From: Orbicella franksi
Lineage: Eukaryota
Length of the DNA stretch: 64,000 nucleotides
Direction of reading: 5' to 3'
NCBI GenBank assembly: GCA_964199315.1
Contig: OZ116701.1
Span: forward strand, 13,640,001-13,704,000
Under the pieces are notes generated by a model. That model searched no databases, was not told the origin of the DNA, and saw nothing but the letters and a program-made list of their open reading frames with translations. This document shows, in pieces, positions 1-64,000 of the stretch; within the stretch, counting starts at the first letter, position 1, and each line of letters starts with the position of its first letter. A program made the translations under genes and the position numbers.

Positions 1-989
1 GCATTGGTTAGGTCAGGTCCAAAAGTAACTCTTGTTGTTGAGTAGCACAATCACCACACCACTACGGCCAAAATGCCAATTCTTTGTCTTCTAACCTAAA
101 TATCGTGCTTAATATTTAGTATTTTTTACTGAAGATTTCCATATTTGTAGCTTAAGAGCTACTCTTTAAGATAGGCCAGAAAAATTGCTGCCTTGGTACG
201 TTTAAGAATCAAAAATAGTTTTAAGATTTTATTGAACACGGTACAATTCGAATGTAACGCGTAACAATTATGGCGGCATAAATCACCACTAACTTTGACA
301 AAAGTTCGAATTTCTTGCTTCTGGTTATAGGTACAATTTAAGTTCTCTCATATACAGCTAAGAACACAATAAAAACACTGGCTAAGTTTCAGTGGAAGTG
401 CTTTATTCTTTCTCAAATATACAGTTGGTTGAAAGTGGCTGGTATGGTTTGTTTGAAATTGTAACACTTGTAAGGTTTGAAGTAATGTTTGAACAAAAAA
501 CTAAAATTTAAAGTTTGACATTTCCATCTACCCAGAAAGTAATTACAGGGAAGGTATGGGCAATATTTGAGGCTTTTCAAAGTCAAAGTTTGAAGTTGAG
601 TCGTGGCATAAATATAGACAACAAACAGAAAACAAAAATTAAAAACAGTTTGTGTAACGCTTAAGAGGAGGTGAGATCAACAACAACTCCAGGCCGAATT
701 CAGAAAATTAAATTCTCAAATCAGAACAAGCAAGTACTCACTCCAAACCACCACTTTGGGCATATGTTTATCCTGCATTTCTGAAGTTTTCAGGCCTTTC
801 TGATTCATCTCTAGTGAGATATTCCAGTTTGAATGACTCGGAAACACTTTCCGCCATCAAGACCGTGTTCACAGAGCATAATGAAGGATTTCTGAAAAGA
901 AAACACAAACAAAATCAGCATTGCTGGCTTGAACCTTCTCTCAAAATTTGCCTCTTGTTTGAGCGGAAAACATGATACTCAAACAAACG

Positions 990-2784
990 ACGTGTTTCTG
1001 TTCACTTCGCGGGGGCTCTGAGAGGCAAATCAGGGCCAATGATAGCGTGACGAAACGTTTTAGGTTCATCGAAATACATGTAGTCACTTGCTTGAAAAGA
1101 CAAAAGGTCAAGAGTTGGAATGGAGAAAACAAAAGATATTATTCTTCTGCCGCTTTCACATAAAAAAGCAGCTCAAGAAAGAAAAGCAGAAAGGAAGAGA
1201 GAGATAGAGCATCTCATCAAAAGAACCGTGAAAAGACGATTGCTCAAGTCAAGGAACATAGACAAGCGATCTGAGAGTTGTCAAAGCAGGCGGCACGAAC
1301 AAGGACAGATGTAAAGAAAACAGAGCGGAAATCAAACGTGAAAAAAGAGAGAAAACACTCGAGCAGAACTGCAGAATAAAAGGAAGAAAATAAGAGAACA
1401 AACAAAGGAAAGAGTTTGAAAATACCGCAAAAGAAAACAACAAGAAAAGGTTGCACAAGAACTTGAAACAGAAGAGGCGGCATTGACTGCAAGCGTGGGC
1501 GAATCTGGATATTCAAACAGGTCATCCAAAAAATGTGCAACTGATAAGGTTAAACAGAAGCTCCTGTTGAGTCCCAAGAAAAAAGCCGAAGTCATAGAAA
1601 CACTAGCAAACAACCCAAGAACTAGGAAGATACTTGCAAACCACAGAGTGGTAAAAACTCCCGAGGAACAGAAAGAAATGAACGCCCTGAGAGCTCTGGC
1701 ATCAGATATCTCTGAAGGTTTGAAGCAAGTGACGCACTCGGGATCGAATGAAAAAAGAGTGGCACTTAAGGCCTTCACATCTCTTGCATTTGGAGAAAAC
1801 AAAAAAAAGACGAGGGCAGGAAAGTCCTTGGGAAAAATAGTTGATTTTAATGCCAAGAGCATAAGTAAAGCGATAAGAACCCTGGAAAGCATCCTCAAGG
1901 GCGACACTGAAAGCTGGCTGTATACCAAAAGGAAAGTTTGCCAAGACGCTATTTCAGAGGAAGATGACCAAACCATTTTTAATTACTGGACAAATACGGC
2001 CAGTAGACCTACTGGAAATAAGAGGGATATCGTCAAGAAACGTATTGGGAAGCAGCAATATGTCCACCATGCCAAGCACGTTTTGGAAAAGACACAGACG
2101 GAAGCATTTCTGGAATTTCAGCAGCTTTATCCCGACGTCAAAGTTAAGCAAAGGAAGTTTGAAAGCCTAAAGCCTTTTTTTTGTTAAACAAGCCAAAGAA
2201 AAGAGATAGAAGATCATGCCTCTGCCAAAAACATGTGGAGACTAAAATTTTATTTAACACTTGCATGAAGTTTCGCCAGGGAATTACCAAGGAAGCTGAC
2301 AACAATAATGGATACCCTGTCTTGAACACTATAACAGAAGCTGCTGAAGACTCTGCCCAAAACAAGAGGATCAGTTATTTCACAAAATCAAGTGCTTGGA
2401 AAGACAATGTGATTTATGCGGAATCAATGCCTTGCCACTGCTACCAGAGGAGACGGCTATCGAGGGTTCTGTGCGTTGGTCACACTTTGAGTATGACGAT
2501 AACCCAATGTACGATTTTTATCTTGTAAAGGTTACATCAGCAGCAATTTCACAGATGACTACCACTGCACTGTCTTGAGGGGTGAGCAGGTCATAAAAGG
2601 AAACTTCCACCTCAGGGACAACATACACGATATGACTTTCACCCTTAATGAGAAGCGCACGGCCGTCGTGTATGCAGCCACTGTCCGCCACATTTGTGGG
2701 GAACTGCCAGCCAAGAAAAAAGGGAGAAAAATGATATACAAACTGCCATTAAAGGAAAATGAAGAGATAATTGCCTCTCTCTGA
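990..2784 (+). mobile_element. Sola-like (probably Sola2-type) DDE transposase remnant, frameshifted, catalytic core apparently deleted
   Basis: ORFs 1120-1314, 1483-2187, 2181-2528 and 2575-2784 join through frameshifts. Motifs KHVLEKTQTEAFLEFQQLYPDVKVKQRKFESLKPFF and DRRSCLCQKH recur at 15550-15720, where they lead into DYSQGY...FTDGCAAQ. Superfamily name is from recalled motifs only. Confidence 0.6.
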
Positions 2785-3149
2785 ACAGTCTACAGTTCCA
2801 AACTTGTTTCATTGATATTTTCTGCATTTTTACATCATTAGCTCACAAATTCCTGAACTTGCCACGCCCACAAAGCATTATGGGTAATATAAAAAACTGC
2901 TAATACTACAGAGAAAATGTAAATAATCAAAAAAAAATAACTGAATGGTACAAGACATAAAAAGCGACCAGTATATCCACTGAAAATAGCAAAATTAAAT
3001 ACTTCATTATTTTGACCTGTGTTACAGGAAATGTATAGGTGACTGCTACTCGTCTGTTATAATCATGGAAAGTGATCATAGAAGTGCAGGTATTGGCAGT
3101 CAATGCAGTGATCACGAGGGGTTAAGTGGCTTATAACGCATCAAAGGTA

Positions 3150-3660
3150 ATTGGCCAATTAGAAAACAGAAATCTCATTCATCAACAGATATGCTGTTCT
3201 TGATGCAAGAGTTGTGCCAAACGAGAAAGGGTTGAAGAAGAACTAAAATAGATCCTTCCAAGGTTTTAGCAGCCATGGCACAGGGTTTTCTTTCCCTACC
3301 AGTGTCAAATGCATGGCCTGAAAGAGGAGCTGGTGCTGTCAAGAGGATAACGAGCAGTACAACCAATCAGATGTTGAGACCAGTAACGAAATTACATAAC
3401 CTACTAAAAAACAAGCCATCAAAACATGGAACTAGACAAAGGAGAGAAGGAAACTCCCTCAACATCATGGTGTCACCACTTCTGGAGAATCTTCAAGTCC
3501 AGTTCAAACCATTCTTGTCAACTCTACTATTCAAACTAATGTTGAGGCAGATGTCCATGAACAAGCAGATGACTCGGATGATTCAGCTTTTGAAAGATGT
3601 GTACCACAATCACTATGCCCATTTGGGGATGGTAGAAAAACTTTCACTGATTTATTGCGA
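3150..3660 (+). mobile_element. hAT transposase C-terminal (dimerisation domain) fragment
   Basis: ORF 3275-3664 contains FLSLPVSNAWPERGAGAVKRI, nearly identical to CLSMPVSNAWPERGASALKCL of the hAT at ~27660-27725. Confidence 0.7.
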
Positions 3661-3889
3661 TTAGCATCTTCAGCAAAGCCAAATCTTTAATGACGTTAAA
3701 TATACTTATTTAACTTAGTAAAACACGAGGAGCATGTTGCTCAGTAGTTGGCATGGCGTTGACGCCCATTAGCAGTTTTGATGGCATGCAGTGGTTTTTC
3801 GTTGTTGCTAGGGTTTGTGTTACTGCAGTAGGCCTGGTGCAGAGCAGTTTCCTGTGCCCCCGGGTCAGCAGTTTATAGTTGCAATTTAT

Positions 3890-4620
3890 GCATGTGCCTT
3901 TACTTGCGGTCATAGTTTTACTGTGCTTAGTGTTCTGGGTGTCTTGATCATTTTTAGAATTTTTTATTGTTTTCTTCTGCATTTTCCGCTGTTTTTCCCT
4001 TGGAATCGTTCACCTGAGCTTTTTAGTGTTTCCTGGAGCCTTTTTAGTGCTTTTTCTCAGACAACTTGGAGGCCTTTTGCTGTCGACTTATGTTGTTGCC
4101 CAATTCACGTGTGTTGGCCTCTTTGTCCACAGCTTTTCAATTTTTTCAGTATGCCCACTACGCAGCCTACATTCAACAGCCTGTCAGCGGACCTGTTTCC
4201 AGCTCCTTCTACATCGGCTCCTCCATCCTCTGGCGATTCAGTAGCTATTTTGACAGTTCCTTCGGGAGCCTTGAATTTGCTTTCAAACGAGATTGCGGTC
4301 ACTGTGGCCCATGTGCTTCACCAGTCCTTACCAACTTTTGTCGCTGCATTTCGTGCAGAGAACCACACCGCCCCAGTTTCCAGTGCGGCTCCTCCCCCTG
4401 TTTCCAGCATTGTTTCCAGCTCGGCCATGGTTGCTGCCAGCTCGCTTTCCTCTGTTGCAGGTACCTGGTAGCTGTTGCAAGTACCTGGCATCCTGGTCCC
4501 ACCTTTCTCCACAACAAGCACGTGGCCGTTGACATGTTAGTCAGAAGCTTAGCCTCAGACACTAACACGCCAGGCAATTTTCGATACAAATTGGGCCAGA
4601 GAAATGTCCTTAGTTTCCAG
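3890..4620 (+). mobile_element. Possible DIRS/Ngaro-type gag N-terminal low-complexity remnant
   Basis: Ser/Ala/Pro-rich ORF 3815-4471 resembles in composition the gag leader at 34430-34944. No diagnostic motif. Confidence 0.3.
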
Positions 4621-4857
4621 TCCCTTAGGATGGACATTTCACTCGGCCATTCGCCATGCAACCAAGGGGGATAGGCATCATTACATGTGTTCCATTTCTC
4701 GGAAGACTGGTACCAAAAATGGATTTTGGCACTAAAGAACAAAATTCTTCAGACTAGGAGCTTTGTTTTGATATACAGCTTGCAGCAGTTTCTTTTATTT
4801 ATCAATATCATTCCAAGCTTCTAAATCTTCAACTGCTGGCATAAGATTACCATAACG

Positions 4858-7560
4858 ATGAGCAAGCAAAATTGAACGTTTTTTGGAGCAAATTTTCGCT
4901 GCAAGAGAAGTTGTGATTAACTGTTCTGTCTATCAAAAATAGAAGAACATGATGTGAACTGTGTTTCTATCGTTTTGGTTTGTTACCAGAGGCCCTGGAT
5001 TTGGCACAACAGTAGCATTTGGATGGGATGCAAGAGCAGGAAAAAACCAAGACGTTCATTGAACAGGTCACAGAGGGATCGCTTTCCGGTCGGGGAACTA
5101 GCTAGAAAAAGGCTGCACTTTGAGCTGAGTATTTGTCGAAGTCCAAGGAGCTTTGTGCCCAACAGAAACAAATTCAGCAACTAAAAAACAAAGTAAGTCT
5201 TTGTTATCTTTTGTCAAACGCTTGACTAATTTAAAGAGCTTAGCCATTGTCATGATAAGCTGAAAATTATATAAGCCTTATTATTCATAATAGCCCTATT
5301 AAAAAAGAAACAGTAATGGTAATCAAATTGTAAAAAAAGCCCTGACTGTTCCTTTAATTAAAAATTAATTCATTTGTTTTTCTATCTCATAGAGAGACCA
5401 TAAAACAAACTTTGGATGAATTGCAAGCAGAGTCACCACCACAGAGAAAATCGACATTCCAGGTGACAAAGAATGCATCCACCCTTAGAAAGAGAAGTCC
5501 AGCTCCACTCACCAATGAAGGAGGTTTAAATTTGCCAAGGAGAAGTGCCAATAGAGGACAACTAGAAACCCTCATTGCTTCAGCAGAGGTAAATGGAGAG
5601 TCTGCAGAGAACAGAAGTCCTGCACTTGATGGCATGTTCTCTACACTATGTAAACAAGGCACAATGGCAGATATGTCTAAATATGTTTGTTCATCACGAA
5701 AGATGAGAAAGGCCACTGTGGCCAAAATAAAAATGCAGTGTAGAGTATGAGAAAAGTGAGGAAAATTTTATTCCTTTGCTTTCACTCCTTTATGCAGGTG
5801 GGGTAATTAGTAAAGTTAAATATCAGCAGACAAGATCATCTATGGTAATGAAAAATACTGGGAGGCATACCAAAAAGGGTTTTACGTCAAAGGAAAGAAT
5901 AACTTATGGATGGGGTGTCCCAGTTCCTAAACCACTTCCATACAGTGTTCTAATGAATAAAATTGAAGAGCTTGATAGGGGAGATGTGATCTCAGTAAGG
6001 GAAACTTTGTGCTATAACTTTTAAGTAGACCAACAGGTTCATGGGATGTATAGAAATTTAGAGGAATTTCTACTCATGCTTTGTAAATTCTATTTAGAAA
6101 CTGATGAATGTAGGAAAGAAAGCGACAAACTGACCTGGTTTGGTGAGAGGGAGGGAACATTTAAGGTTGCGATTGGGGGTGATGGAGCCCCATTTGGAAA
6201 GTGGGACCAATCAATGTCCTGGTTAGTAAGCTTTTTAAATGTGGGACCCAGGGTAGCCTCACCCAATGACAATTTTTTATTGTTCAGAGCCAACTGTAAG
6301 GAGGACCATGAGGTGGTTACCAGCTGCAGATATAGAGGGTATTGACAAGAAAACCTTCACTGTAATGGGGAAGGATGTAACCTTCTCATTTGACCTTCTC
6401 CCTGGGGACATGAAATTCTTGGCTTATATAAATGGTGAGTTATCTAATTCAGCAAAATACTTTTCCAGTTTTGCTAATGCTTGTCAAGATGAGAGTAGTT
6501 CACTAACTGAAAAATTTGGGAAGACCCAGAACTGTAAATGGAGACCATGGCAGTATAGCCAGAGAATTGCTATTGCTCAGCAGGTTGCTGATTTCAAAAG
6601 GAAACTCCCAGGTCACTTAGCTGAGAAAACAAAGAGGGCTAAAGTAACTCAGTTCATTGCTTGGAAAAAATCCAGGCAAGAATTTGAACCATTTATAGGG
6701 AAGCTTTGTGACAAAGAGGTTGTTAAACCCCTCCACTTAAACAACAGTGGGGTACAGTACTTGCATACAATGCTGCTCAATATCGCCATTTCTTTGAGTA
6801 ACCTTCCCAATAAACTAAACAGCCTTAGTGAACTTCCCCCAAACTGTGCAATTACCAGATATTTAAAGGCTATGGAAAATGATGTAAAGGCAGGGAGAAT
6901 GAAAAAGCAATTGGGCAAGTGGCTGCTCGAGGACAGGGGTAAAGACAAGGATTTTACGTATCGCTTGACAGGTAAAGATTCACGACTAATCTTACATGGG
7001 TTCATGTATTTAGTTAGGGCAATTCAGGGCGACTCAACAGACCACAAGCTGCTAATGAAACGTCTGCCAATTGTCTTCATTGGTACTAAACTCAGGGACT
7101 GTGCTGCAACTTCTTCAATGTACCATCTCAATGAAGAAGATCTTGCAAAACTTGTTGTGCCGTGATTATTTTACTGCAGTTGCTTTGTTTGGGTCTTCAG
7201 TTTCAGGCAGTGTGTGGAGCATTGGACATGTAGTCTATATGCCCACTCAAAGCAAATGTTTGACAAATATGGGACAGGGTTGGGTATCAATACAATGCAG
7301 GGCAGGGAAGCTAAACATGTGCAAATTGCAAGCTTTGCCAGAAACGGTCAGTACAAACGTCGGTATCAGGTTTTTAGGCACGACCACATTAGCAAGCCAT
7401 GGCTCCCCATCAAGCAACCCTCACTATTAGCCTATCATCAGTCACATGACACTCATTCCCACCTGCATCCATATGGATCCCCAGCATTACTGCTACTGTG
7501 GCCTGTCTAAAGAAGCTGAAACTGAACAATGCTTCTTCTGTGGACATAAACTCATGGAGA
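4858..7560 (+). pseudogene. RAG1-core/Transib-related DDE transposase, frameshifted, with a GT-AG intron at 5193-5392
   Basis: Motifs occur in RAG1 order: VAIGGDGAPF (D at 6181), LPGDMKFLAYINGELSNSAKYFSSF (D at 6407), PLHLNN, RLTGKDSRLIL (cf. RAG1 RMNGNFARKLM), then HVVYAH...GLGINTMQGREAKH (cf. HKTLAH...SEGNE) after removing a 2-nt duplication near 7238. Cys-rich N-terminal region at 4890-5040. Confidence 0.7.
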
Positions 7561-8143
7561 TCAAGAAATCTGTACGTGATGGCAAACTGACACAAGAGTG
7601 TTTGAGGTACTGATCTTAGTGAGTTTTGTTTGTAAGCTGGATGTAGAATGTTATCTCTATAGTTTCTGACGATGCAAGACTGTACTCTAGTGACTCCTGT
7701 TTGCCCCAGAAAACTTAACACTTAAAATATTAGGATGACTGAAGTTAAACTGTATAGCAATGTAGGGTATTAACCCTTAAGGGATTGGATCTATAGTTTA
7801 AATGTTAATGGACAAGGGCTCTCAATTATTTTTTCTTGGAGCACAACCTTGTCATATCCAATTTAGGTTATAACATTTTGATCATCACTGGATATATAAT
7901 TCTGATGAATGCCAGCTCTATTCAAATACACACTGAACATGCAAATCAGTTGGGTATTCATGTTAACTCAACTTGTAGTTGTAGTGTCAGTTCAAACAAT
8001 ATTGTCATTTATAAACATGAATTTCAAGATGCAAGTATATTGTAAACTAAAATATAATGGACTGTTGAGACCATTGTCTCTCAAATCATTAAAGAGAAAT
8101 GATTGAGCAATTCCAAGTGTGGTTAGTATTGTGCCTATTATTT

Positions 8144-8779
8144 TCATTGCTGGCTGATACCATAGCAATTCCAATATCCATAATAAAATTTAGCCCTTAA
8201 AAGCTCCTCTTTAGCAATGTACATCATTGTTCCCTTCTTCTCGTCATTTACAATAAGCTTTGCTTCTCCTTTTCTCTCACTAAGTTGCTTTTTGAATTCA
8301 CCACAATCTTTGAATTGGTCGAACTGGTTACATAATCTTCTCAGGCTTGAAAACATTATAGCCACTGATCCTGGTTTCTTTTCAACCTCTACCCCATATC
8401 TTGTTCTACCAAGAATCTCCTTACGCAAGAGATTGAAGACCTCCTGTGGCATGGGAAGGTTGAAGCAAACCATCCAGGGATGTACCTTGCTCATCTTTGA
8501 ACTTAAACAGTGAAAAATTGCAGTTTTAGTGTGGATCATGCTTCGTTGTAGCACGCGATATAGCTCGCCGATGCTGTATTTGGGTCTCTCACGAAGACCG
8601 CCAAACTTCCCTTTCACAACCACTTCAGCTAGCTTATTTAGCTCTTGAAATGTATTGTCTAAATCCTTTAGGTTATATGCAGTTGAAATTTGTTGCTCAA
8701 ATTTTGATTTCTCACGGTTCAGTGCCTCGTTTATTGAAATAATTAGTTCGCCATCGTTGGCTTCACATTGATCTGCCAT
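8144..8779 (-). CDS. Intact 211-aa orphan ORF, probable transposon accessory gene
   Basis: Uninterrupted ORF starting in CCAAGATGGC context, lying tail-to-tail with the RAG1-like transposase. No domain recognised. Confidence 0.6.
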   Translation of the reverse strand: MADQCEANDGELIISINEALNREKSKFEQQISTAYNLKDLDNTFQELNKLAEVVVKGKFGGLRERPKYSIGELYRVLQRSMIHTKTAIFHCLSSKMSKVHPWMVCFNLPMPQEVFNLLRKEILGRTRYGVEVEKKPGSVAIMFSSLRRLCNQFDQFKDCGEFKKQLSERKGEAKLIVNDEKKGTMMYIAKEELLRAKFYYGYWNCYGISQQ

Positions 8780-8882
8780 CTTGGATTTTGCCTAACTAAG
8801 CCTCAGATCCTCCGCGGCCAAAATGAAAGTTGGCCCAATTTGATTTGATAATTTCCTGGCATGAAACAGGATGACCCTAAGG

Positions 8883-9905
8883 TCCACCCTGAAATAAAGG
8901 TGTCAACTATTTAACTAGAGCCAAACAAATGTCTTGGATTAGCAAGAGTCTCTAGGTTTTCACAGTGGTCCACACTCTTGAAAGCTATTGCAAACCTCAT
9001 TATACTTGCCCATTCATGGAAAAAGCACACACCTTGAGAGGAAGGTGACCATGCCGCACCGGGAACAGTGCTTACAGTGCTGACCTTCAAGCAAGCCCAA
9101 TCAGTCATCATCAAGAACGTGCAACCAGAGGCTTATGGAGAAGACTTAAAGCTCCTTCAGAATTCTGTGAGGTTACCAGCCACTAGTCCGCTCAAGAAAC
9201 TTGGCCTAATTGTGGATGACAAGGGACTCTCAAGAGTTGACATTTGCCTTGAACATGTAGATCTGAAGTTCAAAGAATGTCACTCTTCAATCATGCCAAG
9301 CTCGCATCATGCCACAAATCTCACAGTCCGCTACTGTCACTCCAGAGTCCAGCATCAATGTCGTCACATCACCCTTGGTGCTATTAGGAGCCATGGCCTG
9401 TGGATCCTCGGTGGAAAACACCTCATGAACAGCGCCATCAACAAGTGCATTAAATGTAACAAACTGCAGGGAAGACAACAGATTCAGAAAATGGCTGATC
9501 TACCTGTTGACCGCTAACTCCTACTCTGCCCCTTGGCTAACTAGTGCCAGACACACAAGGGGTGGAGTTACTAATAGTAAACGTTGGGCCAGGCTTTTTA
9601 CATGTCTGGTGACAAGAGCCATTCACATTGAGCTTGTAGAGAATATGGACTCTTTTAGGCTTTATCAATGCGCTATGACAATTCTTAGCCTTGCGGGGAC
9701 CAGTGGTACAGTTCCATTCTGTGGTACCAACTTCGTTGAACCATACAACAAACTCCAAGCTTCACTCAATGAGATGGATCACAACCTTATTTAGTCCTAC
9801 TTAGCTACACAGGGCTATGATTGGATCTTCAATGCTCCCCACTCATCCCAGGCCAGTGGAGTCTGGAAATGGATGATAGGAGACTCATGCAATCGTGGAT
9901 GCAAT
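8883..9905 (+). mobile_element. BEL/Pao LTR retrotransposon pol remnant (integrase zinc finger and core)
   Basis: HSRVQHQ...WILGG...KCIKCNKLQGRQQIQKMADLPVDR and KRWARLFTCLVTRAIHIELVE...GTNFV are typical BEL/Pao integrase motifs. Stops and deletions present. Confidence 0.9.
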
Positions 9906-10448
9906 GCAGCAATATTTGAGCACTTCACTGTTTCTTATTTCAAATTTACAATTTGCAGAATATCAAAGCCACTAACTCAGGCAGTTTTTGGTCTCTCTTA
10001 CAGATGCAATTAAGGCAAGAAATAAACAAGCTGCTAAGGAGAAGCTACACATTTCCCTTCTTTATTAAAATCCTGACAAACATACTATTGTAGATTGAAA
10101 ACAGCAGATGATATTTGTTGAGCCGACCTGTGGATAATTCTAAAAGATATGTTTCACTTTTGCACTAAAAAGGGACAAGTGGTGCTACCTAACATCACAT
10201 GACAAAAAACCATGTGGAAACATAGCACATAACACTTATGATGCTAGAATGCATGTCTCTTACATGTTGGGCTCTACCATAAGGAAAACCACTCAATATT
10301 TGTGTTATCCCATATACGATGCATCCTCCACATAATATGTAGAAGACATGAACGCTAACTAATCTGCACATCTGTTTAGAGCAAATTGATTTTGTTCTAA
10401 AGAGAATAGTACCACAAGGACAGCAAGGGGTTACTCAGAACAAATATA

Positions 10449-10894
10449 CAGTCAAACCTCAATTATCCGTACCTCGATTACCCGGATTTCTCAATTATCT
10501 GGACTTTTTCTCTTGTCCCAATTTTGTCATGAATATTTATTACTCATGATCAAGATCCTAGCAATATTCTGTTTAAAACTATAGCATTGAGAAGTGCAGT
10601 CAAAAGCGAGTTTTTTGCTTTTAAAGAGCAAAAGCAGTGCTTGCTCGCACGCATCGTAACTAATGAAGAACACTCAAATTAGTTCTGACTGGCTCAGAGT
10701 TGAGTGGTTCAAGATGTACAGAAGACCATATTGTTTTCCAAACAATTTGTAAAAGTGTTGTTTCACGATTAAATGTTGCTTGATTTAAACAGTTTTGTTC
10801 TTCATTAATATTCATATTTTCGATGATCTGGACCCTCGATTATCCGTACTATTTCATCTAGTCCCAATGATTCCAGATAATCGAGGTTCGACTC
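10449..10894. mobile_element. Tc1/mariner (pogo/Tigger-like) MITE
   Basis: TA|CAGTCAAACCTCAATTATC ... GATAATCGAGGTTCGACTC|TA: imperfect TIRs with TA target duplication. Confidence 0.8.
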
Positions 10895-11069
10895 TATGGC
10901 TTTGCAATGTTCACATCTAACTGACATAGATGGAACATGTTTTTGTAGGGTACACATGTACCTTTCCCACCTCACCCTCACCACTTTCTTGCCTCAAAGA
11001 CTAAACAAACATTAAAATTTACACCTTAGCACCTTGGCGACAGGCAGCCCTCAAAACCATCCCAGTAGT

Positions 11070-11480
11070 GCACTCTGCACTAAAAAGGAGGCAGTAGAAG
11101 AGAGAGAAGAAGGTTAAAGGAAAAGTGGATGCAGATCACCGAGGCAGGGGAAGCGGTCCATCCTGATTGCCATGCGGTGCGCTCTAGAAACAGAATGGCA
11201 GCAAGTAGAGCAAGTAAGAATAGTTTCAAAAGCTTTGCCCACAACCAAAAAAGCGTTTCGAAATAATCCAAAAGAGAAGTGCCAGGCCACGAACAAGGAA
11301 ACAACTTGTAAAGACGGGAACACTCAAGACTCCAGAAGAAGAAACAAGATCATTGAGAGCAATGCCAGCAGTTATTTCACAGGGCTTAGAGTAGGTGAAA
11401 GAGTGGTTCAAATGAGAAAAGAAAAAGCATTGAGAGCCTACATCCCTTGTCTTTGGAGAAAACGTTAAAAAATGTCATGC
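11070..11480 (+). mobile_element. Second Sola-like remnant (N-terminal portion)
   Basis: Frame-joined PRTRKQLVKTGTLKTPEEE...SGSNEKRK...FGENVKK is homologous to PRTRKILANHRVVKTPEEQ...SGSNEKRV...FGENKKK at 1615-1810. Confidence 0.7.
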
Positions 11481-12094
11481 TCAGCGTTCACTCTCTAAGT
11501 GGCATCATTAGACAGAAAAAGTATTTGACGTGGCATCAAGTGGAGGATGGAGTAAGTAAGATTTGATGCTGTTAGTCCATCAGTTGAGAGCCGAAAATTT
11601 GGATTCATGGCTCACCTGAGGGGAACAGCCGAAACATGTCTTATCTTAATCTTTGACTACTAAGCATCATAAAAATGTATGATAGCAAGGAAAGAACAGT
11701 AGCTTTCACTTTATAAATCAAATTTTAAATTTTGCCCTACATACCCTTCTTTTGCCACCATCTTGGATTTTTGGAGAATGCTTAAAAGTGGTTTACATGC
11801 CTTTTATGTAAGCGAATCGTGTTTTAAATGTAAATTTTAAACGTATTGGAACAACAAACATGGTGTCAATTTGTTCTAGTGTTTGAATTATCAGTATATG
11901 ACATCACAAGAGACGTCATAACGCCTGATTATTAGTCACAATGTGATCATTTTGCACCTATGATCATTGCAAAAAAGTTGTGAGGTGCGGTTCTCAAAAT
12001 CATTTCATGAAAAGAGGGAAAGTAGATAAAATATTTGTATAAATTGCAAGTTTGTTGAAACAAAGCCCTAAAAAACATTTGCCTGTTTCCTACA

Positions 12095-13730
12095 TCCAGC
12101 CCGATACCAAACATGCGGTCTCATAAACGAAAGTGCGAAAGTGTTTCCTCTGCACCATGATCTGGTGGATGAATGCATTGTATGCGGTGTTTAGGGTTCT
12201 AGGTCAGACCAGGAAGCTTCTTCACAAGTATTGGCCTATTAGTTTATCACAAACCTATATCCATAAGGAGTTGGCCCCAGCACACATCAAAGAAGACATC
12301 AAAGCTGTAGGAAAGCTGGTGGATCAGCTCAAGGATGTTATCATCTAGCCATGGAAGCAACATGCAGCATTAACGAAATTGTCCACGCCAGGTTATCAAA
12401 GTAACAAGTGAAGTAAGTGATGACATTACAGGCCAAGAGCAAGGTAAAGAAGGCAGTCAACAACTTTGTAATGACCATTGCTCTTCTAATCCCACTTCAG
12501 ATTACTTAGATCCATTGAAGAAAGCCAAGCTGAAGTCTTTCAAGGTTCTGTAGGCTGTGCATAAGGTTCCCAACTGGGATGTAGTACTTCCTCCTCGTAT
12601 GGATCGGGAGGTATTTGCTCTGATGGCACATGCTGGTCTCTTGCCGACCCTTGTGGACTCCCGCCAAAAAAAACTGCGCAAAGCCAAACTCTCCCAACAG
12701 CTAGACTGACGCATCACAGTCACCGAGAAATACCCAGAGAATGCAACCAGTATTTTCAGTATATCTGGAACGGTGGTCTTCCAGAAGTTGAATATCCCGC
12801 CCCCTAGAGGCATGTCTCGTGTGGTTGCTAAGAGAGTGTTTGAGTTGGTAATGAGCACAGGGAAAAGGCACGTGGACGTAGTGTTCCGCATGTATCACGA
12901 GGTATCAATCAAGAATGTCGAAAGATTTTAAAGAGTGTCTACCTCTGACAGTGGACAGTACAAGAACATACTTTCTGCCTATACTTTGAAGTTAGGGAAC
13001 AAGCTTTTCAGTATCATGGCAAACAAGCCTGACATTGCCAATTCCCTCAGGTCACAGTGGAAGAAAGAAGCATTCAGAGGCAGACTCAGTGACCAGATCA
13101 TGTACGTGACAGCCGAAGATCAGTGCTAGAGACTAAGATGCAGCCAAATGCAAACCAACTCCTGAGATAGGGTGTAACCATGAAGAGGCTGATATGAGTA
13201 TGGTTCTCCATGCTCGGTATGTGGGAGGCAGGTGTGTCATCCCACCCCAACACTGATATCTTTGTCCTACTGCTTGCTCAAAGCCAAAACCTTGGAATGC
13301 GCTACATGAAGAATGGAAGAGGCGGAAAGAACAGAATCATAAAATTTCTTTATTTATTACCAGCTTGGGGAAGTAACTTGACCAAGGCATTGACAAGCTC
13401 TACTTCATGAAAGTCCTAATTGGCTTAAACACAATCACAGGCTGTGATACTCTCTGGTAAGCAGTTCAGCTTCTAATTCTTCAATACAGTGAAAGGTACG
13501 TCCGAGCTATGGCGAGAAGGGCACGAGTGAACAGTATCCAAAGAGATACTGAAGGAGGCACTCATGTGACAGCTGTACGAGAAGGGGGCCAGAATATGGA
13601 TGCACTGCGCTAGGAAGTCCACTCCGCCAGAGGCGGGAAAGTCTAGCTAGAGGCTTTGCAGTCATGCCAGTCATCTCTGTGACATCGCGTTACAAGAGCA
13701 AATTATCGAGAAGCAATCTGGACAGGAGCC
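12095..13730 (+). mobile_element. Degenerate large-transposase remnant (Chapaev/CMC-like) with FEN1/XPG-PIN-like nuclease motifs
   Basis: DPLKKAKLKSF, DREVFA, LRKAKLSQQL, VDVVF...SIKNVER, CNHEEAD (13173-13193), DIFVLLL, ITGCDT (13434-13451), RANYREAIW. Many frameshifts. Superfamily label is recalled, not verified. Confidence 0.55.
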
Positions 13731-14601
13731 GTCACCACAGAGAAGACAGCTCCAGTTAAAATATGACGCTAGTGGCAGAGTATTTTTGACAATTTTTGAG
13801 GTCTTTGGAAAGGTGCTCAAACAGAGTCTTGAGTGTTTGATATAACTTCCCGATCAGAACACTAAGGAGAAAGCGAAAACTAAAATGGCTGAAATATCTG
13901 CTAAAACAATCAGATATCCAAACACCATCTTGATGAATTGTTTATGAATTTGAGAAGTTATAGATTGAAATGCAAGTGACAGCAGTGACAAAGGGCGTTA
14001 TATGAGCCTGGTGTTTCTGTACTCGAATGAGCTCTAGACTGAAGTGTGGACCTAGTTACGTGTATCTACATATATATGGTATATTGGTTCATGGCGTAGT
14101 GTGCTTAATTAACTAAATGTAGAAAAGGCTTTTACTAGTACTGTGATGTGGAGAACCTTATTGCAATACATAAACTAGAAACAAAATGGCAGTCATCGTG
14201 ACATAATTTATGACGTCATCATAGCTTGAACAACTACAGACAATACTGAAATAATATCTAAGATACTTATTATTCCAAATATACGTCCAGGCAAAATATC
14301 GTGTGCCTCTGAGAAAAAAACATATAAGACTAGTAGTAATCAGAGATTATGAGGGCACGTTCGACGCTCTCACTTTAATATATACCGTAAATAAATGATT
14401 TCACTAGCTGACTTTCAACCTGTCTATTGCTAAAATCAACATTTTTCAGCAGCAACCGAGGTTTTACAGTCAGATATGCAGTGTCAAGTCCATGCTAGTG
14501 AAGAGGTCACGATTTGTTGATACGTTGCGTGATGCCGCCAGTTTCTGTAGACTCTCAAGTTTCATAGAATATTTAAATTACGTACATTATTCTAAGCTAG
14601 C

Positions 14602-14736
14602 ATTTGCAATCACGTGCTCGTTTTGCGTGGCCGTTTATCATAAACAAACTCCGTGCGACTAATTCAAGTATTTCTCCTGTTGAATAAAGTAGTCTTATGG
14701 ATCTTGCCTTCAGAGTACTTTTCCACCAATTCCAAG
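14602..14736 (-). repeat. Dispersed repeat, inverted copy of 31130-31288
   Basis: Shared TGGAA(T)YGGTGGAAAWGTACTCTGAAGGCAAGATCCA...CTACTTTATTCA...GAGTTTGTTTA...GTGATTGCAAAT. Confidence 0.75.
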
Positions 14737-15479
14737 CAATAAAATTTCGACCAGATAAAGACTGAGCTATCTGTCGCAACTGAAACTAATCAACAAATGC
14801 AATCAAAATGTAGCTGTTCCCATGGTTATCATCCCGAAACCAAGTCGTGTTGATAAACAAGGACAATTCCCCCAGATTTCGATAAATGCTGCCATAGAAG
14901 CGTTTAAATTCGCCAAAATCTAACGCTGAGAGCACACAATAGCAAAGCGTATGGCGACTGAATGGAGAGAAGTCAAAGAAAGATCCATCAGAAAGACGAG
15001 CTGCTCACATGGCCTGCACACATACTCATGTGTTCGCTACATGTCTTATCACATGTCTTAGCATTAAACGTTACCAGTTTACTGGCCATGACATGCCCCC
15101 GCAAAAATCAGGCGGGGGTGGCCATTTTGGTGTCCTTACAGGAATGTGTTGTTTTTGACCTAAAACCACACACAGGGAAACCAACCCTGGAAAGCCACAG
15201 GTCAAATATTAAGTTTGCGTTCCACTTCATCGGACGCAAAAAATACATTTACAATTCCAAGATGGCGAGCAAAACAAGGGTATTGGGGGTAAATTTAAAA
15301 TTCCATTTACAAAGTGAAAGCTACCGTTCTATCCTTGCTATCATGCATTTTAATGATACTTACTAGTCAAAGATTAAGAATATACAGGTTTCGTTTGTTC
15401 CCCTTAAGTGAGTCATACAACCACCTCAGCTGATGGACTATGTTCCTGACAAAGTTAAGAGAGTTCTAGGATTTCTGGA

Positions 15480-16660
15480 CAACAAAAGCTAGCTGTCCAA
15501 AACTGAAGACAAGAGAGATTTTGTTTGGTATCGGATAGCAAAAAGCCAGCGCACAGAACATGGAAAGCACATACTGGAAAACTCCCAGACAGAAGCTTAC
15601 TTGGAATTCCAGGCACCACACCCTGATATTAAAATAAAGCGGCTGAAGTTTGAATCACTGAAGCCATTTTTTGTAAAACCTGCCAAAGAACACGGTAGAA
15701 AGTCATCTTTGTCGGAAATGTTGAGATTATTAGGAGACATACAAGATTCTGCAAGACTTTAGAAATAAAGATCAGGATGAGCCTGTTCTGGTTCCTGCCA
15801 CCATAACAGAGGCAGCTGAATTGACCCTTTGTCCTAAAGCAAAAGATCCATACCATAAAATGTCATGTTTGGGAAAAGAATGCGACCAATGTGATGTTTA
15901 CTTAATGAAACTCCTTCCCAAAGAAGAATCGAAAGACAGCGTGGTTATTTGGAGGTGCCATCACTATATCTCAACCAGAAAGGTTTTGGAAATTGGTCAA
16001 GAGCAGGAGAAACTGGCCCTTGTCACTAGGGAAACACCACCCTCCGAAATGCTTGGATACTTAAAGAATCTCCTTTGAAATTTTCTGATGCACTGTGTTA
16101 TGGCCAAGTGGTAATGTGATCAACTCGGCAATTTGCTTGAGCAATTACCCCTGAATCGCAAAGTCACCATCCATGACTACTCTCAAGGGTACACCTGCAG
16201 GTCTCAAGATAAAACACAGTCTGAGTATTTCGATGTGGCAAAGGTTTCCCTGCATGTCACCATCCACTACCTCTATGCCACAGAAAGGAATGATGGTATT
16301 AAAAATACTGAAGAGAATTTCAATTCTTAATCACACTTTTTTAGTTAAACAGATTTCATTTAATTACCAAAATTACAGAATCAGAAAGAAAAAAATGCAA
16401 AATGAAATAAGAGAAAAGTGTGTAGTGGCCAAAGGAGCTTAAGCTTTTGTGTTGGCCTCTACCACAGTAACACCAAGGTTGTGAAGGAACATGTGATCAT
16501 AATTTCTGATAATGGTATTCAACATAACAATTCAGTGTACAAAGTGCAGGGACTTTTGAACACAAACCTAACAAAGGATCTTGGCCAACAAATCACAGGG
16601 ATGCAAGGGTTCACTGATGGGTGTGCAGCCCAGTGTAATTGTAAAGAATCTGGAGATTGC
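15480..16660 (+). mobile_element. Third Sola-like remnant, retaining catalytic-region motifs
   Basis: KHILEKTQTEAYLEFQ...FESLKPFFVK, TLCPK...CLGKECDQC, HDYSQGYTCRSQDKTQSEYF, KEHVIIISD, FTDGCAAQ. About 150 bp of foreign sequence inserted at ~16318-16468. Confidence 0.7.
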
Positions 16661-19600
16661 TACTTACTCATACCTTAAACAACTGCAGGGTAGCATGGTG
16701 CGATATGATTAGTGATTCAAACTCCACTTGGTAGATTCAAACTGATTTAATGACAGATCAAGTCCATAAATCTAGTTCACGATAGGTGGCAACTGCAGTT
16801 ACTTAATGATATAATTAAATCTTAGCCCTGTCAGTTAAAGGGTGTGTTTTTTGTCAATCTGTGATCTATTAATCCCATAACGATTATTATCCAAATCCCA
16901 TTTAAGGTTACTGACCTAACTTTAAAATGACCTCTGCTAAATGGATAGATTGAAATACTGAGCATGTATGAAGTTATCAGTGATGTGTATAGCATAACAA
17001 AAGTGTATGTTTTGATAATTGTACAAGCATTGGATAGTTTTAGTTAACCAGTCATGGTCCAAGATCAGCCTACTTCAATACTTCTTTTAAAAAAGAAGCC
17101 GTGTATGAAGAATGTTTCAATATAGCTTAAACAGTTGGCAAAACTAAGTATTCCAGAGTTAGACATTAAAGACACATTTTATTACACCACAACAGAAAAA
17201 GTTATCGTAAACAAGAAAGGTTGTAAAAATTTGATAACACATTGCAACTTTCACTGTCCTTCCAAAGAAAGCAGAACCAATCGAATGCTAAGGTCCAAGA
17301 GAGATGCCCAAAAATGTATTACAGCTTCACAATCAAACCTGTCTTCATGCTATTGCATGTGCAGAGGAGGTTATTGAAGACTAAAATACTGACACAGAAA
17401 AAATATATGGCAATAACCTGCCATCACTAGTGTGAGGCCCACCTGTCCAGCATTGCATCATCTGCTCCAGGTCAACCAACACAGAACAGTGAGCCATTTC
17501 AACACTTTTGCAAGCATATCCTTGGCAATGTCAAGCAGACAACCTGTACAGATCATCACAATGCCTTGATCAGGATGCAGGCAGAAATTCAGAGCAGAAA
17601 ACATACTGTGCAGCTTTCTGCACATCCCTGGCCCTACTTGCAGGCTTAGGTAATAATGCAAGCTGCAATGGTTCTCAATGGTTGGAAAGAGCGGCGGACT
17701 GAAATAAGGTAGGCGAAGATGTCACTCAGTTGATTTTTTTACTTGGGCTAGCATTGATTTTTTCAGCATTTCACTGTTACAAAAACAAGCCTCCCCTGCC
17801 TGCCGAGGCTCTCCTGCATATATATTCAGTGGATTGCTTATATCAATGCAACATGTAAAGAGTGTTTGTAGATAAAATGAGTCTGCAATGAAATTTCTTA
17901 TATACCTCGGGAAATTAAAAGGTTCGAAAACTGTCATCAGGTTAACTTTGTCTGAAAAAATTGATTCCCCACGAAAACTAAACACCAACTTTCCATTAGT
18001 GACATTAAAATGTTGCTGTTTACCGGGAATATTGGGAAAGCATACAAAATTCATAACCTTTTTTGTTTACCCGATTGACAAAATTCCCATCATTTTTTGA
18101 AATTTGGAGCCTGGGCACAGCAAAGCAAGCTTAATATGTTTTTCCACTCTGAAAGGCAGAAATGAAACAAGGTGAAATCAAAGAAGTGCCAATCAAGGGC
18201 AGGTGTTGTGACTGGGAAAATGATCCAACTGCTTACCAAAAGCAGAAAACAGTATCATCCCACACTGAATTATCCTCAAATACCAGATTGCTTATCAAGC
18301 ACACCTGGAGCGCAATTCAGATTTCCTTTTGTATGGTGAAGGAATTTGGTGGAGGCACATTGTTTAAGGTGTTGAATTCTTTCAAGTCGCTTCACCTGTG
18401 AAACTCACACAGAAGCTGACCAACTTCCACCATTCACCACTTTCACACCCATGCACTGAAGTCAGGAAGTGAATACCTTGAAACAGCTGGAAAAAGTGCA
18501 TGTGAAGTCATCAGCTGGTACACTATTCAAAAACCTCATCAAACTATCAGAATATTTGACAAGCAGTAAGGCTCTGCAGGAAGAATATGAAACTCAACAA
18601 GCTTATGTGCAATCACAAGTCCTTACAAAGCATTCTGAAGCAGCAGAAAACTTCAAAGAATGAAGAAATTATTGACGACCAGAAATGATTGTTTAGAGCC
18701 AACTCTGCATGATACTGAACTACAATTGCTTATGGATCAAAGCTTTATTAATTTACATGAAAAGGCACAAAGCAATAATAGTTTGAGGGTGGAAAACAAA
18801 AGGCTGCGAAGAAAGTAATCAGCATATGCAATGAACATTAGATCAAGGTGATTAATCTTGATTTTTTTCCCCTTCGCCAATTTCGTAACTTAGCAGTTAC
18901 ATCATTAGCACATGGACTTATACAGATAGTGTTAGTGGCATGTTCCCACCAGTAGTTCTAGTTTATCGTGCACAGAGCATGCTCTTAGTAAATTAAGTTA
19001 CGTTACCCTTGGCTATTTACAGTCCAAGCAGGAACCATTGTATATCTTCATACTAATTTCTATGCTTTTTTTTCAGTATAAGTTTGGACATTTTGCCCCT
19101 TTAGTACTTTTAGTTCTGGTCTTCATACAACAGCCTATTGTTCTAGTCCAGCACATGGCAGCACCCCTGTTTTTAAGGTTGTCATTCCAGCTTCTTTAGT
19201 GATAAATCTTTGTAGTTTATCCTCCCTGTAGTTTAGGTTTCTATTTAGAAGCTCCCAATAGGAATCTTTGGCAATTTCAGTCTTCTCCTCTCTACAAGTT
19301 CCCACATCCCTCACAGTGGCGCTCAGGCAAGCATATCCAAATCGCATCATGCAATTTTATAGCTTTCAAGATTTTAGAAGTTATCATTTATCGCACTAGG
19401 ACAGTTGGCAGTATGTGTATCTAACTGGTATCATTGATTTCATTCGTGCCTTTAAAAGTTTGACTGAAAGCTTTGTCATACTACAGTTATGATTGCAATG
19501 TTTGCTATTACTGATTTGAGATTCCTGTCATCTAGTAATCTGCTATTATATAGTAATTGGTTTATTCACTGTATTGTATTTCAGTTTACATTCCATTATC

Positions 19601-21177
19601 ATTAATTGAAAGCCATCAATCACAGCTGATTTCAATGATCTTTGACCTCACTCGATCGTAAAGCATTTCCCACAAGCCAATCTCATCATGACAAGTTGTT
19701 TAGTAAGTGACCTTCGACTTTTCAACAGTTGCCATGAACCTGGTGTTACAGCAAATCAATTTTTACTTTGCAAAATGCAGGACTGTGAGCTGTTTATGCT
19801 TTTGGTTATACCTTAATTAAAATGTTCCATGAGGATCCTAATTGTGCTTTTTACCTTTGCTAAAAATTTATTTTCACAAAAGAATTGCATTCCACAGGTA
19901 ATGACTGAAAAGTCTGAACATATGTCACGAGTTGAAAAATACAGACCTACATGTAATATTGAATGCCATAAATGTTTGTCCACAAAACCAAATTGATATT
20001 CAATAAATAATCATTTTCAATAAACCAAAATTTTATTCAAGACTTGAGTTTTAACTCAATAAATAAATCTTCATAAAACTTGTTCAATGATTTTTAATTT
20101 CTATTCAGCGTAGTGAAATATTAATAAGTACACACTTTTGAAATTAACCTGGAATTATTTTTTTCAATGTCATTTTTCTGCATTCAATAATTTCTGCTGT
20201 CTTATGTGCTCACTGGATGACTTTCAAGTGACATGACATCCATGACAGTCAAGTCAGCATGGAAGAGAGCACCATCTCAGCAACTGAGAATTTCCTGTGC
20301 TACAGAGCACACTGATTATGCTGCCAAAATTTCATTTCATAGGGACTTTCAAGACTGAGTCAGGTTCTGGGTTAGAACAATAGAAATACCAGCTACCGGT
20401 ACCCATGGCTAGAACCATGCTACCCATGGCTTTCCGTGAGGATCTGGTGTGCTTTAAGGGAACATCTTTATCAGAGAGAACATTATTGATATGACTTGTT
20501 AACTTCATGTTAAAAAGAAATGTCCCATTGTGCTTGCAGGTACTGTGCAGCATGTGTGCAGAGAATGGAGGCACAAAAGAAATCAAATTTACAAGATCTC
20601 TACTGTAATGAATGAAGTGATTGTTTCTTTGTAACGCCAATTTATTTTTAAAATTCAAAGTAATTCCTGCCATATTATCACCATTTTACCCTAGTTACTG
20701 AAGTGATAGACTCACATACTATGCCCACAAAGGATAATGGGTTTTGGATTAATAAGTTTATCATACTTAGTACCAGAATTCATTGAAATCATTCAACTAG
20801 TGTCAAAAAGTCTTCATCTAAAGCATTATGACGGTACTGCCATACTTTTCAAATAAAGTTTCACTATGCTGTACCAGTACAAATGATGATTGTCTTAGAC
20901 GTCTATGGCAAAAATCACTGCCTTCACAAGAGTTAGCACACTTTCACTTTTCTCTTTTAGGTAATCCCACATTGAAGCCTCTTCCACTGACATTAAAATA
21001 AACCTTTTTTCATAGACCATTCAAGTCATAAGGGATTGTCAAGTTTTAACTTTCAAATTCATCTCTCATTTCTTTCTCTCTTTGACCCTCCTGGGGATCT
21101 TGTTGTCCCAAGAACACAACACTCCCCTGAAAATCAAATTGATCACATCTGCATCAGCAGGAGATTTTAACTATCAA

Positions 21178-21295
21178 TGCAGGATGCGAGGGTTTATAGA
21201 GGGATGGAAGTGGCATCAGACCATCATTTAGTAGTGGCCAAATTGAGGCTGAAACTCATGAAATACACTACCGGCAAGCCTAGAGTAACAAAGTA
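21178..21295 (+). mobile_element. RTE LINE endonuclease fragment
   Basis: Translates MQDARVYRGMEVASDHHLVVAKLRLKL, the end of the APE domain (SDH motif); similar to 56340-56410. Confidence 0.75.
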
Positions 21296-24200
21296 AGTCA
21301 TGCAAGGTTATACTACCTTGCAAGGTGGTATGACTTGTCCTGATAAATACCCTAGTGTGCATGTAGTGATAGACACCTACCAAACAATCTGGCAGTATTA
21401 TTTGCCAGACACTTACTTCATGATTCAGTTCACCTTGTTCACATTGTCTTGCACTTAAAAGTAATGAATGTTGCTTTACTGTTAGATTGACAGGATTACA
21501 ATATTTCATCTCTGGGGACATTAACCATATCCTCTGGAAAAAACAACTTCTCCGTTGCTGAACATAGGAAAATCAACACAAAAGGAGTCATTGAAACTGC
21601 ATTCTCTCCCTGCCTTTTTTGAAAGCCCAACTTCTCTAATTTGAATTTTCTAAGCAGAGCATCTGCCAGGATACGGATCTGATTAATTGCCAACATCCAC
21701 ATCTTCCACATAATCAGATTTTTTTACATAAAACAGAAAAATTGTTTCATATTGGCAATAAAACAGCTGCTTACAATCCCCACAAGCAAAACGTCTGAAG
21801 AGATTGATTATTTTGAAGCAGTTTTCCCCCAAAACAACGACCAAAACCAGCCATTTCTTTTACAACAAAATTTTTAACCTCCATGTTTAATCTGAACCAC
21901 AGGAGGAAGGATGTTTGAAAACTGCTTACCAACACAATAACAATGCTGACAAATATATGCCAACCTTTTCATGACTTGCAGTGCTGTCAATAAGGGCCGG
22001 TAGCTGGCCGAAACAGCCAGCTACTGACCAATCTTTGGCCGACTACTTTCGTCTCATTTTACTGTTAATTTTGGTAAGAAACTTAAAATAAGGAAACGAT
22101 CCCACAAAAATAATTGTGAGACATCCACCTCAAACATCTGAGTCGAAATAAAGACGCATTTCAGGAGTTTTAAACATGTTTACCTTTCCTAGGCGCGATG
22201 GAAGTTGATCGAAGAATCATGGAATGCCTGCAACATTTTCACAGAACAGGATCCAGCAAGAAACCAGCTAAAAATAATGAAAAGATCCTGCAAAAATAAT
22301 TGTAAAACATCCAGCTCAAACGTCTCCGCCTAAGTAAAGGCACATTTCTGGAGTTTTAAATGTGTTAACCTTTCAGTGGAAGTATAAAAAGTCGAAGCAG
22401 ATCGAAGAGTCATGGAATGCCTGGGACATTTTCACAAGACTAGACCCCAGGCTTTCGCATGTGCTAAAATGGCGTCCGCGCCAAAGAAACCGAGGCAGAC
22501 ATTGCTGAGCACGTTTTTTCACTCTCCATCGAGTGAGCAAAGCAAAGGTAAGCACCTTTTTATTCATTTTCGCATGTATTACAAGCATAATGTAAAAACT
22601 TTGTATTTCTGTGATTTTAACGCTTGAAATCGTGATATGCATAAAGCACACTTACAACAGGTTTCTTTGAACCGGGTTCTTACTCAGTAGAGCAATCACC
22701 ATTAATGTTGTTGTAGTAACACTATTAAACCCCTGTAACTTTGTTGGCTCCTTAACTGGAAATATTGAAATAATGTCAAGTGCCAAGCTGCTTAGTTCTG
22801 TAAGAGACAACTTTTAAACTTGCAGTATTTGCTTCTTCTTCTGACAGAAAGCGAGGGTTCTGTTAAGCTTACAAGTATACTTGTTGGTACGTTGGGGTCC
22901 GAAGGTACAGTATTTTTTTTTTTTAGATGTGAGAGAGTTTCAGTCACAGAATTGTTGGTTAAATACACAAAATCCTAACTATCTTTAATAATTCCTTTGT
23001 GTTGGATTTTTTCAAAACACCACAGGGAATGAAGGAGGATGTAATGAAAGTACACTTTAACGTGGTGAAGCTCATGTTGAAGTTGGTATGAATCATTTGT
23101 AATTGTTGAGCACTATTTTGCTCCAGCACATAAGATGGTACAAAATATAACAAGAATAACCATGGTTTATTATTTTTCTTCAGCAGCAGCCCCTGTGGAC
23201 ACTGAAAACAAGCCAACACATCGTTCAACTAAACCTGTTCCTACTTCTCGTGCAATTGAGCTAATAAGCCAGTATTTTAAAGAGTCACTAAAACTTCACT
23301 ATTTTTATAAATGCAAAGAAGGTTGAAGAAGGTTGAAGAAATTATGTGATGGTCGTTTTAAGCATGACTGGATTCTTGACAGAGAAGTTGGATATTGTGA
23401 GAAGACCGCTTTGTGGTGGCTCGTATATGAAGAAGGGAATAGTATGTTTTGCTTGCTGTGCAGAATGCACAATTGTGAAAATCCATTTAACTATCAAAAG
23501 AAGTTTAACCAGCTCCCTGCTGTAAGATTTAAAAAGAGTGTACTGGTTGGAAAAGATGGACACAGTGGCTCACAACAACATGAGATGGCCATCCAGAGGG
23601 AGCACAATAAACGAGTGTCATACTTTCACAAAAAGTTCAAAACCCAGCTACAGACAAAAGATTCAGTGTTGCACCATGCTTTCCTGTCAGCATATTGGTT
23701 GGCCAGAGAAGAAATTGCTAACCGCAAGTTCACATCTTTGTTGGAACTAGAGGAAATTCTTCGCGTTCCCGAAATACGTCGTTTTGATCACAGATCTCAA
23801 GGTTCACAACGAGAATTGTTTTTGCTGCTGGGCCAAGCTTTGAAGGATGAAATAGTAAAGAAGGTAAAGAACGCAAACAGCTACAGCCTGATAGTGGATG
23901 AGGCCACCGATGTCTCCGTGGTAGAGCAGCTGATATCTTTTATACAGTTTGCTAACCCAGAGACAGGTGCACCAGAGGTCCATTTCCTGTCCATTCAGAA
24001 TGTCCTGGAAAACTCAACATCAGCAAATGTAGCCACCATTGTGAAACTACTCAGAGAGGAAATCAACAAGCTCAGCAGTCTAGCCAGTGATGGGGCAAGT
24101 GTTATGACAGGCTCTCGCAATGGGTGGCAAGCCAAGCTGAGGGAAACAGTCCCAGCCCTCATTAACATCCACTGTATCTGCCATCGCCTCGCCCTTGCTT

Positions 24201-24514
24201 GCAATGATGCAAATGACAACCTGACCCCAATATCGCAAGTAGAAACTGTCCTTCCGCAGCTGTGGAGTTTCTGTGAAAACTCCGCAGTAAGGTCAGCAGT
24301 TTACAAGCAAATTTCCTCTGAGATGAAGGAACTTGAAAGCATGTCTGAAAAGAGCAAAGTAAAACTCACAACAAAGGTACAGAAAGCATGCCATACAAGA
24401 TGGCTATCTCTGGATAAGTCTGTAGAGAGTGTGTCGAAACTTGCCAGCCCTTCTTCAGACCTTGCGATGGTACCAGAACAAGGACTCTAACCCTACAGCT
24501 ATAGGCCTCCTTAA

Positions 24515-27008
24515 CCCTTTGCGACCCAATGGCCGATATATCGCCCATAACAAGAAACAGCGAATTTAGGCTCAGCGGATTCTCCATTTTTGGTTGCCAG
24601 ACCTCCCCAGGCTAGAAATATCATTCGCCATTTTGGATTTTCTGCTTTTCATAGTTTCTGACGAATTTGGGTTGCTTTATTGGAATTTTTCGACTTTCTT
24701 CGACTGCCAATTTTCCCAGGAAACTTTAAAGGTGTCATAATCATGGCAAGCGCCAAGAGACGCTTTACCGTGGCAGAAATACTGGAGTATTTAGACGATA
24801 ACTTCGATATTCCTGACGATGGAGTAAATTTTGACATCAAAGGACTCAATGAAGATGATTTTGACGAAGAAAATATGCTTCCTGAAGTTGCCGCCTCTGA
24901 TGATGAGGATGACGAAGATGTAAACCTTGCTGCTCTTGATATTGAGGAAAATGACAGAGGAAGAGGAAGACCAAGCAATGTAAGTCTACATGACTTTGAA
25001 TGGAGTAGTGAGCGAAGTGAAGTTGAAATTCCTAGCTTTTCACAAAATGTAGGGCCAACAAATGTTATGCCCAGAGAGTCCTCAGCAGTAGACTTTTTCC
25101 AACTCTGTAGACAATCGCATATTGGGAAAGATCATTGCAGAAACAAATCGCTATGCCTGCCAGTCCTTGCAAGCAAGAAATAAAGATATTGGTAGTTGGA
25201 AGGACATTTCTTTAGAAGAACTGAAGGCCTTTTTAGGCCTTCTTATTTGCATGAGCATTCACAGACCCCCAAAAGTTTGCGAGATTACTGGTCATCTGAC
25301 TGGGTCTTGGGGGTCCCAGCATTTGCAAAGGTTATGCCTCGAAACAGGTTTCTAGACATCTGGAACAACCTCCATCTTTGTGATAAACACCAAAATGCCA
25401 CAGCCTAGGGACCCAAACTTTGATAAGCTTTTTAAAGTGAGAGAATTTCTCAATGACTTGAACACAAACTTTCGCATAAACTACAATCCCTATCGCGAGC
25501 AAGCTGTTGAGGAAGCTATGATAAATTATAAGGGAAGGACTTCATTAAAGCAGTACATGCCGATGAAGCCCATAAAAAGGGGAATCAAGATGTGGTGCAG
25601 GGCTGACAGCACAAATGGTTACTTGTGTGAGTTTGACATTTATACTGGTAAATCCCCACAAGGAGTCCAACATGGTCTTGGATACTCATTGGTCACCAAG
25701 TTATGCCAACATATACAGGGTCACTGGTATGCAATTTTTTGTGATAATTTTTTCACATCATACAAGCTTCTTGAGGACATGTATCACAACAAAATACTCT
25801 GTTGTGTGACTCTGAGATCAGGTGGGAAAGAGTTTCCTGTGTGCCTCTATGAGCAAGAAGCAATCAAATGAATGAAGAGGGGTGATGTCCTGTGGAAAAT
25901 GAAAGGTCCCGTTGTAGCACTAACCCGGATGGACAAGAAAGCAGTCCATGCAGCTGGTACATACCCAAGCCCCTGCACAGCAACTTCCTGAGGTGAACCG
26001 CAAACAGCGAGATGGTACCATACAGAAAGTAGCCTGTCCAGAATTGGTGTCATCTTACAATAAGTACATGGATGGAGTGGATAAAAATGATCAGATGAAA
26101 TCCCACTACCCCATCCCAGTGGCTGGAAAGAAATGGTGGAGCAGGGTTTTCTTTGATCTCATTGATAGATCAATCTACAACAGCTTTGTGCTTGAGCAAG
26201 AATCACCACACCATGGGAAAAGGAGTCAGAAGCTGTTCCAGATTGACCTTGCCAAACAGCTGATTGGCAATTTTTGTTCACGAAGGAAGCATGGGAGGCC
26301 CTCTGATGAGCACTTACTTGCTAGACATGTTGAAAGACATTTCCCCGACTTTCTCCCAGCTAATAAGGGGAAAAGGAAAGAAAGGAGGTGTAAAGTTTGT
26401 TATGATGCAGGCAAAATCAAGAAGACAAGTTACTTTTGTCCTGATTGTGAGGTTGGCCTTTGCGCTGCTCCTTGTTTCAGGCTGTACCATCAGCCATAGA
26501 CTGTAGAAAATGTTGAGAGAACACTCTAAAGTGTTTCTGCTGTGTATTTAATAGTGTTTTACGTTTAAAATTGATCATTTTTATGTCATTTAACTTTCTG
26601 GGTTTTTTTTGGATTGCGTGACATATCACCTCGCGTGACAAAATGCTAATTTCCATAGATTTAAAATTTTAAAATTTACCTAGTTTAGTATTAAATTGTT
26701 CAGTAGACACTTTGCTAAGTTTTAAGCCACAATTCATAATTTTCCTAAAAAAGTAGAGGGTTGTACAGCCACATAAGATGCATTGTTTAATATTTGTGTG
26801 ACACTGTTTATTAACTTTGACCCATGATGACAGGTGTCAGTCAACATCAGACATTTTTCTGAACACTACATCATAAATTAAAGTTATTAATGAAGCTTTT
26901 GTAAAAGTTTGGTAATCATATCTTTTAATCTGAATATTCTACAGATTTTTAGTATTTTAGCACTAGAGAATTTAATTAAATTCCAAAATAAATTTGGGCT
27001 GTGAAGGG
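24515..27008 (+). mobile_element. piggyBac transposon inserted at TTAA
   Basis: TTAA (24511-14)|CCCTTTGCGACCCA ... TGGGCTGTGAAGGG|TTAA (27009-12). Removing it restores the hAT frame DSNPTAIGLL-KKLKKPDF. Confidence 0.95.
24743..26499 (+). pseudogene. piggyBac transposase (PGBD4-like), several frameshifts and a stop
   Basis: Acidic N-terminus, ELKAFLG, MPRNRF, KLFKVR, EEAMINYKGR, YMPMKPIKRGIK, CDNFFTS, YNKYMDGVDKNDQ, and C-terminal CKVC...CPDCEVGLC...CFRLYH Cys-rich domain. Confidence 0.95.
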
Positions 27009-28789
27009 TTAAGAAGTTGAAGAAACCTGATTTCATTGGTGTTTTTTATATCTTAAAAGGTGTTCTGCCTATGCTCTCAACTCTTAGTAAGGTGTTTCAA
27101 AAGGGCTCCATATCTTCTTCTCGTATTTCTCCAGCCATCAAAGTGTCTAAAGATTCGCTCAACAGGCTTGTTCAAGAAAACACCACTGTCAAAGAGTTCC
27201 GAAAGGAGACAACAACTGGAAAATTTGCTTGCCTAGAGTTCAATGAAGATAAGATTAAGAAAACAGAGGCAAAGATGCACGACCTATGCTCCCAATATGT
27301 GACAGCCTTGACAGACAATATAGACCAACGCTTCCAGCACTCTTTGCCAGTCATTTCATCCTTCCGTATCTTCAATCCACTTTCCATGTCTATTGCAAAC
27401 TCTCAGTTTGTAGGATATGGACAAAACGATATCTAAACTTTTGCAAATCACTTTTTTAGTGGAGATGAGAACAGCAGCAAACCCTTTAAACTGGAAGCTG
27501 AATGGAACAACTTCAAGTATAAGCTGTCCGACTGGAGTAAGGACTATCAGGCTATTCCTTCGCCTTCTACAACTTCCACAGAATGGGCCCTACAGAGGTT
27601 CCTAAGGCACAAAGAATCCTACCGTAGAAGTTATCCCTTGCTGTTACAAGTCGCAGAAACCTGCCTCTCTATGCCTGTTTCAAATGCATGGCCGGAAAGG
27701 GGGGCCAGTGCCCTTAAGTGCCTAAAAACACACCTGAGAAATTCCCTGAAGAGATGCTCAAAAGTCTGCTTCATATTTCCATAAATTGGCCACCAGTAAA
27801 AGAATCTGAAGCTGTGATCAACAAGGCAGTGGCTTTATGGAAGGAAAAGAAGCACAGAAGAAAACTGCCACAGTCTTCTCGTCTTCAGCAGAATGAAAGG
27901 GCTATGCCAAATGCACAAAAAGAGCAGGACAAAGTGCAGGAAGGAGAAGAAGAAGAAGGAGGAGGCAGCGGCATACAAGAAGAAGAAATACAAGAACTGC
28001 CAAGTTCTGACCAAGGGGAAGTTAATTGTCTCGCACCTTCCACCCTCGGGCAGGAAGAGGAAGTTGAACAACTTGCAAAGGAACTTGATCTCACATTCTC
28101 GTCAGACAACAGTGCATTTGAATCTGATATGGACGACTTACTTTAACTTTCAGTATTGTTACCGTGTACACCAGGTCGCCAATGGGCAAAGTCAAAAGGA
28201 CAACATGAACTTAAAACATTGAATGTATTTTTTTGAATCAGCATTTGAAGATTTATCATTTTGCTCTTTTCTAAAAGCCAGTGATTGAGATTTTGAGGAA
28301 AAGAACGGTTGTAATAAACATAAAATATGGTTAATATAGTCTTAATTTTGGTTGTTCTTTAGGCCCAAATACTGTCAGGAAAACGTTGAAAACAGCATTT
28401 CCAAGCATCTAAATTTTAAAATTTTCTGGGGGGGGGGGCATGCCCCCAGACCCCCCTAGGAGGCTCGCGTCTTCGGCGCTCGAAAAGTAGGCTGCCACCT
28501 ACTTTCCCATTGGTGCCATCTACTTTAAAACTTATTGACAGCACTGGACTTCAATAAACCTTTCGCAGCATCTACGTCACTGTTATGAGAAATTTATAGT
28601 ATTGAGATTTATAACACTTTTCCTGCCCAACAAATGAAACAGAAATTTTAACGAAATTAATCTGAGATATTTGATCCGAAAGTTGCAAGCTGCCATAAAC
28701 ACTTAAAATGATCTGTTGATACTACAGTTTCCTCCAAGGAAAAGGTTACACGTGTATAGCTGCCAAGAAGCAGGAAGCAAGAAGCAAAA

Positions 28790-29021
28790 GAAGTTATTTG
28801 CCAGTGTAAAATGCAAAGATGTACATGTCATTGTGTAAATGGCTACCGCCTTTGCAAAGAGAATTGCTTCTGCTGGGGCCTTGGCAGATGCGAATATGCC
28901 CCTTGAGGGATCCAAATGTAAAAGAACCACCAAGACAACCAGGTGCTCTTGCAGAGAACTAAAGAAGGCCTGCAATAAGGAATGCAGTCGTGGAAAAATG
29001 TGCCAACATACAGGAGAATGA
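28790..29021 (+). other. Two tesmin/CXC-like cysteine clusters in different frames (probable transposon remnant)
   Basis: VICQCKMQRCTCHCVNGYRLCKENCFCWGLGRC and KCKRTTKTTRCSCRELKKACNKECSRGKMC. Confidence 0.4.
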
Positions 29022-29661
29022 GTAGTAGAGCATGTGTAGTGTGGATATCATTTTCTCTCTTAATCAAAAGTAGTAATTGTCAAGGATTGTCAATACGCTG
29101 TCAGCCAGGCAGTCAGTTGTTGAGTACGTTTTACCATTAGCTTGTGTGCAAGTTCTCTACTAGTGCAAAATGCAGCTGCTAGGGTAATTAGCATGACTAC
29201 ACATTTCAGTCATGTAACTCCTGTGTTATTTTTTTTTTCAGAATTGATTTGAAAGTTTTAATTATTACTTTAAAAGCTATACACAGCCAAGCACCGCATC
29301 ATATCAGTGGTCTTATTCATTTTAAAAATCCCTCCAAGTATGGTCTTTGCTAAAACAATGAACTGTTCTGAGTATCACTGTCCACCAAAAAGAAGGCACT
29401 TGATGACAGGGCTTTTACTGCTGCTGCACCAGGTGATGTAAAGAGCGAGGACAATTTATTTTGACCACTTTAAATGCACACTAAAAACATTTTTATTGAA
29501 GAAAGTGTATGAATAGTTATTTTATACTGTATAGACTTTTTACTAGATTTTTATAATTTTACCTTATTCTTTAAAGCGTTTTGTGTTGATCAGTATAATT
29601 TGTTTGTCAGGTGCATTAGATCATGTACATGCTAACTTGCACCATACAAATATTAAATATA

Positions 29662-29693
<32 letters not shown>

Positions 29694-29712
29694 CATCATC
29701 ATCATCATCATC
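29662..29712. repeat. Compound microsatellite (ATT)n(ATC)n
   Basis: Read directly from sequence. Confidence 0.95.
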
Positions 29713-29789
29713 AACAAATGAACCAGAAGTTTTAAATTCAAAGAGTTCCATTTTCGGTGTAACACTCCCAGTTATGTAACACATTGTCC

Positions 29790-30790
29790 CAAAGATGTCA
29801 AATGAGATATCAGCCCAGATATATCAGCAGGATTGACCAACCCTGATTTGCATAATCGGATCCACCACTGACTACAACCTGCAACTTGCTTAAGCAATCA
29901 TGGGTTTGAAAGAACAAGCTTTCCTCAAAGTTGGTGAACATGTTTAAATTATCAATAAATACCTTTCTTGTCACGACATAGAATCTTTTACAATTCTCTC
30001 CAAATTTGGAGGGCAGGAATTCAATAAATTTATATTATTATTGTACTGCTGGGATAATAGATTCAAGAGATCAAGACAAGCCAGTTCATCAATCTCACCA
30101 ACCTTTCTTCCGAAAGGGCTCAGGAAAAAGAGCTCCAGACTTATCTTGTTAGAAAACGTCTTGTAACTTCCTCCAGGAAAGTAGTTCAAGAGACCACACA
30201 CATAGGGACCTGGATGGAAGCTTTCACTGTTTATTCTTGGACTATCTACCATACCAACCCTTACAGGTGTCAGGATATGAAACAATATAAGCTCCTAATC
30301 CTAAAAACCTCATGCCAGTTCCCTGGGAAAGCTTGGCTATATTATTACATTGTTTTCCAAAAACACGCAGCTGCAACAGGTTTATTGGACTGGTTAAGTA
30401 TGATTCTCTACGTGCATCATTTTCATACTCGTGCATCTTTGCCCCAAACAAGCCTCTTATCTCATGTCCCATCTCCAGCTTCAAGAGTGTTGGCTAGCTT
30501 CCCAATTTTTGTCAATCCTGGAATGATGTCACCTGCCATTGACCCTTTGGTCAGTGCCATTACTGTCCCTGCTGTGAAAAACGCAATGGAGCGGGACGCG
30601 AGGCAACTTTCCCTTTCAGGCCTCAGAGTTAACAGAGAGAGTTAACAGCAGCAGCATTAATGTTGTGGCCAGTTCATCGCAACCTACTTTCCAGACGAAC
30701 TTTGTATGCAACATAGATTTTTTTCCGTAAATATTCCTTGTTAAGTTCAGACTTGACACACTGTGTTTCCTGTTTCTGTTAATGTTGTTA
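29790..30790 (+). mobile_element. DIRS/Ngaro-type tyrosine-recombinase retrotransposon gag remnant
   Basis: FINLTNLLP...TWMEAFTVYSW...QYKLLILKT...AWLYY...AAATGLLDW...FHTRAS, followed by a degraded Cys/His finger. Truncated about where RT would start. Confidence 0.75.
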
Positions 30791-31129
30791 CATCAAGAGT
30801 GTCAGCTCAGTTTTCTTAAGCAGAAGTGAGGGTTGCTACAGAATATATATATGGAGAGAGAAAGAGGGTGTTTTCTTTATTGCTCATTGTGACTTTCACT
30901 AATTTATGCAGTTGAAGTGGTAGTAGCTACCTGGTGTTTTGATTAAACTTCTTTTCATTGTGACCACTGAAAGTCACAGCTTTCAAACACAAGTTAGTGG
31001 TGGCTTTTTGTTTAATGCACACAATGTACGTATCAATCACAACGTATTTCTTCCCCCAAATTAAATTAACATGAAAATGCATGTAATTACAAAAACCTTA
31101 ACTTGTACAACAGCATTATCGTACATTGT

Positions 31130-31288
31130 TTGGAATCGGTGGAAATGTACTCTGAAGGCAAGATCCAAAAGAGTGAGCCTGAACCAAGGAATGACAATGT
31201 AAATACTGTCTACTTTATTCATCAGGGGAAATATTTGAATCAGTCACACAGAGTTTGTTTACAATAAACAAGCATGTGATTGCAAATA
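31130..31288 (+). repeat. Dispersed repeat, partner of 14602-14736
   Basis: Same motif string as 14602-14736, with a ~35-bp internal insertion. Confidence 0.75.
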
Positions 31289-32100
31289 TTTCCTTATATT
31301 TGTGCTTCCAGCTTAGAATAATATGAATAAAAATATACTTTTACAAATAAGCTTTTGTGCTTAAACATTACCAGTTAATGTGAACATAATTAGCACGAAA
31401 TTTGAAGGCTAATGTAAATATTTTAGTTTTATTAAAATTAAGAGTCTACAGAAACTAGTGCCATCGTGCACCGCATCAACAAACCATAGTTTATGCACAG
31501 GACCTCTTCACTGGCATCGACTTTGACACTGACATATCTGTCTGTAAAACCTCAGCTGTTAATGAAAGATGTTGATTTTGGAAATAGACAGAGGCTGAAA
31601 GTGAAATGACAGTGAAATCATTTTAGGTGTATGTATTTAAAGGGAAGGCGTCAAACGCAATCTTTGACTACTACCAGTAAATACAAAAATTATACCATAA
31701 ATAACAGTCGAGATATTAAATACAAAAGTTATACAGCCTTTTTTTTGGGCCATTTTTTTCCAAAAAGAATGACAAGAGCTTAAATTGTGAGTAATTTCTG
31801 TTGTTCATTACACGAGAAAAGGCTTAATTATTCACTGTTGAAATTTCTGCATGATCCAGTGTGTTTTACAAATAACCAACGTATTTGTCCACATTTTTGC
31901 TGTCGAGCATTAGCAAGACAGCACAATATTCTTCTCTGTAGGGTGAGAAATCCAAAATTTTCTTGGATGTAAGACTTGAAGCCTGCGCAGTAGAGTATTA
32001 TCCGGGACAATTGAAACGACAATCATGCACACATCACAGGGCTGTCATATCATCCGGGATCCACGCGTGAGATCCCTTTGCACGTGAGAAATCCTCGCAT

Positions 32101-32390
32101 GCTGACAGACGCTTTCAACTTTCAAATCCTTCGTACGCTGTCAGTTGTTTGACATTGCCATCATACAAGTAGGTAAGTATTTTCTGAATGTTTTCATTTG
32201 TTATTAAAATGTCTTCATTTTCCTGTGTAGTTATTCATCAAGGCCATGAACAGAAAGAGATCAATTTGTGTTTGGCTGTTTTTCTTTTATAGATCCACGC
32301 TTTAGAATTGAGCACGCTGTCAGACGCTTTTGACTTTCGAATCTTTCGTACACTGTCAGTTGTTTGACATTGCCATTGTACAACAAATAA
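32101..32390 (+). repeat. Direct duplication of ~70 bp (32101-32170 and ~32317-32385)
   Basis: GCTG(A/T)CAGACGCTTT...TTCGTAC(G/A)CTGTCAGTTGTTTGACATTGCCAT occurs twice. Confidence 0.8.
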
Positions 32391-33239
32391 ACCATTGTTT
32401 GAGGTAGACATGTTTTTATAGTTACTGTTATTATTACCCACTGAATATTGGTTGATTATATTTCATACAGATATAGGAAGAAATTTTAATCCTGCTTACT
32501 ACTGATTTACTAAGTATCTTTGCCAAAACCCTTTTGCAAAGAATTCATTGTTCAAGTTAGACATATTTTTATAGTTACTGTTATTGTTCACATTCAAAAG
32601 GAATTACTCCAGTCAAGAATATTTTGTATCAAGTTTATGGCATATAACATTATTTTCTAACTCCTTGTTCAAGTTACAGTTCCAAATGAAAACAGTTTAA
32701 ATGTGTAAATGAGAAACAAATTTTAATACATACTTGAAGTTAGAAACTTTGGTATCTTGTCAAGATACACATCGTATAAGGATGAATTTTGCAATAAATG
32801 AGTATAGTTGTCATTTATAATTCCCAACATCTATCAAATTAATGACTTATCAAATCAACAATAAAAAATAATTTCCTCTCACCTTTTACAACAGCACTCC
32901 ATTTTGCCACTAACTACATTTTCAACCACTTTCCCCACCCCACAAACAACAAAGCATTTTCAGCAATTTCCCAATATGGGTCAAACAACTCCGTAAGCCT
33001 AACGATTGGGGCATTTTTCTAAAACAACACTTGCTGTAGTAATTATTACAAATCATCCAGCGAGGGCCTACTCTAGACACCCCTACCCTCCAAAGATAAA
33101 AAATTTCCAGACCTGTTGACTGTTCAATTCAATTCCCACCGTTTTAACGACCTTTTAACAGCACTCACTTTCATAATGAAATTCCTAGTTCCAGGATTAT
33201 TTCTGCATAATCAGGGCAAAAAAAAAAACTTTTTTTTTT

Positions 33240-34225
33240 GGAAAATCACTCATCCATTGGACAGGTACTATCCAGATTTTGGTCTTGCAAATGTAAAACA
33301 CAATACATTCATCTGAACAACAATGAAAATCCAATACCACAAGGTCAACATAATCACAACAAATTGTTCAAAGTTTGCCCTGTCCCCAAAGCTGTTGTGA
33401 AAGGGTGTCAAGAAGAAAATCCACGTCGCCAGAACTGTTCCGCCAATGAAGCAATGATAGCCTTCAAAGGACAACTCAGCATGTTTCTACCACGGTACAG
33501 TTCTAAGTACATTAGTAAGGTCAGCGGATGTCACCAATTTGCTTGGTGACCACTTGTGCTGCTTAGTACCCACTTGACATAGCCTGTAGCCACCATGTTG
33601 TTTAAACACAAGCGTGATTCATTCCGATTTTTTAACCTGGGTTATGCAATCTGCTTAACTAAAAGCGGACTTAGTTGTTATCTCCAGAATAAAGTGTTGT
33701 TCTTGTGAATAACAACAGTCTTCTTATCATCAAAACTCCTTTGCATGCCTTAAGTGCAACATTCGGGGGCAGCCACATAGCATGAAACGGTGCACTCCAT
33801 TGAAGCTAATTGAGAGGCATTTAAGTGTGGGAATGTGCCGATTCATCAAACAGCTATGTCTGTAACTTTCAAGTTTACAAAAGACAACAAGATAGAAACA
33901 TCACAGAGCATAGACGTAGCTAAGTTAACCATTCATTGGAAAGCATCACCACCTATTCCATGACAATTCTTTCACATATATTAAATTTGCTTATGATTTG
34001 AAGAGAGATAAAACATACGTGTGTGGAACAATTTGCACCAATCACTCTGGCTTTCCAAATGGTTTGCCGCTGGAAAAAGCTGACTTGAAAGCCTTTCAAA
34101 TTTTATCACTGTGGAAACCTTGTTGCATCAGTTTGGAGAGACACAAAATTAGTTTGCTTTTCCAGTTGGCGAACAAACAGTAAATGACAAACAACACAAT
34201 GGAACTTTTAATGTGGCTAAATGTA
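33240..34225 (+). mobile_element. Degenerate piggyBac transposase fragments
   Basis: IHLNNN...KLFKVCPV...ANEAMIAFKGQLS (33300-33480) and YVCGTICTNHSGFP (34015-34060). Confidence 0.75.
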
Positions 34226-34329
34226 ATTTAGGCTACATTAAAATCAAGCCAATGCTGGTTGGCGGTGGTCAGAGAATCGTGCATCTCAATGTGACATACG
34301 GGGTTTCTCGAATCGCACATGTGTGTTTT

Positions 34330-35240
34330 AGCCACGTGAGGTTGTGCAGTTTGTTTCAAGCGCAGAACCATACGTTTGTACTGCTTTTTCTCTCATTTCT
34401 GTTCTCTCCATGCATTGGAGTTTGGTTGCTTCATCTCTCTTTCATCCCCACCATCATAAGAGCCAGGCAAACCAACAACAGTTTAGCAGCAGCTCTCTCT
34501 TCCATTCTAGTGTCCTCAGCTCCCATGTCAAGTGCAGCCACGAGCGGAATATCATCTTCTATCGCAACTTCGCAGCCTGGCAAGCTTGTTGTTGTTTCAT
34601 CGCCAATGGTTGGCGCTGCTGCTGCAGCAAACCTGCTACCTTCGGCCTCAACCGCTGTTCTTTCGTCTGATCTCATGGCCCTCATTAATCAGGATGTTCA
34701 GGTGGCTGTTCAGGCTTCGCAAAAGCAACCAGAACCTGCAATTGTGTGTTCCGCCTCCTGTTCTGGTGCTGGTTCGTCATCCGCATCGTTGACTGGCTTG
34801 GCTTCGTCGTTTCCACCTGCAGGGACAGGCTTTCAGCCTTCCATATCAAGCTCCTCGACTCAAGGTAGGATCATTCCTCTTGTTGTGCCTACGTTTGTGT
34901 CAGCCTTTAACGCCCTGGTCCTGGCACTCATTTCGTCTTTGTGACATCCATTAAGTGACGTTTCCGTCCAATTGCCTTCGTCCAATGTCAACTCTTTGGC
35001 GGATCAGCCGTTCATAGTGGGCCCGGGTTTTTCTCCCGTCTCAGCCAAGCTTGTTTTGCAAATCCGAAGCAGAAAATTCATCGATTTGTCGGAGCTTTAA
35101 GCGCCGAGTCTGAGCCCCAATTGATGCTCAATGGGCGTTTAGTTTTATCAGCACCACCGAAGAAACCCTGTCGGTGTATAGAGGATATCACCACGTGGAC
35201 AGAAGCCTTCACAGTGTTTCCTCTTGTCTTAACATCCATT
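34330..35240 (+). mobile_element. DIRS/Ngaro-type gag remnant
   Basis: Ser/Ala-rich leader, then DQPFIVGPGFSPVSAKLVLQIRSRKFIDLSEL and IEDITTWTEAFTVF, homologous to 30070-30235. Confidence 0.8.
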
Positions 35241-35357
35241 CACTGAAAGCAATTTATAGTATACAAGTCTTCATCAGTCTGACACAGCACAGCATGCAAT
35301 GACTGCAGATAGTACAGAGCCAGCCACAAACACACACCTTTCAGTTAAGCTGCCTAA

Positions 35358-37526
35358 CCCTTAGGTTCCCAAGCGCACATTGCCGCGCACTCCAAATAAG
35401 GAACACATATTGCCTTGGAAACAAGACAAAGAATGAAGCAATTCTGGTTTCCACTGCTTCCCGGTAAAGCTGACATGTGCCTGGTTGTTTTCACCTAAAG
35501 ATCAATGTTGTACAAGTTTCTTCGTGTTTTTTTTTTCACACCCAGTCAAATTTTGTAGACTTCCCAGAATTCAACTATGGCAACTACAAGATATACAGCC
35601 AAAGAAGTGGCAGAAATGGTCCTTGAATGGGACGTTGATGGCAAAATAAGTGAGGATCCCAAGTTTGAAGAAAGCAGGATTCATACTCTTTTAAGCTTTC
35701 AAAATTCCATGACTTTTCATGACCTTTTCCATAACCTTTCCGAGTTTTCCATGACCAAGGGTAAGCAACTGTTCTCATAGTAGTATCAAAACAATCATTT
35801 ATTTAACATATTTTAATGGATATTTTAACTTATTATAATGGATAAAATGCATGCTTGTGTTTATTTGTACTAAAACTAAAGCCTGTTTCTCACTCGTTTG
35901 TTATTTTTTTCAATTTTTTGACTTTTTGCCTCTTTATTCTCAGAAAGAATATTGCTTTTCCATGACTTTCCAGGACCCTTACTTAAATTCCATGACTTTC
36001 CAGGCCTGGAAATTGGAAGAATACTTTCCATGACTTTCCAGGTTTCCATGACCAGTACAAACCCTGGGAAGTGAAGATGATATCGATTGTGACTTGGACA
36101 ATGGTGACAATGATGAGCTAATATTATCGGACCGCAAAGGCAATAGTGACAAAGAAGAGGTAAGTATCCGCTCCAAAACAAAGAGTCAGGAAGGAATACG
36201 AATACATTTCGGCTTATGTTTATGGTTACACTGAAACTAATTCGCTTTCGCAAGCCCACATTCATTGGCTTGAAACACAAGCCAGCTACAGGGTTGTCAA
36301 AATAAGCCAGTGACCGGCGCAATCTCAAAACCTGCGCTGCCTACTCCGAATGTTAGTGGGTTAGTCCTGAGCATGATATTGGAGAAATAAAATGGAAATA
36401 AAATTGTTCAGTTATTAACTTGTTTGAACCCAAATTGGATCGCAGGGAATAAAGTAAAGTATTTGCTGAAAAAGTACGTGACACCAATCCAAACTAATTT
36501 ACTAAGCCGTAAAATGTGCTACGCCTCAGCACATCATTTTCTGAAGCGCACACAGAATAAAGTGTCTTAGAATAGTCTGGTAAAAGGTGAGTTTTCGTTC
36601 GGTTTAAATGGCACTGCAATAAATAGGACTGTAGTGTTTTCTTTTCCAGTTAAGTGCTACTGTAATGAGAGAAGTAGATTTATTTACACAATTATTAACA
36701 TCTAAGGCCGTCGGCAGGTAACTGGCTCATCCACCATAAACTGCTGAATTGCTTCAGTCTACACAATCCCTCACTTTAATGGAAATAAATACACTACTTT
36801 GTATTTTTTGAAGTGATTTTCCAAATTTATAAACACACAAAAATGATTCAATACAACCCATTTCAATCATAGGGGTAAACACAGGTTTGTTTGATTGTTT
36901 ATTCGCTTCGTTCAAATATATTTTTTGGAGTCTTATTCAGCTACTACAGAACTGCCCAGTAAAAAACTAAGTGGCCACTAATTTAGCACAGTTGAAATAT
37001 GATTGATCTCAAAATAATTAGCTTGTTTAATCTTTCTTTCACAGCGCTGTAATATTTCGTCGTGCAGCAAAGGAATTATTTGACTTCTTGATTTCAAACT
37101 GGTTTTTACATGTGCCTTTCGCATTTATTTTCTGTTGTTTTCTCAAATGTTTGCCGTTATAGTACAAGAATGGAAATTCTGTTCTATTTAGCTTCAATTT
37201 GTCCTCCGAAGTCAATAATAACTCATTTCACATATTCAATTTTCTCGGCTTCCATTGGGCATTTTGTCACGCAACAAAGAAATAATATAATTTCTTGTTT
37301 TCTTATCAGTTTTAACACCAAGTTGACTTCTCTTTGTTGATATTTTTTAATATTTTGGCCCTTCATCTATTCAACTTAAACTAAACCATGTCCTGAAACC
37401 TAATCTTGTGTGTGTGGTTACTGTGCATATGATTTATTTTTAGCGCTCATGCTTGTTCTGAAAAGTTAAAAAATCGCCGGGAATTTAGGGGTGGGTTGCA
37501 TGCAATTTCATTCGGGCGTCAATGGG
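35358..37526 (+). mobile_element. Probable non-autonomous piggyBac derivative
   Basis: CTAA|CCCTT at the left end and ATGGG|TTAA at the right end. Short acidic ORF MATTRYTAKEVAEMVLEWD... resembles the piggyBac N-terminus at 24743. The termini match only weakly. Confidence 0.5.
35675..36066. mobile_element. MITE with CAGGRTTYRTAC termini and internal TTCCATGAC repeats
   Basis: CAGGATTCATAC ... GTACAAACCCTG with flanks GAAAG/GGAAG (5 bp, 1 mismatch). Removal restores the frame EESEDD. Confidence 0.75.
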
Positions 37527-38269
37527 TTAACATCAAAACTTAATTCTTAAAGATCTCTGAGCTTTCATTTACAAGCCTGCAAATAACAGTCAGTCATTGG
37601 ACAATTGTCCGGTAGACTTGAGGTTTTGATAGGTAAAAGCCTAGCTTGGTCGAACACTCTAACTGGGCATTTCTGCTACAATGAAAAACAATACACAATA
37701 CTACACACAAACGCTTTGTTATCAGTTTCATTTTTATTCCATTTCTGAGAAATAAGTTTATCACGCGCAATGTGTCGTCTCTAAATGTCATGTCGAATTG
37801 TAAACACGCCACATCAGCACCACTATTTAAGCTATGTGTTAATTTACGTACTTTGAAGTGATGTCGTGAAAGATTGTGAAGCCCCATTAAGTCTGAATTA
37901 CTTCAAAGATCTGAGTTCTTATGTCACTACTCATAGTTTGTTATCTTCAAGTGTTATGATTGAAATATTGTGCAAATTGAATACATGGCCCAAATTCTCA
38001 CGTTTTTATAACCTCTAAAATGTAACCAAACGCTTTTTTAGTTCGTATGATCAAAAACCAGTTTTGTAGCTCTTTATAGTTTTTGTTACGTCTGTGGTTT
38101 AAATGTAGTTTCCATACCACAGACAAGTTTCTGTGAAAAGCATGAATGTACATATTAGTCACGCTTTGTAGTCACAATCAACTCTAATTCCAGTTTCATC
38201 TAATTACGCAAATTTGCTATTCAATTGACTCCAAACATTTTCAATAAAAAAAATCAGGACACCTATCAT

Positions 38270-38430
38270 ACATGAACTCAGTTAAATGACCTTGCTATCC
38301 ATGAGTTCTCATAGCTCAGTGGATAGAGTGCCCGCCTGGTGTTCGGGAGGTCATGGGTTCGATTCCTGTCGGGGACTCAGAATTTTTCTTTGTCCCACGC
38401 TCGTGTCATGTTGATTAATTCACCTTCACA
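38270..38430 (+). mobile_element. tRNA-derived SINE-like repeat (tRNA-like cloverleaf at 38303-38379)
   Basis: A box TAGCTCAGTGG and B box GGTTCGATTCC. Cloverleaf has acceptor and anticodon-stem mismatches, loop CTGGTGT, and a T-run downstream. Confidence 0.7.
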
Positions 38431-39049
38431 TTTGTGAACATGTTATCATTTTCATGACACAATAGGTATGACCTGCTAAAAAGACCCTCTACTATAGCTC
38501 TAAGGGCTTATAATTCGAAAATGGCTCAGTGAAATTTTTCTTATTATAGAATTTTGATTAGCAGGATCAGAAGCAATTTTTGGGAAAGTTTAAAACAATT
38601 TTGTACATGGAGTTCAGAGCCACCTTAAAGTTTTGATACCAACTACCAAGATGTCTCAGAAGTCTCTTATTTTTAATTTCTAACAACAACAACAAAAATT
38701 TGTCCTACCAGACTGGCTTTTTATCAGGTCAAACCTTGCCCTTGGCCTGACAAATGACTTGCTTATGGACAAAAATTATTTGCAGGCTTCTTCTGCCCAT
38801 GGTAATTCAATATTAACGTTTTCAAAGCTATCTTTGCTGTTAGTAATATTTTTCTCTCAGAGTATGAAGCCGCTCCTGCAGACCAGTTTTCCATATAAAG
38901 TACGGCTGTTTGATTGACGGAAATCTCTATTTTGCGTTTTGACCTCGAAGGTCGCGTAGCTGTGCAAACAATATTATAGAAATCAGAAACTAAAAAGTAT
39001 TCTATACAAGAAGAAGAAGAATAAGAAGAAGAAAAAGAAAGAGGACAAA

Positions 39050-39953
39050 ATGAGTCCGACTTAAGATTACGGGCAAACATGAACCGCGAACGAGGTAGTG
39101 TCCGCTGTAGCGTTCTCCGTCCAACAGCTCGACTACTCGCTAACCGCTACAAGATAGCTTAATCTTGAAACCGAACACAAAACTGAAAAGGCTTGAGTTA
39201 AAAGACCTCAATTCGTGCAGAAAATGTTTACAAATGGCTTCTCCTCCGAGAAAAACAAAAACAGCTGTTAATTCCGCTCTTTCCCGAACCGATATAAAAT
39301 GGGCCAAAATATTGGCGCGCAAAACAACGGCGGCGCCGAGGAATCCTGCTTTCAAATTCGGAGTGTATGCTTTAGCTAACTCGCTCACTCACATTCCGCT
39401 AAAGGCTGCAAATTACTGAATCTTTTAACCATAGCCAAGAGGACAACGAAACTGAAAGGGCTCAATTCAGCTGTGGTTTTTCTGTTTACAGAGGGCTTCC
39501 CTGTTCCCTTGCGAGAAAAGCAAGCTCGCCTATATCCATTTCGCTGCGTCCCGAGCCGATATTTTCCAGAGAAAGTACATCAGAACTGAGAATATACCGT
39601 AAAAATGCCTTACTCTTTCACTGCTTGAATGATTCGGCATCCTCCCGCTGCTTTTCCCCCAACACTTGTGCTCCCAGTGATCCCTGACGTGTGCTGAGCT
39701 CCAACACAGCTGGTTTCGGTGGTTCTGCATGCTCGGCTCCGACCACATTCCGACGGATCTGATGTCAACCTCGATCTCAAGCAAAAGAGAGAGACTGGCA
39801 CCGGGTTCTCCTCTAATCATGAAACCACGATAAGATCCGTCAGCAGTAGTCCTGGAAACCCATCTAACGTCATGTAATACAAGCACTTCCAAGATGGCGA
39901 CCGAATTTTCAATAATAAAGCCTGAGGAAGCAAGAAAGTTCTCATGATTAGTT
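39050..39953. promoter_or_regulatory. CpG-rich, probably bidirectional promoter region of TASP1
   Basis: CpG density is visibly higher than in the flanks. CCAAGATGGCG (YY1-like motif) lies at 39889-39899, just upstream of the TASP1 ATG. Confidence 0.55.
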
Positions 39954-42900
39954 ATGAAGCGAAAGGAAGAGATATGTAACAATTTGCGAGAAGAATCAAA
40001 TCATTTGGGAGTTGGATTTGTCGCAGTTCACGTCGGTAAAGTACTCAGTCCAAATCACTTGAATATCTGTCTACCAGATTGCTTTGCATCATTATAAGCT
40101 AGCATCAACTGCAAACTGTGCAGCGATCACTCATTAGGTCCTCAATGTCCAGTATATTTACCTTCTGTGCTAATATTAACACGTAACATGAGTAACGGTT
40201 TTTTCATGGGTTGGCATCCGACGTAAATGGGTTTACCTACCATAAAATGACAATAATCAGGCGTAGACCAGGCCATTAAGTTATTTTCGTTCAATACGGT
40301 GGCCAGTTTTTTGCATTTGTTTACTTATTTATTTATCAGTGGTAGTTTATTTTGATTCTTTTTTTCCAGGAGTAAGCGCCCAAACAAGATATCGCAATGG
40401 ATCTTATGTTTTGCTTTATTTATTTGCGTATTTATTGTTTAGAGAGCGAGGAAATCAAGTTTGAATATTGAACAAAACGCCACTATTGAAAGAAGGGTGC
40501 AAAGACCCCTGCCTTCGGCTTAGGATAATGGGTTAAATACGTGGTGCCATCTACAAAGCTTAAAAAAAGTGCCATCCAGTCATCCGGGACAAGTAAATTT
40601 TTTTTTCTAGGAAAGTAACTTTTCACTCCCACTTTCCCAACAGGCAGGGGATCAGGCAAGTCATCTGCCAACTAAATCATTAAAAGAACGAACTAGGACT
40701 TGCCCAGGGCAAGTAAAATTTTAGAGCTACTTGTCCAATGGCAAGCTGGAATTCAAGTGATTTTCAAATCCTGCTTCTACCCTGCAAGCAGGCTTTCCTA
40801 TTTCTATTTCATGACCGGCCATGATGTACAAGCCAGGGGAAAAAAGCAAAGAGCCTGTATGGAAGCCGCTCAGTGTTGTTAATTCCACCTCTCTCAAAAT
40901 GATAACTTGTCACACTCAGGTCAAGTTCCATGCATCAAATATGTACCAATAGAAAGGAGCAAAACATTAACAAACATAACAGCAAGTTGCACGTGGAGAT
41001 TTTCTGCTCAAAAAAGATGACTGAAGAAAAGTGCAAAGAAAGCAAGCAATTGTTACCATGCATGTTTGCAAGTGTACTTTTAATGTTAAAGTATGGATCT
41101 GACATATCCTTTCACATTTCAACAGAAAGTTTATACAAAGTTTGATATGATGTCTGTTTGCTTAACTTACAGTACAAATAATTTTTGATGACTGACTCTG
41201 CAAAGCTCATAGACCAACTTAGAACAAAAAGATGGTACCATTTCCGGTGATAAGTTTACCCAACCCTTCAAGTTGTGGGGATGTTAGTCTATAGAGTTGA
41301 ACCTAAGGACATAAAAGATTGTAAGCTTTTTAGAGATACCATCAGAGTAACATGACTTGATCATCATTGATTTAATAGCACTGAAACAGCTAGTGCTTAG
41401 TGTTAAGTTAAAAGATCATTGTGACGAAAGAATGTTGACCAAGATATTATCACCAAATGATGACATCAGACACACTTGTGCATGTACCAAAATGCTAGAG
41501 CCACTTTATATCTAATCTTTGATCTCTTTTGGTTTGTTGTTCAAGGTGCTGGGTATCACTCTGCCTCACATGAATTGAAGTATAAAGAGGCCTGTAGGGC
41601 TGCCTGCACTAAGGTACATGTACAATTTTGCTTTTCTGCAATATATTATAGGAATGAAAGTCTATTAATCTTCTTTCAGTTTTCTTTAGAAAGTACTGTA
41701 ACATGTGATGCCCTTTTACCTTAAATAGCTACAGGCAAAGAGTATATTTGTTACTTATTGACAAGAAAGGAAGAAGATAGCATTACTGTGATGGTTGGTG
41801 AAATCAGCCAATCAGGGTTAAGTTTGACCACATGTTTTTCCACAGTATTGTAATGTATATATATATAGTGTGATGCCTTGTGTTACGTAAAACACATTTG
41901 TTCTGTTTTCTGGACATGGGCTGTATCAATAACAATACACATGAATGCACCTTTCAAGGGGTGATGAATGCTCCTTCAAAAACCAGAAGATCTTGCAAAA
42001 TTTGTATCATTTTTATACCAGTTGTATTCACAGGTTTTCCAGTCTCATTTTCTTAGGGGGGTTATGTGCATTTCACAGTTTTTTTGCAAGGCTAAGAAAG
42101 TCCAGAAGTCGCAATCTCTCTGTTTGTTTTTGTTTTAACTGTGGTGTGAACATCTTAGAGTCTAAACGTGTCATGCTAGCATTTAAAATACCCATTGGTC
42201 TCACTCTCGCAATTTGATATTCAAAATGTCTCAGGTTTGCAAAGTCTCACATTTAACGTTTATCATCCCTCTGTCTTAATAGACATGACATAAGGATGTG
42301 TTAGGTCACTTCAGAATTTTCCACAAAATTTCATACTTTTATGAAAGCATCTCTTCTACATCATTCCATACAGTGTGTGTATATACATGTACTGGTTAAA
42401 TGAACCATTTTATATTGAATGAGCTAGGCAATTTGAAACCCAACAGGTAAATTTCTTTCTAGGCTATGAAAGCTATCAAAAGAGGCTTCTCAGCCAAAGA
42501 CGTTGTTACTATTGCTATAACAACTTTAGAGGTATGAAGTAATTTGTTAACATAGACATCATTTTCATTCAGAAATATATTACATGGATTTTTCTTTTTA
42601 AATCTATGCTATATCATTGCCCACATTGTCATTTCCTTCCTTTGTTGTGATTGGACAGGAGAAAGCCACTGATGTTTTGTTTTTAGATGTAAATTACTGT
42701 TTATACTAAGACATGCTGTACCATTGCCACTTGAGAAAGTTTTCTTTTTGACTTATTTTTTGCAACTTTCTGGTGGCTTCTGTTTTACATGTAATTTGCT
42801 AATTGAAATGCAAGAAGTGAGGTGCCTGATTAATTTTAATCATCATTTAGCTTATCTCTAGTTAGTCTCGGCTCCTAGTATCAATAATATGTAAATGATA

Positions 42901-43267
42901 ACCAGTCAAAAATAGGTTGTAACGCTTGTAATAAAGATTTTCATAAATCTTTGTTTAGTTTATCTCTAGTAAATCTCTCTAGTAAAAGTTTTCTTTTTGA
43001 CTTATTTTTTGCAACTTTCTGGTGGCTTCTGTTTTACATGTAATTTGCTAATTGAAATGCAAGAAGTAAGGTGCCTGATTAATTGTAATCCATCATTTAG
43101 CTTATCTCTAGTTAGTCTCAGCTCCTAGTATCAATAATATGTAAATGATAACCAGTCAAAAATAGGTTGTAACACTTGTAACGCTTGTAATAAAAACAAC
43201 GGAAACAACTCATTAACCTGAAATTCATGGCTGTAAATGAATGAAAAACGAATGAAAGTTTTGTTGT

Positions 43268-43303
<36 letters not shown>

Positions 43304-46300
43304 GGGAAGCAGAGTTAATGATAACATTTTTATTGGAGGGCCAACAAGGATCTTGACAGCTTTGCCTTCCACAGTTGTTACACTTTCATTACTGGCCAGT
43401 CCATTTGTCAAGTGGCATGTTGGTACAGGGGTGGCTTTTATATCATGGTTAGCATGCTACACTCCAGATCAAGTGGTCCAAGTTCTAGTCCTGATGGGCA
43501 TCATGGCATTGTGTTCTTGAGCAAGACACTTTACACTCACACGGCCTTCTCCATCCAGGTGTTTTTAAATGGTACCCACAAATGTAATGCTGGCAGTAAC
43601 CCTGTGATGGACTTGCCTCCCATCTAGGGGGAAGTAGAAATACTCCTAGTCACGTCATGGAACAGAAACTGGAATAAGCTCTGGCAGCTGTATGGACCAC
43701 TGCCCTGACACAGACTTCACCTTTTTTTATTTGGCAATAGTACGGTGCATGCTGTAAAACCAGGAAGAGCCACCAGAGAGTCTTCTGCAGAATTGTTTTG
43801 ATAGGAAACTGTATCTGTTATCTCTTACCTTATGTGCACAAAAAGTCTCACACCAGCCTGTGTAAAACTTTGATCTTTGCTGTCTCATGAGTACAAATGT
43901 ACATGTATGCATGGGTTACTTTTAGCTCTTATTCAAGATAATCATCAGGTAGTGTATCACATTACTTAAGTGTCACTACTGTTAAGCTATTTCACATTAT
44001 TTACACATTGTTAACCTGCTTGGTACATTGATAGTATTCATAAGTAGAGTAAGTGACTTTTGGTATTGTCCTGGTAATGTGGTTTGTTGGTTGTTAAATA
44101 AAATTCGGTACAGTAAAAACAATGAAAGGAGTTTGATGATCTTCACTATTATTGTACAGTGTGCATGTGTGTGTGTGTTTTTTTTTTCAGGATTTTCCTT
44201 GCACAAATGCAGGAATTGGCTCCAATCTCACCAAATCGGGTACGGTGGAATGTGATGCAAGTATCATGGATGGACAGTCCTTGACATTTGGAGCTGTTGG
44301 TGCTTTAAAAGGTCAGTTGAATGATGGTTTATTGTATTATGCAGAACAATATGAATTATGAAACAAAACAAATGTCTGAAAAACATCTTGTGTTAATAAA
44401 GCAAACACAGGTAATGATATTGGGAGAAACTCATATAATTTCACTTAAGGAACACATTAATAAAAGTATTGCATCATAATAACTGTACTTAACCTTGCTT
44501 TGTAGGAGTGAGGAATCCCATCCAAGTAGCTAGTAAAGTGTTAGAAGAAGAAATGAAAGGATCGTCAACCTTGGGTCTCATTCCTCCAATGTACGTTCTT
44601 AACTTGTACTCAGGTTGTATAGTTATGTATTTCTTTTTAAAACGAATGCAGCCTTTACAGAACTAAGTCGCATAAGGGGTTGGTGTTTATCACCAGATTC
44701 TGTAACCTGAAATCACTAGGATTAATTTTTCCTTTTGTGTGATATCCTTACTCATTGTGGCTGTCACTCAGAAGTTTTTACAGGTTTCCCCAACACTCTA
44801 GTATCACCCATTCTTTACTCCTTGTTGTAGAAGGGCTCTATGAGAGTCAATTGTCTTGCTAGAGAAAAACTTATTGGAACATTCTCGAACTGAAAAATGT
44901 TTTTAAAACACACACATTTGACTGCCTAAACTGCAGTCTTCAATGGGTAAAATAATAAAAGAGGTGCTAACACTTCTAAAATATAGCGTGATAAATAGAA
45001 TCCATTAGATTAAAATTATGGAACTCAACTGAAGATTTTTTGCCAAAACAAATGCTGTATTGTCCTTATTAAGTAGTGGATGAGAGTTATTCTCTAAACT
45101 GGGGTTGTCATCAGATGCCCAGATTCCCAAAACCAACTTATGCAAAAATTGCCTTATAGCTGGAGTTATCATGTCTGCTTAGTTTTTTACATTGCTGATA
45201 ACACGTTAAGCTGATTGCTATTTTTTGACAGTGATATATTTTCAGTTTTCTTGCAGGAGAAGGAGCATTTCAATGGGCAATGGAACATGGTTTAACCACA
45301 TGTCCTGATGAAGACTTGATAACAGGTGACTGTTTTAATCTCATGCTTATATGGTCATATGCTTGGTGTTAAGGATTATTGTTTCCTCTTTTTTGGCTTG
45401 CTCCCAGTAACGATATATTAAGTGTTATATTACAGGATTTTACTTGCTCTCTTCTTTCGTTTTTTAATTAGAGGTAACACACCTTGCAGAATGGAAGCAA
45501 AAAAAATTTTGAAGTGTGTAGGTGTTCAACATTAGCCATAAATACTAGCTCAGGTTGAATGCAGTAGACAAGATTGATTGATAGCATCTGAGAGAGCATA
45601 ACAAGGTAATAATGCGGGTGCACCACCAAGGAATGGTGTAACAGACTGGTGAGGCAAACAAATTTCAGGTGGGGAGGGGTGGGGAGGGGTGTGTACCCCC
45701 TGCACCCTCCCCCTAGATCCGCCCTTGTATTGAACCAAAAAGAAAAACATGCCAAGCAAAAAGACAATAATGATGTACATTGTTAAAGCATAATAGGTCA
45801 ACCATAATAGATAAGGTCAATGGAATGCACAAAAATATTGAGTACCGTACTCTCCCATTTCCAGCTTGGTATACTCATACCTCTTGAAAGCTATGAAATT
45901 TTGTTTGTTCATTATTTAACAACAGGGGCAGTTAAACCTGAATCTTGGAGACTGAAGACCCAGCACCAACCATTTATTTGAAACCATAATTTATTTACAG
46001 ACCTGGGTCTCAACGCCTGTGTTAATGAAAAGTAACAAAATCATAGAATGTTCATCTATGTTCAATATTAACTGAGTGGTCAATAAAAAATACTGAATTT
46101 CAATATTGATGATTGCTTTGGTAAAGGGAAATAACAGTAAATTATCCTTGCAAATGATTAATTAATTAATTAATCTGACCTGTCGGCTGCCTCCTCATTC
46201 TAATTTCTTTGACAAGACAGTGGAGATTTCAAAGAAGCAAACGGAGCACTAACACTTGTAATCCCATGTTTCCCTGTCTGTGCTTGTCATTAATTTTAAC

Positions 46301-49300
46301 TGCTGATTTATTTACTATAGAGAGAAGCACCCAAACATGGCAGAAGTGCAAAGCCAGGCTTGAGTCATCGCAGAGTGCTGTACATGAACACAAAAGATGT
46401 CGGCTAGAAAACCTTTGTGATTTGTCAAATGTAAGTACCCAACCACCTGTTTGTACCAGAATTCTTCTGGGCACACTCTGCATGTTTTGTAAATACCTTC
46501 ATTGGAGAATAGAGTGACTGTTGTATTCTAAAAGACTGAGAGATCTGTAATAAATGCATGGTCTCCAAGGTGGAGTTAGTAAATAAACCCCTTCAGGCGG
46601 CTGGTATGTCAGCTGATAATGTCCGTGGCTGAGAGATTGTCTGAAAAATGAATATTTGGCCGAGAAGTGAAGCTTCAAGGGCAAATGTGAAATTTTGAGG
46701 ACAATCTCTCAGCCAAGGACATTATCAGCCGAAATACCAGCAGGCCAGAAAGGGGTTTATTTATTTTATAACCCTCCCATTAATTTTCATATCACAATTA
46801 AACCACTCGTAAACATGGTAAAAAAGCCAGTGGTGATCTGATGGGGAATGCACGTGATTGACGGAAGCAAGCAAGTACATTTGATTGGTCTAACTAACTT
46901 TATTTCCACCGTGATTGGACCAAAACTTGACAAGCTGTCACGTGAAATTAACTCTCGTAACACCCCGTAGATCAAAAACTCAAAAACTTGATGTACTTTC
47001 CAGAACAGCATTTGCAACCAGCTATTTAATGTCACTATCGCTGTACTCAATAAAGCGAGTTTGGTCTCCCTCCATGTAAAATAAGAGAAAGGAAAATTTG
47101 AAACTCTATTGTTGACCATGTTTCTCTTCGATGGAAGCAATCGGAGGACAAATATCAACACAGGCGGGGATTATTGCATGATGACTGTCCTGTGAGTTTT
47201 CACCATGTGACATAAAGTAACCAATAAAATCATGCCAACCAATAACCAATAAAATCACCCGGTGGGTTATAATATTTAATAATCGTCACAAGCATTTATG
47301 CAAGGTGTAATATTTAAGCTGTGTAAAGTCTGCGTGCGAGCCAAGTGGCCCATCAGGCCGGAGCTTATCCTGTTTCTGTAACATGAAGCGACTAGGAGTA
47401 TTTCTACTCCCCCCTGGATGGGATGCTAGTCCATCACAGGGTTACCCCCAGTACTAAGTTCACCGGTACCCATTTATACACCTGGGTGGAGGGAGGCACT
47501 GTGAGAGTAAAGTGTCTTGCCCAAGAACACAACACAATGTCCCCGACCAGGGCTCAAACCCGGACTGCTATATCCAGAGACGAGCGCACTAACCATGAGG
47601 CTACCGCGCCTCCCACAATTTAAGCTGTTTGACAGCAAAATATAAAACTGCCAAAAATAGGTCAAGTAATGAATAAAATCCTTTCTTAATAAACACCATG
47701 CCTGAGGAAACTGTTAGAGTCAAATAAATGGCAGGTCCACCTCACCAAGTTTGATGAATGACAGGAGAATTTTAATCAAGAACATTTGGTACTGGATTGT
47801 TTTTAAGAAGAAAAACTAAAGTTGAAAATTGCTAAGAATCTTTAGTTTAAAAGTAAAGTTACATTGTTGCCATCTTAGTTATAATTAGTAAACTTGTGGT
47901 CCCTGTCTAGGAAGATGACAATATGGATACTGTTGGCACAGTGTGTATGGATACACATGGGCATCTCTGTGCTGGTGTGTCTAGTGGTGGTGTGGTTTAC
48001 AAAACACCTGGTCGTATTGGTCAGGTTAGCCTTCACTTGCCACTGTATTGTGACTATAGAGACCCGTTAAGGTCAGCAAACACACGGCTCCTTTTTTCTG
48101 AGAACAATTTTATTTTTGTTAGTTTTACATCGAGCAAAATTCTCCTTGACCCTTTCAAAAGCTCTACTTGACTGCCTTTTCAAACCTCTACCAAAACACA
48201 TGACCATATTAACATACAACTGATTAGTTTTAAAGGTTAGTGTGAAGTAAACATGCACGCCCAAATTGTGTGACATTTCAGCTGGTAGGGGGACCATTAT
48301 ATTTTAATGACTGCAGGGTGCACTAAAGCCTCTCCCTGTTGTTGTCTGGGGCACATAGAAATTTGATTTGGACAAGTAAATCTCTGTCATGATTTGTCTG
48401 AGCAGCATGCATGCTTCTGGTGCATACAAATGCTATTTAAAAGAAAATGAAAATTGACTTGACTTTGCCGAGATATTAATTTACCCAGTGATGAAAAGGG
48501 GGGTCTTATCCAAATGATTCGCGCTTACATAGCAAAGCATTACTGAAATTTGAAGGCTACAAATGCACAGGTAATGGTTTTATTTTTGTACTGGTTGCCA
48601 ACAGTCAGCAACAGTCAAACTGCAGAGCAAATAAAAGAATTGCATTTGCAATATGAAATTACACTTGAAAGGCTAGAAATATTCACAACAAAATATTACT
48701 TACAATTCTGTTTGGTAAATCCATACATCTTTACACAGCTCTTTACATGTTCTTTTAGCGGATGTGTTCAGTTGATTGTTAGGCAAGCATTTAAATACAT
48801 TCCACCTATTTATATAAAAAGGCTAATTCGTCCCCAGATCCTTTGGGACTGTATTTTGGCACCAAAACGGTACAGCAACACAAAAAGTTATTTACTTAAA
48901 GTATAAGTTGAAATTTTTTACTGCACCAAGCGCAAATCACAAACTCTATGTTCTTTCTTTATTTGTTTCTCTTTTTGAGAAAATACCTTGGACAAGCATG
49001 TTTTGATTTCAGACATCCAAGTTATTCTCTGATTGTTGTCTCAAGGACAAACGAATCATGAAATTGATTTCTAATTCTGCTGCTTAAAAGACTCAGACGC
49101 AGAAGGATCAGAATTCTCCCCAACCTCGTTCCCAGTTTCTTTCTGATCTTCCTGCCCTCCAGAGTGAGAGAGGAGGGTGGAGGATGTAAGACCCTGGGAA
49201 CGAAGTTGAATTATCCATGTCAATGTAATTTGTGATCCTCACAAGCAATTTGATCTATCTATTCAATCAGGCAGCTGTGTATGGCAGTGGCTGTTGGGCA

Positions 49301-52300
49301 ACAACACTTGAAGCTAACCAAGTGGGTGTGGCCTGCTGTACATCAGGTCTGGTTGATTTTTTTTATTTTCGTACTATGATTATTATTATTATTGTTACAG
49401 TAGAATCCTGGTAATCCAGTTAATAATGGGCCATGAAATCATGGTGGAGTAACAGTCTGAACGTATCAGTCATTCACATACAAGATTTTGTTGGTGATGT
49501 TTATGTATTGAAGGCCAGTGTTTTTTACTTTATTTTGTACCAGTTGAGAACATTAATAGTGACTGTGCAATGATTCAACTCCAAATGACTTGTAGGTTGT
49601 GGAGAGCATTTGATTAAGACCATGCTGGCAAACGAATGTGCAACGTTGGCTTTAACGAAGTAAGCAGATCATTGTTTCTTTTATTTTCATAAGGCGACTT
49701 GTTATATGCAAACTTCTCTGTATTACCATGGAAGGCTGCTTACCACACCACTGTGGACAGCTTCTTTTGTGTTAAGTATTTCTAGCCAATCAGAAAAGGC
49801 TCTCCAGTTTTTTTAGCCAATCAGAACCATAGGAATAAACTAGTGTGCGTTTTCCCGCGCTTGGCGCTAGTGAAATGTTGTTGCCTCATACTCTGACTGG
49901 TCTATTCCGAGTGTAAGGTTATTTGTGTCACGTCCTACACAGACATTCTTATTGCCCATCAGGCAGTCCTCTCCATCATGGGGTAGAAAGATTGCGTGAC
50001 AAGCTGAAAGGGAGAAATCAGAAATCGTGGCGATTTTCCGTTCCCGCAGACAAAGCACTGCTCTCCAGAGTTAGATTCCCCCAGTTGTCAGTCCAAGAGT
50101 ACGTTCAGTCAAAACTTTACCGTGTTTCCAGGAAACACCTATCGTCACAACTGTTTGTCGAATTAGTTGTTTTCCAGTAATTCATTTGTTATCCCGTACG
50201 ACGTAAAGTAAAACATAGAGATAGCTGAAAAAGGGTAACTGATCAGATAGGATATTTTCCTTTTGCTTGGTCTTATCGCAAGTAGCCTGGATCTAGATGC
50301 TGCATTGCTAAACAATAACACCTGACGTTGTCGAATATTAGTTCGCTTGTTGAAAGTCTATATAAGTCTCATTGTCAACTTTATAGGAAAGCTGACAACA
50401 CATTTACTGCATGAATGGAACCTTTTACAACTCAGATTATTATCTAAAAGTGCCAAAAATAAACAGGTATTTGAACAAATTCCTATTTTTAAAAAACCTT
50501 TGCCGTCAGATTAGAAGCTTCAGTTTTACTGGCAGGTGAGCTAAGAGCGCACACTTCGAACCAAACAGTAAAGCGGAAAAATATGCTCATAAGACAGACA
50601 GGTCCTACAGTAAACCACAATTTGGTAACACTTCTCCTAATAAATGGCGAACCTATCGCTGTTAAATGTTTTATTTCTTTATTTCTTTATTTTTTTTTTG
50701 TGCCTTGCTTGGAAAGTAGCGTAGGCCAACTGACATAGAGCTGAAGTTAAAGAGGTTTCCAATGACATCTAATCCAATTTCGCCCGTCTCTGGAGGTGTG
50801 TTAAAATCGAATACTTCAGCAACGGAAAAACAATTTGCGCGTTGTTAGTTTTGCAAATTTGTTATGTGTAACAAGTGCTTTCTCATGCTAGCTTTGCTGA
50901 GTAAAAAGAAAATTAATTGCATTTCTTTATACTCTCTAGAGTATGCTGTACTTTTGGAATTGAACCAAATGACTAGCTTATGTAGTAGAGAATAAAGGCT
51001 TCAGTTTTGAGTTAGCGGAAGACCTCAGGCAAATTGTTTATAGACTCGAAGACATAAGTTCCCACATTTTCTCACAATGATCGTATGGAATGTTGTTGTA
51101 CAACTGAGAGGTTTGTAATCTGTAGAGTCGCAACCTCTATGGCTAGGTTCTTTTTTTCTCGCAACCTGTCGCAAATTGACAAAATTTCAATAGAGTTAAG
51201 GACTATACCACTTTCATTTGTGTTTCCGTCTCCAGGGATGCAGTCAGTGCTGTTCAACAGGGACTTGGTGACAGATTTTTAGGTAAGAGCTTAGCATGTG
51301 TCTACTATATCTCGAAACAAATTCTGATTGGTATGGGAAGTGGGATTTAACCCCACAAATACGACCACTGGCGGCCAATAAAAACCATGTTCACATTGAC
51401 ATTAATTTGCCCGCATAGTGTATTAGCTAAACACACGGGATTAAACGATGATATTGGCATATTCCTTTGAAAAAGAGTGGATGAAGAGTAAGAGGGTTAA
51501 TCGTCATGTAGGCGTTGTTGGGAAGGTAATCCCTCACAAGTTATTTTTAGACACTCGAGCGTTGCTTGTATGTTTTCGCGGAGAAGCCACTTGGACTATC
51601 CAGGTGAGTAAAATCTGCATGACCGGGATAGCGTTTTCTACTCCCTCTTGGGACTTCCTTAACCGACAGTGATCAAAAAAACACTTGAGAGGGATTTCCT
51701 TTGGTATAAGACCATTATGAGAGATTAAGGGTGCTTACCATATGTCAGAATACACCTGTTGAGATGACTTTTCAGCAATGGTGGGGTTTTTCCAAAATCA
51801 ACAACCCAACCGAATAAGATGGTGCTTACCACTTACAATTCGAATTACCGTAATTGTTTTTGGTTGATGAGAGACTGGAAACTGGAAATTTAGCAAATTC
51901 GTAAGGAAATTTCCGCCCTTCCGTTCCGGACGGGAAAAGAATGTCAACCTCTGGAGGTAGTCTATAATTTTCGAAGGGATTTTCTGGAAAATGACTATTC
52001 CATTTGACCTTCAACCAAAATTTCCGGATTTTTTGCCAAGTGGTAAGAACCCTTACTCTCTTGCCCTTCATCCTCTTTCACTTTGAATAATTTCACGACA
52101 GGTGTAACTTAGTTCTGAATTCCTGACGACTTTTTTTCATAGTGCAGTGAACGCAACTGACACTTTCCTGGCTTTTTCTCAGGTTCAACTTTCCTTTCAT
52201 CAGTGGAAAAGAAATTAGGAGGGGTGTTGCTGCTACGAGTGGAGGGAGGGGCTGAGGGTGCGAATGGTAGGTTTTCAAAACGTTGAAATGTTAGTGTTGC

Positions 52301-54012
52301 AGTTTGCCGTTATGACATGGTTGATGACGTGTTTTTCAGTTTGTGCAATCATAGTTAATAGAGGGGAATGGTTATGAGACCCGGCAAACATCAAAGGAGC
52401 AAACAAAGATGCCAAGATTTATGTTGGAAGGTCCACGACTGTGCACAATCTTTTGTTCTGTGTTCATACACTATGCATGATTTACGTAATCAAAACGTTT
52501 CTATTGGTTAGTTCCTCGGTCAGTAGTAAACAACTATTGTGTTTTGTGCACGGTCAAGGCCAAAAAAGAGAACAAAAACTTTATTAACTATGGTGCAATA
52601 TAGAAAGAAAGAGTGTATCAATTTAGAATATTGAAAGGCTGAGTAACCTATGATTAGGCGAATTTTCTCCCCTCTTATATCACGGCATTTTAGTAAATAA
52701 AACTGCGGAAATAAACTCTCCTGATCACAGGTTAATATATTGAAGTCTTGTGAAGTTTCGAGCCTGTACAGATTCACCCGTGTTCCTGGATATTTTATTT
52801 TGTCCTTAAAATTTAACTTACTCAGTTATGTAAATGTAGGTCGATTCCAGTTTGGGAACAAGACTTATTGCAACTTCTTCCCATCTTTGCTCGATTGTAC
52901 ATGTTATTTCCTCACGGTGTAAAGATTGCTTGGCTGAGAACAGGAATTTGGTTACCAAACGTTTTTGTTTTACTGTAGACTGTACTGTTGATCTGGTCTG
53001 GGGTCACACCACACAGAGCATGTGCATTGGCTACATGGCAGAACAAGATGAAAAACCAAAGGTAAAAAATGAAACTTTATTCATTTCACCTGCCCTCTGC
53101 TCCTCGAAGACACAAATTAAAGAGTTAATGGGACTCACGGACATCAACTGAAAGTCAAACGTTGTCTTCGTTGGCGCGTTATATCGACTATGAAACAAAA
53201 AACCCGGTACTGACCGTGGTTCACAATAATAGGTTCTCAGAGCGGTTTTCGATCGAGTATCGTAAAACCAACAAGTAAATGTTAAAAGTATTGTTAAAAA
53301 GACGCCTAATGGCGGTATAAATCAACCGACGTTTCGGCATTACTGCCTTCTTCAGGGTGTTTAAGCTGCCACAGCTTTAACACCCTGAAGAACGCAGTAA
53401 TGCCGAAACGTCGGTTGATTTATACCGCCATTAAGCGTCTTTAACATTTATATTACTTGTAGTTTAAAAGACGCTACGCAGTTTCTTCAATACTATCGTA
53501 AAACCAAAACTAAACCAATTACTTGCCAGTTAGACTACTCAGCCAATCTTCAACCGTAGTAAAACGAAAACCTAAGTAATTGCCTGATTACTTTCGACAC
53601 TCAATAGAAAACCGCTCTGAGATTTCCCGAAGTCACAACAGTTTCACTTTTATGAACACAAAGAAGCTCTGTTATTTAACTGATGGGTCCGATTCTGAAG
53701 CTGAGCTCCAAGAAATGTGATAGTCCAGCCGAACGACACAGTTTTCGTAGGTGCGAAACTAATATTTGGTTTCATTTGGATTTGACCCTACGTTGAAGCT
53801 CATCTAGTCACAAAATGACAGTCACATTTGTTTGATCCATATGGACCACCAAGCGCTTAGTTTTAAGAGTATATTTAGTGGATAGCTGAGCGCTCCGTCT
53901 AACAATTACATGTCCTTTCTTTGTATTGAAGGTGCGGTTGTCTCGCACAGAGAAAGGACAGCAAGATCCACTGTTAGTTGAGGGCACGGTCTACAGGTTA
54001 CCTCATCGATGA
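39954..54012 (+). CDS. TASP1: Threonine aspartase 1 (taspase 1), 14 coding exons, 1164 nt, 387 aa
   Basis: Exons: 39954-40035, 41546-41613, 42463-42531, 44191-44311, 44506-44590, 45246-45325, 46321-46430, 47911-48024, 49271-49346, 49596-49659, 51236-51282, 52183-52266, 52979-53061, 53932-54012. All introns GT-AG with compatible phases. Motifs [21 protein letters not shown]...[14 protein letters not shown] autocleavage site, SSGG...[37 protein letters not shown]. Confidence 0.96.
42736..43195 (+). repeat. ~200-bp direct duplication (period ~249 bp) in TASP1 intron 3
   Basis: 42736-42934 and 42985-43195 are near-identical. Confidence 0.95.
43259..43302. repeat. (GTT)n microsatellite
   Basis: Read directly from sequence. 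Confidence 0.95.
43428..43728 (+). mobile_element. tRNA-headed SINE with CORE-like body (older copy)
   Basis: TGTGTTCTTGAGCAAGACACTTTAC...ATCCAGGTG...AATGGTACC...GTAGAAATACTCCTAGTC; same family as 47325-47616. Confidence 0.8.
46581..46763. repeat. Imperfect inverted repeat (~60-bp arms), MITE-like
   Basis: AAATAAACCCCTT...GATAATGTCCGTGGCTGAGAGATTGTC pairs with GACAATCTCTCAGCCAAGGACATTATC...AAGGGGTTTATTT. Confidence 0.75.
47325..47616 (-). mobile_element. tRNA-headed SINE with CORE-like body and 11-bp TSD
   Basis: TSD ATTTAAGCTGT at 47312-47322 and 47618-47628. tRNA-like head and CTTGGGCAAGACACTTTAC core on the - strand. Confidence 0.88.
47911..48024 (+). CDS. TASP1: TASP1 exon 8 carrying the Asp/Thr autoprocessing site and nucleophile
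   Basis: [38 protein letters not shown] matches the Ntn-hydrolase/type-2 asparaginase DTVG motif. Confidence 0.95.
49122..49208. mobile_element. Short palindromic MITE
   Basis: CAACCTCGTTCCCAG ... CTGGGAACGAAGTTG termini. Confidence 0.7.
51729..52052. mobile_element. PIF/Harbinger-type MITE
   Basis: TAA|GGGTGCTTACCA ... TGGTAAGAACCC|TTA: GGG termini with TWA flanks. Confidence 0.75.
53239..53618. mobile_element. MITE interrupted by a palindromic insertion
   Basis: TIRs AGAGCGGTTTTC and GAAAACCGCTCT. Internal insertion is flanked by a 14-bp TSD TATCGTAAAACCAA (53258-53271 and 53494-53507). Confidence 0.8.
53298..53442. ncRNA. Inverted pair of minimal type-I hammerhead ribozyme motifs (Penelope-like element terminal fragment)
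   Basis: 71-bp arms around a 3-nt loop. Each strand reads CCCTGAAGAA-(G/C)GCAGTAATGCC-GAAACGTC: CUGANGA core, stem II, GAAA, palindromic ACGU, GUC site. Confidence 0.65.
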
Positions 54013-54607
54013 CGTTTGTGTTTCTAATCAAATGAAATTAGAAGTCGGGACATCTGATTGTTCATCTACGAATGTTCTTTTATAAAGCACTTTGTTGCAA
54101 AGTAACATCGATCAAGAACGCCAAGTCGCTGGTGTTAAGCTTTCGCTCATTTTCCCCGTTTTCAAAGCCAAGCAAACTCGAACGTGTAACGCAACTCGTA
54201 ATCGCCTTTCCGACCACTGGTCACGGGGTCTGGGTACGAGATTAAAACAAGCTCTCAAGGTTCGCTTGTTTCGTAAAGCTTACTCGGTAAGAACGAAGAC
54301 AAGATTAGAAACAAAGGAGAATATTGGAAATTCGTTCTTTGGAGAGTTATTCTAAATCTAGGTAGAATACTCAATTTTATGTACAGCATAATATCTGATA
54401 TCAGGTGGTACAAATTGTAATTAGAGGTGTGAATTTTGACCATCAAATCGAAGTGAGTGGTTTTCTTGTCATGTCTATTTTATCACGCCATATTATTTTC
54501 GGCATGCGAATGGAAGTTTCAATTTTAATGCCGACTGCAAACAAACGACAGGAAAATAGTGAATATTTTCTATCCCAACAGATGAATTGTCTTAACTGGC
54601 CTCCAGT

Positions 54608-54639
<32 letters not shown>

Positions 54640-55376
54640 TTCATACGAGTAGTATGAGAGGCATCATATGAGGAATTACAATATAGCTGGTGGATGCCGA
54701 TTTGTGTTTTTTCCAGCGAAAACACCACCTCTTGTTAGTTGTGAACATTCTCTCTTCCTCGCCCTATATACTAAACCAAACAGAAAATGGTGTTTCCATG
54801 TTTTCTAAGAACATAATACATATTTGAGGTCTTGAAAAACTGCTAGACGAACCCTTGTTCCCCTTGTGCGTCCACTAACAGTTGTTATAGACCTTAAACG
54901 CGTATTATTCCTTAGGCAACACGGAACACCATCTATTATTTGGTGAGGATAATCTGATCATTTCCTTGACTCCTGTTACCCTTACGCTCACTAATTCAAT
55001 ATAAGAATAACAAGGTTATATCCTTCAAAACGTGGGAGCAGAAAAATAAGACGAAAATACGTACCCCTGGGCGGGATATTGTTTTTGAAAGAAAAAACGT
55101 GTAGTGGACTCAAGTCGAAATCAACTTCCCTTTCAATAACAGGCTTGTATCACGAGGGTCCCTCGGTGACCTACGACTACCACCATATAAAAATATACAA
55201 TGTTAGCAAATGGAAAGCAAACTGAGGAGCATTTTTCGTTAGATATCGTCGTTGAAGAGAGGTGGCTGTCAGTGGAGGTTCAACTGAGTTTGTATTGAAG
55301 GCCAGTGCCACTGTTTGCTAGTTTCATCTTAATTTTGCAGCGGTTCAGAGTATTATAGTGACTGCATGTTCACCTC

Positions 55377-58102
55377 TACCTCGATTAGGATCACTACCTT
55401 GTTCGTGGTGGGGTGGCTTGTGTGTTCCAATGACTCCTAGAGCTACGTGGGCGGGGGTCTTGTACTCCTGGTAGGGTCACCCATGCCGAACAGGTCGAAG
55501 GGCAGGAGCCAGACGAAGAGTGATCCCCTGGTCCTCCAGGTTGGGGGTTGGGCTGAGGGTTGATAACCCTCTCCCGTAAAAAAAAAAAAAAACTTAAAAA
55601 CATATCACAGAAACCAGAAGGAGAGAGAATTTACTGCAACATCAAGGAGACGCTGTGGCCGTACTTCGTGAGAGGAAACCAATGACGCACGGGGACCAGA
55701 CCCAACAGGACGTCCCCGGGCCGGCTAGCCCACTACACCCTTCAAGCTGAAAGTTTGCAACTGGAATGATCGAACGCTTTACGGAAGTGGCAACATCGCA
55801 CAGGCAGCAAGAGAGATGAAGAGGAAATGTATTTACATCGTGGGCATCAGCGAAACTTACTAGACGGGGCAAGGAGAAGTGCAACTTGCAGAAGGAGAAA
55901 CCAAAGTTTACTCTGAAAGAGATGTTGACAACCCAGACAGACAGGGAGTAAGTATATTGATGTCAAAAAGTGCTGTTGGAGCTCTGATGGAGAACACCCT
56001 ATCAGAGAAAGAATAACTCAAGCCACATACTATTCCAGATATATAAAGCTTACAGTCATCATGTATACGCACCTACAGACAATGCAGATGAACAAGCAAA
56101 GGAAGAATTATACGCAAGATTGAGATTTTTTAGATGGTGGAAATAATCATTATGTGATTATAGTTACTGAGAAAGACTTTGTGAAATGTGTGATATGAAT
56201 GAGCTAGTTATTAGAGGAACCCTGTTCCCGCACAAGACCATCCACAAAACAACATGGGTGTCGCCTGATGGACAGACCAGGAATCAGCTCGACCATGTCA
56301 TCATCAACAAGCGATTTAGGAATTCAGTATTAACACAAGAGTCTACGGGTCTGTAGATATTGGAAGTGATCATTATCTTGTGGGTACGACGATCAAACTA
56401 AGGTTGAGGAAGTCACCGAAAGAAAAGGTCGAATGTAGAGTGAAGTATAAGACGACTAAGTTGGAAAATGAGCAGGTACTAAAGACTTTTAACAAACCTT
56501 ACGTAATGGGTATCAGGCCCTAGAGAATTAAGAACCAGAAGTTGAAGAGGGAGTAGAGAGAGACTTTCGCTGATGAAGAAGGCATATATAGAAACAGCAG
56601 AAACAGTGTTGGGTAGGCCTTAAAAAAAAAGGATAATCCACGGATCAGCAAAGCAAAGCAAAGCAAAGCAAAGTAAAGTAAAGTGAAACTTTATTTAAAC
56701 TGACAGGGTAGCCTGTTCAGCTCAAAGGCTTTTATTCATAGGGGCCCTGTATAAATAACATTAGGTTAAAAATACAAATTTATGCACACATTAAAACTTT
56801 ATAACTGTACGTTAAAAACTAAAACTACATTAAAAAATCTAATTACAATACTATAATACTAAGAGAAACCACTAAGAACTATTACGATAATAAAAACCGC
56901 AAACTTAAAAACGGCAAAGCCCCTGGGATTGATTCTATCACAGCTGAGTTATTGAGAGCAAATACATTGATTGATGATAAAGATATGGAACCATGAAAGG
57001 GTCCCTGAAGCGTGGAAGCAGGTACTTATTGTTAAACTGGGAAAGAAAGGTCATCTAAGGGAATGCAAGAACTCAAGAGGATTAACGTTGCTTTCTGTAG
57101 TAGAGAAGATACTAGGCAGGAATGTTATAGATCGAATAAGGGGAGAAGTTGATCGACGATTAAGAAAGGAACAAGCCGGTTATAGAGAGGGCAGGGGAAC
57201 AACGGACCAGGTTTTCATTCTACAAAATATCATCGAGTAGACAAAAGAGTGGCAAGCTACGCTATATTTGAACTTTATGGCTTTTGAGAAGGTCTTTGAT
57301 TCGATCCACAGCGAAAGTTTATGGGAGATCATGGGGAGGTATGACATTCCGGAGAAAATAGTGAAAATGGTCAAAGTGTTTTACGATGGCTTTAGGTGAG
57401 CTGTGGTGGAAAAGGGGGAGATATGTGAAGGGTTCGACATTCGACCCACAACTGAGTAAAGCAAGGGTGCAATATGTCTGGATTCTTGTTCTTGATCATA
57501 ATGGATTGGGTGACGAGAAGAACAGCTGGAAATGGCGCGAATGGCATTAGATGGAGGTTTACATCCAAACTTGATGACTTAGATTTCGCAGATGATATAG
57601 CTATAATTTCCTCTACCAAAAAGTAGATTCAAGAAAAAAACAACGAAGCTAGAAGAGGAAAGCAGTCGAATGGGGCTCGACGTCAATACAGTTAAGACAA
57701 AAGTGATGAGGATCAATGCAAGAAACCGAGATAAGATTGTAATCAATTAAATGGTTATCGAGGGCGCTGATGACTTTGTATACTTAGGAACGAACGTTTG
57801 TTAAAAAAGAGGTGGCATGAAAGACCTTAAGAACCTACTGTCCAAAGCAACACGTGCGTTTCTCAGACTGAAGAACATATGGAGTTCCAATAGCATCTCA
57901 AGGGTAAGAAAGTTGAGACTGTATAAGACACTGGTGCTGCCGGTACTGCTATACGAAAGCGAGACGTGGAAAATGAACAAGGGAGATGAAAGAGCTCGCG
58001 GGAGGAAACGAGAACGATCGCAGCAGACCGAGAAAAGTGGAGAACCTTTGTAAAGGCCCTATGTACCACGAAGTACGAGGAGGACAGGTGAAGGTGAAAG
58101 TG
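55377..58102 (+). mobile_element. Near full-length RTE LINE, degenerate
   Basis: RTE-type 5' UTR. APE motifs (WN.RTL, GISET, NQLDHV, SDH) and RT motifs (KAPGIDSITAELL, QAGYREGRGTTDQVF, DLDFADD). GGTGA tail. Probable TSD TGTTCACCTC/TGTTCGACTC. Confidence 0.92.
56645..56920 (-). mobile_element. 3' tail of another LINE inserted in the RTE
   Basis: (CAAAG)n(TAAAG)n microsatellite tail plus AT-rich UTR-like sequence interrupting the RTE coding region. Confidence 0.6.
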
Positions 58103-58126
58103 TGTTCGACTCCAAATGACTTGAAG

Positions 58127-58177
58127 GTTGTGGAGAGCAATTGATTACGACTATTTGCAACTTTGGCTTTAACAAGA
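58127..58177 (+). pseudogene. TASP1: Degenerate duplicate of TASP1 exon 10
   Basis: ACTCCAAATGACTTGAAG|GTTGTGGAGAGCAATTGATTACGAC...TGCAACTTTGGCTTTAAC matches 49578-49659, with a ~13-nt deletion and a damaged donor site. Confidence 0.9.
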
Positions 58178-59269
58178 TAAGTAAATTACTATTTCTTTCA
58201 TTTTCTAACGAGAGAAAAAACGAGGAAAGACTGAGGCGAAGAAGCGCGAAACTTCTGGCCTCAGTCTCCCCGTTTTTTTTTCTCTCTCTCTCGCCTGCCT
58301 ATTTTTTCGCTCGTCCCCAACTACCGAGAGCCAGTAACAGACTACTCTCATCTGTGTAATTTCAGTGATGAACCTTACCTCGAGTACGGTTTGTTTTGGA
58401 AAGTTCATGTACAGCGAGCAGATTTTACTTCACTGTTGCCATGGTTTTAGTTCTTGACTCAACATCGAACGTGTTAATATAAAACCAAAGACTTCGCGCG
58501 GCAAAAGTTCCACGTGTCTCGATCAAAAACATTCAAGTTATAAAAAATGTCACCTGTCGGCCAACTTGGGTCTGTACAGAGAAATACCATACCCCAGCTT
58601 TTCAGTACAGTTCGTCGCCGTTACGGACCTTCCAGTCCACAAATAACGTGTATATACCGCTCTGTTGTTGTGTTTTTGGTTTTTGTTTTGTTCTTATCAT
58701 TGTCAGATCGTTTTTCAGAATAGCGTCTTAAGAATTATACACGTGATTGTGAGTCTGAAAAGCTGAAGCCAATTAACTAAAAACTGCATCGGCAATTTCA
58801 GGCGAATTTAGACATTTCTTGTTTTTACAATCAATTAATGACTTTGCGACACCTACCATTTTGGGTTTAACTTGTTCAGTATTATATGTTTTTTTTCTCA
58901 TTAAAGCTATCTGCTCGTTAAAATATTGTGACGTCCCCGAAACATGAACCCGCCGCGAGAATGCTGAAGACAAGCTTGTTGAAGCCGAACGTTACGTTGG
59001 TTACTTTATTCGACATTTTAGCCCTCGGAAAAAAGTGCTCCTTTTGGTATTTATTTCGGTATCTCTAGCGGTTAGTAACTTTCCCTCAGGCTGTCAAGTC
59101 TGTTCAAACCTGAGCGACAACACTGGACATAATTCCTGTACTCCTGAGTTAAAAATTCTTTCACATTGCTTTATTGCTTATTGCATGAATTAAACTTCGG
59201 GTCTCTTGGGTAATATACTTTTCTGAGACGGATTCGAGTTGAATTTTCCAAATAAATAGACGATTGGCC

Positions 59270-59715
59270 TGCGGCATATGTTTTCAGCAGATCGTTTGAC
59301 ACACGTCAAAACAAAAAAAGACAGTTCTGAAGGAGTATTAACGGACTAGACCTATTTGAATATTTTACGTTAGCATGTGATTTTCGACCTTCAAGAGCCA
59401 ATCATCGCCATAAACTTAAACCATTGCCCGCAAAGCTAAATATTAAGTATTCTTTCTTTGAAAATATAGTTAATGACTGGAATAATTTACCTAAAGACGT
59501 TGCGGAGGCAGAAAGTCTAAACATTTTCAAGAACAGGCTCAGATGCTATTTTACTAACGTTTTAGGGCATTTTTTAACTTTTTATTGTGAATTTTATTCA
59601 GATCTAAATTTGCGTTTTTAATTATTTTGGGAGTCAGACTCGAAGGGGATAACCTCTTTTGTCTCCTTTTACCTTTCATTCCATATGAATGTAAATTTGA
59701 ATTTGAATTGTGAAT
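59270..59715 (+). mobile_element. CR1/L2-type LINE 3' end
   Basis: HKLKPLPAKLNIKYSFFENIVNDWNNLPKDVAEAESLNIFKNRL is the typical CR1/L2 ORF2 C-terminus. Short (TTTGAA)n tail follows. Confidence 0.8.
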
Positions 59716-59849
59716 AAACAGTAATATACATAATATTATTCACATTCACGAAGGCGCCATGTCCATTTAGAGCATATGTATGTAGCCTGAGTGTCGATCT
59801 TGGGGGAAACATCTGTCATTAAAACTGCAGGTACCCATATCGTAGAATA

Positions 59850-60779
59850 ATGGCGAGAGCAAACTTTACTGGAAGTGAGAAACACTCTCAAACTATTGAA
59901 CTACTGGGATGTTCGACTAACTTTGCTGATGGCTCATTCATATATTTTACAGCATTCAACATTTTTCTATCCATTACTGCATTCGTTGGGAATACTCTGA
60001 TCCTAGTCGCCCTTCAAAAGGACTCTTCGCTTCATCCGCCGTCCAAACTCTTGCTTCGCTGTCTGGCAACAACTGATCTCTGTGTTGGTCTTATTACAGA
60101 ACCTCTCTATGTTACCTATTTGATTTCCTTGGTTTACGAAGAATGGAATCCACTTTGCCGCTATGTATTAGTCTCATCTAATATAGCAGGCTATAGTTTA
60201 TCCGCAGTGTCTTTGTTGACAGTTACTGCAGTTAGCGTGGACAGACTTCTCGCCCTGTTGCTGGGCCTGAGGTACAGACAAAAGGTAACTTCGAAGAGAA
60301 CATCCGTCATTGTTGTTATCTTTTGGGTTGTCTCCCTTGCTGCTGCTACATCGTACATCATAAATCCTGTTATAAACTTTTGGTTGGTCGTTATAGCTAT
60401 ATTGCTTTGTGTAGCAGCCTCGTTCGTCTCCTACACAAAGATTTTCCTTGTACTCCGTCAACACCAAACTCGAGTGCAAGACCCACAACAACCCAGCCAA
60501 GCAATTTCACTGAATATAGCGCGATACAAGAAGGCAGTGTCCAGTGCACTATGGGTGCAGTTAGCATTATTTGCTTGTTATCTACCATATGGTATAGTAA
60601 GAGCTACGATTGATAATGGTAAGCTATCGCCATCCAGTTTTCTCGCTTGGGAACTTGCAAAGACTTTGGTTTACCTTAACTCGTCGTTAAACCCGTTTCT
60701 TTACTACTGGAAGGTTGGTGGAGTAAAACAAGCAATAAAGGAGACAATCAGACAAGCAGTTTGCTGTTTGTCGAATTAG
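59850..60779 (+). CDS. Intronless rhodopsin-family (class A) GPCR, 309 aa, melanocortin/adenosine-receptor-like cnidarian expansion type
   Basis: Seven hydrophobic segments, GN in TM1, LATTD in TM2, DRL (DRY variant), W in TM4, CYLP in TM6, NSSLNPFLY in TM7, N-glycosylation site NFT. ORF is intact. Confidence 0.95.
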   Translation: MARANFTGSEKHSQTIELLGCSTNFADGSFIYFTAFNIFLSITAFVGNTLILVALQKDSSLHPPSKLLLRCLATTDLCVGLITEPLYVTYLISLVYEEWNPLCRYVLVSSNIAGYSLSAVSLLTVTAVSVDRLLALLLGLRYRQKVTSKRTSVIVVIFWVVSLAAATSYIINPVINFWLVVIAILLCVAASFVSYTKIFLVLRQHQTRVQDPQQPSQAISLNIARYKKAVSSALWVQLALFACYLPYGIVRATIDNGKLSPSSFLAWELAKTLVYLNSSLNPFLYYWKVGGVKQAIKETIRQAVCCLSN

Positions 60780-63064
60780 TTGTTTTCCAACTAATTCATT
60801 TGTTATCCTGTACGACGTAAAGCTAAACATAAAGATAGTTGAAAAAAGGAAAACAGATCAATGATGTATTTTCTTTTTGCTTAGTCTTATCGCAAGTAAC
60901 CTGGATTATTTTATAGTATTGAACTATTTTGAACACCGGAAGTATATAAAGCAAGGGAAAACATCTGCGGCACTTTTTCTTTTGTGTAGTTAAGCAAGAC
61001 TTTCTTGATGCTGCGTTACCAAACAATAACACCGGACGTTTTAGTACATTAGTTCGCCTGTTGAATGTGTATCTAAGTCTCATTTTTGACTTTATAGGAT
61101 AGCTGCAGGAATTGTCTTATGAGCATAATTTTTTTTCGCTTTATTGTTTGGTTGGAAATGCCTGGGCGCTCTAAGCTCACCTGCCAGTAAAACAGAAGCT
61201 TCTAATCTGAGGCAAAGGTTTTTTATTGTAGGAATTGGTTCAAATACCTGTTTATGTTCGGCACGTTTAGATAATAATCTGAATAGGTTAATCATTTATG
61301 GCTTTGCGCGCGCAAGTGTTATGTTTTGAATGCTGTTTTTGCATTCTCTTTCACACCTAGTCCTCTCAAACTTATTACATGTAATAAGCAAAGATTAAAT
61401 AATATTTTGCTATCATCTCTGTTAAAATTTGGGATTTAGTCTTACATTATAAATGCCCAAACAAAAGTGTTTTTTCTGTTTTTATGGCTTTATTTGTGAT
61501 TTTCATGAATTTACTTCGGTGAAATCTTCCAAAATTTTTACATCACATCGCTTCCAGCGGGATACGAATTTTAAACACGAAAAAAGTACGGTTTGTAAAG
61601 GCAGTTTTCTCGATATTTTTAAATTTATGTCCTTTACTAATCGTTAGCTTTGCGTGAGAAAAGACTGATCTGATTTCTATGTTTGAAAATTGAATAAATA
61701 TGGAAAGTAGCAGCTGCACTGTAGTCTCTTCTATTTTGCAGATTGATAGCCGTGGCAAGCAATCATTATAACAAGGATTCAGCTGTCTGTCAAAATCAAA
61801 CTTAAAAAGTTTATTTGTGTCCGACACAAGTATTGACTGTAGTTTGAGGCGTGAGTCTGGGCTCTCAAAGAGTTTAAATAACTTGGAATGTGTTCTTGTA
61901 ATAAGCATTAAACAAGGCTAAAATGGGACATTTTTAATGCCTCACTGCTCCTTAACGAGCATGGGCACCTCCCTTTTTTATTTTATAATTAAAGTTCTCA
62001 TATGATAAATATTCAGTGGGTAAAGTTTGAACAAAAATCTATTGGCAGTTCTATTTCAGGGGAATTACCTTAAACTTGAGTGCTCGAAAATCGAAAAAAA
62101 AAAAACATTTTGCGTGTTGCTGGCTAGTTTTGTAAAGTTCTCATATGTCTCGAGTGCTTTCTCATCCTGGGTTTGCTGAGTGAAAAACATTATTGATTAC
62201 ATTTCTTTATACTCTCGATAGTATGCTTTACTTTTGGAATTGAACCAAATGGCAAAGTGTTTATAGACTGAAAGACGTGTGCCCAGTTTCTCGTATTGCG
62301 TGTGTAGTCTTTTGCTGTACAATTGAGAAGGTCGTAATCTTTTAAGTTGTAACTTATCTTCCTACTTTTTTTTTTTTCTCCCAACCTGGTCACACAAATT
62401 CACAAAATTTTAATAGCGTTTTAGGACTACCGTGTGGTACGATATTTTTGCAAGTTCTAATTTTTGTGATTTTTCCGCTTTTTTTCCACAATCCGCAAAA
62501 ACAAGTTCCCGTGAAAAAAAGTTCCCACAAAAATTTCTCCGCAAAAATTTACTCTACTGACGGAATTACACGTACAAACATCACATGTGCAAACATCTCT
62601 ATCGTTTCTATCGTCCCGGCAGAAACAAAATCAGGGGATATGCATCAAGTTGTACCTTAGTTTTTGCTGATCAATTTCCAGAGCAGTCAGTCACCCTGGG
62701 CAAGATGAAGTTGCTGGTTTTAAGACAAAGCAAACTCGAACTTGTGACGCAACTCGTAAATCATGGGTCAGGGGACGAGATTGCGACTCCAGGCTCACTC
62801 GTTTCGTCAAGCTTGCGCAGTAGGGACGAAAACTAGAGGAACGAGATTAGAAATCCGTTCCTTTGGTATTTCTAAATCTCGATAGAATACTCAATTGTAG
62901 GCACTGGACAATATTCGATAGCAGGTGGTACAAATTGCAATTGGAAGTGTTGAATTTCGATCACCAAATCGAAGTGAGTGTATTTTTTTTTCTGTTTTAT
63001 CTATTTTATCGCCCCGTTTTATTTACAGCATGTAAATGGAATTTCAGTATTAATGCCAGTTGCT

Positions 63065-63412
63065 CAGGGATCCCCCACATCCGTTTAGAATATGAATAAA
63101 AGATTAACCTTCCTTTTTCGTGCGTGTTTTGTGTTTTGTGGCGGCCATTTTGAATTGTTTAATACGCGGTCTGCTATTGGGAGGTCTGGAACCGAAGTTA
63201 CTGAAGTCTGGGATGGGCGGGAAAATTCGCAAATTCTCGGAGGGAGCCGATCGCTCACCGAGAATAATCTTAGAGCTTCGAGTAGGCTCCGAGCGATTTC
63301 CGTAATTTAGGTTCCAGGCCTCGCACTAGCATATCGCACGTATTAAATTCAAAATGACCACCACAAAACACAAAACACGCGCGATTATTCTAAACGGATG
63401 TGGGGCTCCCTG
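63065..63412. mobile_element. Long-TIR (Mutator-like) MITE
   Basis: CAGGGATCCCCCACATCCGTTTAGAATA and TATTCTAAACGGATGTGGGGCTCCCTG, with the imperfect inverted repeat extending ~130 bp. Flanks TGCCAGTTGC/TGCCGATTGC (~10 bp). Absent from the paralogous site at ~54530. Confidence 0.8.
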
Positions 63413-64000
63413 TGCCGATTGCAAACAAACGACATGAAAACGACAGGATTGGAAGATAATAACTATTTTCTATACCAACCCTTCAAGAGTCTTTCTTTAA
63501 TATGAAAGGAATAATTGTCTTTACTGGCCTCTAGTGTTTTGTAACATAAGTATATTCCTTACTGGAATTAGAAGATAGCTGCTGGATACCAAAAACACCG
63601 TCCCTATTTAGATATAAATATTTTCTCTTTTTCATGCTTTACTCTAAAACAAACAGAAGATGGACAACAGAAGACAAGATTGGAAAACAAAGAAGAATAT
63701 TGGAAATTCGTTCTTTGGACAGTTATTCTAAATCTAGGTAGAATACTCAATTTTATGCACAGCATAATATTGGATATCAGGTGGTACAAATTGTAAATTA
63801 AAAGTGGGAATTTCGATCATCAAATCGAATTGAGTGGTTTTCTTGTTATGTCTATTTTATCACGCCGTATTATTTTCGGCATACAAATGGAAGTTTCAAT
63901 ATTAATGCCGACTGCAAACAAACGACAGGAAGTTAGTAAGTATTTTCTATACCACCAACAGATGAATTGTCTTAACTGACCTCCGTTTGTTTTTCAGACG

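Follow-up and report, generated by a model that had tools for sequence, protein, structure and literature searches.

The 3′ part of TASP1 (threonine aspartase 1) in Orbicella franksi was duplicated in tandem, probably while a GPCR gene sat in one of its introns. We lean, by slightly more than an even chance, towards a history in which the GPCR was nested in TASP1 intron 10, the 3′ part of the gene was tandem-duplicated via a LINE bridge, and the two copies then underwent complementary losses. Copy 1 now has intact exons 10–14 and a GPCR reduced to 16 nt; copy 2 is the opposite: its GPCR is intact, its exon 10 is broken and exons 11–14 are missing. Observed directly were the homologies and shared lesions, where the LINE lies and which way it points, the state of the outgroups and how far the sequences have diverged relative to each other; from the sequences we infer that a complete GPCR once lay inside a functional TASP1.

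Duplication of the 3′ part of TASP1

The window, i.e., the whole stretch of 64,000 nt that was analyzed, contains TASP1 on the + strand. All 14 exons were matched by Oculina TASP1 in tblastn, indicating orthology. Exons 8–14, the 3′ half, formed a single open frame once spliced. Exon 8 encodes MDTVGTVC, i.e., the D-T-VG nucleophile exon is present, and in O. faveolata the orthologous protein, 385 aa long, carries an Asparaginase_2 annotation. The same search with Oculina TASP1 placed exon 10 where a preliminary description of this DNA had numbered it. The gene, its intron 10 and the element that follows are arranged as below.

39954–54012, +, TASP1, 14 coding exons (tblastn with Oculina TASP1 P0390 and P0128; spliced model)
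~49596–49660, +, functional exon 10 (tblastn, spliced model)
49661–50010, +, 5′ part of intron 10, native (alignment with intron 10 of species N)
50011–50150, +, orphan 140 nt between native intron and GPCR tail (no match found)
50151–50166, +, last 16 nt of the GPCR ORF, CLSN-stop (identical to 60764–60779)
50167–50766, +, remnant of the GPCR proximal 3′ flank (blastn against copy 2)
50767–51221, +, native middle and 3′ part of intron 10, present in the duplicate too (collinear Oculina matches)
54013–55200, +, TASP1 3′UTR and downstream sequence, to the end of duplication copy 1 (species N homology, LINE 5′ end)
55201–58104, +, degenerate non-LTR retrotransposon with endonuclease, RT and C-terminal domain and with frameshifts (Pfam fragments, ORF pieces)

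The native 5′ part of intron 10 contains a conserved block with two CCAAT boxes (49775–49824), and this block aligns to Oculina too. The 3′ part of the intron matches species N. Beyond the stop codon, species N homology extends to 55029, and the LINE 5′ end lies at ~55201.

The region at 40–55.5 kb was compared with that at 55.5–64 kb by blastn, including a rerun with relaxed scoring. The matches were collinear and on the same strand, apart from one inverted block.

49574–49697 and 58105–58213, same strand (E 3e-17)
50151–50292 and 60764–60906, same strand (E 6e-37)
50292–50394 and 61003–61105, same strand
50432–50596 and 61282–61113, inverted
50826–51205 and 62101–62429, same strand (E 1e-38)
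54160–54790 and 62718–63663, same strand

Five marker blocks stood in identical order in both copies. Exon 10 plus flanking sequence, the tail of the GPCR and the flank behind it, native sequence of intron 10 and the 3′UTR were the markers common to both. These collinear blocks indicated an old tandem duplication, in agreement with the earlier claim that the 3′ part of TASP1 had been duplicated downstream. The duplicate lies ~8.5 kb downstream, and the duplicated part begins 24 nt before exon 10. A broken exon 10, 1.6 kb of unique sequence, the GPCR, its flank, native intron 10 and TASP1 3′UTR-like sequence follow each other in this order.

58105–58213, +, beginning of copy 2, with 22 nt of intron 9, pseudo-exon 10 (58127–58177) and ~31 nt of intron 10 (blastn)
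58214–59849, +, unique region upstream of the GPCR (78–88% conserved with species M)
59850–60779, +, intronless rhodopsin-class GPCR, 309 aa, intact ORF (Pfam 7tm_1, motifs)
60780–62077, +, GPCR proximal 3′ flank, copy 2 (blastn)
62078–62429, +, native TASP1 intron-10 sequence in copy 2 (homology; ends 17 nt before the expected exon 11 start)
62430–62684, +, sequence also present in species M units, placed there after the end of intron 10 and before the exon 11 copy
62718–63663, +, copy of the TASP1 3′UTR and downstream sequence (~80% identical to 54160–54790)
63670–63994, +, further copy of the short repeat from 54295–54615 (92% identical, reaches the window end)

Pseudo-exon 10 is 13 nt shorter than exon 10, which shifts its frame, and its splice donor is changed from GT to AT; the preliminary description was right to call it broken. 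It had also reported no exons 11–14 in the duplicate, and tblastn of 55–64 kb at E ≤ 5 detected none. The copies of these exons expected after 62684 are missing (deleted). Within the GPCR flank, the block at 61113–61282 is inverted relative to both copy 1 and species M, a related coral (~85% identical; ENA ERZ25878340). The two copies are 17–20% diverged and therefore are not haplotigs. Native intron 10 comes after the GPCR flank in both, indicating that the flank/intron junction arose once.

The LINE fills 55201–58104 exactly, from the end of copy 1 to the start of copy 2. Its RVT_1 matches (56971–57237 and 57456–57623) and its DUF6451 match (57805–58050) are all collinear on the + strand. 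The end of the LINE ORF and a short tail stop at 58104, and intron 9 homology begins at 58105. The element is in sense orientation with its 3′ end at the upstream breakpoint, which is the architecture of a LINE-bridged duplication. Its presence at the junction, new relative to the preliminary description, fits a LINE-bridged tandem duplication. No target-site duplication was found around it: the flanks (…aaaatataca and tgttcgactcc…) have no shared sequence, and a target deletion would look alike. The LINE may have caused the duplication, or it could have inserted at the junction afterwards, with target deletion. In species M too, the LINE 3′ part abuts pseudo-exon 10, so the LINE is at least as old as the species split. 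O. faveolata has a second copy of the LINE. We rejected 3′ transduction from a LINE in intron 9, since the part of intron 9 that precedes exon 10 contains no LINE and is contiguous with species N.

The GPCR and its remnant in intron 10

The GPCR at 59850–60779 is the sole GPCR in the window; a paralogue with 88% identity (P0002) may belong to a further unit past position 64000. It matched PF00001 (7tm_1) with an E value of 5e-23 and 82.4 bits (cut-off 30.5), indicating a class A receptor. The motifs D131-R132-L133 and N281-P282-x-x-Y285 were invariant in 14 homologues. Its dN/dS against the species M copies was 0.43–0.56. The gene is located 5.8 kb past the TASP1 stop codon. Its surroundings consist only of the broken exon-10 copy and intron-10-derived sequence, and it is currently not nested in a functional host. 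As had been described, it is intact within what corresponds to intron 10, between pseudo-exon 10 to the left and native intron 10 to the right. The unique region upstream contains no Pfam domain and presumably holds the GPCR promoter and 5′UTR.

The functional TASP1 keeps the end of this gene in its intron 10, as the preliminary description had noticed. The 16-mer CTGTTTGTCGAATTAG is identical at 50151–50166 and 60764–60779, and CLSN-stop is the family-typical GPCR C-terminus, found in the alignment of 14 homologues. The further claim of ~1 kb of GPCR 3′ flank stood in part. The flank is present, but its GPCR-specific part is only ~600 nt (50167–50766). This part has an AATAAA at ~50640, which might end TASP1 transcripts early. 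The adjoining 50767–51221 is native TASP1 intron 10 and not GPCR flank, because it is collinear with Oculina intron 10 at 25944–26061 and 26163–26309.

Between the native intron and the GPCR tail lie 140 nt (50011–50150) that matched nothing in the duplicate or elsewhere in the window, nor in Oculina or species M, N or Q. A protein search with an ORF spanning these 140 nt and the GPCR tail gave no homologue. Their alignment with species N was no better than that with shuffled sequence. A diverged copy of the intron 3′ end was ruled out, as the alignment score fell within the shuffled-sequence range. These 140 nt count against a history of nesting followed by duplication.

The age of the remnant was estimated from three-way distances over the tail and flank (456 columns, one multiple alignment). 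The distance between the two window copies was 0.171, that between copy 1 and species M was 0.175–0.182, and that between copy 2 and species M was 0.189–0.200. These distances are star-like, indicating that the TASP1 remnant is as old as the duplication. A recent copy-back of the flank was rejected. The blast segments gave 88.5% for the flank vs 81% for native sequence, but this contrast came from segment trimming, since the distances in the multiple alignment were star-like.

Other corals and alternative histories

In Oculina patagonica, species N and species Q, TASP1 intron 10 is 0.4–0.9 kb long and contains no GPCR. The preliminary description had proposed this comparison and had named such an outcome as evidence against itself. 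Its claim of a nested pair that was duplicated and reciprocally lost therefore stands for the duplication and the complementary losses, but ancestral nesting in the broad sense does not hold. With a short, GPCR-free intron 10 in these three corals, any nesting would have been brief and lineage-specific. A complete GPCR inside a functional TASP1 was found in none of the genomes examined. In the species M contigs that were covered, no functional TASP1 was found. Distances from exon 11 to the sequence downstream of TASP1 were 0.198 between the window and species N, 0.16–0.19 between the window and species M units, and 0.24 between species N and M, which makes species N the outgroup. The neighbour of TASP1 in species N is an ankyrin gene. 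Its use as a clean pre-insertion state is weakened by its own deletion at the relevant site, because it lacks the native intron block common to Oculina and the window.

In species M, pseudo-exon 10, the unique region, the GPCR and the flank occur in the same order as in the window, and a GPCR was present in TASP1-derived units only where exon 10 is broken. The lesions of copy 2 (the 13-nt deletion, the GT-to-AT donor, the loss of the 5′ part of the intron and an extra insert) are common to species M, indicating that the duplication is older than the split of Orbicella and species M. The species M units retain exons 11–14 between the GPCR flank and the 3′UTR sequence; the absence of these exons from the duplicate in the window is thus a later loss. 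The units form arrays with periods of ~10.3 and 17.6 kb on three contigs. A retrocopy origin of copy 2 or of the remnant was rejected because the species M units keep introns 11–13 and the flank ends without a poly-A tract.

In the history that we favor, an intronless GPCR with its own flanks would have inserted, on the same strand, into TASP1 intron 10 in the common ancestor of Orbicella and species M, when TASP1 was single-copy and this intron was ~0.7 kb long. Soon after, a segment that began 24 nt upstream of exon 10 and ended ~1.2 kb beyond the stop codon would have been duplicated in tandem. Most likely, two sister chromatids would have been bridged by a LINE retrotransposition intermediate that primed with its 3′ end in intron 9 and was joined by its 5′ end to a break downstream of TASP1. 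The upstream, functional copy would then have lost the GPCR upstream region and the ORF except its last 16 nt. The downstream copy would have lost most of the 5′ part of the intron, 13 nt of exon 10 and the splice donor, and exons 11–14 would have been lost later, in Orbicella. The outcome would be an intact TASP1 and a free-standing GPCR 5.8 kb past its stop codon; in species M, the duplicated unit would have been amplified into arrays. A weakness of this history is that four events are needed before the species split, within a short time.

An alternative that we consider rather unlikely, although it needs three events instead of four, is that the duplication came first, with intron 10 empty, and that the GPCR was nested only in the dead copy. 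It would have inserted into the non-functional intron 10, replacing its 5′ part, and its tail and flank would have been copied back when a double-strand break in the functional intron 10 was repaired from the paralogue, with synthesis running leftwards into the GPCR end. The other break end would have been joined without homology, leaving the 140 nt as filler, which they resemble, and the GPCR would never have been in a working TASP1. Intron 10 lacks a GPCR in every outgroup, and the remnant ends, on its right-hand side, within sequence common to both copies, as this course of events would predict. It also agrees with the lack of any sequence common to both copies between exon 10 plus 31 nt and the GPCR tail: no shared sequence links the 5′ part of intron 10 and the 140 nt to the unique region, so their contiguity with that region and the GPCR body is assumed, not seen. 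However, an unusual repair with homology at one end only is required, and simple deletions are much commoner than such one-sided transfers. The three-way distances make the remnant no younger than the split of the window and species M, and the transfer would have had to occur almost immediately after the insertion.

It is less probable still that the GPCR was originally free-standing downstream of TASP1 and that unequal crossing-over, repeated and between flank copies, or complex template switching during replication made the remnant and the exon-10 fragment. The flank remnant and the 120-bp exon-10 fragment would then be templated junction inserts. Replication-based rearrangement is known to leave short inserts of this kind at duplication junctions, and the arrays of species M (periods of ~10.3 and 17.6 kb) show repeated unequal exchange at this locus. 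However, the two pieces would have arisen in separate events and be collinear by coincidence, native intron 10 directly after the GPCR flank in every unit would be left unexplained, and downstream of TASP1 there is no GPCR in either Oculina or species N.

An artefact, whether a dispersed repeat on many GPCRs, an uncollapsed haplotype or a mis-join, is very improbable: the element at 54295–54615 is indeed repeated (three occurrences in the window, two in species N) and an older O. faveolata scaffold has the GPCR contigs in the opposite orientation, but no further copy of the flank, the unique region or the exon-10 block is present in the other 49 kb of the window or in 78 kb of outgroup loci, the 17–20% difference between the copies is far above haplotype level, the order recurs in species M, and the inverted orientation was rejected since every discordant junction of that scaffold, on both sides of the contigs, is a run of N. 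An independent assembly of O. faveolata, whose divergence from the window is 1.4%, is collinear over 49994–58640. Hence, neither the dispersed repeat nor the haplotype mis-assembly that the preliminary description had warned of was supported within the window and the outgroup loci.

Known systems and the meaning of the locus

According to Uvarov et al. 2014 (PMC3933685), LRRTM genes lie in alpha-catenin introns, and duplicated host/nested pairs later lost the host gene or else the nested one, so that single copies keep only one of the two in a syntenic position. The TASP1/GPCR pair is alike in this respect. The vertebrate LRRTM pairs described there are on opposite strands, in very large introns, ancient, and derived from whole-genome duplication. 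In contrast, the TASP1/GPCR pair is on the same strand with a sub-kilobase intron, and a local, partial tandem duplication copied only the 3′ part of the host. The scars of both losses are readable here, whereas the nested stage itself is a reconstruction.

A LINE-1-bridged tandem duplication was described by Rodriguez-Martin et al. 2020 (PMC7058536, Fig. 7). As in that case, the retrotransposon at the TASP1 locus lies at the direct tandem junction, with its 3′ end at the breakpoint lying upstream, which corresponds to the integration site, and its 5′ end attached to a break located further downstream. The published cases are somatic, megabase-scale and from human tumors, and involve L1. The duplication at the TASP1 locus would be a fixed germ-line event of ~8 kb in a coral, with a divergence of tens of per cent. 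The junction element is a LINE of a type other than L1, and a later insertion gives the same picture. We hold only tentatively, and with less confidence than the history of nesting and complementary losses, that a LINE-bridged germ-line duplication freed a same-strand nested GPCR and that the unit was later multiplied in species M. Under that reading, the LINE, pseudo-exon 10, the GPCR and the TASP1 3′ exons make a self-contained unit.

Among the amplified gene families of corals, intronless class-A GPCRs are the most abundant, and they expand by tandem duplication (Noel et al. 2023, PMC10236652). The arrays of species M are in line with this. Unlike the arrays reported there, each repeat unit in species M carries pieces (pseudo-exon 10, exons 11–14) of TASP1, a housekeeping gene and neighbour. 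These pieces record where and how the array started.

To our knowledge, surveys of nested genes mostly log gains, and the loss of nesting is seldom visible at the base-pair level. The processes at the TASP1/GPCR locus are not new in kind; the locus is a new example of known processes. It may serve as a worked example of un-nesting via duplication and complementary loss, in which the scars of the two deletions, the junction of the duplication and, in species M, an intermediate stage can be read. It may also show the start of a coral GPCR array, with the carried TASP1 fragments marking its origin. With its LINE, the junction may exemplify in the germ line a mechanism that is known from cancer genomes. 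If this is true, the locus would be a natural, fixed counterpart of tumor LINE-bridged duplications, one that un-nested two genes and seeded the expansion of a gene family.

TASP1 and its decayed downstream copy

Searches with the GPCR and TASP1 assigned the window to a stony coral of the robust clade. Its sequence contains no N. Long blastn segments were 96–99% identical to Orbicella faveolata, and the TASP1 3' region differed from the O. faveolata locus (GCA_002042975.1) by 1.4% over 1276 shared columns, which points to O. faveolata or a sibling species as the source. A tblastn search with Oculina patagonica TASP1 (P0390) revealed 14 exons on the + strand (39954-54009), and the spliced model of exons 8-14 gave a single open frame ending in ...VYRLPHR. 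Blastn of the TASP1 region (copy 1) against 55.5-64 kb (copy 2) gave collinear, same-strand blocks.

Exons 10 and 11 of TASP1 and blocks shared by copy 1 and copy 2
about 49596-49660, + strand: TASP1 exon 10 (tblastn with P0390)
51222-51293, + strand: TASP1 exon 11 (tblastn with P0390)
49574-49697 and 58105-58213, same strand: exon 10, preceded by 22 nt from intron 9 and followed by about 31 nt from intron 10 (blastn)
50151-50596 and 60764-61282, same strand with one 165-nt block inverted: GPCR tail and flank (blastn)
50826-51205 and 62101-62429, same strand: distal intron 10 (blastn)
54160-54790 and 62718-63663, same strand: 3'UTR/downstream region (blastn)

The exon-10 copy (58127-58177) lacked 13 nt, and its donor GT had become AT. 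No copies of exons 11-14 were detectable within 55-64 kb. Copy 2 retained the intron-10 end and an extra insert (62078-62684) and then jumped to the 3'UTR/downstream copy, indicating that the loss of exons 11-14 was secondary. The duplicated 3' part, broken exon 10 and undetectable exons 11-14 of the preliminary description were thus all confirmed by blastn and tblastn.

The two copies diverged by 17–20%, too much for haplotype copies, which were rejected as the origin of the duplicate. An independent O. faveolata scaffold was collinear with 49994-58640; the GPCR there lay on separate small contigs, whose opposite orientation was bounded by runs of N. The flank, the region upstream of the GPCR (58214-59849) and the exon-10 block did not recur in the other 49 kb of the window or in 78 kb of outgroup loci, so a dispersed-repeat flank found no support in these sequences; the sole repetitive piece was a short element (54295-54615). 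Mis-assembly and a dispersed repeat, the objections foreseen earlier, are therefore unlikely.

The intact GPCR and its remnant in intron 10

The GPCR reported in copy 2 was indeed intact: a 309-aa ORF (59850-60779) matched 7tm_1 well above threshold and retained the DRL and NPxxY motifs. It had intact orthologues and paralogues, and comparison with copies in species M, a related coral, gave dN/dS of 0.43-0.56 at dS of about 0.25. Judged from its sequence, it looks functional. A second GPCR paralogue (P0002, 9950-11215 of the O. faveolata locus) shared 88% amino-acid identity with it (dS 0.116). In the older scaffold it adjoined another copy of the LINE found at the junction, so Orbicella may have a third unit past the window's end.

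The 16-mer at 50151-50166 was identical to the ORF end and encoded the CLSN-stop C-terminus common to 14 family members, indicating a true gene end and not read-through into the intron. The claim that functional TASP1 keeps the last 16 nt of the GPCR was therefore correct. Its accompanying flank, put at ~1 kb, was present but shorter. Because 50767-51221 is native intron, collinear with Oculina intron 10, the GPCR-specific remnant comprised only the 16-nt tail and ~600 nt.

A block of intron 10 (49775-49824) carried two GCCAATCAG (CCAAT-box) motifs and was conserved in Oculina and a further coral, species N, at 70–76% identity; in this block comparison, the remainder of the intron was not alignable with Oculina. 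The block could be a candidate intronic promoter or enhancer. In the window it is followed by an E2F-like TTTTCCCGCGC motif. Intron 13 contained a near-perfect 145-nt palindrome (53298-53442, 93.8% self-complementary).

The locus in related corals

Species M contigs (ENA ERZ25878340, ~85% identical) were reached via homologues of the GPCR and by ORF walking. On them lay tandem arrays repeating every ~10.3 kb or ~17.6 kb. Each unit ran from the LINE 3' part through pseudo-exon 10, the GPCR upstream region, GPCR-A and its flank, to GPCR-B and its flank, the intron-10 end, the extra insert, exons 11-14 and the 3'UTR/downstream region. Pseudo-exon 10 had the same 13-nt deletion, lost donor and flanking junctions as in the window, indicating that the duplication and the decay of exon 10 are older than the divergence of the two species. 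In species M, the copies of exons 11-14 had open frames. GPCR-A and GPCR-B differed by dS of 0.16-0.20, below the between-species value, indicating that the ancestral unit held one GPCR.

The units were arrayed on three contigs (ctg56810, ctg58641 and ctg49293), which carried 12 or more intact GPCR ORFs between them. Between arrays, GPCR flanks differed by ~2%, whereas the parts from exon 11 to the downstream region differed by ~11%, which suggests gene conversion or mosaic origin. Window positions 9944-11086 matched a ~6 kb element that, in the 17.6-kb units, is inserted immediately ahead of the copy of exon 11; it is presumably a transposable element common to both genomes.

TASP1 intron 10 was ~0.7 kb in Oculina, with no GPCR match over 38 kb, and ~0.9 kb in species Q (ERZ25067556), where the GPCR was absent. 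In species N (ERZ26858540, ~80–85% identical), functional TASP1 had an intron 10 of only ~0.4 kb, aligning to 49661-50010 and 51172-51221. No GPCR lay downstream of its TASP1; the next gene, on the other strand, encoded an ankyrin-repeat protein (17597-20285 of the species N locus, ~1.2 kb past the TASP1 downstream region). Exon 11-to-downstream distances (window–N 0.198, window–M units 0.16-0.19, N–M 0.24) indicated that species N is an outgroup to the duplication. The preliminary description had called the nested pair ancestral, a view it would give up if outgroups lacked a GPCR in intron 10; all three lacked it. Any nesting would date at most to the Orbicella/species M stem lineage. Species N does not preserve the pre-insertion state cleanly, because the Oculina intron-10 block 25944-26061, collinear with 50767-50888, 62078-62162 and species M, is missing there.

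Acropora palmata has two annotated short "threonine aspartase 1-like" genes (XP_074629714 and XP_074629562; 109 and 139 aa) in which exon 8 is joined to sequence resembling exons 12-13; they lie on another chromosome-sized record than full-length TASP1. Partial TASP1 copies are thus also present in a complex-clade coral.

Junction LINE and history of the proposed nested pair

A LINE filled the space between the copies.

Features of the junction LINE
55201-58104, + strand: degenerate non-LTR retrotransposon, from copy 1 end to copy 2 start
from 55729, + strand: endonuclease-like pieces
56971-57237 and 57456-57623, + strand: RVT_1 fragments
57805-58050, + strand: DUF6451 domain
tail ending at 58104, + strand: ORF end and short GGTGAA-like tail

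TASP1 intron 9 homology began at 58105, directly after the tail. The 5' end (~55201) was set by the second O. faveolata copy, and no target-site duplication was found around 55201-58104. The LINE 3' part adjoined pseudo-exon 10 in species M as in the window. This layout is that described for L1-bridged tandem duplications, known from tumours, in which a cDNA is primed at one site and then connects to a break farther downstream on the sister chromatid (PMC7058536). The same picture would result had the LINE arrived later and deleted target sequence on insertion.

The GPCR tail, flank and native intron are common to both copies, so the flank/intron junction arose once. We lean towards vertical descent, in which a complete GPCR would have sat in intron 10 before duplication and the copies would then have lost complementary parts, because it requires no more than one insertion, a duplication and two deletions. 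Once a spare copy was present, a nested gene that lies on the host's strand and carries a poly-A signal of its own would plausibly burden that host. We consider it rather unlikely that the GPCR entered the dead copy only and that break repair, guided by homology on one side, later copied its tail and flank into functional TASP1, with the orphan 140 nt (50011-50150) left behind as filler. Three-way tail and flank distances were star-like (copy 1–copy 2 0.171, copy 1–M 0.175-0.182, copy 2–M 0.189-0.200), which excludes a transfer after the species split and is compatible with an early one. An excess of flank similarity between the copies, apparent at first, was gone on a common alignment. More complex routes share the remaining probability.

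Vertical descent would resemble LRRTM/alpha-catenin, for which duplicated nested pairs later losing host or nested gene have been described (PMC3933685). Among gene families amplified in tandem in corals, GPCRs rank first (PMC10236652). The TASP1/GPCR locus adds a new and unusually readable case to processes that are already known and does not represent a novel type of system.
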